DNA from: Macrostomum lignano | Taxonomy: Eukaryota | Direction of reading: 5' to 3' | Assembly (NCBI GenBank): GCA_002269645.1 | Contig: NIVC01002503.1 | Coordinates: forward strand, 62,001 to 126,000 | DNA length: 64,000 nucleotides | In this document: positions 1-64,000 of the stretch, piece after piece | Layout: every line of letters begins with the position of its first letter | Position numbering within the stretch: the stretch's first letter is position 1 | Position numbers and translations under genes: made by a program | The notes under the pieces: model-generated | Seen by the model: only the letters and a program-made list of their open reading frames with translations | The model's database searches: none | Told to the model about the DNA's origin: nothing

Positions 1-830
1 CCAACCAAGAGACAGGGGCGCCAACCAAGAGACAGGGGCGCCAATTAAGAGACAGGGACGCCCACCAAGAGACAGGGGCGCCAACCAAGAGACAGGGGCG
101 CCAACCAAAAGACAGGGGCGCCAACCAAGAGACAGGGGCGCCAACCAAGAGACAGGGGCGCCAACCAAGAGACAGGGGCGCCAACCAAAAGACAGGGGCG
201 CCAACCAAAAGACAGGGGCGCCAACCAAGAGACAGGGGCGCCAATTAAGAGACAGGGACGCCCACCAAGAGACAGGGGCGCCAACCAAGAGACAGGGGCG
301 CCAACCAAGAGACAGGGGCGCCAACCAAGAGACAGGGGCGCCAACCAAGAGACAGGGGCGCCAACCAAGAGACAGGGGCGCCAATTAAGAGACAGGGACG
401 CCCACCAAGAGACAGGGACGCCAACCAAGAGACAGGGGCGCCAACCAAGAGACAGGGGCGCCAACCAAGAGACAGGGGCGCCAACCAAGAGACAGGGGCG
501 CCAACCAAGAGACAGGGGCGCCAACCAAGAGACAGAGACGCCAACCAAGAGACAGGGGCGCCAACCAAGAGACAGGGGCGCCAACCAAGAGACAGGGGCG
601 CCAACCAAAAGACAGGGGCGCCAACCAAGAGACAGGGGCGCCAACCAAGAGACAGGGGCGCCAACCAAGAGACAGGGGCGCCAACCAAGAGACAGGGGCG
701 CCAACCAAGAGACAGGGGCGCCAACCAAGAGACAGGGGCGCCAACCAAGAGACAGGGACGCCAACCAAGGGACAAGAAAGCTAACCAAGAGACAAGGGCG
801 CCCACCAAGAGACAGGCGCTAACAGGACTC
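1..830. repeat. 20-bp minisatellite (CCAACCAAGAGACAGGGGCG), ~40 copies, running off the window start
   Basis: Direct tandem periodicity of 20 bp, with recurrent variants (CCAATTAAGAGACAGGGACG). Confidence 0.97.
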
Positions 831-1527
831 AAATTGGCTGACTTAATGACGAGAAAGTCAGGCTGTCAGGGCCGCTGTAAACCCTATTTACCATCTCTGG
901 AATTCAGGGCGTTTAAAATCCTTAAAAAGAACATTGGAGGTGAACTCTAAGCGTTATGCATATACATGAACACATGTACATGTATAGTTAGCGTTTCGTG
1001 TGCACATGCAGAAGCCAATGCAAGAGATCTGCGACAAAACTACTTCAGTGTCTTTAGACAGAATAAATTTGCAAGGCATACTAATACTTTACCTAGTAAG
1101 AATGCAGGTACTTCTTTTTGGGCAACAAAAGTTCACAATGTCCACAATGATTTGACTGCGGTATAAACATTGTCTTCCCTATATAAAGTCAGCAATTTTG
1201 GTGTAGTGGACCAAAACAAGAAATTGCAGGCCTATCAAGTGGCCTGAAAAAAAAATAGCGTATATAAAGTTTGTTTGGCATCTGGTGTCCAGGTTGTATT
1301 TAGAGTGCTTATAATGAATTTACTGGCTAAAGTTATGTCTGCAATAAAGATATCAATCGACTGTATTTTTACAAAACAAACCTGACCGCGTCATTTTTTT
1401 ACTCTTTACAAAGTCGTCCTTCAAAAGGGATATTAGTGCACCGTCTTTTCACTGGCCATAAAAGCAGCTTTTTCTGGGCCAAAAAATTACTTTGCCGTTT
1501 CTATTTGAGCCAGCAGCGTTCCTTTGG

Positions 1528-2310
1528 TGACACGGCCATCGCTTTCTGTGATCCTTTTGGGGCCACCACCGTTCCCTGTGATCCTTTTGGGACCACCACC
1601 GTTCCCTGTGATCCTTTTGGGGCCAGCACTGTTCCATGTGAATCTTTGGGGCCATCACGGTTTCCTGTATTTCTTTGGGGCCCAATGCCGTTCCCTGTGA
1701 TCCTTTTGGGGCCACCACCGTTCCCTGTGATCCTTTTGGGGCCAGCACTGTTCCATGTGAATCTTTGGGGCCATCACGGTTTCCTGTATTTCTTTGGGGC
1801 CCAATGCCGTTCCCTGTGATCCTTTTGGGGCCACCACCGTTCCCTGTGATCCTTTTGGGGCCATCACGGTTTTCTGTAATTTTTTGGGGCCACCACCGCT
1901 CGTTGCTGATATTTTTGGGACAACCACCGTACCTTGTGATTCTTTTAGGGCCAGTACTGTTCCCTGTAATTCTTTGGGGCCACCACCGTTTCATGTGATT
2001 CTTTGGGGCCACCACCTTCCCTGTTTATCTTTTGGGGCCACCACCTTCCCTGTTTATCTTTCGGGGCCACCACCTTCCCTGTTTATCTTTCGGGGCCACC
2101 ACCTTCCCTGTTTATTATCTTTTGGGGCCACCACCTTCCCTGTTTATTATCTTTTGGGGCCACCATCGTTTTCTATGATTCTTTTGGGGCCACCACCACT
2201 CGTTGATATTTTTGGGGCAACCACCGTTCCTAGTGATCCTTTTAGGGCTACCACCGTTCATTATATGATCTGTTTGGGGCCATTGCATTTCCCTGTGATT
2301 TTTAGGACCA
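1528..2310. repeat. Degenerate ~30-bp minisatellite (GTTCCCTGTGATCCTTTTGGGGCCACCACC)
   Basis: Repeated TTTTGGGGCCACCACC core about every 30 bp. Explains the overlapping repetitive ORFs on both strands. Confidence 0.93.
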
Positions 2311-3105
2311 ACCTTTCCCTCGGGTTTGTTGAGAGAAAAGAAAGCCTCAACGTGACCGTCTAAGCCTACATGGCTACACAAAAATATGAACTCTTCGTCA
2401 GAATACGTACGAATACGTTTAGTTCAGACACCAAATTCTGCTACACTAAGCCAATCACACCAATAACAGCGCACAGTTCCCCAACTGTAGCAAATATTTC
2501 TGAAGCCAATTTTACTTTATTATAAACAGAATAGTTTGAAACCTTAATATTAGAAGAGGCATTTTAAGCCATTACACTTAAGTCGCTTCTAATTCACCCA
2601 ATGACTACTAACTGCGCTATAGAGTCCAAAACAGAATGTAGCAGCCGATAGCAATTGTTGCAGAAAATGTGGATAAGAAGACGGGGCTATAATAGCTAAA
2701 AATATAGAATACAGGCAAAGAAGAATTCTTTAATACAGACTGGGAGATACGAGGAGAAAAGAAAGTGGATAGCAGCCGGGGAGGGAGAGGGAAATAATGA
2801 GAAATGACCTTCCAAAACTGTGTAGCGTTTTGCAACTCCGCAAAGCTGTCAGTGCCCTAATTAGTGTAATAAGTCTGCGCTGTACGCCAGTCAGGACAAA
2901 TGGTGGTCTTACTATAATATACCAGTTCATACAGAGCTGCTGCCTGCCGTCTGGCATCGAGTGAAGAGGGGGGTGAAGTTCCTTGACACCCAGAAGTTTC
3001 GTCTGCTGCAGTGCGCCTGCCATCTTTGCTTGCTAGGGTAGGCAGAAACTATGCGAATGCATGCGGCCAGCAACTGCTGACTGACTGACTGCGCGAGTCT
3101 GTCCG

Positions 3106-3275
<170 letters not shown>

Positions 3276-4181
3276 TGCCATCCAGTTGGATTCAACAGTG
3301 TTTCTATACATCACAAAGCGACTTTCAAGTGGAAATCCACTCTGTTTGATGACACAGACAACGGGGGAGACTTTAGATTAGAGTTCTGCATCAAGATTAC
3401 AGCAGCGAGTCAAGTGGACTAAGGGTCCTTAAAGGCTAAAGTAGTCCATGTGGCTATCTACAGTACAAAACTGCGCTACTCAACTCAACCTGGAAGCAAT
3501 CTGGGAGAGTATGATAGCTGGTATTTATAAGTCGAACAGGTCAACTTCCGCCAATGCTTACTTGCACTATCGATGTCCGTGATTATGGCGGGCCATGCAA
3601 GCCTTCATCCCGGCCTGGAGGGTAGCCATAAATACGATAAGAGCTTTTGTAAACACACCACTAAAAGATGAAAGCCTAAAAATGGCACTTTCAATATTTA
3701 ATCTATAAGCATGAAACCTTTCTCTCTTTCCCATTTATTCCCATATGCCATACAGTTTGGGGGAATTGCTGAAGAATAACCAGACCCAGGGATCGCCATA
3801 GGTTAAGCAGAATTGGTTGCGGTTAGTACGCAGATTTCATTGACTTTCTAATCGGTCAGGCATGTGCACTCTCTGTGCCTTGGTGGTTGGCCCTCATGGC
3901 TGCGAATCGCACACGACAATCGACAACTTTTGAAACAAAATACACTATGGCTTTAGTTTTGTCAATAAAAATATTCTCAGCTAAATAAATTTCGATTCAT
4001 GTCGGCCATTGATTTAGCCGGTAATTTTACCTGAAATGTACCTGAAAATAGTTAAAGTTAAGAGATGAGTCAAAAAGCGTTTAAATTTATTTAGCAAAAA
4101 TAAAATATGCGATGATTTTCCTATGCATTAGGTACCGTTTTGACTGTCAACAATCTTTACAGATCTTTACAATCTTTACAG

Positions 4182-8740
<4,559 letters not shown>

Positions 8741-11700
8741 GTCCATTCTTTATTAGTTTTCGATCATTTTTGTTGCGACTACGAGCCTATATAAAATTAA
8801 TGCTCTGAATAAAATTTTAAATGTTTTTAACTAACCCTACTTAAAGTAGCATTCGATTAGCTGTAGGATATTTAATCCTGAATGAAATAGAATTTAGAAT
8901 TCTGATAATTCTGATAAACTTATTAGTCATATATATAATAGTTTACATTTTTCTACATGTATAACGTGTAGTACAAGTATATAGTAAAAATAATAGCTCG
9001 TAATACTAATCTGAGTATCAAATACAATTAAATTTGTGCTGCTGAAAACAAAAACTTTTAATTTAATTGAATTTTCCTTGTACCCCGTAGGTTGAGGTTG
9101 AGAAGTCGCAAGCTATATGTAGTTTATTTAAAAATTTGCGGTGGCTCTGATTGTTATTAGTAAATTCTCGAAAATCGTATAACTACTATAGCAAAGTTGC
9201 AAGTACCGGCTTGCAGTTTAAATTAAGAATGGAATAAAACCCGGAAATTTAGCACGTCAGGTGGAATTATTGTAAGAATTTTTCTGTGGCTTGTACAATG
9301 CGGAAAGAAACAGGACAGCCGGTGTTATCACCGGTCATGGGGTGAAACCATGAAGCGGTTCGATCTTAATTTTTCAAAGGACACGTGGTAACATTATTGT
9401 ACAGTGTGTTAATTATATAACCGTTGTTGTGGAAGTTTATAAACGAAATTGATCAGAGTCACATGTATTTATAAAGTCTGAGTGAATAAGATAAAGAAAA
9501 ATTTACATGCAAAGCCATAAGCTGGCTCGATAAAGTAAAGTTAGTTTAGCTGCTCCTAGGCCGTTTAGCTTAGTTTAGCTGCTGATCCTAGGCCGTCGGC
9601 CTGCTATATCGCAGCCTTCGAATACGTGCCACTTCTGTTAGGCTTACCAATTACATTATACAGTATACTTGATAAGCAGTTCTCTCTTTCACGGGCGTAA
9701 TACTATCAACTAGTGCGTCAAAAAAGTTCTTAGACGCGGCTTTCATATGATCTTCACATCTGTTAAATTAATTTTGATGACAAATCAAACAAATCATCTG
9801 CAGGGGCCAATATGCAATGAATTTTAGCTGGGTTTAAAGTTTCTGCTTAATCGCGGGATGACACAACCAACAAAGCAATTTGATCATTTACCGACGAACC
9901 TATACATGCAGTTACGATGTATTAATTAGCAAATACGATTTTGAAGAGCATCGATCGAATCCGGACCAACATTTGTTTTTTAATACCAGTAGATTGCATG
10001 AGTCAGCAAAAACCATATGGACGAATTTGTAAATCATCACTGAGGGTTTAGCATAGATTAAATACCAAAAGGAACAAATTAAAGCAGTAGCTAAGCATGG
10101 CATAAACTGAATGCGCAGAACAAAACGTCAGATTCAGATGCTTATAAGACGCAGAACCAAACCCTATATGCATGGTTTTATGGCTTATAGTGAATATGGC
10201 CATAAAATTTATTAACGCCTGATCGTTTTTGCCTTTGCGGACGAAGGCGAGAGCAACCCGAACTGGGTCCATAAGTAAAAAAGAGAAATTGGAACTTGCC
10301 TGTTTAATTGAACTATTTGCTTTTTTAACATATTGCAGCTTAAGTTTTAGTACATTTGTTTACAAATGTACAACTAAATATAATGCATGTGATATATGAG
10401 CCCGCGGCCTTCTCTATATATTTTAATTTCTCATTGAACTATACGAGCATTGTAAATTAAACCTAACGCACGTTGGTCGCAATAATTCAGTATAATCAAC
10501 CCATGCAAGATATTCTGTACCTACGAAGTGCCGCGGGTTTGCTTTCGTGGCCTTCGGATTTAAATTTAAATATGAGCGAGTTTCATTCGCTCGGATTTAA
10601 ATTTGTCGAACAAGCAGAACAGCAACAGGTGGAGCTCTCGAAGCTCACAACAAATTGCCATTTACCGAAACTACATGTAAAATTTCAATTCATTTCATAC
10701 ACTCAAAAAAATTCATAAGCTTGCTGCTGGAAACTTTAAATCGTCAGAAATTACTACTTGTTATTGTTTCATTATATGGAGCGAAACTCCATACAACCTG
10801 ATCTACATGTACCGTGCACAGTATACATGTACATTGTATAGCTATAGACACGGGACCACTGTACAGTATACAGTTGTCCTTGGCCAGACTGTTCTCAAGC
10901 TCCAAATTTCACAAGATCAAAATTTCACGAAGGTCGAATCTTTTCAACTGAGAGGTTGCGCAGAGATCGAGGTGACTAGCTAGACTTTTCAACAGTTTTA
11001 GCCTAGATCGCTATTTCTTTGGAAATAAATGTCAACAAGAAACTGCATTTAAATCGATGTGTTCTTTATTTGCAGTAAAAGCTGCACACTAATCGCATTG
11101 TCACCGGATTGACTGTAAGCCTAAAGTTTTGTGGCTTTGGTGATATAAACAAAGTAAGCGTGAAATGTTTTTATTTCTCACGAAATTACTATGATATTAA
11201 AATTTAATTACTTTGAAAAGCGTTTTACTACAAAAATTAATTAAAACAACAATGATAACTACGGCAAATTGTGTGGAATATTTTTTTTAAGTCTCTTATT
11301 TTATTCGAAAGAAATAATTTTTCTTACACCTTGTACTTCCAGCGAGAGACAAACCAAGCTGTGCACGCGTTATTGTAAATGGAACCATACGACCAATGTT
11401 GGCCACTTCACCTGTTGTAAAATACGTGTGTAGTGCAAAAACCTGAGAGTACAGGAATGTCAAAAGCTCTAGTTCTAGTATACTCTATTTATTTGACTTT
11501 ACACTTGTCTCCAATTATTTCGTACTGTTGTCGTGTCGCATAGAGGTCAGAGGACATAGACAAAGCAATAAGTTATAAACATGACTAATCTATTGAGGAA
11601 GGAAATTTTATGCTCAATTTTATGCTTAAGCAATGCATGACAGATTTTAATGAGAGTAGAGTAGGGTCTATATGTTTAATTGATTCAAGAACCTGTAGAC

Positions 11701-14700
11701 TTGTTATATTTATATTAGTTAGGCCTACTAGTATTAATAATTTGCATCATACATAGGACTGTGAGATTTTTTATGTCAGTTGCCTATAACTAAGTTAACT
11801 AGCAATTATTTTTTTCTAAAATTCAGTAGATATAAATGCCATACAATATAATAATACATTAGCAGGGTATATTAGAGGGATGCTATATCCATAATCAGGA
11901 TCATGGCATGCCTGCGCTGGAATGAATCCTATCAAAAAGTTTGATTGCACTGTGTACTAATAAATCCTATAAAAAAGTTGGCTTGCACCATGCACTGGAA
12001 CTATTCCTATCAAAAAAGTTTGCTTGTGCCATGTACCACTACTTTTTGAAAAAATACAAAAATCAGTAATTTTCCATTCGAAAAATACTAGTAAAAATTG
12101 TATTTGAATCTTTTTCATAGAAAATGCAATGTTAACATAAATTAAGTAAAAAGCTGTCAATATACTAGCAAATAAAAAGTGCTAATAAAAAGAAATTACA
12201 TGTTAATTTTCTGTCAGAAAATATTGTCTCCTCAGAAATTTTTATTTTGCACCAAATTATGCCAATTTTTTGTCTTATGCCATACTGCGCCAGATTTTTC
12301 TACCTTGCTTTATTTTTACACAGTGCAGCGCATGTTCAACCCCCTTTTGTGTTGGAATTTTCTGTGAAAAAAAGCCATCTTGACTATGGCACTGTATTAA
12401 TATAAATAGGTCCCTTGTTGAAACTAAGGCAAAAGAAGGGACTTATCTAACAAAATTGTTTGACCAAATTTTTATTGAACAGAAGATTAAAACTTACAAA
12501 TTGCTTTATTTTTATGCAGATTGTTTTGAAGTTATCCAAAGGTATAAGTAATAAGTATTTGTTATTAAGTATTTGCTTAGAATAAATGAGCAAAATAAAT
12601 GAAAAATAAGATGTTAAATATTAATCAATATATTTATTAAATAAATTTATATTATAAATAAAATAATGAAATGAAAGCTTAGACTGAGAATAAAATTTCA
12701 TTTAACTTGTAGCTGACTACTATTAAGTTGTTTTTATTAATGCACTCTAAGATGAGTATATTTCTTGGCTTATACAAAAAGCTTTCTAACCAAACACAAT
12801 GTTGTCTATGGTTGATAGGAAAGGCAACAAAGGAAAGAGTACAACACTAATAATACTAATATGTAATAACTGCTACAAACTATTTTAGTAAATCCTCAGA
12901 ATCCCCCTTGACTATGCCCCTGATAGATATACAAAATATATGCAATATAGCTAATAAATCAAATATGCAATGCAGATGTATATTAAAATCTTGGTCCTAA
13001 AATGCACTAGGCCCTAAGTAACTAAATCACTAAACTTATTTATTAATAAAAATGTTATGGTCATTTTGTAAAATTAATCTATTATATAGGTTTAATATAA
13101 ATTAATGTCTGGAATGAAGAGGCAGAGATGGAACAAGTGGTGATCAAGCACAACAAGGCAGGCCCCAAAGCGATTTGGGGACAAATAATTCAAGTGTATT
13201 GATTCGAAAATTAAAAAGAAAAAAATTTGAGCGGCAGCAGCGCCCTCTCACGCTAAGCTGAGCAACATATAAATAAAGCACACACACACACTGGGGGTTT
13301 GGGGTGCTAGTCAGAAGGCATATGTACAGCGCATAAAAAAGTACAAGGCAATAAAAAAGGGGGGGCAGTGAGACAGGTCACTCGACCATTAAAACCAGGT
13401 AAAGTCCACTTGCTGTACCCACCCATAATTTTTATATAATTTGATATCAATGTTATATTAAACCATTGTACTTGTATTTTGAAGAATCTCTTTATCTTAA
13501 CCCCTCTATTCTCTATTTTAATTGTTGGTTTTAGGCTATAAAAAAGCATTTATATTGAAACTAGATGATAATTAGAGTTTTGCTTTTACTAGAAAATTTT
13601 TGCAATTGTATCTGTAGCCATATCTTTAAATTTTTCTTATAGCCTATCCATATCTATATCTGTATCTATAAATAAATTTTCTCAAAGCTCTATAAATTTC
13701 TTTCTGTGGTTTCAATGCACTGCCAGCCAATGACACTTATTAAGAGTATTATAGAGGGGCATTAGGACTTCTTGCTACTGGCTTTTACAGTTATAAGAAT
13801 GCAGCTAACTATGAGTAATGTTCTGCAATTAGTGTAGAATGCATATTTATGGTGTTCAATGCCTATCAACTTGATTTAATTTTGAGTGTTTTCTCTCCTT
13901 TCTCCCCTCTTCCTCTTCCTTCTTTCTTTTACTCTCTTCTTTTTTCCCCATTCTCGCTTCTCTTTTTCCTCTTTAAACATGACATTACTATTATATATTT
14001 GCAACCTTTCTGATTTAAACTGGCTATATTAACATACTTTTTGACCAAAAATGTGACTTACTTGTGAAAGAAACCCTAAAGCAAAACTAATGCAATTTTG
14101 GATAGATGGCAAGAGTAATTATGAGTGTCTTATTAAGGCTAAATGTCTCATTGCACATGTATGATTACCATAACATATGGTTTATGTTGCAATGAAAGAC
14201 AAATTAGTAGATGACACAATTAGACTTAGAGCAAAGTAAGGTAACAAAATCTCCCATGCTTATTAAGATCTATGAGAGCAATGGTCTGCTTATTAGTTGG
14301 TACCTAATCTCCAAATAATTAGGCAGCAAAAGCCTCTTGAATTGTTTATAGTCTATACTTTTATGATAGTCGCAAATGCTAAATAGCTTCCCTATTGGCT
14401 TCATTTATCCTTACTTTAGCCCCTACCATCCCAACTATGATGTGCATTTTGTGTCAATTATCTTTATTGCTTGAGTCCCCAACCCTTAGGGACTTAAGAG
14501 CTCCCTTCACATTGAAAGTGAGCATTTATCTTAACATTAGTCCTTATTATCCCTATATACACAATGGGTATATGATGTGGAAAATCTTTCCTGTTGAGTT
14601 TTCAACCCTAGTGACTTTTAAGAGCTCACCTCACATAAGCTTTTAAATTGGCAACATTAATTCGTTTCTAAAAAATCTAACACTTATTCCCATTCATTGA

Positions 14701-15304
14701 ATCAATGGTTCCAATAGTCTTTCAAGTTTTAAGTCTTTTAATTTATTTTGTGGCATAGATATGGGAACTAGATATAGGAAATATGTATTGGTACTGATTA
14801 CTTTTCCATATAAAACAATCATATATATATTCAAAAACATAGTAGGATAAAAGTTTTTTAAATTTTATTCAATTACTATAATAGTAATACACCTATTTTA
14901 TTGTCATTACTGCATAAAATATAGTATACATATATGTTCCTTGTATGTAAAAAGACCTACAAAGCTTTATAAATATATTACATTGTATATTTACGAGTAT
15001 ATAGACTTTTCTTGCTTGCACCAAATTTGGGTATACATAATTAGGTTTACATCTTGAAAAGTCATAGAATTGCTTATAAATTGAGTTTTGGATTGTTAAG
15101 GTATCCAAAATACTTATAAAATGGTCCCAAATATTTATTTTTAGAAGATTATTAATAATTTAAAATTGAAAATGATAAATGTTATAACTAACCTTGATAT
15201 ATAACTTTTAGTTTATAATTGAACATATATATAGGTCTATACTTGCCATCTAGTGCCCCCTTTGAAGTGGCCAATAAGCAAGGGACAAAATTATTTATAT
15301 GGAT

Positions 15305-15635
15305 CCTCTTGGCCTTGAAATCTCAGTAATTCCCCCCTGTAAGCCTTGAAATCTCAGCAATTCCCCTTGTAAGCCTTGAAATCTCAACAATTCCCCTGTA
15401 AGCCTTGATATCTCAGCAATTCCCCCTGTAAGCCTTGAAATCTCAGCAATTCCCCCTGTAAGCCTTGAAATCTCAGCAATTCCCCCTGTAAGCCTTGAAA
15501 TCTCAGCAATTCCCCCTGTAAGCCTTGAAATCTCAGCAATTCCCCCTGTAAGCCTTGAAATCTCAGCAATTCCCCCTGTAAGCCTTGACATCTCAGCAAT
15601 TCCCCCTGTAAGCCTTGACATCTCAGCAATTCCCC
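15305..15635. repeat. 30-bp minisatellite (GTAAGCCTTGAAATCTCAGCAATTCCCCCT), ~11 copies
   Basis: Direct reading. Confidence 0.95.
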
Positions 15636-16104
15636 TCCAAGCCTACTGTCATTAATCGCGCTTCATTGCATCAGGATTTTGGCCAAGCCAATTATAGTAT
15701 AGTATCATCAATGCCTTATCCTGCACTTTTGTTTGCATTTAAAATTATGATATTAAATACAATAATTGATCTATGATATGTTGCATTAACTTTCGACCAC
15801 CCACCGTTTTTCTTGGCACATGTTTTGATTGATACTGAACACAGGATTGTTTTTATTTACAGTATAAGTATAATGTGAAATTGGTTGAAGATAAGACAGG
15901 ACCTCATTTCACACGGACACAAAACCCTGTGTTTATAAATCTGTTTAAACTATGAATTAATTTCATTAAAGCTTGTGGTATCCGTGTCAGTTTGCCTTAA
16001 CTTTGCAAATTCTGTTACTAATCAGCTGTGTCAAATCTACTCCTAGTTAACATGAATAAGCTTATCAAAAACTTGTTTAGCTGGATTTTCTGCAATGATA
16101 TCGC

Positions 16105-16655
16105 TTCTGTCCTTAATCGCTTCAGGGTGTGAGGCTACTGTCATTAGTTGCTTCAGGGTATGAGGCTTCTGTCCTTAATCGCTTCAGGGTGTGAGGCTTC
16201 TGTCCTTAATCGCTTCAGGGTATGAGGCTACTGTCCTTAGTTGCTTCAGGGTATGAGGCTACTGTCTTTAATCGCTTCAGGGTATGAGGCTACTGTCCTT
16301 GGTTGCTTCAGGGTATGAGGTTACTGTCATAAATCGCTTCAGGGTATGAGGTTACTGTCATAAATCGCTTCAGGGTATGAGGCTACTGTGATAAATCGCT
16401 TCAGGGTATGAGGTTACTGTCATAAATCGCTTCATGGTATGAGGCTACTGTGATAAATCGCTTCAGGGTATGAGGTTACTGTCATAAATCGCTTCATGGT
16501 ATGAGGCTACTGTCCTTAGTTGCTTCAGGGTATAAGGTTACTGTCCTTAGTTGCTTCAGGGTATGAGGCTACTGTCCTTAGTTGCTTCAGGGTATGAGGC
16601 TACTGTCCTTAGTTGCTTCATGGTGTGAGGCTACTGTGCTTATTCGCTTCAGGGT
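16105..16655. repeat. ~31-bp minisatellite (GCTACTGTCCTTAGTTGCTTCAGGGTATGAG), ~17 copies
   Basis: Direct reading. Confidence 0.95.
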
Positions 16656-18087
16656 TGAAAATTGTAGGTATGCTTTGATGAAGAATAACAAAATTCCGTA
16701 AAGAATTGTTGCATATTGCGATGATCTACGAATACGCCGTTAAACTGGCTTGCACGTTGCTGTAACTGGACCAAGACATATTTGTTTAGAAGATAACTTT
16801 GTCACAGACTTTTGCGTGACTGTGCGTTACTTCAACTCTCACTTATAGTGTAAACGAAAAACGGAAAATTTGTAAAAGCAGTTTTTTTTGGTAAAGTCAA
16901 CATGGTCAGATAATTCAGTTTTTTGTTCTATCTTGTTGGCTTTTTCTTATGTACCTACTTTTACGTTGCCTGTTATAGTAGTATAATAAGGTTTGGAAGG
17001 CTATACTTTGCGAAATTTTATAATTTTGAGAAAACTTTTTTTCGAATGAAAAGTTTTTTAAACATTTTTTAAACCTTGATTTTTTAGGGCTCAAATTGAA
17101 TGTAAAGCTCAATGTAAAAGCTCATGAGGATTTGCTGAAATGCTATGATGAAGGAATTCAACCAGAAAAGAATCGACGCTTGGGGGAATTTCTGAGATGT
17201 CGATGCTCATGGTGGCATTGTTGAAATTTCTCATCGGGGGTTGTTCAGATGCTGATATCTTAGGCTTTCAGGGCTGGTGATTTTTTGCTTTAAACATAAT
17301 TTCCCTTAAAGATTAACATCAGTGACTGTACAAGGTCAAAACCTACATACTTATTCTCAACATTCTTTCTTTCTTTGTTGCCTCCCCAACGGGGGGGGGG
17401 CGCAGGTTGCTAGTCAAAGCTCAATTTGAAGCTAAAAAACCCTTGCATCCCCATGCTTCTATGCCTATACATTCAGTTCAAGCAAGCCCCAAAAACGGGA
17501 CTGGGTGTGCTAGTCTGTTGTCATCCACTGTGCTGTTAACCAGTTAAGTGAAGATAATCGATGGAAATAATCGATAATCAAAGCTTAACAAAAAAGTAGA
17601 ATTAGTTCTTTAAATGGAAGCTTGCATTGTTCGTACGACTTGTGGTGGGTCTTACTCTTGCCCTGGATTGAATTGAAGCGACTGACGGAGTGCTAGTTCA
17701 AGTAGCAGCGTGTCATTCACGCGTCTGCCTGTTTTCTACGCAAGAACAACGTTGATTATACGTCGTTTGTTTGAGAGACGGAGTGGAGAGGTTGGCTGCT
17801 GTATATGTGGATGGGTGGGTGTGGTTAGGTACACTCATTTACCTATCCGCTCAAATATCTCATTGGCTGGGCGTTCTGAGGTGGCTATACAGCCGGTCTA
17901 GAGTCTCGCGGTCGTGGTTTTTCTTACAAAATTCCGTGTACTTTCTCCGTGCCTCAACTGGTTTAAACCAGGGGGACGGGCATGGGGTGTGGTCCCGACG
18001 GTGGAGAGAGGTGGCTGGTCGGTTCAATCCAACTCACCTCCCCGCAAATCCAGTTGTGTTAATAGAAGCCTTCCTTCTTCTCTGTAC

Positions 18088-18702
18088 TATATATAAACCC
18101 TTCTCAAGTCTAACAATTCTGCCACTCTCTGTCTGTCATAGCGATCTGCTCTTCTCAACTGTGTTATTGTAAGTTTCAAATATATGACGGTCATTATTAA
18201 AACTTGTTTTATTAATATAACTAAGTTAAGCAATGTCATTAGTGATTCAGTAAAGTACGAGTGAAAGTATGTTCAAATCAATAATTTGTTAGTTCAGACC
18301 AGATTTTTAAAACGGTTTCGGCCAATATTTGAGCAATAGTTCATATACTACTGGCAGTAGCGTCAACTGGCCCTAAAAGGGCTTTTTGAACTCTTGAAAC
18401 TCTTTTGAATTCTTTACAGGCAGTTTAATCACAAATGACATTGTTTAATATATACTCGGCAACATTGAAAAGTCGTCCCAGTGAGCAGTGTGTTTCGACT
18501 AGCGTCTATCACCTGGCCAACCATTTTGATATTCAAAAAAGGTTTAACAAAACAATGAAAAACCGGGCGGAAGCTTCAATCCATCCAATCTTTGCAGTCT
18601 GCGCAGTCTCAAAGGCGGCGACCTTTTTAATGTTGATGAGAATATACTTTATTTTGAAAGTTTACACAACAGTTTTTTATTCTTCATTTCTTTCAATTTC
18701 AG
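18088..18702 (+). promoter_or_regulatory. Probable TATA box, non-coding first exon and 5'-UTR intron (18169-18702) of GST copy 1
   Basis: TATATATAAA at 18088-18097, GTAAGT donor at 18169, and a pyrimidine tract plus TTTCAG acceptor ending at 18702, 35 nt before the ATG. Confidence 0.6.
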
Positions 18703-18737
18703 ACCAAAACAAACTAACGAACACAAGCGATCTAGAA

Positions 18738-19361
18738 ATGTCTGGCAACAAATACGAGTTCATGTACTTTCCCGTGAAGGGCTACGGTAACATGGTTCGC
18801 ATTGTCCTGGAGGATCAGGGCATCCCGTACGAGTACAAGCCGGTAGGGGAGAACTGGCCCCAGGTGAAGCCGACTACACCGTTTGGCCAGGTGCCAGTGC
18901 TCACTGTTAACGGATCGACCCAGATTGCTCAGTCTCACACCATCGCTCGCTACCTTGGCCGCGAGCACGGCCTGATGGGTAGCAACAACATCGAGCAGGC
19001 CCAAATTGAAATGTGGATCGACCAGAGCGCCGATTTGCGCAAAAAATTCGCCAAAATGATCTACACCGACTATGAGAACGGACTCAAGCCGTTCCTTGAA
19101 TCTATCCCGACCGAATTAGCGCCATTTGAGAAGCAGCTGACTGGAGACAGTGCTCACCTGCTGCTTGGCAAGCTGACCCTGGCTGACTACATCGTGTTCG
19201 ATGTGCTTCACGTGCTCACCGCTCTGAGCCCGACCTGTCTGGATAGCTTGCCCCACGTCAAGGCGTTCTACACCAGCTTCGGTGCCAGGAAGAATCTGCG
19301 CGCTTTCCTGGAAAAGCCAGAGATCAAGTCGATGAAGTTCACCGGATCGCCGCATCTTTAA
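18738..19361 (+). CDS. GSTP: Glutathione S-transferase, pi-class-like (copy 1, 207 aa)
   Basis: Catalytic Tyr in YFPVKG, G-site motifs PFGQVP and QSHTIARYL, and C-terminal ADYIVFDVL...PTCLD, all alignable by eye to GSTP1. Start taken at ATG 18738 after the UTR intron. Confidence 0.93.
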   Translation: MSGNKYEFMYFPVKGYGNMVRIVLEDQGIPYEYKPVGENWPQVKPTTPFGQVPVLTVNGSTQIAQSHTIARYLGREHGLMGSNNIEQAQIEMWIDQSADLRKKFAKMIYTDYENGLKPFLESIPTELAPFEKQLTGDSAHLLLGKLTLADYIVFDVLHVLTALSPTCLDSLPHVKAFYTSFGARKNLRAFLEKPEIKSMKFTGSPHL

Positions 19362-20126
19362 ATCGGCTAGGATTATCAATGCTGTTTTTTAAACAGTCTG
19401 CCATTGAACTCGAAACTATACGGCTGATATGAGAGCTTATAACTATTGTAGTTCACTATCGTTAGCATTCTACTATCTTCTATAACCCTAATTATGACTA
19501 TTTTTTAGCTGTATTATTACAACTGTTGTTTGTTTATTTATTATTACTAGAAGATCGTCTAATCAGCTGTTTTTATTTTAGTTCGTATAATTTTGGAATC
19601 AACACTATATATACATATTTTAAGCATGCGGCATCATATCCGGTTTTAGATTCAGTTCATTTGTCTGGTTATTATCACTAATTCTTTAAGTCTTCATTCT
19701 TGTAAGTTTTCACTAGCGTTTTTATTGTTGGATAGAGTTTTCAATGGTTCCACCCTGAGCTATATTGAGGTATAGTCAATGTATAGGAAACAAAAACACA
19801 AATTTGAGAGACCATGATCCAGGCGTCCACCCAAGTTTAGTCTCGATAAACTTATGACGCCAACTTTGATTGTGGTGTCGATTTCTGGTTTTCAATAGTG
19901 CGCACCGACCATCCTATGAAGCCACCTAAAAACTAGACAAAAAGTCATGCCGGATGTCCACAACAATTGGCTGACCATTTCTGTTGACTCCTTTCAACAC
20001 TTCTAAAGCCCCCCCCCCCTTGATCCCCAGCTATGCTTTACTTAGCATACAGACAGATGGAAAACATCTGTAGAAGTTCTTCCAGTATATTTACGAGCTA
20101 TATATATTTGCAAACCCGCAGCCGCA

Positions 20127-20753
20127 ATGTCCAGCAACACCTACGAGCTGACCTATTTCCCAGTGAAAGGCCTGGGCAACATGATCCGTTTGATATTGGA
20201 GGACCAGTCTATCAAGTACAAGTTTAACTTAATCACTAAGGACACCTGGGCTGACTTTAAGCCTACAACGCCATTTGGCCAGCTGCCAGTGCTCACGATC
20301 AATGGCAAGACTAAAATATCTCAGTCTCACACCATCGCTCGCTACCTTGGCCGCGAGCACGGCCTGATGGGTAGCAACAACATCGAGCAGGCCCAAATTG
20401 AAATGTGGATCGATCAGACAATCGACATTCGAACGAAGTTTTTGCGAATGATCTACGAAAATTATGAGGCCGGCAAGCAGCCGTTTATCGACTCAATTCC
20501 AGCCCAGCTGGAGCCGTTTGAGAAGCAGCTGACTGGAGACAGTGCTCACCTGCTGTTCGGCAAGCTGACCGTGGCTGACTACATCGTGTTCGATGTGCTC
20601 CTCGTGCTGGTTGCTCTGAGCCCGACCTGTCTTGACAGCTCGCCCCACGTCAAAGCGTTCTACACCAGCTTCGGTGCCAGGAAGAATCTGCACGCTTTCC
20701 TGGAAAAGCCAGAGATCAAGTCGATGAAGTTCACCGGATCGATGCATGTTTAA
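20127..20753 (+). CDS. GSTP: Glutathione S-transferase, pi-class-like (copy 2, 208 aa; chimera of copy 3 N-half and copy 1 C-half)
   Basis: Same motifs. MIYENYEAGK matches GSTP1 LIYTNYEAGK. Confidence 0.93.
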   Translation: MSSNTYELTYFPVKGLGNMIRLILEDQSIKYKFNLITKDTWADFKPTTPFGQLPVLTINGKTKISQSHTIARYLGREHGLMGSNNIEQAQIEMWIDQTIDIRTKFLRMIYENYEAGKQPFIDSIPAQLEPFEKQLTGDSAHLLFGKLTVADYIVFDVLLVLVALSPTCLDSSPHVKAFYTSFGARKNLHAFLEKPEIKSMKFTGSMHV

Positions 20754-22587
20754 ATTTGCTCGATTGTTCTTGGAAACCAGTGTGGAATTGAAATCGAAAC
20801 TATATGACTGATGTGAGAGCTAACAACCCTTGTAGTTTACTATCGTTAGCATTCCATCTTCTATAACCCTAGCTGTGACATTTTCCTAGTACAAGTACAG
20901 TTGTCTGTTTATCTAAATGCTTTTAGAAGATCTTTTCCGTATACTTTTTGATTAAACATTTTATATATATATGTTAAGCAAACGGCATCACTTCTAGTTT
21001 AAAATTCAATTCAATTTTTCTGGCTAGAATTACTTCGTTTCTTCACCGTTGTGTTGCAGAAAATTTGTTAAAATATTCTATCTGCAGAAAAAACTGCACA
21101 CCATTTCTAGTAATTAAATATAACTCGTTTAGTTCTACTTATTTCTTAGTAGAGTGGTTTACTGTTTATTTCTATGTTTGAAGCAGCTTAGAGAATGAGA
21201 ATGTTTATTACGAGTCAATTCAGTGTTAGGTATAGATAATTTAATAGAAAATCGATCCGATTGTAAAAGCATTAGTCTGTCAATTTAATTGATATTAGTT
21301 TCAGATCTAGCATATTAGAATTACAATGTGTAGCGTGTGTGTTGTACGATAAGCCAAGGGAGATACGTGAAATAGTGACACTATGTAATCATTTTGTGTA
21401 GTTTCCACCAGTGAAGTCTTTTCGTAAAGCAACCTAGAAGTTGGTCTCTGCTAGACTGTTTTTGGAGGTTGTTGTATGCTTTCGATTAGAGACGGTACGG
21501 GGTCTGCTTGTCCGTCAAAATCTTTTTAGGCTAAATGACTCATTTTATTTTCTACAAAGTGTGGGTTTCTTACTATCTAATCAACTCTCTCTGGTCGTGA
21601 GAGATAGTACCTGAATAGGGTGGACGTCTTAAGTTAAACATCTGGACGGGAAACCAAGGAATGACATAGAGTCCATATACAATGTAATTTTTCTCATTTG
21701 GAACACATTTCAATGATGACAAGAAACATGTTTACATAATGTCAGAGGAACACAAATTAGCTGTAGAGAGAAAAGTACAAATCATAATTGTTAATTGCGC
21801 GTCTTATACTTCTGGGCATGTATTGGATTTGATCCCCACTCGCGACTAGTTTAATCTAGCTAGTTTTGCTCCAGGGTAGTATTATTGAGTAGCCGTATCC
21901 CCTGCATGCTCTGGTAGCTCAACTTACCAGGGCTCTGAAAAATCCAGGTCCGCGTTCATTCGCTCAGCTCAATATTAAATACGTTAGACTAACCAGCTGC
22001 TGCAGCTGCAATGGACTATGTCTGCCTTTCCAACTGCTATGCCAATCATAAATTGTGTAGCGAATTGGAATGGCCACTCAAGTCCCAAGTCGTTTCGTTT
22101 CTTCTACGAGTCGTATACAGCTCTGCATGCTGACTGCGCATTAGGCTTATTCAGTGTATCGATCATTACCTCGTCTAAACCCGCCTCAACCACGTGGATA
22201 GACTGCAGTTGTCCGTAAATATATAGCAGCTGGTAGACTCATGGCAGATTCTCTCTCTCACTGTAGCCGCCGATTTCTAAACTTAGCTACTTATTAACTG
22301 CGAGCTATAACTTTTACTCAAACGGTATCCTAATATAAATCTTCATTCATTCTTGTAAGTTTTCACAGGCTTTTTGTCAATGGTTTTATCCTGACAGATA
22401 TTGCGGTATTAGCCTATATAGGAAACAATATCAAAAAATTGTGAGAACATGATCCAGGTAACCATAAGTGTGTAGACGTGAACTTTGACTGTGGTGTCGT
22501 TTTAGTTATAGTGCACCACATTTTAAAAACCGCATTCAATTCCAGCATATAAAGTGAACACAAAATTATTGCAAACCCGCAGCCGCA

Positions 22588-23220
22588 ATGTCCAGCAACA
22601 CCTACGAGCTGACCTATTTCCCAGTGAAAGGCCTGGGCAACATGATCCGTCTGATCTTGGAGGACCAGTCTATTGAGTACAAGTTCAACTTAATCACTAA
22701 GGACACCTGGGCTGAAGTGAAGCCTACAACGCCATTTGGCCAACTGCCAGTGCTCACGATCAATGGCGAAACTAAAATATCTCAGTCTCACACCATCGCT
22801 CGCTACCTTGGCCGCGAGCACGGCCTAATGGGTAGCAACAACATCGAGCAGGCCCAAATTGAAATGTGGATCGATCAGACAATCGACATTCGAATGAAGT
22901 TTTTGCGAATGATCTACGAAAACTATGAGACCGGCAAGCAGCCGTTTCTAGAGTCTGTTCCAGCCCTACTGGAACCGTTTGAGAAGCAGCTGGCGAGTCA
23001 GGAGGACAAGACTCACCTGTTGCTTGGCAAGATTACCCTTGTTGATTACATTTTCTTCGACCTGCTGCTAGCTCTGGTGGCTCTGAGCCCCAACTGCACC
23101 GACAGTCTGCCCTCTGTCAAGGCGTTCTACGAAGCTTTTGGCGGTCGCGAGAAAATCGCCGCCTTCCTCAACCGTGACGACATTAAGGAGGCCAAGTTCA
23201 CTGGGACAGATCATCTTTGA
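22588..23220 (+). CDS. GSTP: Glutathione S-transferase, pi-class-like (copy 3, 210 aa)
   Basis: Same motifs. AATAAA at ~23283. Confidence 0.93.
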   Translation: MSSNTYELTYFPVKGLGNMIRLILEDQSIEYKFNLITKDTWAEVKPTTPFGQLPVLTINGETKISQSHTIARYLGREHGLMGSNNIEQAQIEMWIDQTIDIRMKFLRMIYENYETGKQPFLESVPALLEPFEKQLASQEDKTHLLLGKITLVDYIFFDLLLALVALSPNCTDSLPSVKAFYEAFGGREKIAAFLNRDDIKEAKFTGTDHL

Positions 23221-23706
23221 GTAGTGAAGTTTGAGTAGTGAATGTGGTTTGAGTTTGATTGAACCACCGTCTCTAGACGCTTAATAAAATTTACTCAAAT
23301 TATTCATTTTGCCATTATAACAATGCACGCAGAAATTGATTTCACTTTGTTGAGGTGTTGGAGTAATTTATTTTTTACTATCAATTGCTAATCAATAATG
23401 GCTGTTTTCATATTTTATAAGCCTAGTCCTATCTGTTTGCTTCCTGCAATATTTTCCGGTTATAATTTTATTATTGTTATCAACAAATTGCAAAAGCCGC
23501 TTTCTTCAACTTGAAAACAACTTCAGCTTCAGCTTTCCCTCTTTTTGATAAATGGTTATTTATTTTTCTACTCTAATACATATATCTGTTTTCATATTTG
23601 TATTATTAATAATAACCCTTTTATCTATGGCCAATAGTCTTTAAATTAAAAAAATACATCTTTTCAATTTTATTATAATGACGTCTTCACGATTTCATGT
23701 TTTGTT

Positions 23707-24298
23707 CAAGGACCACTAGAAGAAGAAAGGCGGGACACTTCGTTTCTTGGAAATTAAGGCTGATTTTCACGGAAAAATGCACTAGCGAGATAGGAAATTT
23801 TCACTTTTTTTCACTTTAAAATGGTGATAGCTTTTTATTGGAAGCAGATACAAAGCTCTTCTTTTGATATAACTTACAAAACATGTTGCTTCAACGGATT
23901 TTATAAAGATTTTTTTGAATAATTGATCTTCATATTATTAATCAAATGCATCTATTTTAGCAATATGTCATTAAAAAAACTGTTGGCTGCCCAATTCACT
24001 GCTTATTCATTTTAGTTTTATACTTTTTATATAAAATAAGTAGCTATAGTAACTAAAATAATATGAAGATCAATTATGCATGAAAAAAAATCTTTATAAA
24101 ATCCGTTGAAGCAACATGTTTTGTAATTTATATCAAAAGAAGAGCTTTGTATCTGCTTCCAATAAAAAGCTATCACCATTTTAAAGTAAAAAATGTGAAA
24201 TGTTCCTATCTCGCTAGTGCATTTTTCCGTGAAAATCAGCCTTTAATAAAATTTCCAAGAAACGAAGTGTCCCGTCCTTCTTCTTCTAGTGGTCCTTG
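23707..24298. mobile_element. Non-autonomous DNA transposon (MITE), 592 bp, with ~230-bp terminal inverted repeats and an 8-bp TSD
   Basis: The left end CAAGGACCACTAGAAGAAG is the reverse complement of the right end CTTCTTCTAGTGGTCCTTG, and the inverted match continues ~230 bp. GTTTTGTT is duplicated at 23699-23706 and 24299-24306. Confidence 0.93.
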
Positions 24299-24311
24299 GT
24301 TTTGTTAATGA

Positions 24312-24935
24312 TATTCTAGTCATAGAGCTGCTGGTCATTTCTGTAAGGAGATTCTAGTCATAGAGCTGCTGGTCATTTCTGTAAGTAGGTTCTAGTCATA
24401 GAGCTGCTGGTCATTTCTGTAAGGATATTCTAGTCATAGAGCTGCTGGTCATTTCTGTAAGTAGGTTCTAGTCATAGAGCTGCTGGTCATTTCTGTAAGG
24501 AGATTCTAGTCATAGAGCTGCTGGTCATTTCTGTAAGTAGATTTTAGTCATAGAGCTGCTGGTCATTTCTGTAAGTAGGTTCTAGTCATAGAGCTGTCGG
24601 TCATTCTGTAAGGAGGTTCTAGTCATAGAGCTGCAGGTCATTTCTGTAAGGATATTCTAGTCATAGAGCTGCAGGTCATTTCTGTAAGGAGATTCTAGTC
24701 ATAGAGCAGCAGGTCATTTCTGTAAGGAGATTTTAGTCATAGAGCTGCAGGTCATTTCTGTAAGTAGGTTCTAGTCATAGAGCTGTCGGTCATTGTGTAA
24801 GGAGGTTCTAGTCATAGAGCAGCAGGTCATTTCTGTAAAGAGGTTCTAGTCATAGAGCTGTCGGTCATTCTGTGAGGAGATTCTAGTCATAGAGCTGTCG
24901 GTCATTCTGTGAGGAGCTTCTAGTCAAAGCTGCTG
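24312..24935. repeat. 38-bp minisatellite (TCTAGTCATAGAGCTGCTGGTCATTTCTGTAAGGAGAT), ~16 copies
   Basis: Direct reading. Confidence 0.95.
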
Positions 24936-25246
24936 GTAATTTTTATTTCAATTTCTACTTATCAGATTGATTCGGAATTCAGAGGTATTTGCAATTTTTA
25001 TTTTCGAGATGCGCGCTCAAAATTTTTGAACTTTTTCGTTATGGCTGGTCTCCATGCGAACAATTTGTATTTGTTTATACTGTAGAAAATTTACTTTTGT
25101 TTAGATTATCAGGTTTAAATTTGCCACACTAAAACACTTAGATAACACTATGACACTTTGTTGCTTGTGCAAAGCTGTGTGGTGGACTTTGGAAGACGTT
25201 TGATCAACTAAAGCGACTCGCGGCTTTTCAATCGAAGTTGGTTAGC

Positions 25247-25253
25247 TATAAAA
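25247..25253 (+). promoter_or_regulatory. Candidate TATA box of GST copy 4
   Basis: TATAAAA ~120 nt upstream of ATG 25371. Confidence 0.45.
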
Positions 25254-25370
25254 CTCTTACACCTTGAGCGTGTTGCTTGCCTCGAAAAGCAAGTTGACTT
25301 TTGCGTCGCTTACGAGACAACACCAGAAGCAACTTGTACAACTAAGCTTATATCGGAGAAAAGATTGATT

Positions 25371-26006
25371 ATGTCGCAGAAATACGAATTGACCTACTTG
25401 CCAGCCAAGGGTAAAGCCAATCTAATCCGCCTGATGCTGGCCGATCAGGGCATTCCATACAAGTACACCGAGTACGACAGAGCCAATTGGCCGGCTGCCA
25501 AGCCCAACTATCCGTTCAAACAGCTGCCAGTGCTCACAGTCGATGGTTCAATCCAGATTGCCCAGTCGCATTCCATTGCTCGCTACCTTGCTCGCGAGCA
25601 CGGCCTAATGGGTTCTAATAGCATCGAGCAGGCCCAGGTAGACATGTGGCTAGACCAGACCTTGGACTTGCGCAATCGTCTGTTAAACGTGGTGCACATT
25701 GACTTTGAAAAATTGCTACAACCGTTTCTGAACTCGCTGCCCGATATGTTGGAAATCTTTGAAACTCGTCTGGCTGCTCAGCCGGCTTCGGCCAAGCACC
25801 TGGCGCTGGGTAAACTGACCATTGCCGACTATGCACTGTTTGATGTGCTCTACTACCTGCAACTGCTCAGGCCGGAGTCTCTTGACAACACTCCGGTATT
25901 GAAGGCATTCTACACGGAGTTCGCCGCCAGACCCAAGTTGCGGGCCTACATGGAGACTGACGAATTCAAATGTCTGAGAGCGACTGGGTCGCCGCATCTG
26001 CAGTAG
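25371..26006 (+). CDS. GSTP: Glutathione S-transferase, pi-class-like (copy 4, most divergent, 211 aa)
   Basis: YLPAKG, RLMLADQG (GSTP1 RMLLADQG), PFKQLP, QSHSIARYL, ADYALFDVL and ARPKLRAY (GSTP1 ARPKLKAF). AATAAA at ~26087. Confidence 0.92.
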   Translation: MSQKYELTYLPAKGKANLIRLMLADQGIPYKYTEYDRANWPAAKPNYPFKQLPVLTVDGSIQIAQSHSIARYLAREHGLMGSNSIEQAQVDMWLDQTLDLRNRLLNVVHIDFEKLLQPFLNSLPDMLEIFETRLAAQPASAKHLALGKLTIADYALFDVLYYLQLLRPESLDNTPVLKAFYTEFAARPKLRAYMETDEFKCLRATGSPHLQ

Positions 26007-26194
26007 GGGGTGACAACCATCTCCTTGCGGGAGCTAAAGACTTGGACTTTAGAAATAGAAACATTCCAGTGCCTTCTGTGTTCAAGAATAAAAATATACT
26101 TTTCCAACTATCGATTTTAATATTTTAATGTGGTTTTTCAATATTCAACATTTGTTTTAATCGCGATAATATTTCTATTTCTAAGTTCTTAGAA

Positions 26195-26228
<34 letters not shown>

Positions 26229-26283
26229 CTAGACAGACCGATAAGACAGGCACTAAGACACTAAAACACTAAGACAGACAGAT

Positions 26284-26351
<68 letters not shown>

Positions 26352-26480
26352 TGACAGACAGACAGACAGCTAGACAGACCGATAAGACAGGCACTAAGAC
26401 ACTTAAACACTAAGACAGACAGACAGACAGACAGATACTAAGACACTATGACAGACACTATGACCGGCAGACAGACAGGA
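26195..26480. repeat. Compound (GACA)n microsatellite containing a duplicated unique block
   Basis: GACA runs, with GCTAGACAGACCGATAAGACAGGCACTAAGACAC present twice. Confidence 0.9.
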
Positions 26481-26806
26481 CTGATGCTATCATCAGTAGT
26501 GTATACAGCCTTTTATTTTTATTTCTATCTTATCGTAACGGAGGACTTTCGAATAGTAAAAGGTGTCATGAGATTTTGACTGCGAAAACTCACTCGGCTC
26601 TTGTGGTGCCCAATATTCAATGGAAATGAATGAACATTGGACAAGCTAGGGGTTAAAATGGTGTTTTTTTCTTAGAATTTACACACGGTTGAATGCTAAG
26701 CTGGCTTCCATAATTCATTGTTAAACAAACTTATCTCTGCTGCGCTTCGCTCAACAAAATTGGTTGTATCTATGAAGGGTGACTGGCTTTGATTAAACTA
26801 ATCATC

Positions 26807-28303
26807 ATGGATTCTAAAGAGCCATCAACTTCGGCAAAGTCTAATGCTACTACAGCATCCAGTTTGTTGCCAAGTCACGCGGAGTTAGTCCGAGCTTATC
26901 GTATGGACGAATTGTGGATTAGTAGGATAGCTGAGCACCTGGACAGATTAGCGCTGGCAGTTCTGGGATTGGAGCGCTACACCGCCTGCAGGTCGGGACT
27001 GTCTGCTTTCGGTCAAGTTGCCTCGAAAGCTTTGTACTACGGGGCGTCCACTGCGCAGTGCTTGCAGACTCTTGGCGAAGAGTACGTCAATCTTGTGCAG
27101 GTGCGGACTGGACAAGTTTCTAGATAAGGTTTCAAACGCCATGGTTAAGGAACTAGGAATGTTGCTAAGCGGTTGTTATGGTTTCTATACGGTTGCTTAT
27201 TGTTGCTATGCCGTTGCTTATGGTTTCTATTCAGTTGCTTATGGTTTCTATTCAGTTGCTTATGGTTGCTATGCGGTTGCTATGTGGTTGCTATACCGTT
27301 GCTATATAGTTACTATGCTGTTTGTTGCTTGTGCATGCTATGCGGTTGCTACGTGGTTGCTTTTGGTTGATATAGATGCAATTGCTGTGCAGTTGCTATG
27401 TGGTTGCATATGCTAGCTTACGGTTGCTATGCGGTTGCTATGTAATTGCTTATGGTTGCTAATGATTGCTATGTGGTTGCTTATAGTTGCTTGTTCTTGC
27501 TTATGCTTTCTTTTAATTGCTTATGGTTGCTACGTGGTTGCTATACCGCTGCTTTATAGTTGCTAGGCTTCACCAATCTCGTCTATCTCCGCCAGGTCGA
27601 CCGCAGTCGCCGCCGTCTCCCCGGTAGTCGAGCTCGCCTATTCCTAATCCTACTGCAGTGCCTGTTCCCCGACCTGTTGCTGTGGCTGCTCAGACGGGCT
27701 GAGCACAGGTGTCGCTCCGATCTGACGCTGTCAGAACCTATTCAAAGACGTCGACTGGCATTGCTAAGCCGTTTAAGCGCCCTAGCAACCAGCGCGTACG
27801 AGTTGAACAGCGCTTTATTCTACATCAACGGTTCCTATTATCAATTAAGCAAGCGAGTTCTGGGTATTAATTATCTGCGCAGTCGTCCCGGCCTGGGTCA
27901 CGTGACCGAGACTCTGTATCGCCTGATTGGCTGGCTGAGTTTGGCGCGCTTAGCTGGGCGCGCAGTTAATCAAATGCGCTCCCTAGCCTCGGCATTGGCT
28001 GCCGCAGGCGCGGCCGCTCCAACTGCAGAGCCGTCGGATAATCCAACAGATTCGATGTCTTTGCAGGAGAAGCAGACTTTCGAAGCCGAAGCCAATAATA
28101 ACAATGGCCGATTAAATCGAATCTGTCCATTGTGCTGCGATCGAGTTCTTGAGGCCAGCGCAATCGCCCTCTGCGGTCACGTGTTCTGTTGGGCTTGCAT
28201 TGTGCGCTGTCTGCAACTCACCGGCAGGTGCCCGCTTTGCAGATTAGAGTGCCAACCGAATCGAGTTGTGCACCTGGCTAACTATTCCGATGCACCTATG
28301 TAG
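26807..28303 (+). CDS. PEX10: Peroxisome biogenesis factor 10, RING E3 ligase. Exons 26807-27100 and 27596-28303
   Basis: The Pex2/10/12 N-terminal motif QTLGEEYVNLVQ|VDRSR spans a phase-0 GT-AG intron. C-terminal C3HC4 RING: CPLC...CGHVFCWACI...CPLCR. Confidence 0.93.
27170..27560. repeat. Degenerate low-complexity repeat (TATGGTTGC-like units) in the PEX10 intron
   Basis: Direct reading. Confidence 0.8.
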
Positions 28304-28883
28304 GATTTAAATTCAGATTTTTCACTTGGCTTTTTCAAAAGCTCGAAATTTCTGATACTGGACCATTTTTACAAGCTTAAGTGCAACGGGTGTGAGAAAA
28401 TTCTAGTTTCATACTACTTACTAAGTAGCTTAGCATAAAAACTCCGCCCAGTTTTAATAAAGTCATTCTTTATTTATTGTAACTCAATATTAAAATGATT
28501 TTAATTTCATCTTTTGTAAATAAAATCGGTGCCGTATTAGTGATTTTACAGGCCAATTACAAACCTTAGTAATTAACTTTGCTGTATTCGTTTTTATTTT
28601 ACAGTGTAGACAATCTTTTCAATGTTTTAAGTGTCAAGCTAGGTTTTATTGGAATTTCCCTCGCGGGAATCCCCGCCTTGGACTGTACGTTCTAAAAATA
28701 GCTACCTTATTAGATAATAAACGAATGAACATTAACTAGCCACGCGCGGGGACGAAAGGACGAAAAGTGCAAGTACAGAACACCCTTTTCCTCTCTTACT
28801 CATGCTGCGTCTACGAGCCAAAAAGTCTCATTAACAAATTCCTAGTAGTCACGAGTTTGCGGTCGCGCGACGAAGAAGGAAGC

Positions 28884-31800
28884 ATGTCTGAGCGTTCAGC
28901 CCTGCTGACGGGTCAGCCAGACAATGGCGAGGACGGACCAGAATGGGCCTATCAGGACGACAGGCCCAACGCTATGAGTCAGTCTATTAATAACGACAGC
29001 CTAGAAGCGTCCGACCCGCATGGATTGGACAATTCTAGAAATTCGTACGTTGCTTTCTTATCAAATAAAAATCGATTATTTTATTGTCTAAACATAGCTA
29101 AGCAGGGTTTAGATCTGCAATGTCAAATTTTCATTTGATATAAAAATATGAAATCCCAACCCAAACCCTTTTACCCTAGCCCACGACCCTATTTACCCTA
29201 GCCCAGACCCTATTTACCCTAGCCCAGACCCTATTTACCCTAGCCCAGACCCTATTTACCCTAGCCCAGACCCTATTTACCCTAACCCAGACCCTATTTA
29301 CCCTAGCCCAGACCCTATTTACCCTAGCCCAGACCCTATTTACCCTAGCCCAGACCCTATTTACCCTAGCCCAGACCCTATTTACCCTAGCCCAGACCCT
29401 ATTTACCCTTCCCAGACCCTATTTACCCTTGCCCAGACCCTATTACCCTAATCCAGACCCTTTTACCCTAACCCAGACCCTATTTACCCTAACTCAGATC
29501 TACCTTGTATATGATAATATTTATATGATTATATTTCAGCAACATGTCGAGCCTAATGAACGTTCTGAAAGGCAACCTGGGCACTGGAATACTTGCCATG
29601 CCCGTGGCTGTTAAAAATCTTGGCTTTTTAGTAAGTTCTACTATAGGTTTATATTATATTTAGGGAATATTATGATTCATCCGTTTAATAATGATTTATT
29701 ATCAAATTTGCAGCTCGGGCCATTGACAATACTCGCCATAGGTTGCATTGCCACCCACAGCATGCATTTGTTGGTGCGGTCTGCTCAGTACTTGCGTCGA
29801 ATGTAAGCCTCTTCTTCTTAGTGCGCTTTCTTCGACTTGTCTGGTAACCAATTTTTATTTGTTATCGTTTTTAGCAAACGCGTGTCCTACTTAGACTACT
29901 CGCAAGTAATGTACGAAGCAACTTTGCAACGATTTCCTGGCCGGGATAAACTAGCAAATGTTCTTAAGTGAGTTTTTTAATGATCGTTTTGACTTATTTC
30001 TAAGAAAATTCTGTAGAATTGTTCAGTAATAATTAATTGCCAAGTTGTTTATTTTAGACTGGTCACTGCACTGTCATCGTTAAGACTTTTAAGCATGGTT
30101 AAGACTTTTATTAGGACAAATTGGGTATCAGTTTACTTTTCCGTTTTTTTATTTTGGCTTGTTACCCAGTTACGAGTTGATAGTTACGAGTGGTTACTTG
30201 AGACTATCTCACTATCATATTAATAATATTTCAGAATTTCATCACCACAAATATGTTTATCGTTAGGAGATACAAATATTTGTTTGCTGAATTTTTCATA
30301 GCGCATAGGGTGGAATCCAAGACAAGTACTGAGGTAGACTTTCAGACAGGTGCTGAGGCAGACTCGAAGACAGGTACTGAGGCAGACTCCAAGACAGGTA
30401 CTAAGACAGAACTCCAAGACATGTAAGACAGGTACTTACTGAGGTAGACTCCAAGACAGGTACTAAGACAGACTACAAGACAGGTACTGAGATCGACTCC
30501 AAGACAGGTACTGAGGCAGACTCCAAGACAGGTACTGAGGCAGACTCCAAGACAGGTACTGAGGCAGACTCCAAGACAGGTACTGAGGAAGACTCCAAGA
30601 CAGGTACTGAGGCAGACTCCAAGACAGGTACTGAGGTAGACTCCAAGACAGGTACTGAAGTAGAGTCCAGGAAAACTACTAAGGCAATTGTGTAATGGTT
30701 CATTGGTAGCATTTTAAGTTTGCTGTAATTTTGCTATTTGTCTAGCAGCTTAACCCACGAAGGACTTTGAGCCGGGCTACCCCTAACCGTGCCATATATA
30801 TGCTCATATGGTGTTATTAACTACATGCGTTTTCAATTATTGTTCTAACGCCACTAAACTCGGGCGCATTCAGGTCATTCGTGAACGTTTCATTATTGAT
30901 AACGCAAATTGGATTCTGCTGCGTGTACATCCTGTTCGTGTCGGATAATTTGCACCAGCTAGTCGACTGCAACCTGCAGCCGGGCTCCTCTAATTGGGAT
31001 GTAAATATCTATAAGGTTCTGGTGATGGTCTGCCTTCTGCCCTACGTGTTCGTTCGGAATCTTAGACTGCTGAGCTACTTCTCAATGCTGGCTAATGTGA
31101 TGACCGCTATTGGATTGGTCCTCGTATTTACCTACTGCTTGCAGGTCAGAATTGTGGCTGTGTTTTTTGCCTCCGTGTTTATCTACTTGTTTCAGTTTTT
31201 GTTTGTTGCTTTCCTCTCTATGATTCAGATTTTTCGTTTCTAATTTCGCGATTGTCTTTATATTTTTATTACTAATCTATTAATATCTACTCACGTTAGA
31301 CATTAATACTCTTATTAAGCAGCTCGTATTCTAACATTTAATTTTATAAGCTAAGCTAAATATGATTTCACGTTTGATTTGCATTTCTAATGTCATTATT
31401 TAATCGCATGTCTACTTGATGGCAAGTTTGTCTGTTTAATATTGGGTCGAACAATAAATATGCTACTACTAGTAATAGGTTACTTAACTCAGTAGTTTTG
31501 TTTGATACAATACAATAGGATACTTTTTTGTATGGCTTCCTACTTTTGTTATTACTTTATCTACTAACGCAAGCTCCGCTACTTTTTCTACAACTAAATT
31601 TTATGGCCCCGGGCATGGACTGGGGGGGGGGTTAATTCAGCTGCTGCGTCCTTAATGTACATTACCGGTCACGCTAGCCTATGTACACTAGTGGTTAGAT
31701 TGTGAATTCTCTGCCCCTATTTTATTGCCCATCGTGTCACGTTCCCCGGGCCTGCAATGTACATTATCCTCCGCTCAAACATATGTACATTAGTCGGACA

Positions 31801-33400
31801 ATTTAAAATCTCTACCCCACCCGTGCTGTATTGCCCATCCTCACGCCCTTGTTACTTTTTTTAGCTACGTACAGTGTGTCATTATTATCAACCACGCTAC
31901 AGCTAATCGCATATTCGCATCTTTCGAAGTGTTTGATGCGTTAGTAGCTTAATTAAATTAATTGATCTTATTATTTATACAGGATCTGCCAGACTACAGA
32001 GAATACGCGTTAATAAAGCCGGTCAATCTGTGGCCAATAGCATTCGGTTTAATTATATTCGCATTCGAAGGCATTTCGCTAGTATTGCCAATCGAGTCCC
32101 GTATGCACAGGCCGGAGGAGTTTGGCGGCTTTACCGGCGTACTACAGCTGGGCATGACCATTGTGACGTGCTCCTACACTGCTGTTGGATTCTACGGCTA
32201 TTTGAAATTCAACGAAAGCGTGCAAGGCTCCATCACCTATACGATTAATGACAAGTTGTGGGTCTACCAGCTCATCAGGCCGCTGTTTGCCGCTTCGCTG
32301 TACATCTCCTACGGGCTGCAGTTCTACGTGCCGGCTGTTATCATTGTCGGCTGGGCCAACGCTCGAATTTTCGGCCCATGGCGTCGGCAAGTTGCCGAAG
32401 CCGCCATCAGGATCGGCCTGGTGCTGTTCACCTTCGCGGCCGCCGTTGTTGTGCCTCACCTGGATTTAATGATTGCTCTCATTGGCGCATTCAGCAGCTC
32501 TTGTCTGGCTTTGATCTTTCCGCCTATCATTGATTACATGGTGTTTAGCGGCCCCATTGTAGGTGAGTGATTCTGAGACGCCAGATCTAAATGTACTTTT
32601 AAAAGTACTTTATTATACATTTGATTGATTAATATCCATTACCGATTGTTAATTACTCTGTAATGAGATTTTATGGCTAGACTCTCGCGCCACACGACAT
32701 CCTGGTTCGATTCCATGCTCAAACACTTCCATTTGTGGCTTGTTGCATGCGCAACTCCCCCTCTGATTTACACCGGCCTTGCAACTTACTTTGTTATCAA
32801 AAATGCAACTTAGCTACCAATAAAAAAACTAAGCCAAACCTAACGAAGTTTTGGGTAAACGGCAGGAGTAACTAGACTGTAGTTCTAAAAGCTAAATGCC
32901 TCGTCATCTAATTAGTAAATAGTGCATATTTGTTTTGTTTTATCGGGCGGACATTTTTGCGACTTAACCTTGGCTGGCCCCTTCGCCAGCCGGCCGAACC
33001 GGCCGGGTGTTCCGAATGTATGTTGAATGTGCTCACGAATCAGCAGAATGTGCAGAATAACCTTAGCGCTGTGTGGTTGTGGGATCATGTCGCTGAAGGC
33101 CCCACAGCCCTCTTGCGAATATTGCACGCCAAACCCCCATTGTTTACAGAATCCGACGATTACAACGTAACAGACGAACCAGGCTCAGCTTCGGCCTCAT
33201 CGTCTAGCCGGAATTCCGCCTGCTCTCACGCTAAGAACCTGTTCATCGTGTCCTTCGGCCTGATGGGCTTTGTTATTGGCACCCTGACTACCTTGATCAG
33301 CATTGTTGATACCTTTCAACAGTCGTCGAATTCCACCGCTCCGTTTGTCTGCTCGCCGCCTGCACACCTGGCGGGCGCGACCGACTTCGGCGATCTCTAG
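28884..33400 (+). CDS. SLC36A: Proton-coupled amino-acid transporter (SLC36/PAT family). Exons 28884-29044, 29540-29630, 29714-29802, 29875-29967, 30874-31144, 31983-32562, 33150-33400
   Basis: All six introns are GT-AG and phase-compatible. Family motifs: LKGNLGTGILAMP, TQIGFCCVYILF, FGLIIFAFEGISLVLPIE, GFYGYLKF, GLQFYVP, VPHLDLMIALIGAFSSSCLALIFPP. Confidence 0.93.
29160..29495. repeat. 21-bp minisatellite (CCCTATTTACCCTAGCCCAGA), telomere-like, in SLC36 intron 1
   Basis: Direct reading. Some units contain CCCTAA. Confidence 0.93.
30320..30665. repeat. 24-bp minisatellite (CCAAGACAGGTACTGAGGCAGACT) in SLC36 intron 4
   Basis: Direct reading. Confidence 0.93.
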
Positions 33401-33658
33401 CAGTGATGTGCAGCGGCTGCAGTCGGTTATTATATTGAAATTAAAGTGAACAGTTTTTTGTTTTAATTTGTGCGAAAAAAACACGTATTGAAGGCTGGAA
33501 ATTCAACTTTTAATTTAGATTTTAAAAAATTAATCCTAAATTTATGTATTTGCGAGAAAGACATCAAATCCAGCCTTCAAAACGTTTTCCTAGAATCAGG
33601 CTGAACAAATCTTGCTTAAAATCTGCTGTCAGAAACACAGGTTCTAAAATAACTACCG

Positions 33659-34085
33659 TAGATGGGCCACTCGGGCATATATACTTAGTAAAACAGCTTT
33701 CTACTTTCAGTAGTTCAGTAGCAAAGAAAGAATAAAGTTATTTTATAAAAATAAAGGCAGTTGTAATGAATTTGATAAGTTTAGAATCCCAACCTTCCAG
33801 GCGTAAACAGCTTACTAATTGGTTCAGCAATAATGTACATTGGCCAGTCCACTGAAATGTACATGGCAGCTTTAGGCTGGAATTCCGAGAAAGGCAATAA
33901 AAATTGGAGCCGGCGGGGCGGGGGTAGAGTGGAAAGGCGCGGTTGGAGGGTTTAAGCTGGGCTGGGGGGGGGGGGTAAGAGCCAATAAATGAGCCTTGGC
34001 TTTAAAAAGACAATAAAATGCTTCTGTTTAACTTACTACTGAACTGAAAGTAGCTTACACGCAAATGTGCTGAGTGGCCCATCTA
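33659..34085. mobile_element. Probable MITE, ~427 bp
   Basis: 14-bp perfect inverted ends (TAGATGGGCCACTC ... GAGTGGCCCATCTA) plus a second inverted block (CTACTTTCAG/TTCAGTAG). The terminal TA could be the TSD. Confidence 0.6.
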
Positions 34086-35139
34086 GTTATTCCAGTATCT
34101 GTGAACGTCAAATGCCACTGTGCTAAAATTAAAATCATATCTTAATGAGTTTTCAATACGGATAAATTTGCTTATCAAACTATTAAAGCTGTTCGTAAAT
34201 ATTTTTTTATTTCATTTCGACAGTTAATTATCCGAGTAATTTTGCTACGCATAATTAATTAGCTAGTTTGTATTAACTAAAACCGTGTCCAGGTGCTGTC
34301 CTGCCCTATTGATTCCCAATTCTGATTGCATGTTATTTTATGCATATAATATAACCAAAGTAATGATTATTGAACTTCAATTTTGCACTGAAAACATGCT
34401 GCTGAATATTTTTGCACACTATAAATTTCGTTTAAGTGATCTGCCTGATCTGCAATTTTGCTCGAAGTTCTGCTTAAGTAGCTTCGCCAGATTTCGCCAG
34501 GCTTTCATCATCTGATTTTCTAATATTGCTACTGAATTGCTAGTTTTACAATGTTTTTCGAGTAGTATTTGTCGATCATGCTGCATTGGTTAATTATAAA
34601 ATGATTGTTTTAAATAAATTAATATTAAATCGAATATATCAGTTCGGTTTTGGGTTTCTTAGAAAATATCGTTTGTTTTAACGCGTCTCTTTCCTGCGCC
34701 GCCCCCGCCGCCGCCGCCCTGCTTCAATATCAACAATGCGCTGACTCTCTAGCATGTCTATCTGTCGGTATGTCATAGTCTGCATGTACTTTGTGGGCAA
34801 CAGAAAAAATCTCAGTTTTTCTAAGTCTTTTCGGTGCGTTGTCGCATTACACAGTGCTTTTTTAAAGAAAGATTTTCAAGCCTATTCCACCCAGTTTTAC
34901 CTATAATTCGTTGCTAATATCAGAGAATAAAGTATATTTAATAAATTTATTTATTATGTTTTCTAATCAATGAATAAATAATTCCTGTTTTATTGATGAC
35001 TCAATAAGTTCGAAAAATCCTAATTTTTATATATGGCTGGCTAATCTATGTTTTGCGTGTTAGTTTTTAATCATATGAGTACCCGTGTATCATTTTATGA
35101 GGACTTCGGAATATTGAATATTTAAAATAGTTATTCGGA

Positions 35140-36197
35140 ACTGACCTAGGTTCCAAAGTGAACCAGGTGCTTAAGGTTCGGGTTCTAAGGTAGACCAGGT
35201 GCTTAAGGTTCGGGTTCTAAGGTAGACCAGTTGCTTAAGGTTCGGGTTCTAAGGTAGACCAGGTGCTTAAGGTTCGGTTTCTAAGGTAGACCAGGTGCTT
35301 AAGGTTCGGGTTCTAAGGTAGACCAGGTGCTTAAGGTTTGGGTTCTAAGATAGACCAGGTGCTTAAGGTTTGGGTTCTAAGGTAGACCAGGTGCTTAAGG
35401 TTTGGGTTCTAAGGTAGACCAGGTGCTTAAGGTTTGGGTTCTAAGGTAGACCAGGTGCTTAAGGTTTGGGTTATAAGGTAGACCAGGTGCTTAAGGTTTG
35501 GGTTCTAAGGTAGACCAGGTGCTTAAGGTTTGGGTTCTAAGGTAGACCAGGTGCTTAAGGTTTGGGTTCTAAGGTAGACCAGGTGCTTAAGGTTTGGGTT
35601 CTAAGGTAGACAAGGTGTTTAAGGTTTGGGTTCTAAGGTAGACCAGGTGCTTAAGGTTTGGGTTCTAAGGTAGACCAGGTGCTTAAGGTTTGGGTTCTAA
35701 GGTAGACCAGGTGCTTAAGGTTTGGGTTCTAAGGTAGACCAGGTGCTTAAGGTTTGGGTTCTAAGGTAGACCAGGTGTTTAAGGTTAGGGTTCTAAGGTA
35801 GACCAGGTGCTTAAGGTTTGGGTTCTAAGGTAGACCAGGTGCTTAAGGTTTGGGTTCTAAGGTAGACCAGGTGCTTAAGGTTTGGGTTCTAAGGTAGACC
35901 AGGTGTTTAAGGTTTGGGTTATAAGGTAGACCAGGTGCTTAAGGTTTGGGTTCTAAGGTAGACCAGGTGCTTAAGGTTTGGGTTCTAAGGTAGACCAGGT
36001 GCTTAAGGTTTGGGTTCTAAGGTAGACCAGGTGCTTAAGGTTTGGGTTCTAAGGTAGACCAGGTTTTTAAGGTTTGGGTTCTAAGGTAGACCAGGTGCTT
36101 AAGGTTTGGGTTCTAAGGTAGACCAGGTGTTTAAGGTTTGGGTTCTAAGGTAGACCAGGTGTTTAAGGTTTGGGTTCTAAGGTAGACCAGGTGTTTG
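35140..36197. repeat. 32-bp minisatellite (CCAGGTGCTTAAGGTTTGGGTTCTAAGGTAGA), ~32 copies
   Basis: Direct reading. Confidence 0.97.
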
Positions 36198-36580
36198 AGG
36201 TCCTCAGCATGGAAAATGGTTTGCAAGGTAAATCCAGAAGCTCACATCCGGTGTGCAGTAAAATATACTTGTTCAGAATGATGTACATGTAAATCAGATG
36301 AGTGTGCAAGGTTCGGCAGAAAATGCTATATTAATAGATTGCTAAAGGGAGGCTCATCTACTGCATGCATGCACCTGCATGACGCACATTTTATCGATAC
36401 TGTGCACTGAAAGTTTACTTGTACCTTGTCCGCGCTCTGGCTCTGTACAAGTTAGCACAGGTAAATAAATATATTAGCCAAATTCTTATCTGGCATGAGA
36501 TTTAAAATGAACTGATTAAGGGTCAAGTCCATTTAAATGGTTGGGCATTCAAAGGTGACGACATACTGTATTTGATAGTC

Positions 36581-38818
36581 ATGAATCTTTTATATTTCAA
36601 CCTGCGCCTACTGGCTACGCAGTTAATGGCAGTATTAATTACGGCCACATCAAAGGCCTCGCCGCCAACAGTATCGGCAGCTGCGGCGGTGTGCGCTGAG
36701 CAGCTCAGCAGTTGCTCGTGTCGACTCACGGACGGCCAGTTTATTGATTTGTCACCGCTACAGTCAACACCTGGTCCGGCGTTTAATTATAAAGCGGCAG
36801 ATGGGTATACTTATCAGTTTAATCCCTGCCTGCCGTTCCAGTGCAGCTCTGGCCAAACTGATGGCGCAGTTTGCCAGGAAATGCTTCGCATTATCTATGT
36901 GAGTGAAAATCCTTGCTTTATGGTTAGGGTGTATCTTCAGGTGGTTTCCCAGTTCGGTTCAAGTGTTCTTCAGCGAGTTTCCCAGTTCTCTTCAGGGGTG
37001 TCTTCAGCGAGTTTCCCAGTTCTCTTCAGGGGTGTCTTCAGCGAGTTTCCCAGTTCTCTTCAGGGGTGTCTTCAGCGAGTTTCCCAGTTCTCTTCAGGGG
37101 TGTCTTCAGCGAGTTTCCCAGTTCTCTTCAGGGGTGTCTTCAGCGAGTTTCCCAGTTCTCTTCAGGGGTGTTTTCAGCTGGTTTCCCAGTTCGGTTCAAG
37201 TGTATCTTCAGCGAGTTTCCCAGTTCTCTTCAGGGGTGTCTTCAGCGAGTTTCCCAGTTCTCTTCAGGGGTGTTTTCAGCTGGTTTCCCAGTTCGGTTCA
37301 AGTGTATCTTCAGCGAGTTTCCCAGTTCTCTTCAGGGGTGTCTTCAGCGAGTTTCCCAGTTCTCTTCAGGGGTGTTTTCAGCTGGTTTCCCAGTTCGGTT
37401 CAAGTGTATCTTCAGCGAGTTTCCCAGTTCTCTTCAGGGGTGTCTTCAGCGAGTTTCCCAGTTCTCTTCAGGGGTGTTTTCAGCTGGTTTCCCAGTTCGG
37501 TTCAAGTGTATCTTCAGCGTGTTTCCCAGTTCTCTTCAGGGGTGTCTTCAGCGAGTTTCTCAGTTCACTCCAGAAGTGTCTTCAGCGAGTTTCCCAGTTC
37601 TCTTCAGGGGTGTCTTCAGCGGGTGTCCTAATTCATGTTAGGTGTGTACTCAGCGAGTTTTCCCAGTTCAGTTCAGGTGTGTCTTCAACGTGCTTCCCAG
37701 TTCCTTTCAGGTGTCTTCAGTGGGTTTCTCAGTTCATTTCAAATGAGCCACCTGCCTATTCACATTCGGATTTACACAGACATACACAGACTTTGGAGCG
37801 CAAAAGTCTGCCAAGTTTGGTATCGACCCAACCAACAGTCAGTTGTACCTCCGCTATCTCAGTGGAGATTCGACCCGAACTACAACTGTTAACTTGGTTT
37901 GCGATAAAAGTGAGTAATTTCAATCCACTTGTATAGCTCTCATTCTTTATTAGTCTGACCCTAATTTTTTTCTCGTCTGACTCTCATTCATTTTGGATTA
38001 ATTTGCAGCTGAGACTTTCGGAACTTCTGAATGCGAGGATATTGTTCTCGTAAATCTGGTGCTAGAATATATTAATATTATTATTAATAATAATTGACTA
38101 CAGCTGCCCTAATTGACTAAGGCTAATTGACTAAGGCTGCGTACGGCTGTTCAGTCTAAGGACTGGGGGGGGGGGTCGCCACGCACACACCCTCAATTAT
38201 CCCAGCTAATGCTGGGTGAACTGACGCAATGCAGAGTTAAGTGTCTTGCTTAAGGACACAAAATAGTTCCGAGTGGGTCGATGATCGAACTCCCGACCTT
38301 TCAGTCGTGGGACCGACGCTCCAACCACTAGGCTACAATTAGCCCCCTGCAGTGGTAGAAACAGTGCAGAGAAAGCAATCGCAATTGCAAGCGTCCTTCT
38401 TTGCGACTGGTCTGAATGTATAAAACTTGGCATAAAGTTTTGATAATTTTCCTCTGCAGACTCAGCAGAGTCGTCAGTGAGCACGCAGGGCGCCTCCGGC
38501 AACCAGCTAACTATGGATTTGAGAAGCCGCTATGCCTGTCCGACAGCCACAGACGGGTCAAACGGAGGAGGCATGAGCGGCGGAGATGTACTACTTATCA
38601 TTTTCTTCTGTCTGGTCACCGTCTACTTGCTGGCTGGGATATTGTTCAACCGCTATTCGAGACAACGATCCGGGCTCCAGATGGTGCCCAATTTGGAGTT
38701 CTGGATGTCACTGCCCGGGTTGGCAGCTGATGGCGCAGTTTTCACCTTTCTCGAACTGAAACGCCTGCTGGCTGGCAGGTGCAGGCGAGGCGGCGGAGAG
38801 TCCTACGATAGCATCTAG
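36581..38818 (+). CDS. MRH-domain type I membrane sorting receptor (cation-dependent M6P receptor / Atg27-like). Exons 36581-36898, 37780-37909, 38460-38818
   Basis: Signal-like N-terminus. MRH-type motifs IDLSPL, YQFNPC, RTTTVNLVCD and LRSRYACP. TM VLLIIFFCLVTVYLLAGILF and juxtamembrane GLQMVPNLEFWMSLPGLAADG (cf. M6PR [21 protein letters not shown]). Splice phases are compatible (0, 1). Confidence 0.82.
36930..37735. repeat. 34-bp minisatellite with higher-order structure, filling MRH-gene intron 1
   Basis: Unit A CAGCGAGTTTCCCAGTTCTCTTCAGGGGTGTCTT and unit B CAGCTGGTTTCCCAGTTCGGTTCAAGTGTATCTT, arranged as a 102-bp trimer in the centre. Confidence 0.93.
38175..38338 (-). mobile_element. tRNA-derived SINE with CORE-like central domain, in MRH-gene intron 2
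   Basis: The minus strand reads A box TAGCCTAGTGG, B-box-like GAGTTCGATC, then TGTGTCCTTAAGCAAGACACTTAACTCTG...TCAGTT, which resembles the CORE consensus TGTGACCTTGGGCAAGTCACTTAACCTCT...TCAGTTT. Confidence 0.75.
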
Positions 38819-38832
38819 TAGTATTTAACTAG

Positions 38833-39050
38833 TGAAAGCCGATATGTATCGAAAAATGTAAAACTGCAGAAATAAAGCCGATATGTATCGAAAACAAATA
38901 AAATTGCAGAAAGAAAGCCGATATGTATCGAAAACAAATAAAACTGCAGAAACAAAGCCGATATGTATCGAAAACTATTAAAATTGCAGAAACAAAGCCG
39001 ATATGTATCGAAAATATTAAAATTGCAGAAACAAAGCCGATATGTATCGA
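38833..39050. repeat. 39-40-bp tandem repeat (6 copies) immediately after the MRH-gene stop
   Basis: AAAGCCGATATGTATCG recurs at 39-40-bp spacing. Several units contain AATAAA. Confidence 0.9.
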
Positions 39051-39351
39051 CTTCTCAAATTCTCAAATCTCAAATCTCAAATTTAGACTTAGAAACAATT
39101 CTTATAAATTTTTTGTCACAGAGAGACATCAATATTTGAACAAGAATAAATTGTTAAATAGGATAGAATGAATTAGACAGAAATAACAAAACTATAATTA
39201 AGATTGCAAGCACGTACTGACAACAGAAGATAAAAACGGGGCACTGCAATATGTATCAAGGGCGAGGCCTCTAGTAAGTAATTCATAATCTGCATTACCT
39301 CTTCGGTAAACTGAATATAGTGTAGTTCGTACATGCATATTGTTACATGCG

Positions 39352-39550
39352 GGTGCTGAGACCCTATGCTGAGACCCTATGCTTAGACCCTATGCTTAGA
39401 CCCTTATGCTTAGACCCTTAGGAGACCCTTATGCTTAATATAGACCCTTATGCTTAGACCCTGTGCTTAGACCCTATGCTTAGACCCTTATGCTTACACC
39501 CTTATGCTTAGACCCTGTGCTTAGACCCTATGCTTAGACCCTATGCATAT
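39352..39550. repeat. 13-bp satellite (CTTAGACCCTATG), array 1
   Basis: Direct reading. Confidence 0.93.
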
Positions 39551-39551
39551 A

Positions 39552-39662
39552 GACTCCCAGCGACATGTCTGTCTCAAGCCAAAGTGCTTCTAGCAGCTTC
39601 TACTATGCTTCTTTCGGCGGCTGTTTTACTGAGCTATCTATCGATAACTCGATGAATCGAGA
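39552..39662 (-). pseudogene. Fragment: 5' flank plus first codons (MSLGV) of a lectin paralogue
   Basis: Near-identical to 40529-40638. Confidence 0.85.
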
Positions 39663-39664
39663 AA

Positions 39665-39760
39665 TTTTAGACCCTATGCTCAGACCTTTTGCTCAGACCC
39701 TATGCTCAGACCTTTTACTCAGACCCTATGCTCAGACCCTGTCACCCTATGCTCAGGCTC
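39665..39760. repeat. 13-bp satellite (CTCAGACCCTATG), array 2
   Basis: Direct reading. Confidence 0.9.
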
Positions 39761-39776
39761 AATGCTTCGGGTCAAC

Positions 39777-40541
39777 TCAGTCGAACGGCGACAGGCACTC
39801 GCACAGAACTCCTTGCACGTCGAAGGCCTCATAGTAAAAGTCTCCAATTCCTGTTCCCCACTGGCCAGCAAAGTTCTCGAATTCCGGTTTGTAGTTTCCA
39901 GGCTGACCAGCTGTTCACAGACTGGCATCGATGGAGATGTTGCAGGGCTGCCAGCTCCAGCCGCCAGCCGGTTCAGCACTGCCAGGAGCCTGAGCTCCGC
40001 CGAGAAACATGCCTCCGATTCCTGTCATGTACTTGGCGAACAGCAACTGCATGTGCTGGTTCTCCGTCTCGCTGGTAATGTCCGACATCATCGCTAAGCC
40101 TTCGTCACTGTTGCACCTGTCTCTGCCATTGTACCAGCTCATGATTGCCGGGCTGGTAACATGATGCGTCTTGTACTTCACTCCGCACAGGTCGTCTCCG
40201 TAGCCAGACGGACACAGCGCGCCCGCCTCGAGTCCCGGCTGCTGCTTCACAAACACCCGGCCTCTCCTGGAGCAGCCGCAGTCCCTCACCGACTTGCTGC
40301 ACTTGTCGAACACGAACAGCTGGCACGGACCGTCAGCCAGGCCGAACGCCTGACAGCGCGGGTTGCGGCTGCACAGAGCGGCACAGCCGATCTCAGAGTG
40401 CGAGCCACCTGGAGTTTCAATGAAGTCGCTCCTGATGCACAGGTAGCCTTCGATGAGGCTGAAGGAGCCGGATGCGTTGCCCAGCGGCGGCAGAGCAGCG
40501 AGTAGCAGGACCAGCAGACATAGCGGGACTCCCAGCGACAT
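39777..40541 (-). pseudogene. Secreted PAN/apple + C-type lectin-domain gene, intronless, with an in-frame TGA at 39915-39917
   Basis: Signal peptide, PAN-like CAALCSRNPRCQAF...CQLF, and CTLD SWYNGRDRC...FLGG...WSWQ. The frame continues after the TGA as TAGQPGN...GVLCECLSPFD* to 39777. Confidence 0.8.
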
Positions 40542-40998
40542 GTCTGTCTCAAGCCAAAGTGCTTCTAGCAGCTCTTCTACTATGCTTCTTTCGGCGGCTC
40601 TTTTACTGAGCTATCGATAACTCGATGAATCGAGAAATGTTTATGCGCTAGCTACTAGAGGCAACCGTTGATCAATGAAAAAATGTTTTCCTTGCAATCA
40701 ATTTCCAATTAAACCAAAGCACTTAGTAGGGATTATTTAAGTGCTTTTATTGTTTCGAGTACCTGCTTTATCAAAGCTATTCCCTTCGAAGTGAAATTTT
40801 AGCTCAGATCCGTCTTTATGAAGCAAATTTGCGCGTTAGACGTGGAATATTTGAGATATTGCAGCCAGCTTAACACATTCACCCGCCATCAGCTATCGGC
40901 CTAAAAGCAGTCTAATGTTTGCTAATGTCTGCGACGTCTTGTCACTGGTCCCATCTGACAGTTCCCAGTCTGCCGTTGGGAGGTTGGGAGATGGCTCG

Positions 40999-41056
40999 CG
41001 ATCTCAGAGTGCGAGCCATCTAGAGTCTCAATGAAGTCGCTCCTGATGCACAGGTA
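40999..41056 (-). pseudogene. ~58-bp fragment of the lectin PAN region
   Basis: Matches ~40388-40445 (GATCTCAGAGTGCGAGCCA...AATGAAGTCGCTCCTGATGCACAGGTA). Confidence 0.8.
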
Positions 41057-41521
41057 TCAATGGATTTTGTTGAATCACTGATCAGAGTGATTCCCTGGCA
41101 TCGAAGGCAAAATTTCGAGGGACAGGGTCAGCCACAGGCTTACAGAAAAATCTGCAGAAATATATGCAGCAGACCTTCAATGTTTCTAGTCAACAGACCT
41201 CTTGCCGTTAAATTTGTAGCAAAATCTCAGTTGCCTATAGCAAATTGACGCGTTATATTGTGAATTTAAATTTCAGATTGAAACCATTGACTAAAGCAAT
41301 GGATTCCTAAGTAATTTTTTAATTGAAAACATCAATCAGTTTTAAGCTTTAGCAACTGCGTTTTCTGTTATTAGAGAGCAAAAATTTACTGATGAATAAC
41401 TGAATTTAGCACTTGACTCGATTTCAACCGAAAAGATTTAATGTGTTTCAATTTTATTTTATTTTAGAAATAACGCAAGCATTTCTGTATTTTTACTGAA
41501 AATTTCTCCCTTTAAGTGTTT

Positions 41522-41680
41522 GGTGCTCAGAGCCTATGCTCAGACCCTATGCTCAGACCCTATGCTTAGACCCTTTGCTTAGACTCTATGCTTAGACCCT
41601 ATGCTTAGACCCTATGCTTAGACCCTATGCTTAGACCCTATGCTTAGACCCTATGCTTAGACCCTATGCTTAGACCCTAT
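41522..41680. repeat. 13-bp satellite (CTTAGACCCTATG), array 3
   Basis: Direct reading. Confidence 0.93.
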
Positions 41681-41899
41681 ATGCTTTGTACAGACCAGGT
41701 CCACTCAATCGAATTGTAATGAAGTCAACTCGCTTATTCTGGAGTAAACTCAGTTGAGGCAAAACCCTCCACGCTCTGTATATTTTATAGGCCAAGGGGC
41801 ACGGTGGCCCGCGCATGTACATTACCGTACGTACTGCTAGCTAGGCTTACTAAACAAGCTCCACCCCTACCACGCGGCCCCACCCCATAAGTCATGACA

Positions 41900-41912
41900 C
41901 TTTTCCCCTCTC
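41900..41912 (-). promoter_or_regulatory. Polypurine tract of the LTR element
   Basis: GAGAGGGGAAAAG directly abutting the 3' LTR. Confidence 0.9.
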
Positions 41913-41931
41913 AGAAGAAGTCCGCTTCCTA

Positions 41932-44900
41932 TCAATCACAGCTCCCGAGTTTCGAGTAGGTCAGCTTCTCAGGTGGCCGTCGCCGGCGTGCAGGCTGCAG
42001 TCCGCAGGGCGCGTCTGGCGGCTCCGGCTCCGGGTGCTCCGCGCCGGTCCCGGTCGAGTCCGCAGCTTCAGCTGGCTCGGTCCCGGCTGCCGGACCGTCA
42101 GGTTGGTCGCTCTCGACTCGCCGGCCCCGCAGTTGGTCGGCATGACGGCGCCAGGTCAGGCCGTCGCTCGTTTCGACTCGGAAGCTCAGCGGCCCAGTCT
42201 GCTCGAGAACTTTTGCTGGTTGCCAGGCCGCCGCATTAGGCCGGTAGTCCCTGGCCCAGGCCTCCGACCACGGCTCCTCCGGCAGCTCCCGCGACCGCCG
42301 GTCGTGCTGTCGTTTCTGGGCAGATTGCTCCCGCAGTACTCGATCCCGGGCTGACGGCCGCAGCAGGTCCATTCGAGTCCGGAGCTGCCGCTTCAGGAAG
42401 AGCTCCGCTGGTGTCCGACCGGTCGTTGGGTGCGGGCTAGCTCGGTAGCCCAGCAGCCAGTTGCACAGGCGGATGTCGAGGTCCGGCTGACTGCTCCGTG
42501 ACGCCTCCATGGCCATCTTGAACGACTTCACCAGCCGTTCCACCAGTCCGTTGGTCTTGGCGTGATATGGACTGCTTCTTGTGTGGCGAATTCCATTTGC
42601 TTTGCAGAAATCGCTAAATCCTTGACTGATGAATGCTGGACCGTTGTCCGATACCAGTTCTCTCGGCAGGCCCCATTGTGCAAACAACACTCGCAGCTTG
42701 CGAACCAGCTCGGCCGATTCGAGTGTTGACACGGCCTCCACATGCGGCCACTTTGAGTGCGCGTCGACTACGAGGAGAAACTGGCGGCCTCGAACCGGCC
42801 CGGCAAAGTCAACGTGGATGCGGTCCCAGGGCTGGTCTGGCCACACCCAGGGGTGCAGTGGAGCCAGCACCGGATGCAGCTTAACGGATTGGCAGGCTTG
42901 GCAGCTGCTGGCAACCGACTCGATGTCAGCATCCATTCCTGGCCACCAGACGAAGGTTCTGGCGACACTTTTCATCCGGGCCATGCCGAAATGTTCCACG
43001 TGTAACTCGCGCAGAACTCCAGGTCGCAACGCTCCCGGAACCAGCACGCGAGTTCCCCAGATCACGCAGCCGTCTTCCACGCTTAGTTCTAGTCGACGAC
43101 GAAAGTAGGGCTCGAGCCCGGGGAACCGACTCTGGCCAGCCAGTCATTATCATCCGGAGAACATCTCGGAGCTCGTCGTCTCGCTTCGTTGCTGCCGCTA
43201 CATCCGCCGCCGTCAATGGAAACTCGCCCGTCAGCTGACAGACCCGATCGTCGTCGTCTGGGCTGTCGTCCTTCATCTGCAGGGGCAAGCGAGACAGGCC
43301 GTCTGCATTGCTGTGCTGAGCAGTCTTGCGGAACCGGATGCTGTAGCTGTACCCTGACAGCAGCAGTGCCCATCTCTGAAGTCGCCCTGCTGCAGTCGGC
43401 GAGATGCCAACCTTCGGTCCGAAAATCGTCGTCAACGGCTGATGATCCGTAATTATCGTGAAGCTCCGGCCGAACAGGTACTGGTGGAACCGCTTGATGG
43501 CGAACACGATGGCGAGGGCTTCTTTCTCAATTTGCGAGTAATTTCGCTCCGCTGCTGACAGCGTCCTTGAAGCAAAAGTCACCGGCCGTTCCGAGCCGTC
43601 CTCCATCGTGTGGGACAGCACCGCGCCGATGCCGACCGATGAAGCATCCGCGGCCACCACCACTGGAAGCTGCTCGTTGAAATGCGTCAGCACGCTGTCC
43701 GAACTCAGTTCTTGCTTAAGATGGTCCCAGGCTCGGTCCTCCGTCTCAGCCCACCGCCAGTCCGTCTCCTTCCTCAAAAGTTTATACAGAGGAGCAGCGA
43801 TCGTGGAGAAGTCCTTGACATGTCGAGCATAGTAGTTTGCGAGGCCCAAGAATGATCGCAGCTCTGATACTGTCGCTGGCCTCGGGCTGTTGACTATTGC
43901 TTCCACCTTCTGAGGCAGCTTCTTGACTCCGTCCTTGCTCAGCAACGAGCCCAGGTATTCGACTTCTTCTTGCAGAAATTTGCACTTGATTCGTTTCAGC
44001 CGCAGGCCCGCCGCTCTCAGCCTGGTCAGTACCTCGCGAAGCGCTGCTAGGTGCTCACTCATTGACGGACCGGACACCAGGATGTCATCAATGCGGCAAC
44101 AGACTCCCGGCACGCCCTTCAAAAGTGTTTCCATCAGCCTCTGGCAAATCGCAGGAGCCGAACTGACGCCAAATGGCAACCGGAGGTACTCGAAAAGCCC
44201 TTTATGCGTGTTGATGGTCGTCAGCTTGCAGCTCTCTTCGTCGAGTGGAAACTGAAGATAACATTGTGACAGATCGAGTTTTGAGAACAGCTGACCCCGT
44301 CCCATCTGCTCGTAAAGCTCTTCAGGCGTAGGCAGCGGGTACTGGTCGATGTGAAGCTGAGGGTTCAACGTCAGTTTATAGTCGCCGCACAGTCGGACTG
44401 AGCCGTCCGCCTTGAGTACCGGAACCACTGGCGTAGCCCACTCGCTGTAGGTCACCGGGCGGATGATGCCTTTGTTGAGCATGTCCTGGAGCTCGAGCTC
44501 AAGCTTGTCCCGCACTGCGAATGGCACGGGTCTGACCTTGCAGAATCGAGGCTGTGCGTCACTTTTAAGTCTCAGTGCGACTGTCTGATCCTTCAACTGC
44601 CCCAGGCTCTCGTCGAAAACATCAGCGAACTCCTCCAGCATCTGGTCGAGAGGCCCGCTGTTCTGCGCCGGCGCCTGGCTGATCTGGTTGGCAAACAACT
44701 GAGTCCAGTTGAGTCGCACCTTTTCCAGCCAATTGCGTCCTAGCAATGGGCAGGCTCCGGTCTGACTGGTGACCACCAGCGGCAGCTTATCATGCTGTCT
44801 TCCGTCGTAGTTGACCCTGACCTCGGCTGTTCCCTTGACTTGTATTGGCTCGCCCGTCCAGGTCCGGAGTCGCAGGCGTGTTGGTGTCAGTGGAGGTCGT

Positions 44901-45808
44901 CCGAGCTGCTTCCACACCGACTCCGGTACGAGGCTGACGCAGGCACCGGTGTCCAGCTGCATGGTGAGGGGCTGGTCATTCACCAGCAGGCTTACGCTGA
45001 TCTTCTTGGCCGATGCAGTGACTTGCGAAATCCAGCCAGTTGCTGCTTCCTCCTCCTCTTCCGTTTGCATTGCGTGCGCTGGTCCGTTCTCTGGCCGTCC
45101 GGCTTTCGTTGTGCTGTAGGCTTTCTTGGCTGAGCGGCAAACTTTCTGCAGGTGTCCAACTTTCCCGCAGTTGTGGCACTTTGCGGTCCTGAAGTGGCAG
45201 GCTGCCGACAGGTGGCCTTTCAATCCGCACCTGTAGCACGCCTTCGAGTCTGGCGCTACCTGCTGGACTGAGCTGACCTCTGAGCTCGATTTCCACTGCT
45301 CAGTTTCCGACTTAGCAATCTCCGCCGCGAGGGCAATTTTCTTGGCCGCATCCAGCGTGAGCTTCTCCTCCATCAGGAGTCGCTGCTGGGTCCGCTGGTC
45401 CCGAAGACCACAAACGAAACAGTCTCGGAGAGCTTCTTCTCGAAACCCGCCGAACTCGCACGAATCGGCCAGATTCCGCAGCGCAGCCAGAAATTGAGCA
45501 GCCGTCTCTCCGTCCTTTTGTGCTCGCTTGTAGAACTTGAACCGTTCAGCGATTACTGGCTTCTTCGGTTTGAAGTACTTTTGAAGGTGCTCGGTGAGGG
45601 CGCTGTATTGCAGATCTGTTGGCTTGGTCGGACTGCAGAGATCCCGCAGGACTGCGTAGCATCGTTCGCCAATCAATGTCAGAAACACTGCCTTCTTCTT
45701 GTCGTCGCCTTCTATGCCGTTTGCAAGCATGTAAGAGTCCATTCGCTCTTGATAGGCGTCCCAATCTTTGCCTTCCTCGTAAGGCTCTAGTTGTCCAACT
45801 GAAGCCAT
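41932..45808 (-). CDS. Gag-pol polyprotein, split by one frameshift near 43120
   Basis: Two CCHC knuckles (CYRCGLKGHLSAAC, CHNCGKVGHLQKVC), protease LDTGA, RT LPFGVSSAP and RIDD, RNase H ADAS/NYSQIEKEAL/TDHQPL, integrase HHCC and DDE (VDFAGP, SDNGP, VER). ATG at 45808 abuts the PBS. Confidence 0.92.
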
Positions 45809-45809
45809 T

Positions 45810-45819
45810 CTCGTCGCCA
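45810..45819 (-). promoter_or_regulatory. Primer-binding site, complementary to the tRNA-Ser(GCU) 3' end
   Basis: TGGCGACGAG 2 nt inside the 5' LTR, complementary to ...CUCGUCGCCA. This PBS is typical of Mag-lineage elements. Confidence 0.85.
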
Positions 45820-46006
45820 ATTGTAATGAAGTCAACTCGCTTATTCTGGAGTAAACTCAGTTGAGGCAAAACCCTCCACGCTCTGTATATTTTATAGGCC
45901 AAGGGGCACGGTGGCCCGCGCATGTACATTACCGTACGTACTGCTAGCTAGGCTTACTAAACAAGCTCCACCCCTACCACGCGGCCCCACCCCATAAGTC
46001 ATGACA

Positions 46007-46120
46007 CGAATGGCGAAAGGCACTCGCACAGAACTCTTTGCACGTCAAAGGCCTCAGTGGATGTCTCCAATCCCTGTTTCCCAATGGCCAGCAAAGTTCT
46101 CGAGCTTCGGTTGGTAGTTG
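46007..46120 (-). pseudogene. 3' end of a second lectin paralogue, frameshifted and interrupted by the LTR element (stop codon at ~41706-41708 on the other side)
   Basis: Aligns to ~39785-39897 and encodes ENFAGHWETGIGD, then a 2-nt deletion, then EAFDVQRVLCECLSPF. It continues across the TSD at 41700-41714. Confidence 0.88.
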
Positions 46121-46123
46121 GAA

Positions 46124-46880
46124 ACAGTGATGGTCAGTTGATGGTTGGGCACAGTGATGGTCAGTTGATGGTTGGGCACAGTGATGGTCAGTTGATGGTT
46201 GGGCACAGTGATGGTCAGTTGATGGTTCGGACTCAGTGATGGTCAGTTGCTGGTTCGGACACAGTGATGGTCAGTTGATGGTTGGGCACAGTGATGGTCA
46301 GTTGATGTTTCGGACTCAGTGATGGTCAGTTGATGGTTGGGCACAGTGATGGTCAGTTGATGGTTCGGCACAGTGATGGTCAGTTGATGGTTGGGCACAG
46401 TGATGGTCAGTTGCTGGTTCGGACACAGTGATGGTCAGTTGATGGTTGGGCACAGTGATGGTCAGTTGATGTTTCGGACTCAGTGATGGTCAGTTGCTGG
46501 TTCGGACACAGTGATGGTCAGTTGATGGTTGGGCACAGTGATGGTCAGTTGATGGTTGGGCACAGTGATGGTCAGTTGATGGTTGGGCACAGTGATGGTC
46601 AGTTGATGGTTGGGCACAGTGATGGTCAGTTGATGGTTCGGACTCAGTGATGGTCAGTTGCTGGTTCGGACACAGTGATGGTCAGTTGATGGTTGGGCAC
46701 AGTGATGGTCAGTTGATGGTTGGGCACAGTGATGGTCAGTTGATGGTTCGGACTCAGTGATGGTCAGTTGCTGGTTCGGACACAGTGATGGTCAGTTGAT
46801 GGTTGGGCACAGTGATGGTCAGTTGATGGTTGGGCACAGTGATGGTCAGTTGATGGTCGGACACAGTGATGGTCAGTTGC
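46124..46880. repeat. 27-bp minisatellite (CAGTGATGGTCAGTTGATGGTTGGGCA), ~28 copies
   Basis: Direct reading. Confidence 0.96.
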
Positions 46881-47527
46881 TGGAAGAAGACACAGCAACT
46901 CAGAATCCAACCCTATTCTGACACACCAGCAACATGCTCTCTCAGCTCATAAGTCCAGCCATCGCAGGCACTAACGTCGGGAACCAGATCGCCGAGTTTA
47001 GATGATCTACTGGCATCGCAAAGTTCTTAAGTCCTACTGTTCATAAGTAGAATAAAAAGGTTATAAAACATTCTGGACGGGTTACGGAATGACTTGGATC
47101 ATGGAACTAAGATCCAACTACAGAAAGTACTTGTATTTGCCATGCAATTTGAATGACAAATTTTCAGATCACAAGAAACGTTCTGCTAGAAAATGAATAT
47201 TCATTGCCTTAAAAGTAAAGTAGCTAACTTACTGTGCGAGGCTACAAACGAACTCAAGTCTTCTCTAAAATATTTCCGTTCCAACTTACTCCCCAGAAAT
47301 CAATGGGCTACTCAGAACTGTTCAAGTGACTCTTATTGACTTGCAGTGACAGAACTTAGCAGTAAAAATATCTCTCGCCTGGTCAAATACATGAGCCACA
47401 GCGTCCGTGCGGAACGGTGGGAAGCGACCTGTGCCTGGTATCGCATATGGCAACTGTTTCAATAGACTGGCTTTGACTGGATTGATTACCCAGCTGACTG
47501 CGAACCGGTTCTTTCAACTGGGTATTC

Positions 47528-47774
47528 GCTTTGCATGCACTTGAGCCAGGCAGCAACACATGCCCGTCAGTGCAGATGAATACTGGGGGGGGGGGGTAAA
47601 TGCTATACAATGGCGCGCCGAGTGCATGTACTCATAGTTGAGCAAGGATGAAGTGTGTAGCCGCCATCGATGAGCCCAAAATACGAGCGTAGCCTTGCTC
47701 TCGTCCTCGAGCTCGACCTCGTTTATCACTGCCTTTCCCCACCTGTGTCCCAGCGGCATCCAACATTCCCGATC
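47528..47774 (+). repeat. ~245-bp interspersed element, left copy, followed by a (TATC)n tail
   Basis: Reverse complement of 58689-58932 apart from a few substitutions and short indels. Confidence 0.92.
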
Positions 47775-47775
47775 C

Positions 47776-49655
<1,880 letters not shown>

Positions 49656-49891
49656 CGCTATCTACTATCTATAGCCAGGACCTGCACCGGAGCGGTTACG
49701 AAAATTAGATTTCTCGGTAGTTGCACGTACTCTTTTGCACTACTTGAGTAGTCTGATTTTCGTTCGGCATAGCTGGTTCCAGCAGGTAGTTCCTCTGGAT
49801 AAAAGCGCTTACCGCGCCCATTGGCTTTCCAGCTGCCTTAATCGTTTCCGGTGATCTTGTGTGCGTGCTTTCAGCTTGATTGGCTGCGGCA

Positions 49892-50240
<349 letters not shown>

Positions 50241-50659
50241 TCTACGAGTATCTATCAAATCTATCTATAATTGGCACCTTAAGATTTGCATCTATCTATA
50301 TAAGACAGCTAATATGCTCAGCATCAGATGGGAAATCATAAAACAGTTTATTTTTAGAATGGTTAATTTTGGGCATCGCCCTGCGCTGGCGTACACACTG
50401 TGTACGCAGGTAAGCACAGTCGATTGCTTTGAGGAAGTGTAGTCAATGGAAACCCGCTCTATTTTCTATAAATAAATAAATTTAGTCCCAAAACAGAGAG
50501 AGTTTATTCAGACTGCTGCAATAGCCGGCCGTTAGCAATGGAAGATAAAAGCTATTTTTAGCAGTGTTTTTCTCTCAGAGACCGGCCACACGTGATTCTT
50601 TGCGGCACAGGCGTTTTTAAACTTGCCCCAATAAGTGTTACAAACATTGTGTATCTAAA

Positions 50660-50920
50660 GTCATGTGCTCATAGTGTGCTCACAGTAGTGTGCTCACATT
50701 AGTATGCTTGCTCTCAGTAGTGTGCTCATAGTGTGCTCACAGTAGTGTGCTCACAGTAGTGTGCTCACTGTAGTGTGCTCACAGCAGTGCTCACAGTAGT
50801 GTGCTCACAGCAGTGCTCACAGTAGTGTGCTCACAGTAGTGTGCTCATAGTAGTGTGCTCACAGTAGTGTGCTCACAGTAGTGTGCTCATAGTAGTGTGC
50901 TCACAGTAGTGCTCACAGTA
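50660..50920. repeat. 14-bp minisatellite (CAGTAGTGTGCTCA)
   Basis: Direct reading. Confidence 0.92.
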
Positions 50921-51414
50921 GTACATGCATCTACATTGTTACAAAAGTTCTGCCCTATACCGACCCAGTGCAATGCTAATAATCCTAAAATGAATGAGAA
51001 AAAGCCAATAGCAGGGAGGATGACGATGGATGAGAGTGAACGGGAGAAGGGAGAGAAGGGGAAGGAGACGAGAAGAAAAGAGTCGCGAATGCTAGGCCGC
51101 CCTTTGTTCTAGATTTTATTGGCGAGGCCGGGCACGCTAAAAGTTATAATAATAATATAGTATGTAGTAATAGTACGAGTAATAATACTAATGATCTAGG
51201 CGCCAGAGGCATGCATGGTGATCGGGGAGGGGAGGGGATACGCGGAATGAATACAAAAAGATTTATTTGTGCTATAGCAGCGTGTGCCGTCTCCTGCGTC
51301 AGTTTGACTTCAGCAGCTAGGCTGAGGGAGGGCAGTTCCAATCCACCGCGAAAATGAGCTGCACGTATTGGTTACCCGTCTAATTAATCTGCTGCCTATA
51401 AATGCCCATTCCGG

Positions 51415-52125
51415 CCTCTGTACTCAATCTGTAGCCTCTCTACTCAATCTGTAGCCTCTCTACTCAATCTGTAGCCTCTCTACTCAATCTGTAGCCTCTG
51501 TACTCAATCTGTAGCCTCTGTACTCAATCTGTAGCCTCTCTACTCAATCTGTAGCCTCTCTACTCAATCTGTAGCCTCTCTACTCAATCTGTAGCCTCTC
51601 TACTCAATCTGTAGCCTCTCTACTCAATCTGTAGCCTCTCTACTCAATCTGTAGCCTCTCTACTCAATCTGTAGCCTCTGTACTCAATCTGTAGCCTCTC
51701 TACTCAATCTGTAGCCTCTCTACTCAATCTGTAGCCTCTCTACTCAATCTGTAGCCTCTCTACTCAATCTGTAGCCTCTCTACTCAATCTGTAGCCTCTC
51801 TACTCAATCTGTAGCCTCTCTACTCAATCTGAAGCCTCTCTACTCAATCTGTAGCCTCTCTACTCAATCTGTAGCCTCTCTACTCAATCTGTAGCCTCTC
51901 TACTCAATCTGTAGCCTCTGTACTCAATCTGTAGCCTCTGTACTCAATCTGTAGCCTCTCTACTCAATCTGTAGCCTCTCTACTCAATCTGTAGCCTCTC
52001 TACTCAATCTGTAGCCTCTCTACTCAATCTGTAGCCTCTCTACTCAATCTGTAGCCTCTCTACTCAATCTGTAGCCTCTCTACTCAGTCTGTAGCCTCTG
52101 TACTCAATCTGTAGCTTCTGTCTGT
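51415..52125. repeat. 20-bp minisatellite (TCTGTAGCCTCTCTACTCAA), ~35 copies
   Basis: Direct reading. Confidence 0.97.
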
Positions 52126-52522
52126 AGCCTCTGGATTTTAATACCATGGCTGCTCATTCCAGATGTCAATCATTCCGCTTCCTTAACTACCCCGTTATCC
52201 TTAGCTACGCAGCTCAAAACACCAATTCAATTCATCAGGGACACAAATGCAGAATCTTTTCTAGTTTTCTATTTAATAAGAGCGGCGCGCCAATTGCAAC
52301 TGGGAATCCGATTGGGAATGAGATGAAGACTCTGCAGCTGGGTCTGCATTATGCATTGAGTCGCTGTAGAATTCTTACTGTCTACCCCCACTGCCCACTG
52401 GCGCATTGAGGCACAGATTAATAAATTATACTGCTAGTCTGCCCTTCAAAAGTATAGGATTGACTCAGCCCACGGTGCTATTTTGGGTTTCATTTCATCA
52501 TGTTTACCTCTCTGCCTTTCTC

Positions 52523-53403
<881 letters not shown>

Positions 53404-54274
53404 ATTTCGTACTATCTAGCTAAATAAAATGAGCGAGACCAGGAAGACACGTGTAACTGCTGTGTCCACAAAGTGGGCACATGAAAACAGCTATCTTCAG
53501 AAATCTCAGATACAGGGATCTGCAGCAATGAATTGCATTAGCAAAGGCATCGTAAATTATCGCACAGTATTTAGGAAGCAATCTCTGTCAGCTAAACGAG
53601 TTTTCGGACGACTTTTGGGCGGCAATGAAACCGGTATATTGAAAGCTTGTTCGCTCTACAACAGAGAATGAAGCAAATTTCTAAGCATAGCAAAATTGTG
53701 AATGCAAACTTAAATCTACTTGGAGCTCGAAACAAAAGCAATGAGAGCGCTGCAATTCGTCTTCAGTTAATTGAGATAAATTTAAAGTATTAATATTGTT
53801 TGATGACTCAGTTTAAGCCACTGTGGTTTCCCTACTTCTCACTCTTCCTCTTTCTCTGTCCCATTCTAGATCTTTACCTTATCCTCTCTCTCTCCCTTCC
53901 TTCTTCTCTCCCTCTCTCTTCCTTTCTCTCTCTATCTCTCTCTTCCTCACCCTTTCCGTCTCATCTCTCCCTACTCCTCTCTCGATTCGCTCCTGCTCCA
54001 TTTGAAAATCATCACGCATGCAATAGAGGAAAAAAGTACTTTTATCAAGAAATTTGAAACCCCAATCTCAGGGCAAATTACGTGTTCCTACTGCTCAATG
54101 CACAGGTAAAGATAACACATTAGCCTAATTATCTGAAAGTATAGGTGGAAAAGCTGAAACTTTTGACCCTGGCTACTAATTAATAATTTTTTCTCGCTAT
54201 CAGTTTCGACAGTTTGTGCATGAGGAGTCGACTGAAAGAGCGGGTTGGGGTGGAGGCTGAGCAGCCGGAGCTAG

Positions 54275-54425
54275 CTGGATCAGTCCCGATTGCAGCCGCA
54301 GCTAGCTGGAGCAGTCCCGATTGCAGCCGCAGCTAGCTGGAGCAGTCCCGATTGCAGCCGCAGCTAGCTGGAGCAGTCCCGATTGCAGCCGCAGCTAGCT
54401 CGAGCAGTCCCGATTGCAGCCGCAG
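54275..54425. repeat. 31-bp repeat x5 (GCTAGCTGGAGCAGTCCCGATTGCAGCCGCA) containing the prominin stop codon
   Basis: Direct reading. On the minus strand each unit reads CGCNRDCSS* plus 1 nt. Confidence 0.92.
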
Positions 54426-57211
54426 CAGCAGCCGCAGCCGCGCAGGATGCAGCAGAAACCGCTGGCCTGCAGAAGCAATCCAAGGAAAACGCAAGCGGCC
54501 AGAAGCAGAGCCACCAGACTCAACAGCAGAGCCAGAGCCACGCTCAAAGACGATTCGATGACTTCCGAGCAGGCCAGAGCCGAGCCCGACTCCACTAGCT
54601 GCTGAAATCCCAGACAGGGGAGCAGGCGCTGCAGAATCCTCTCCCTCATCGGGTCGAGCAGCTGCACCAGCGGCGGCAGGTAGCTGCCTACGGTGGCGTC
54701 GTACACCCCGTCAGCAGCGGCCTTCACGGATGTCGGACTGCCGAATGCGGCTTTGTAGCCGGCGATGTTCGCGGCCAGCCGCTGGATGGTGCTCGTGGCT
54801 GACGGGCCAGTTGCCGTGGCGTTGATGACGGCGGTCAGAATTTCTACCCGGCGTTGCAGAAAGCTTAACTTGGACAAAGTTTGACTGCGCAACTCGTTGT
54901 TGTAGTGCTTCGCTATGACGGCTTCGGAAGTGGTCGAGCTGGCGTCGGCGAGTCGGTCGATTGCATCGGTCAGAGCGACGGCGTCGAGTTTCAGAAGCGG
55001 CTGGTCCAGCTGGTTGAGCAGGTCGATCCGGCTCAGTTCCTCGTCGATTAGGCTGCCCAAAGCTGACACCTCGGCGCTCTCGCCGATGCTGCGAAGATCG
55101 GCGGACAGCACAGTCTCTGGTGCCAGGCCAGCGAGTGCCGCGTGCAGCATATTCTTGCCGTAGTCAAGGTTCTGCTGCACTGTAGGCGAATAAACGAACG
55201 CTGTTAAGTTAATAACGTTCATCATTTGCAGGGCGGTGAACAGGGAGACGCTGCTATTGTCGCACTGAGTGCTCAGTCTGGTGAACAGCTGGTTGGGCCG
55301 TTTGCTAAAGTCGAACGGTATGGGCAGCTGGAGGCTCTTCTCCAGCAGGTTAGTAACACCTGGCCACAGGTGTTGGAGCAGTGCGGAGTCCAGATTGGCG
55401 TCTAGGGTTGCTCGACCTTCAGGCGTCCTTAAGTAGCGACAGAGACGAACGTCGGCCACGCTAGTGGCATAGTAGGCCAGCACTGGAAGGCTGAACGCGA
55501 GCGTCGTCACTATGGAGACTGCTAGGACGCCGCAAGCGTAAGTTCTCGACGAGCCGCTCAACTGGCGGAAGCTGCCCAAGCAGTGCTGTTGATATTTCCG
55601 CAGTTTTGCCCGACGTTCGTCGTAGCGTCGCAAATCAGCGGCGCTGACCGTCGACACTGGAAAGCCGCCGATGCGCTCGGGCCCAGCGTCCAGGCTGTTG
55701 AGGTCCGTCAGTCGCACACTTCTCAGTCGATGGTCCCGAAGCTCCATGGACATCAGAGAGAGCAGCCAGGATAGGCAGCGAACCAGATCGGTGCCAAGAA
55801 GTGCGGCGAACACGTAGAACGGCAACAAGGCGAGGCTCATGAGCACCACGGCAATGATGAAGTAGGTCCTCGCATCGCGTACAACGGACCAAACCGACTC
55901 AGAATCCGCTGTTTGACTCAGGCTTGCCGTCAGACTGGCACTAGAATTCTTGATTTTGCCAAACTCGTTGGCAATGCCAACGGTCACGGAGTTCAACAGC
56001 TTGTTAACCTCGGCATCGATGGTGCGGAGAGACTGGTTGATGCTGGCGTAGGTTCCCATGAAGTCTGACCGCATCTGAGTGACATTGATGCCTCTCTGCC
56101 GCATGAAGGTGATCACCGTCGTGAGGCTGTCGAACTGCACAAGGCTGGGGCTGACCTGCAGCTTGAGATTTGACAGGCTGGCGAGAATATTCGGACACTC
56201 AAAGTAACCCGCGGAGTTGCAGAGCTTGCTGCAGCTGCTGTTCAGTTCTGAGCGAAGACCGTCCAGTTCCGCTTTGACGCTGGTCAGATCGGCAGCTAAA
56301 ATTTTCGCCTGAGACTGAATCTTCTCCACGGACTCGATCTTTGAGATGAAGGCCTCCAGCTGCACTAGCACAGGCTGCAATTTCAGCAGACCGAACAGTT
56401 GCTCAATAATATACCTTGCAAAGCCATTGAAGAAGCTCTGTATGACGTAGAAGTTCGCCTGGAATTCGTCAATTAACGTGGCGTTGCTCGACTCGATCAG
56501 GTCGTCAATCAGACGATTGACATCGGAGACGAGCTGGGCGGTGGATGCCCGGAACGTGGCCGTCCTGTTGCTCTCCGTCAGCATCCGGGACTGCAGCTGG
56601 TTGCCGCTGTTCCAGAAATCGATGAGCAGCGCCACAGATACAGCAGCGGTAGCCAGCAGCAGCAGCAGCAGCATCAGCATTGATAGCACCAAGCATCGAT
56701 GCTGGCTGACCTCGATGTCGCTGTCCGAGATGCTTGAATCGCACCAGTGCCCGCCAGCGTCTGTTGTGTCTGAGGCGCACGTACTCACCGAGCACCTGTC
56801 GCTACTCGACTCGTCGAAGCCCGACAGACCGCTAATAGCGTACACGGACACCTCACGGCTGTTAGGTTTGACACGGCCCTCGACCTCCGGATCCTGAGGC
56901 CGCTTCATCCGCCGCCGCCGCCGCCGCCGCCGTCTCCGACGCCTCCACACGCAAGCGCAAAGCAGCGCTGGGGCCAGAATTGCCAGCAGTTGGATGCAGC
57001 AGAAGGCGGCAAAGTAGGCCGAGTCCAGGCGAACCTGGTTGGCAACCAGTTGCGACACTCCGACATCCGCGTTGTCTGGCCAGCTTGTGTCGTTCCGCAG
57101 CGTGACATTGGCAAACACAGGCAGCTGCAGCAGCCGGTGTCGCAGCCACAGCATCAGCTGCTGCAGCAGGCTGTCACTCTCCGGCACCAGCCAGAGGCTC
57201 AGTGACGACAT
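54395..57211 (-). CDS. PROM: Prominin-like five-TM protein, intronless ORF, 938 aa; start uncertain
   Basis: Five hydrophobic segments in the prominin arrangement (TM1; TM2; large loop; TM3; TM4; large loop; TM5). Cys positions match by eye (VRLCRYL after TM4, TQCDN, LPCLG...LACSEVIE before TM5). N-glycosylation sequons lie in the large loops. Confidence 0.75.
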   Translation of the reverse strand: MSSLSLWLVPESDSLLQQLMLWLRHRLLQLPVFANVTLRNDTSWPDNADVGVSQLVANQVRLDSAYFAAFCCIQLLAILAPALLCACVWRRRRRRRRRRRRMKRPQDPEVEGRVKPNSREVSVYAISGLSGFDESSSDRCSVSTCASDTTDAGGHWCDSSISDSDIEVSQHRCLVLSMLMLLLLLLATAAVSVALLIDFWNSGNQLQSRMLTESNRTATFRASTAQLVSDVNRLIDDLIESSNATLIDEFQANFYVIQSFFNGFARYIIEQLFGLLKLQPVLVQLEAFISKIESVEKIQSQAKILAADLTSVKAELDGLRSELNSSCSKLCNSAGYFECPNILASLSNLKLQVSPSLVQFDSLTTVITFMRQRGINVTQMRSDFMGTYASINQSLRTIDAEVNKLLNSVTVGIANEFGKIKNSSASLTASLSQTADSESVWSVVRDARTYFIIAVVLMSLALLPFYVFAALLGTDLVRCLSWLLSLMSMELRDHRLRSVRLTDLNSLDAGPERIGGFPVSTVSAADLRRYDERRAKLRKYQQHCLGSFRQLSGSSRTYACGVLAVSIVTTLAFSLPVLAYYATSVADVRLCRYLRTPEGRATLDANLDSALLQHLWPGVTNLLEKSLQLPIPFDFSKRPNQLFTRLSTQCDNSSVSLFTALQMMNVINLTAFVYSPTVQQNLDYGKNMLHAALAGLAPETVLSADLRSIGESAEVSALGSLIDEELSRIDLLNQLDQPLLKLDAVALTDAIDRLADASSTTSEAVIAKHYNNELRSQTLSKLSFLQRRVEILTAVINATATGPSATSTIQRLAANIAGYKAAFGSPTSVKAAADGVYDATVGSYLPPLVQLLDPMRERILQRLLPCLGFQQLVESGSALACSEVIESSLSVALALLLSLVALLLAACVFLGLLLQASGFCCILRGCGCCCGCNRDCSS

Positions 57212-57330
57212 ACCGTTGGCTTTTGCTGCCTTCGCTGGTGTAGCTTCGTCGCAACTCTTGGCTCAGTGTCGCTACAGCTGCTAGTCGCCAAACGCGACAT
57301 CCTTGGGCCGCACCTGACCGGCCGTGATTC

Positions 57331-57338
57331 AATTTATA
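57331..57338 (-). promoter_or_regulatory. Candidate TATA box of the prominin-like gene
   Basis: TATAAATT on the minus strand, ~30 nt upstream of ATG 57300 and 120 nt upstream of ATG 57211. Confidence 0.5.
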
Positions 57339-58094
57339 CCCGGAGAGAAGTCGGAGGGGGGAGGCGCAGCGAGAAGGCTTCTTTGGAAACTGAACCTTCT
57401 CTTCTTTGACTCTTCAAGAGTGGTTGCTGGGCGCTGAGTTGCTGAATTGGCCGGAGGTAAAAAAAAATAAATCCCCTGACAGGCAGGAAGCGGAGAGCAG
57501 GGACCGAGAAGGCAGCCAAATAGGGTTGTCAATGACAACAGACGCAGCGCTTATAAAGAAGGAAGAGGTAGTAGAAGGCTTGGGGGGGAGGCAGAAATGA
57601 GCAATAAGGCGTACTACGATGTGAGTACAGTTGAGAGCAGCTCAACCTTTCTACAATAGTTGGGTAAAGGCGAATTTCTCTCTTGCCCAATTGGGGATCG
57701 AGAGATAGGCAGTGGGGTAAGGAAGGGAGTTGTTGGCCTTAAATGCGTGAGTCAGAGTCACCGCTCACACCTAAGCTTTCACAAGTCTGCCCACCAACCG
57801 AGGGGATATCTGGGCCAACGCCAGTTCCCATTGGGTAGCTGCGGTACGCCATTATTACACTTCGTACTGGCTGCACAATGCAATGGCTCAGCGTTCAGCT
57901 GGCGAATGAATGCCACGAGAGGGGACTGCAGCGCCTCAATAGACGCATTGATCCTCAGTTGCTAGGGGGAGTAGGGTGGTAGGGCGGATATGCGGCTCTT
58001 GAGGGCATTGAAACGGCGCGTGACTTGGAATCGCTGAAAATATTTATTTACCTTGAGGATATCGGGCGCTGTGGAAGCTCTGTCGTCTTCTGGA

Positions 58095-58932
<838 letters not shown>

Positions 58933-59041
58933 AAAAAAGACTTAGCTAATTGCTTCTTCCCAACTTTGTTGACTGAAAGAAAAACTTTTGGATAGGAAAT
59001 TTTTGCTTTTTAAAATATTTTTTGGATGCAATAGATACTTA

Positions 59042-59824
<783 letters not shown>

Positions 59825-60399
59825 TTACAAACACAACACTGCCAATTTATCCGAGCTAATAAATAGCTAATAAAACACCTATGAGGCTATAAGTATCACA
59901 GTAATATAAGTCTCAATGCAATCCATCGCTTGTAATCGAGCCATTAAAAGTCCAAAGCAAAAAAATAATAAATTAAGTCTAGAGTGTACTCGGGCTGGCC
60001 AGTCGACAGAGCGAGAAGAGGACAGACAGGCAGACAGGCAGTGTGGAAGAGGTGGGGAGGCTAGATGAGATTTTCCCCTAGCCTAATTTCGTCTCCAAGG
60101 CTATGCCTAGCAGAGCTGGTTTGGGTCTCCTGAGGAAGTCAAGAGAGAGAGCGGGAAGGGAAAGTCCCCGTCTTGTCCTGTTTCTTCTCTCTATATCGAG
60201 GTGAAAGACGAGGACCAGGCTTTAACCTGGCTGTGGGAGAGCTCTCGATAGATTGCTCGGCAAGTAGGCCATGAGTATATGTAGTAGATAATTATGTCAG
60301 GGTGTTTTCGGGTAGGTTAGTACTCGTATGTGTTTCTAAGCCCTGATCCCTCGGGTGGGGAGAAGCAGAGAGGCAGCGGGGGAAGAGAGGTGAGGGAAG

Positions 60400-60960
60400 G
60401 GGGAGGTGAGATAGGCGGAGGAGAGGTGAGAGAGGGGGAGGAGAGGTGAGAGAGGGAGAGAGCAGAGGAGTGGTGAGGGAGGGCGAGGGGGAGAGGTTTG
60501 AGAGGGAGAGGAGGGGTGAGAGAGGGGGAGGAGAGGTGAGAGAGGGGGAGGAGAGGTGAGAGAGGGAGAGGAGAGGTGAGAGAGGGAGGAGAGGTGAGAG
60601 AGGGAGAGGAGAGGTGAGAGAGGGGGAGGAGAGGTGAGAGAGGGAGAGGAGAGGTGAGAGAGGGGGAGGAGAGGTGAGAGAGGGGGAGGAGAGGTGAGAG
60701 AGGGGGGCGAGAGGTGAGAGAGGGGGGGAGAGGTGAGAGAGGGGGAGGAGAGGTGAGAGACCGGGAGGAGAGGTGAGAGAGGGGGAGGAGAGGTGAGAGA
60801 GGGGGAGGAGAGGTGAGAGACCGGGAGGAGAGGTGAGAGAGGGGGAGGAGAGGTGAGAGAGGGGGAGGAGAGGTAAGAGATCGGGAGGAGAGGTAAGAGA
60901 TCGGGAGGAGAGGTGAGAGAGGGGGAGGAGAGGTGAGAGAGGGAGGAAAGGTGAGAGAGG
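60400..60960. repeat. Purine-rich 20/21-bp repeat (GAGGAGAGGTGAGAGAGGGG)
   Basis: Direct reading. Confidence 0.93.
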
Positions 60961-61519
60961 AAACAGAGAAGTGAAGGCAAGGTTGGTAGTAAGCCATGTA
61001 CCTATTAGTTTCACCCGTCTATTGGGGAGCACTCACAGGTTGGAAAAGTGTGCAGATTTGCGATTGCTAGAATTTCGAGTTTGATGCTGATCGGGGCTTG
61101 TTTTAAGCAGAAAGTTAATTTTTCACCCCGACTCTACTCTGTCTGCTTTTCTTTCTCTTCCTTCTCTGCTTGACAGGGCTGAAAACCGAAGGACTTGTCC
61201 TGCTGAAGTGCTCTCTGATGGAGGACATGGGGCAGAGCAAACATTGAGGCCAGGCAATCATGGCGGGAGGGGAATAAAAAGACGGATTCGGTCGCGCATT
61301 CGAGGAAATGAATGCGAGGCGAAGAAAGAGAGATCGCCGTGCTTGAGGGCCTGGTCGGAAGTTGAATGATTGATCGGACAAGGCCGGCCGGCCTCTGTTG
61401 ACTCTCCGTGGGGGAACTTGAAAGCTGACTCGTCTGAGCTTTCGGCTCGATGAGATGTACACTGAGGGATAAAAGACAAACACTAACACAGAGACACGGA
61501 CAGTCACTAAGACTAGACA

Positions 61520-62150
61520 CTAAGAAATCAGGACAGACACTAGGACAGACACTGGGACAGACACTGGGACAGACACTGGGGCAGACACTGGGACAGACAC
61601 TGGGACAGACACTGGGACAGACACTGGGACAGACACTGGGACAAACACTGGGACAGAAACAGGGACAAACACTGGGACAGATACAGGGACAGACACAGGG
61701 ACAGACACTGGGACAGACACAGGGACAGACACTGGGACAGACACTGGGACAGACACTGGGACAGACACTGGGACAGACACTGGGACAAACACTAGGACAG
61801 ATACTGGGACAGACACTGGGACAGACAATGGGACAGACACTGGGACAGACACTGGGACAGACACTGGGACAGACACTGGGACAGATACAGGGACAGACAC
61901 AGGGACAGACACTGGGACAGACACTGGGACAGACACTGGGACAGACACTAGGACAGACACTGGGACAGACACTGGGACAGACAATGGGACAGACACTGGG
62001 ACAGACACTGGGACAGACACTGGGACAGACACTGGGTCAGACACAGGGACAGACACAGGGACAGACACTGGGACAGACAATGGGACAGACACTGGGACAG
62101 ACACTGGGACAGACACTGGGTCAGACACAGGGACAGATACAGGGACAGAC
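61520..62150 (+). repeat. 12-bp satellite (CTGGGACAGACA)n, left arm
   Basis: Direct reading. Confidence 0.95.
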
Positions 62151-62779
62151 TCTAAGGCACAGGTGGACAGGCAGGCAGGCAAAAATGCGGACTCTAATTA
62201 GCCTTAATGGCACTCAGGCAGGCAGTCTCGGACCGCAAGCTCCCCCGCAGAGAAGGTCACTTTCATTTTTTAGAAAGGACGCCAGGCTTCCAGCCGGCTA
62301 ATTAGTGGATCGAAGCAGCTGAGCAATTACGGCCGTAGGACGGGGTGGGGAGGGGGCGAGGTCCAGCTGCGCGGGACTAGGACTCAAGTTTCTTGTCAGA
62401 GCTGCTGAGTAGGTTTGGGAGATGGCGCTTGGCTAATTGAGTCGGCCTCCTGACTGCCAAATTCACCCAAACGGTGCAGAGCGCGCTGATTTAAATATCG
62501 ATTGACGCGCAGTCAGGGCAGGTGAGAAAGGTTTGACGCGAGAGAGCTGATGAGGAGGGAGAAAATCAATTTAATTGGAAATTGGCGTGGCAATTTTTGC
62601 AGCTGCTCCGCCTTCAGTTTTTGGCCGGCTAGCCAGCGCCCCAGTAACAGATTTATGGCGCTTCGCTGGCCATTTGAGAGGCTAATGGAAAATTCTTAGT
62701 ATAAGCTTAGCTATTGTAATTATACACATTTCAGGCTGTTATTGTTGCTGCATTGTTAGTGTCTGCGTCACAGCGTTTG

Positions 62780-63330
62780 TCTGAGTGTCTGTCCCAGTGT
62801 CTGTCCCAGTGTCTGTCCCTGTGTCTGTCCCAGTGTCTGTCCCAGTGTCTGTCCCTGTATCTGTCCCAGTGTTTGTCCCTGTTTCTGTCCCAGTGTTTGT
62901 CCCAGTGTCTGTCCCAGTGTCTGTCCCAGTGTCTGTCTTAGTGTCTGTCCCAATGCCTGTCCTACTGTCTGTCCCAGTGTCTGTCCCAGTGTCTGTCCCT
63001 GTGTCTGTCCCAGTGTCTGTCCCAGTGTCTGTCCCTGTGTCTGTCCCAGTGTCTGTCCCAGTGTCTGTCCCAGTGTCTGTCCCAGTGTCTGTCTTAGTGT
63101 CTGTCCCAATGCCTGTCTTAGTGTCTGTCCCAATGCCTGTCCTACTGTCTGTCCCAGTGTTTGTCCCAGTGTCTGTCCCTGTGTCTGTCCCAGTGTCTGT
63201 CCCAGTGTCTGTCCCTGTATCTGTCCCAGTGTTTGTCCCTGTTTCTGTCCCAGTGTTTGTCCCAGTGTCTGTCCCAGAGTCTGTCCCAGTGTCTGTCCCA
63301 GTGTCTGTCCCAGTGTCTGTCCCAGTGTCA
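62780..63330 (-). repeat. Same 12-bp satellite in inverted orientation, right arm
   Basis: (TGTCTGTCCCAG)n on the plus strand. Confidence 0.95.
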
Positions 63331-64000
63331 GAGTCTTTCCCCATGTCTGTCCCTGTGGCCGCCACAGAGTCTGCCCTATTGTCTTGGCATCGGCTTTGGT
63401 GTCTGTCTTACTGCCTCTCCTAAGAATCTAAGAATCGAGCTTTTCCCTTAATTGTCATTACGCAAACGCGCTGAAGACTGAAAGACCTCAGACATGCCAA
63501 ATTATCATACGTAAGTTTCAGTCACTTGACTACAAGCGATGGTTAGTAGTATCGTTGACTGCATGTGTAATGCGATGAGGCGCCACATAGTAGCTTTACT
63601 AAAGAGAACTTTTCACCAAAAAGATATGCATGGCTAAAAGTCCAAACACCCCCAAAGCGACTCAATATTGTATACTTCCATTCCATGCTGTAGGCTATTC
63701 AAAGCTACGAAGTATATGCATTTTGCATGCACAGGCTTGTATATGTTGCTTAGAATCAGTTGAAAATGGTCTTTCCGAATGTAGCTATAAGAATCGATCC
63801 CATGTATTTAAAAGGTGCGCGGTAGGCTGGGGGCTTCATTTTTTCTTACAGTATCGATATATTCAAAAGTAGACTGCATTTGACCTGTCTAGCTCAATAT
63901 TTCACACAATTGCTCTATTCGCTTTATGCATATATTAGTGTCGATTTCAATTGATAGTTTTACACTATACTATACTTGTGGTACGAAATTTTAGCGCCAA

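Follow-up and report, generated by a model that had tools for sequence, protein, structure and literature searches.

Does the second gene of a tandem glutathione transferase (GST) array in Macrostomum lignano combine parts of its two neighbours and, if it does, by which event did it arise and what did the exchange change in the encoded enzyme? The array lies on contig NIVC01002503.1, within the 64,000-nucleotide (nt) stretch that was analysed as a whole (the window), and comprises four intact Pi-class reading frames, all on the plus strand:

18738..19361, plus strand: c1, Pi-class GST of 207 aa, intact open reading frame (ORF) with Pfam GST_N and GST_C_3; upstream parent type ("A"), donor of the c2 3' part
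20127..20753, plus strand: c2, chimeric Pi-class GST of 208 aa; residues 1-129 c3-type, residues ~135 to 208 c1-type
22588..23220, plus strand: c3, Pi-class GST of 210 aa, ORF with Pfam matches; downstream parent type ("B"), donor of the c2 5' part
25371..26006, plus strand: c4, more distant fourth paralogue of 211 aa, used as outgroup; no part in the exchange

The first three genes stand in the order c1-c2-c3 in the same orientation, with the hybrid between two intact parents, and this order is repeated on two further contigs that carry the same array with an intact chimera (NIVC01000225.1, locus L001; NIVC01000797.1, locus L012). On NIVC01002503.1, c2 is an annotated gene with a product given as 209 aa.

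All four proteins match Pfam GST_N, GST_N_3 and GST_C_3 above the curated cut-offs (GST_N up to residue ~79, GST_C_3 from ~100). The AlphaFold model of c2 (pLDDT 94.3) has the order beta-alpha-beta-alpha-beta-beta-alpha, linker, alpha4-alpha9, with the linker at residues 78-84 and helix alpha5 at residues 113-134. The best PDB sequence matches are all GSTP1 (E=4e-40), ahead of Sigma (1e-27) and Mu (1e-26 or weaker); likewise, the top 43 fold matches of the model are of the Pi class (TM-score 0.85-0.93), and its comparison with GSTP1 gives a TM-score of 0.91-0.93 and an rmsd of 1.3 A. Sequence and model together place the array proteins among the Pi-class GSTs, and not closer to Sigma, Mu or Alpha. 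In structure alignments they resemble vertebrate and nematode Pi GSTs (GSTP1; PDB 2oa7, 1glq, 4gss, 1tu7, 5d73) at 36-38% identity and a TM-score of 0.89-0.93, and they share with GSTP1 the secondary-structure order, the catalytic Tyr and the Trp/Lys/Gln/cis-Pro/Gln-Ser/Asp glutathione-binding set. More specifically, taking Y7, W38, K44, Q51, P53, Q64, S65 and D98 to be the defining GSTP1 residues (catalytic Tyr and glutathione binding), we found Y10, W41, K45, Q52, P54, Q66, S67 and D100 conserved at all three loci, in c1, c2 and c3 alike. Unlike in GSTP1, the equivalent of Arg13 is Tyr (c1), Leu (c2, c3) or Lys (c4), and, unlike the vertebrate and nematode Pi genes, those of M. lignano have intronless gene bodies and form a four-member tandem array with three copies in the assembly.

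Along the codon alignment, c2 changes its closest relative. Its nucleotide identity to c3 versus c1 is 94.3% versus 65.1% over columns 1-192 and 88.9% versus 56.6% over columns 292-390, and over columns 391-636 it is c1 that is closer (92.7%, and 97.4% in the second locus, versus 65.0% to c3). Among 177 informative sites, 94/100 to the left of column 386/387 are c3-like and 71/77 to the right are c1-like; the maximum chi-square for this breakpoint was 131.5 in the window and 143.9 in the second locus, and in both cases 0/2000 permutations reached as high a value. In bootstrapped neighbour-joining trees of the two gene parts, for which c1-like and c3-like genes of other Macrostomum species (represented by ~1-kb transcripts only) served as references, c2 pairs with c3 in the N-part tree and with c1 in the C-part tree, each time at 100%. 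In both trees c1 clusters with the c1-like transcripts of the other species, and the N and C parts of c3 cluster with a c3-like transcript from another species (98-99% bootstrap). A first-pass annotation of this DNA, which had called for such separate trees, had matched the N half of copy 2 to copy 3 and its C half to copy 1; the change of partner at full support in each direction, the identities by region and the maximum chi-square all agree with that description. Its c3-like N part, put at residues ~1-120, holds as such and extends to residue 129, but nucleotides 194-287 within it are (near-)identical in all three copies and uninformative for the chimera. Taken with its flanks, c2 is c3-like from the 5' region to codon 129 and c1-like from codon ~135 through ~300 bp of 3' flank.

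The transition itself can be confined to a short interval, with homologous intervals in both parents:

20513..20531, plus strand: crossover interval in c2, G CCG TTT GAG AAG CAG CTG, codons 129-135 (E-PFEKQL), at the maximum chi-square breakpoint
19121-19139: homologous interval in c1
22974-22992: homologous interval in c3

The interval is bounded by the last c3-type site at column 386 and the next unambiguous c1-type site at column 406. The joint is single, in frame and without indel, at homologous positions and within TTTGAGAAGCAGCTG, which is common to both parent types; the 19-nt identity island at this point encodes the PFEKQL motif (island sequence compared in nine genes). In a search of metagenome contigs, the junction-specific sequence pattern of c2 had no match.

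The Pfam domain bounds and the linker and helix positions of the model place the joint (residues 129-135) at the C terminus of alpha5, ~50 residues past the linker (78-84) and inside the C domain, so that the term "domain swap" used in the first-pass annotation does not fit. Nor did mapping onto GSTP1 support its suggestion of a new G-site/H-site combination. In the canonical G-site, c1, c2 and c3 differ at position 53 alone, where c1 has V and the other two have L. The parents also differ at three canonical H-site positions, 16, 38 and 106, and by this homology mapping positions 16, 38, 53 and 106 are all c3-derived. Since the parent-differing H-site positions all lie within the c3-derived part, the c2 active site is predicted to be essentially c3-like, and the dimer interface is probably c3-like as well. 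Only from the alpha5-alpha6 loop onwards, over helices alpha6-alpha9 and the tail at the C terminus, is c2 c1-like. In the GSTP1 alignment all copies agree at tail positions 203 and 204, and the c1-type tail beyond residue 204 could still touch the H-site.

The flanks follow the two parts of the gene, and the whole region from c1 to c3 can be laid out as two copies of a duplicated unit:

19121..20512, plus strand: duplicated unit, copy 1 (1392 bp), with c1 3' part, c1-type 3' flank, c3-type 5' region and c2 5' part
20513..22973, plus strand: duplicated unit, copy 2 (2461 bp), with c2 3' part, 3' flank, spacer (1.3 kb extra), 5' region and c3 5' part
19362..19679, plus strand: c1 3' flank, homologous to the c2 3' flank at 20754-21034 (80% identity over ~280-320 bp, JC distance 0.235)
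19693..20126, plus strand: c2 5' region, homologous to the c3 5' region at 22346-22587 (81% identity, JC distance 0.224)
21035..22345, no strand: extra spacer segment of 1.3 kb, in the c2-c3 spacer only; also in the second locus, at 98% identity

In the flank comparison, neither the c1 nor the c2 3' flank was similar to the c3 3' flank, and the c2 5' region was without similarity to the c1 5' region. Common to the c2 and c3 5' regions are the TTCATTCTTG/GTAAGT block and, 5 nt ahead of the ATG, a CAG acceptor. Exact matches to TTGCAAACCCGCAGCCGCAATG stand at 20108 and 22569, and the TTCATTCTTGTAAGTTTTCAC block stands upstream of c2 (19693) and of c3 (22346). Both flank assignments of the first-pass annotation, a copy 3-like 5' flank and a copy 1-like 3' flank, are thereby upheld, the former by TTGCAAACCCGCAGCCGCAATG and TTCATTCTTGTAAGTTTTCAC upstream of both genes and the latter by the alignable 3' flank. 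The unit copies align in three collinear blocks, 19121-19679 to 20513-21034 (78%), 19693-19884 to 22346-22503 (67%) and 20080-20512 to 22540-22973 (92%). In the 765-bp c1-c2 spacer, which is collinear with the c2-c3 spacer, the c1-type 3' flank runs directly into the c3-type 5' region, and the homology blocks cover it apart from a c2-only 195-bp segment (19885-20079). The 1.3-kb segment may be either an insertion in the c2-c3 spacer or a deletion from the c1-c2 spacer; terminal repeats, a target-site duplication and a convincing ORF were sought in it and not found. That the two spacers differ by the 1.3-kb and 195-bp segments was counted against a simple crossover. In the window, dS is 0.17-0.21 between the N parts of c2 and c3 and 0.156 between the C parts of c2 and c1, and divergence over both halves and both flanks is 0.16-0.24. 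In the second locus (locus X), the c1 and c2 3' parts stand at a dS of only 0.036; this region must have undergone at least one round of re-homogenisation by later conversion, so that comparisons of age carry less weight.

One stretch within the N part departs from this two-part pattern:

20320..20413, plus strand: middle tract of c2, 94 nt, residues ~65-96 (end of beta4, alpha3, linker, start of alpha4), c1-type
18928-19021 in c1 and 22781-22874 in c3: counterparts of the middle tract, c1-type in both

Here c1 differs from c2 at 0/94 and from c3 at 1/94 positions, whereas the adjoining coding sequence on both sides has 58-66% identity, and the near identity includes synonymous sites (dS 0.05-0.17 versus saturation elsewhere). 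The c3 tract is 91% identical to the c1-like gene of another species and 70% to the c3-like gene of that genus, and in the middle-tract tree c3 joins the c1-type sequences with 91% support. Outside the tract, c4 has 50-62% nucleotide identity to c1 and c3. On these sequence characters, which are those of a conversion tract, the 94 nt mark an older interlocus gene conversion. Parent c3 is itself not pure but a mosaic with this c1-type tract, and the array also swaps shorter patches by gene conversion. A 4-nt c3-like patch is private to the c2 of the window. The L/M opsins, a tandem family with interlocus gene conversion and concerted evolution (PMC3213168), likewise have short near-identical tracts in diverged paralogues that are not found in the orthologue of other species; this likeness covers the middle tract and small patches, not the main c2 junction.

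A middle gene of this make-up could be spurious, with c1 and c3 reads mis-joined, by assembly or annotation, into a gene that does not exist. The M. lignano genome is highly repetitive and redundant (PMC5730564), and wrong gene models occur here, one joining c2 to c3 and others fusing c1, c2 and c3. The fused UniProt models P0024 and P0025 also contain the chimera. Three subgenomes have been reported for this species (PMC10733133), and Mlig_3_7 is a PacBio/Canu assembly (PMC5730564). The three array contigs, all from one assembly of one inbred line, differ by 2-4%, and each shows this array and this junction, together with c2 substitutions found on that contig alone; others, specific to c2, are fixed in all three loci (columns 361, 363, 366 and 381). 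Moreover, the c2 flanks are ~20% diverged from the parental flanks, so that c2 cannot have come from a recent mis-join of c1 and c3 reads. A spurious c2 is effectively refuted, its probability being negligible; the assembly chimera against which the first-pass annotation had warned is not what the two additional, diverged contigs and the two protein models show, and copy 2 is confirmed as a real hybrid of its two neighbours. Very unlikely, too, is that c2 is a decaying or redundant by-product of duplication without a function of its own. Its protein or transcript turned up in genome annotations and in no other source, and its predicted active site duplicates that of c3. However, the ORF is intact in all three loci, between which c2 has 9-11 synonymous versus 2-5 non-synonymous differences (dN/dS 0.06-0.12, P ~1e-5 to 1e-4); c2 is kept by purifying selection. 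Its sequence keeps every catalytic and glutathione-binding residue and, together with the model, predicts a folded Pi-class GST that is presumably active as an enzyme. That c2 is expressed is suggested by the transcriptome-based annotation (PMC5730564), which lists it as a gene whose product begins right after the AG acceptor, as in c1 and c3.

As to its origin, c2 was probably born by one unequal crossover in an ancestral array and has since been kept as a hybrid with a c3-like active site. In the proposed course of events, an ancestral Macrostomum array of Pi-class genes, c1-c3-c4, would have misaligned so that c3 on one chromatid paired with c1 on its partner, and one non-allelic homologous crossover would have taken place where helix alpha5 ends, within the 19-nt island coding for the conserved PFEKQL motif. 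On the product with the duplication, a new in-frame hybrid would then have stood between c1 and c3, made up of the c3 5' region and codons 1-129 followed by c1 sequence from codon ~135 onwards, 3' flank included. This would have happened after the split from the other sampled Macrostomum species and before the separation of the three locus copies in the M. lignano assembly. The layout c1-(c3N::c1C)-c3, the single in-frame joint, flanks of the same type as the adjoining halves and an approximately uniform age (~0.2 substitutions per site) point to a single crossover, and the earlier proposal of unequal crossover thus gains support from gene order, polarity, flanks, joint and roughly even divergence along the unit. 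The site is not the most expected one for NAHR, which would have had a 94-nt tract of identity to use just 100 nt upstream of the 19-nt island. A rather improbable two-step course would produce the same sequence, namely a tandem duplication of c3 (c1-c3'-c3) followed by c1 conversion over the 3' part of c3', with a tract from codon ~130 through ~300 bp of 3' flank (at least ~520 bp) that spanned all detectable 3' homology. Conversion has been active in the array, as witnessed by the 94-nt c1-type tract in c2 and c3 and the 4-nt patch in the window's c2, and the low dS between the c1 and c2 3' parts in locus X is in keeping with it; only parsimony and the even-age argument separate the two courses. 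Nevertheless, two events are needed where one is enough, and c3-type sequence would be expected downstream of the tract, of which none is detectable between the c2 and c3 downstream regions. Furthermore, the c1-c2 spacer, with a c1-type 3' flank abutting c3-type 5' sequence, is laid out exactly as a crossover predicts, divergence in the window is roughly even (~0.2) over both halves and both flanks, and the observed polarity is the one that a crossover forces. We infer crossover rather than conversion as the origin of c2.

Unequal crossing-over is known to leave such genes: haemoglobin anti-Lepore is a hybrid gene on its duplication product, and the CYP11B1/CYP11B2 chimera of glucocorticoid-remediable aldosteronism is a hybrid of the same origin (PMC8750845). 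The M. lignano array shares with both the same-orientation tandem paralogues with an extra hybrid between intact parents, a 5'/promoter side contributed by the downstream gene and a 3' part, with its flank, contributed by the upstream one, and the single in-frame joint at homologous positions. Unlike both, c2 is no rare disease allele but is old (~0.2 substitutions per site), present in all three loci and under purifying selection, and its parents were already ~35% diverged, with exchange via the 19-nt identity island only. Engineered GST chimeras include DNA-shuffled Mu or Theta GSTs and PDB 1lbk, an hGSTP1 with a replaced C-terminal segment that is among the sequence and fold matches of c2; all are products of the laboratory, and their activities have been measured. 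As in these constructs, in which segment exchange between paralogous GSTs gives folded enzymes, c2 joins segments of paralogues, and is known here from sequence and a predicted model; unlike them, it is natural, and its joint at the end of alpha5 was not designed. Doubtful, though possible, is that the hybrid was retained in three loci because the c3-type catalytic half (N domain, alpha4-alpha5 and dimer "lock") together with the c1-type alpha6-alpha9 and tail gives a property absent from both parents, which could be substrate range via the C-terminal tail, stability or heterodimerisation. If true, this would be a natural, selected case of Pi-class GST modularity at the alpha5/alpha6 boundary rather than at the linker.

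Work on toxicology and stress uses M. lignano as a model and "gstp1" as a marker (PMC5043416, PMC11641670), and the published "gstp1" qPCR amplicon (PMC5043416), when matched to the array, targets c1. The marker gene shares its entire 3' part with c2, in a locus of four paralogues times three copies in the assembly, so that primers, RNAi probes and read mapping on the 3' part cannot separate c1 from c2. The similarity of c1 and c2 already lies behind wrong gene models. For the family, c2 is a fresh example of a known mechanism, neither a new mechanism nor a new kind of enzyme, and it provides a clean, datable natural case of gene birth by unequal crossover in a detoxification family, one in which both parents, both spacers and the joint can still be read, three independent locus copies can be compared, and the evidence of selective retention is clear.

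The studied interval comprises the first three genes of a GST array in which four genes lie on one strand, each with an uninterrupted reading frame:

18738-19361, + strand: c1, 207 aa, intact reading frame
20127-20753, + strand: c2, 208 aa, intact reading frame
22588-23220, + strand: c3, 210 aa, intact reading frame
25371-26006, + strand: c4, 211 aa, intact reading frame
18700-18704, 20119-20123 and 22580-22584: putative CAG acceptors, a few bases 5' of the ATG of c1, c2 and c3, respectively

The 64-kb window holds no additional GST fragments or pseudogenes. The source assembly is Mlig_3_7, in which a 20.6-kb locus of the NIVC01002503.1 record is identical to window positions 8705-29361, and c2 is an annotated gene on that contig. 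The M. lignano annotation rests on RNA-seq data combined with evidence for trans-splicing and poly(A) (PMC5730564). In it, each of the c1, c2 and c3 products starts with the first codon in frame that follows an AG (18700-18702, 20119-20121 and 22580-22582, respectively); these AG sites are putative trans-splice acceptors, and the CAG pattern fits spliced-leader trans-splicing, possibly of a polycistronic unit. A donor-like TTCATTCTTG/GTAAGT block also lies upstream of c2 (19693) and c3 (22346). A 308-aa ORF at 18435-19361 proved to be mere upstream read-through of c1; the real start is ATG 18738, whose position aligns across the four paralogues and other species. Exact look-up of the 208-aa c2 protein returned no record; the annotated product has 209 aa, its model starting one codon further 5'. 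Outside M. lignano, no c2-like proteins or transcripts with >80% identity were found, and metagenome contigs searched with a degenerate junction-specific DNA pattern gave 0 matches.

All four proteins carry Pfam GST_N and GST_C_3 domains above curated thresholds. Among solved structures, their sequences best match GSTP1 of mouse, human and pig (E=4e-40), with Sigma (1e-27) and also Mu enzymes behind. The AlphaFold model of c2 (pLDDT 94.3, pTM 0.91) superposes on GSTP1 with a TM-score of 0.91-0.93 and an rmsd of 1.3 A. Sequence and fold both place these proteins in the Pi class, and the Sigma class is ruled out. Mapped on the canonical active-site residues of GSTP1, every copy has the catalytic Tyr (Y10) as well as W41, K45, Q52, P54, Q66-S67 and D100 for glutathione binding.

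Codon alignment revealed that c2 is a mosaic. More specifically, nucleotide identity of c2 is 94.3% to c3 and 65.1% to c1 over columns 1-192, 88.9% and 56.6% over columns 292-390, and 65.0% and 92.7% over columns 391-636. At the 177 informative sites, c2 is c3-like at 94 of 100 to the left of column 386/387 and c1-like at 71 of 77 to the right of it. The maximum chi-square was 131.5 for c2 of the window and 143.9 for that of a second locus, values that 0 of 2000 permutations reached in either case. We also built neighbor-joining (NJ) trees with split-based bootstrap counts, adding c1-like and c3-like coding sequences from transcripts of other Macrostomum species (L004, L008 and L003). In the N-part tree, c2 groups with c3 (100%) and both with the foreign c3-like sequence (98%), whereas in the C-part tree c2 switches partner and groups with c1 (100%), and both with the foreign c1-like sequences (100%). 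These groupings indicate that c1 and c3 represent old paralogue types that predate these species; c1 is of type "A" throughout, c3 is of type "B" in both halves tested, and c2 is a recombinant, of which PFIDSIPAQLEPFEK is an example of a c2-specific peptide. The flanks agree with the first-pass annotation, which had matched the 5' side to c3 and the 3' side to c1: a 22-mer ending in ATG occurs exactly at 20108 and 22569, a TTCATTCTTG/GTAAGTTTTCAC block lies 5' of both c2 and c3, and the 3' flanks of c1 and c2 are alignable over ~300 bp. The c3-like stretch itself, which had been placed at residues ~1-120, is confirmed but runs to residue 129, and its central part is uninformative.

An assembly chimera does not account for c2. 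The same four-gene array is present on two further contigs of the same assembly, NIVC01000225.1 (second locus, L001) and NIVC01000797.1 (third locus, L012), each with an intact 208-aa c2 and the same joint as in the window; where aligned, the second locus and the window are collinear with ~96-98% identity. The c2 gene of each locus has private substitutions, and c2-specific substitutions, at columns 361, 363, 366 and 381, are common to all three loci. The same chimera is included in two run-on fusion models in UniProt, A0A1I8HV54 (P0024, 620 aa; c1+c2+c3) and A0A1I8J9W7 (P0025, 411 aa; c1+c2). These observations together argue against an artefact. M. lignano is reported to be a neopolyploid with three subgenomes (PMC10733133), and redundancy of its PacBio/Canu assembly is acknowledged (PMC5730564); three array copies are consistent with both. 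A further model, from NCBI, PAA76745.1 (P0026, 211 aa; L012 3595-6704), joins the c2 5' part to the c3 3' part across a 2.47-kb "intron"; its switch sits within the identical tract, which makes an artefact of spliced alignment between the paralogues the most likely explanation. Paralogue identity has already given rise to this c2-to-c3 jump model and to the run-on fusions.

The joint lies between column 386, the last c3-type site, and column 406, the next clear c1-type site. By cutting c1, c2 and c3 at the joint we defined two duplicated units, which are collinear in three blocks:

20513-20531: joint island, G CCG TTT GAG AAG CAG CTG, common to both parent types
19121-20512: unit 1, 1392 bp
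20513-22973: unit 2, 2461 bp
19121-19679 versus 20513-21034: block of c1-type 3' coding sequence and 3' flank
19693-19884 versus 22346-22503: block of c3-type upstream sequence
20080-20512 versus 22540-22973: block of c3-type acceptor region and 5' coding sequence

It follows from these blocks that the c1-c2 spacer consists of c1-type 3' flank adjoining a c3-type 5' region, which is exactly the product of a single exchange between misaligned c3 and c1. We detected neither c3-type 3' flank or its remnants downstream of c2 nor c1-type 5' flank or its remnants upstream of c2. The polarity is that forced by unequal crossing-over, i.e., the 5' part comes from the downstream gene, the 3' part from the upstream gene, and the hybrid lies between intact parents. 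Divergence is roughly even along the duplicated unit (dS 0.17-0.21 for c2 versus c3 in the N part and 0.156 for c2 versus c1 in the C part of the window; JC distances 0.235 for the 3' flanks and 0.224 for the 5' regions), and that between c1 and c3 is saturated by comparison.

As the first-pass annotation proposed, c2 probably arose by unequal crossover, a well-supported reading in which, in one event, c3 and c1 would have misaligned and exchanged within the shared island to leave c1, hybrid c2 and c3. An improbable alternative is that c3 was first duplicated and that c1 then overwrote at least 520 bp in the 3' part of the duplicate by conversion; the flank layout, polarity and roughly even divergence in the window favor a single crossover. 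Three features complicate this simple account. At the second locus, c1 and c2 differ in their 3' parts by a dS of only 0.036, which points to later conversion. The joint sits in an island of just 19 nt, with a longer identical tract, of 94 nt, located 100 nt upstream of it. Finally, each of the two otherwise homologous spacers has a segment that the other lacks, 1.3 kb in the c2-c3 spacer (21035-22345) and 195 bp in the c1-c2 spacer (19885-20079), neither with transposon features. In the 1.3-kb segment, which is 98% conserved in the second locus, a check for signs of a transposon revealed neither terminal inverted repeats nor target duplications, no ORF, and no further copy within the window.

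Conversion has also acted within the array. The 94-nt tract (columns 194-287) reaches from the end of beta4 through alpha3 and the domain linker to where alpha4 begins:

18928-19021: tract in c1
20320-20413: tract in c2
22781-22874: tract in c3

Within it, c1 differs from c2 at 0 positions and from c3 at 1, whereas flanking coding sequence shows 58-66% identity. Amino-acid conservation alone is insufficient to explain this identity, since c4 has 19 differences over 99 positions in the region (11 synonymous), c3 shares only 70% identity with another species' c3-like gene and ~90% with foreign c1-like genes, and the tree of the tract groups the foreign c1-like sequences with c1, c2 and c3 (91% bootstrap). 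These comparisons indicate that a c1-type tract was copied into a c3-type gene, such that c3 is itself mosaic; as c2 and c3 both carry the tract, the transfer most simply preceded the crossover. At the second locus (6144-6767 versus 7543-8169), the dS of 0.036 between c1 and c2 3' parts, against 0.156 in the window, implies that either this pair was homogenised anew once the loci had split, or the copies in the window diverged faster. Four adjacent substitutions private to c2 of the window (~20609-20612, columns 492-495; CACC>GGTT, VLTALS to VLVALS) match the c3 state at three of four positions and are absent from the other two loci, making this patch a candidate micro-conversion from c3.

The position of the joint bears on what c2 may do. 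In the predicted structure, the linker spans residues 78-84, alpha4 85-110 and alpha5 113-134, with GST_C_3 starting at ~residue 100 (Pfam); the joint, at residues 129-135, is thus where alpha5 terminates, with ~50 residues of the C domain preceding it. The term "domain swap" is therefore inapt, as c2 takes the entire N domain, linker, alpha4 and alpha5 from c3, and the alpha5-alpha6 loop (with an indel), alpha6-alpha9 and the tail from c1. In alignment with GSTP1, c1 and c3 differ at canonical H-site positions 16 (Y/L), 38 (E/K) and 106 (A/L) and at a single G-site position, 53 (V/L). In c2, each of these four belongs to the portion derived from c3, and 203 and 204 do not vary among the copies. 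In the form proposed, a new pairing of G-site and H-site is therefore unsupported. Judged from sequence, c2 is predicted to join a c1-like distal half to a c3-like active site and interface. A new specificity, if any, would need the tail (SMHV in c2, SPHL in c1, TDHL in c3) or indirect effects. The PFEKQL motif at the joint corresponds to GSTP1 Pro128/Phe129, part of the inter-subunit "lock", conservation of which would explain the identity island. Comparison of the loci gives 9-11 synonymous versus only 2-5 non-synonymous changes in c2, a dN/dS of 0.06-0.12 that departs from neutrality (P ~1e-5 to 1e-4); this constraint, together with its being intact in all three loci, argues that c2 is a working gene.

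The surroundings of the array include the following features:

26807-28303: Pex2/Pex12-type RING peroxin gene, directly downstream of the array
~28815-33400: Aa_trans amino-acid transporter gene, downstream of the array
41932-45835, - strand: Ty3/gypsy-type retrotransposon pol, within a GC-rich block

The order of peroxin then transporter 3' of the array is kept in all three loci. The pol region comprises a 969-aa ORF (aspartyl protease, RT and RNase H) and an overlapping 382-aa ORF (integrase). The window is very rich in tandem repeats and microsatellites (1-816, 7472-8515, 15312-16655, 24306-24942, 35162-36201, 47772-50268, 52519-53401, 58124-58691 and others), e.g., an (ATCT)n stretch of ~2.5 kb and arrays with 20-48-bp units that flank and separate the GST genes; array lengths are not equal between loci. 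Two long "ORFs" (47670-49751 and 52406-53419) consist of these repeats alone.

The layout of the c2 array is that of haemoglobin anti-Lepore. The CYP11B1/CYP11B2 hybrid (PMC8750845) likewise lies between its parents with the same polarity. GST clusters are generally said to grow by unequal crossing-over (PMC3242777), and for natural GST hybrids the literature gave only general statements of this kind. Our searches found no papers for the gene identifiers Mlig015681 and Mlig006042, nor any on the c1-c4 locus or on a natural GST hybrid of the c2 kind in flatworms. In mechanism and in protein, what we describe is of known type, i.e., a standard unequal-crossover hybrid with ordinary interlocus conversion, and a standard Pi-class GST. 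Published qPCR primers for M. lignano "gstp1" (89-bp amplicon; PMC5043416, Table 2) correspond to c1 at 19278-19366, the forward primer exactly and the reverse with one mismatch. On c2, the forward primer finds a perfect site as well (20670-20689), and the reverse primer has no match there within three mismatches. Reagents directed against the c1 3' part risk cross-reaction with the chimera c2.
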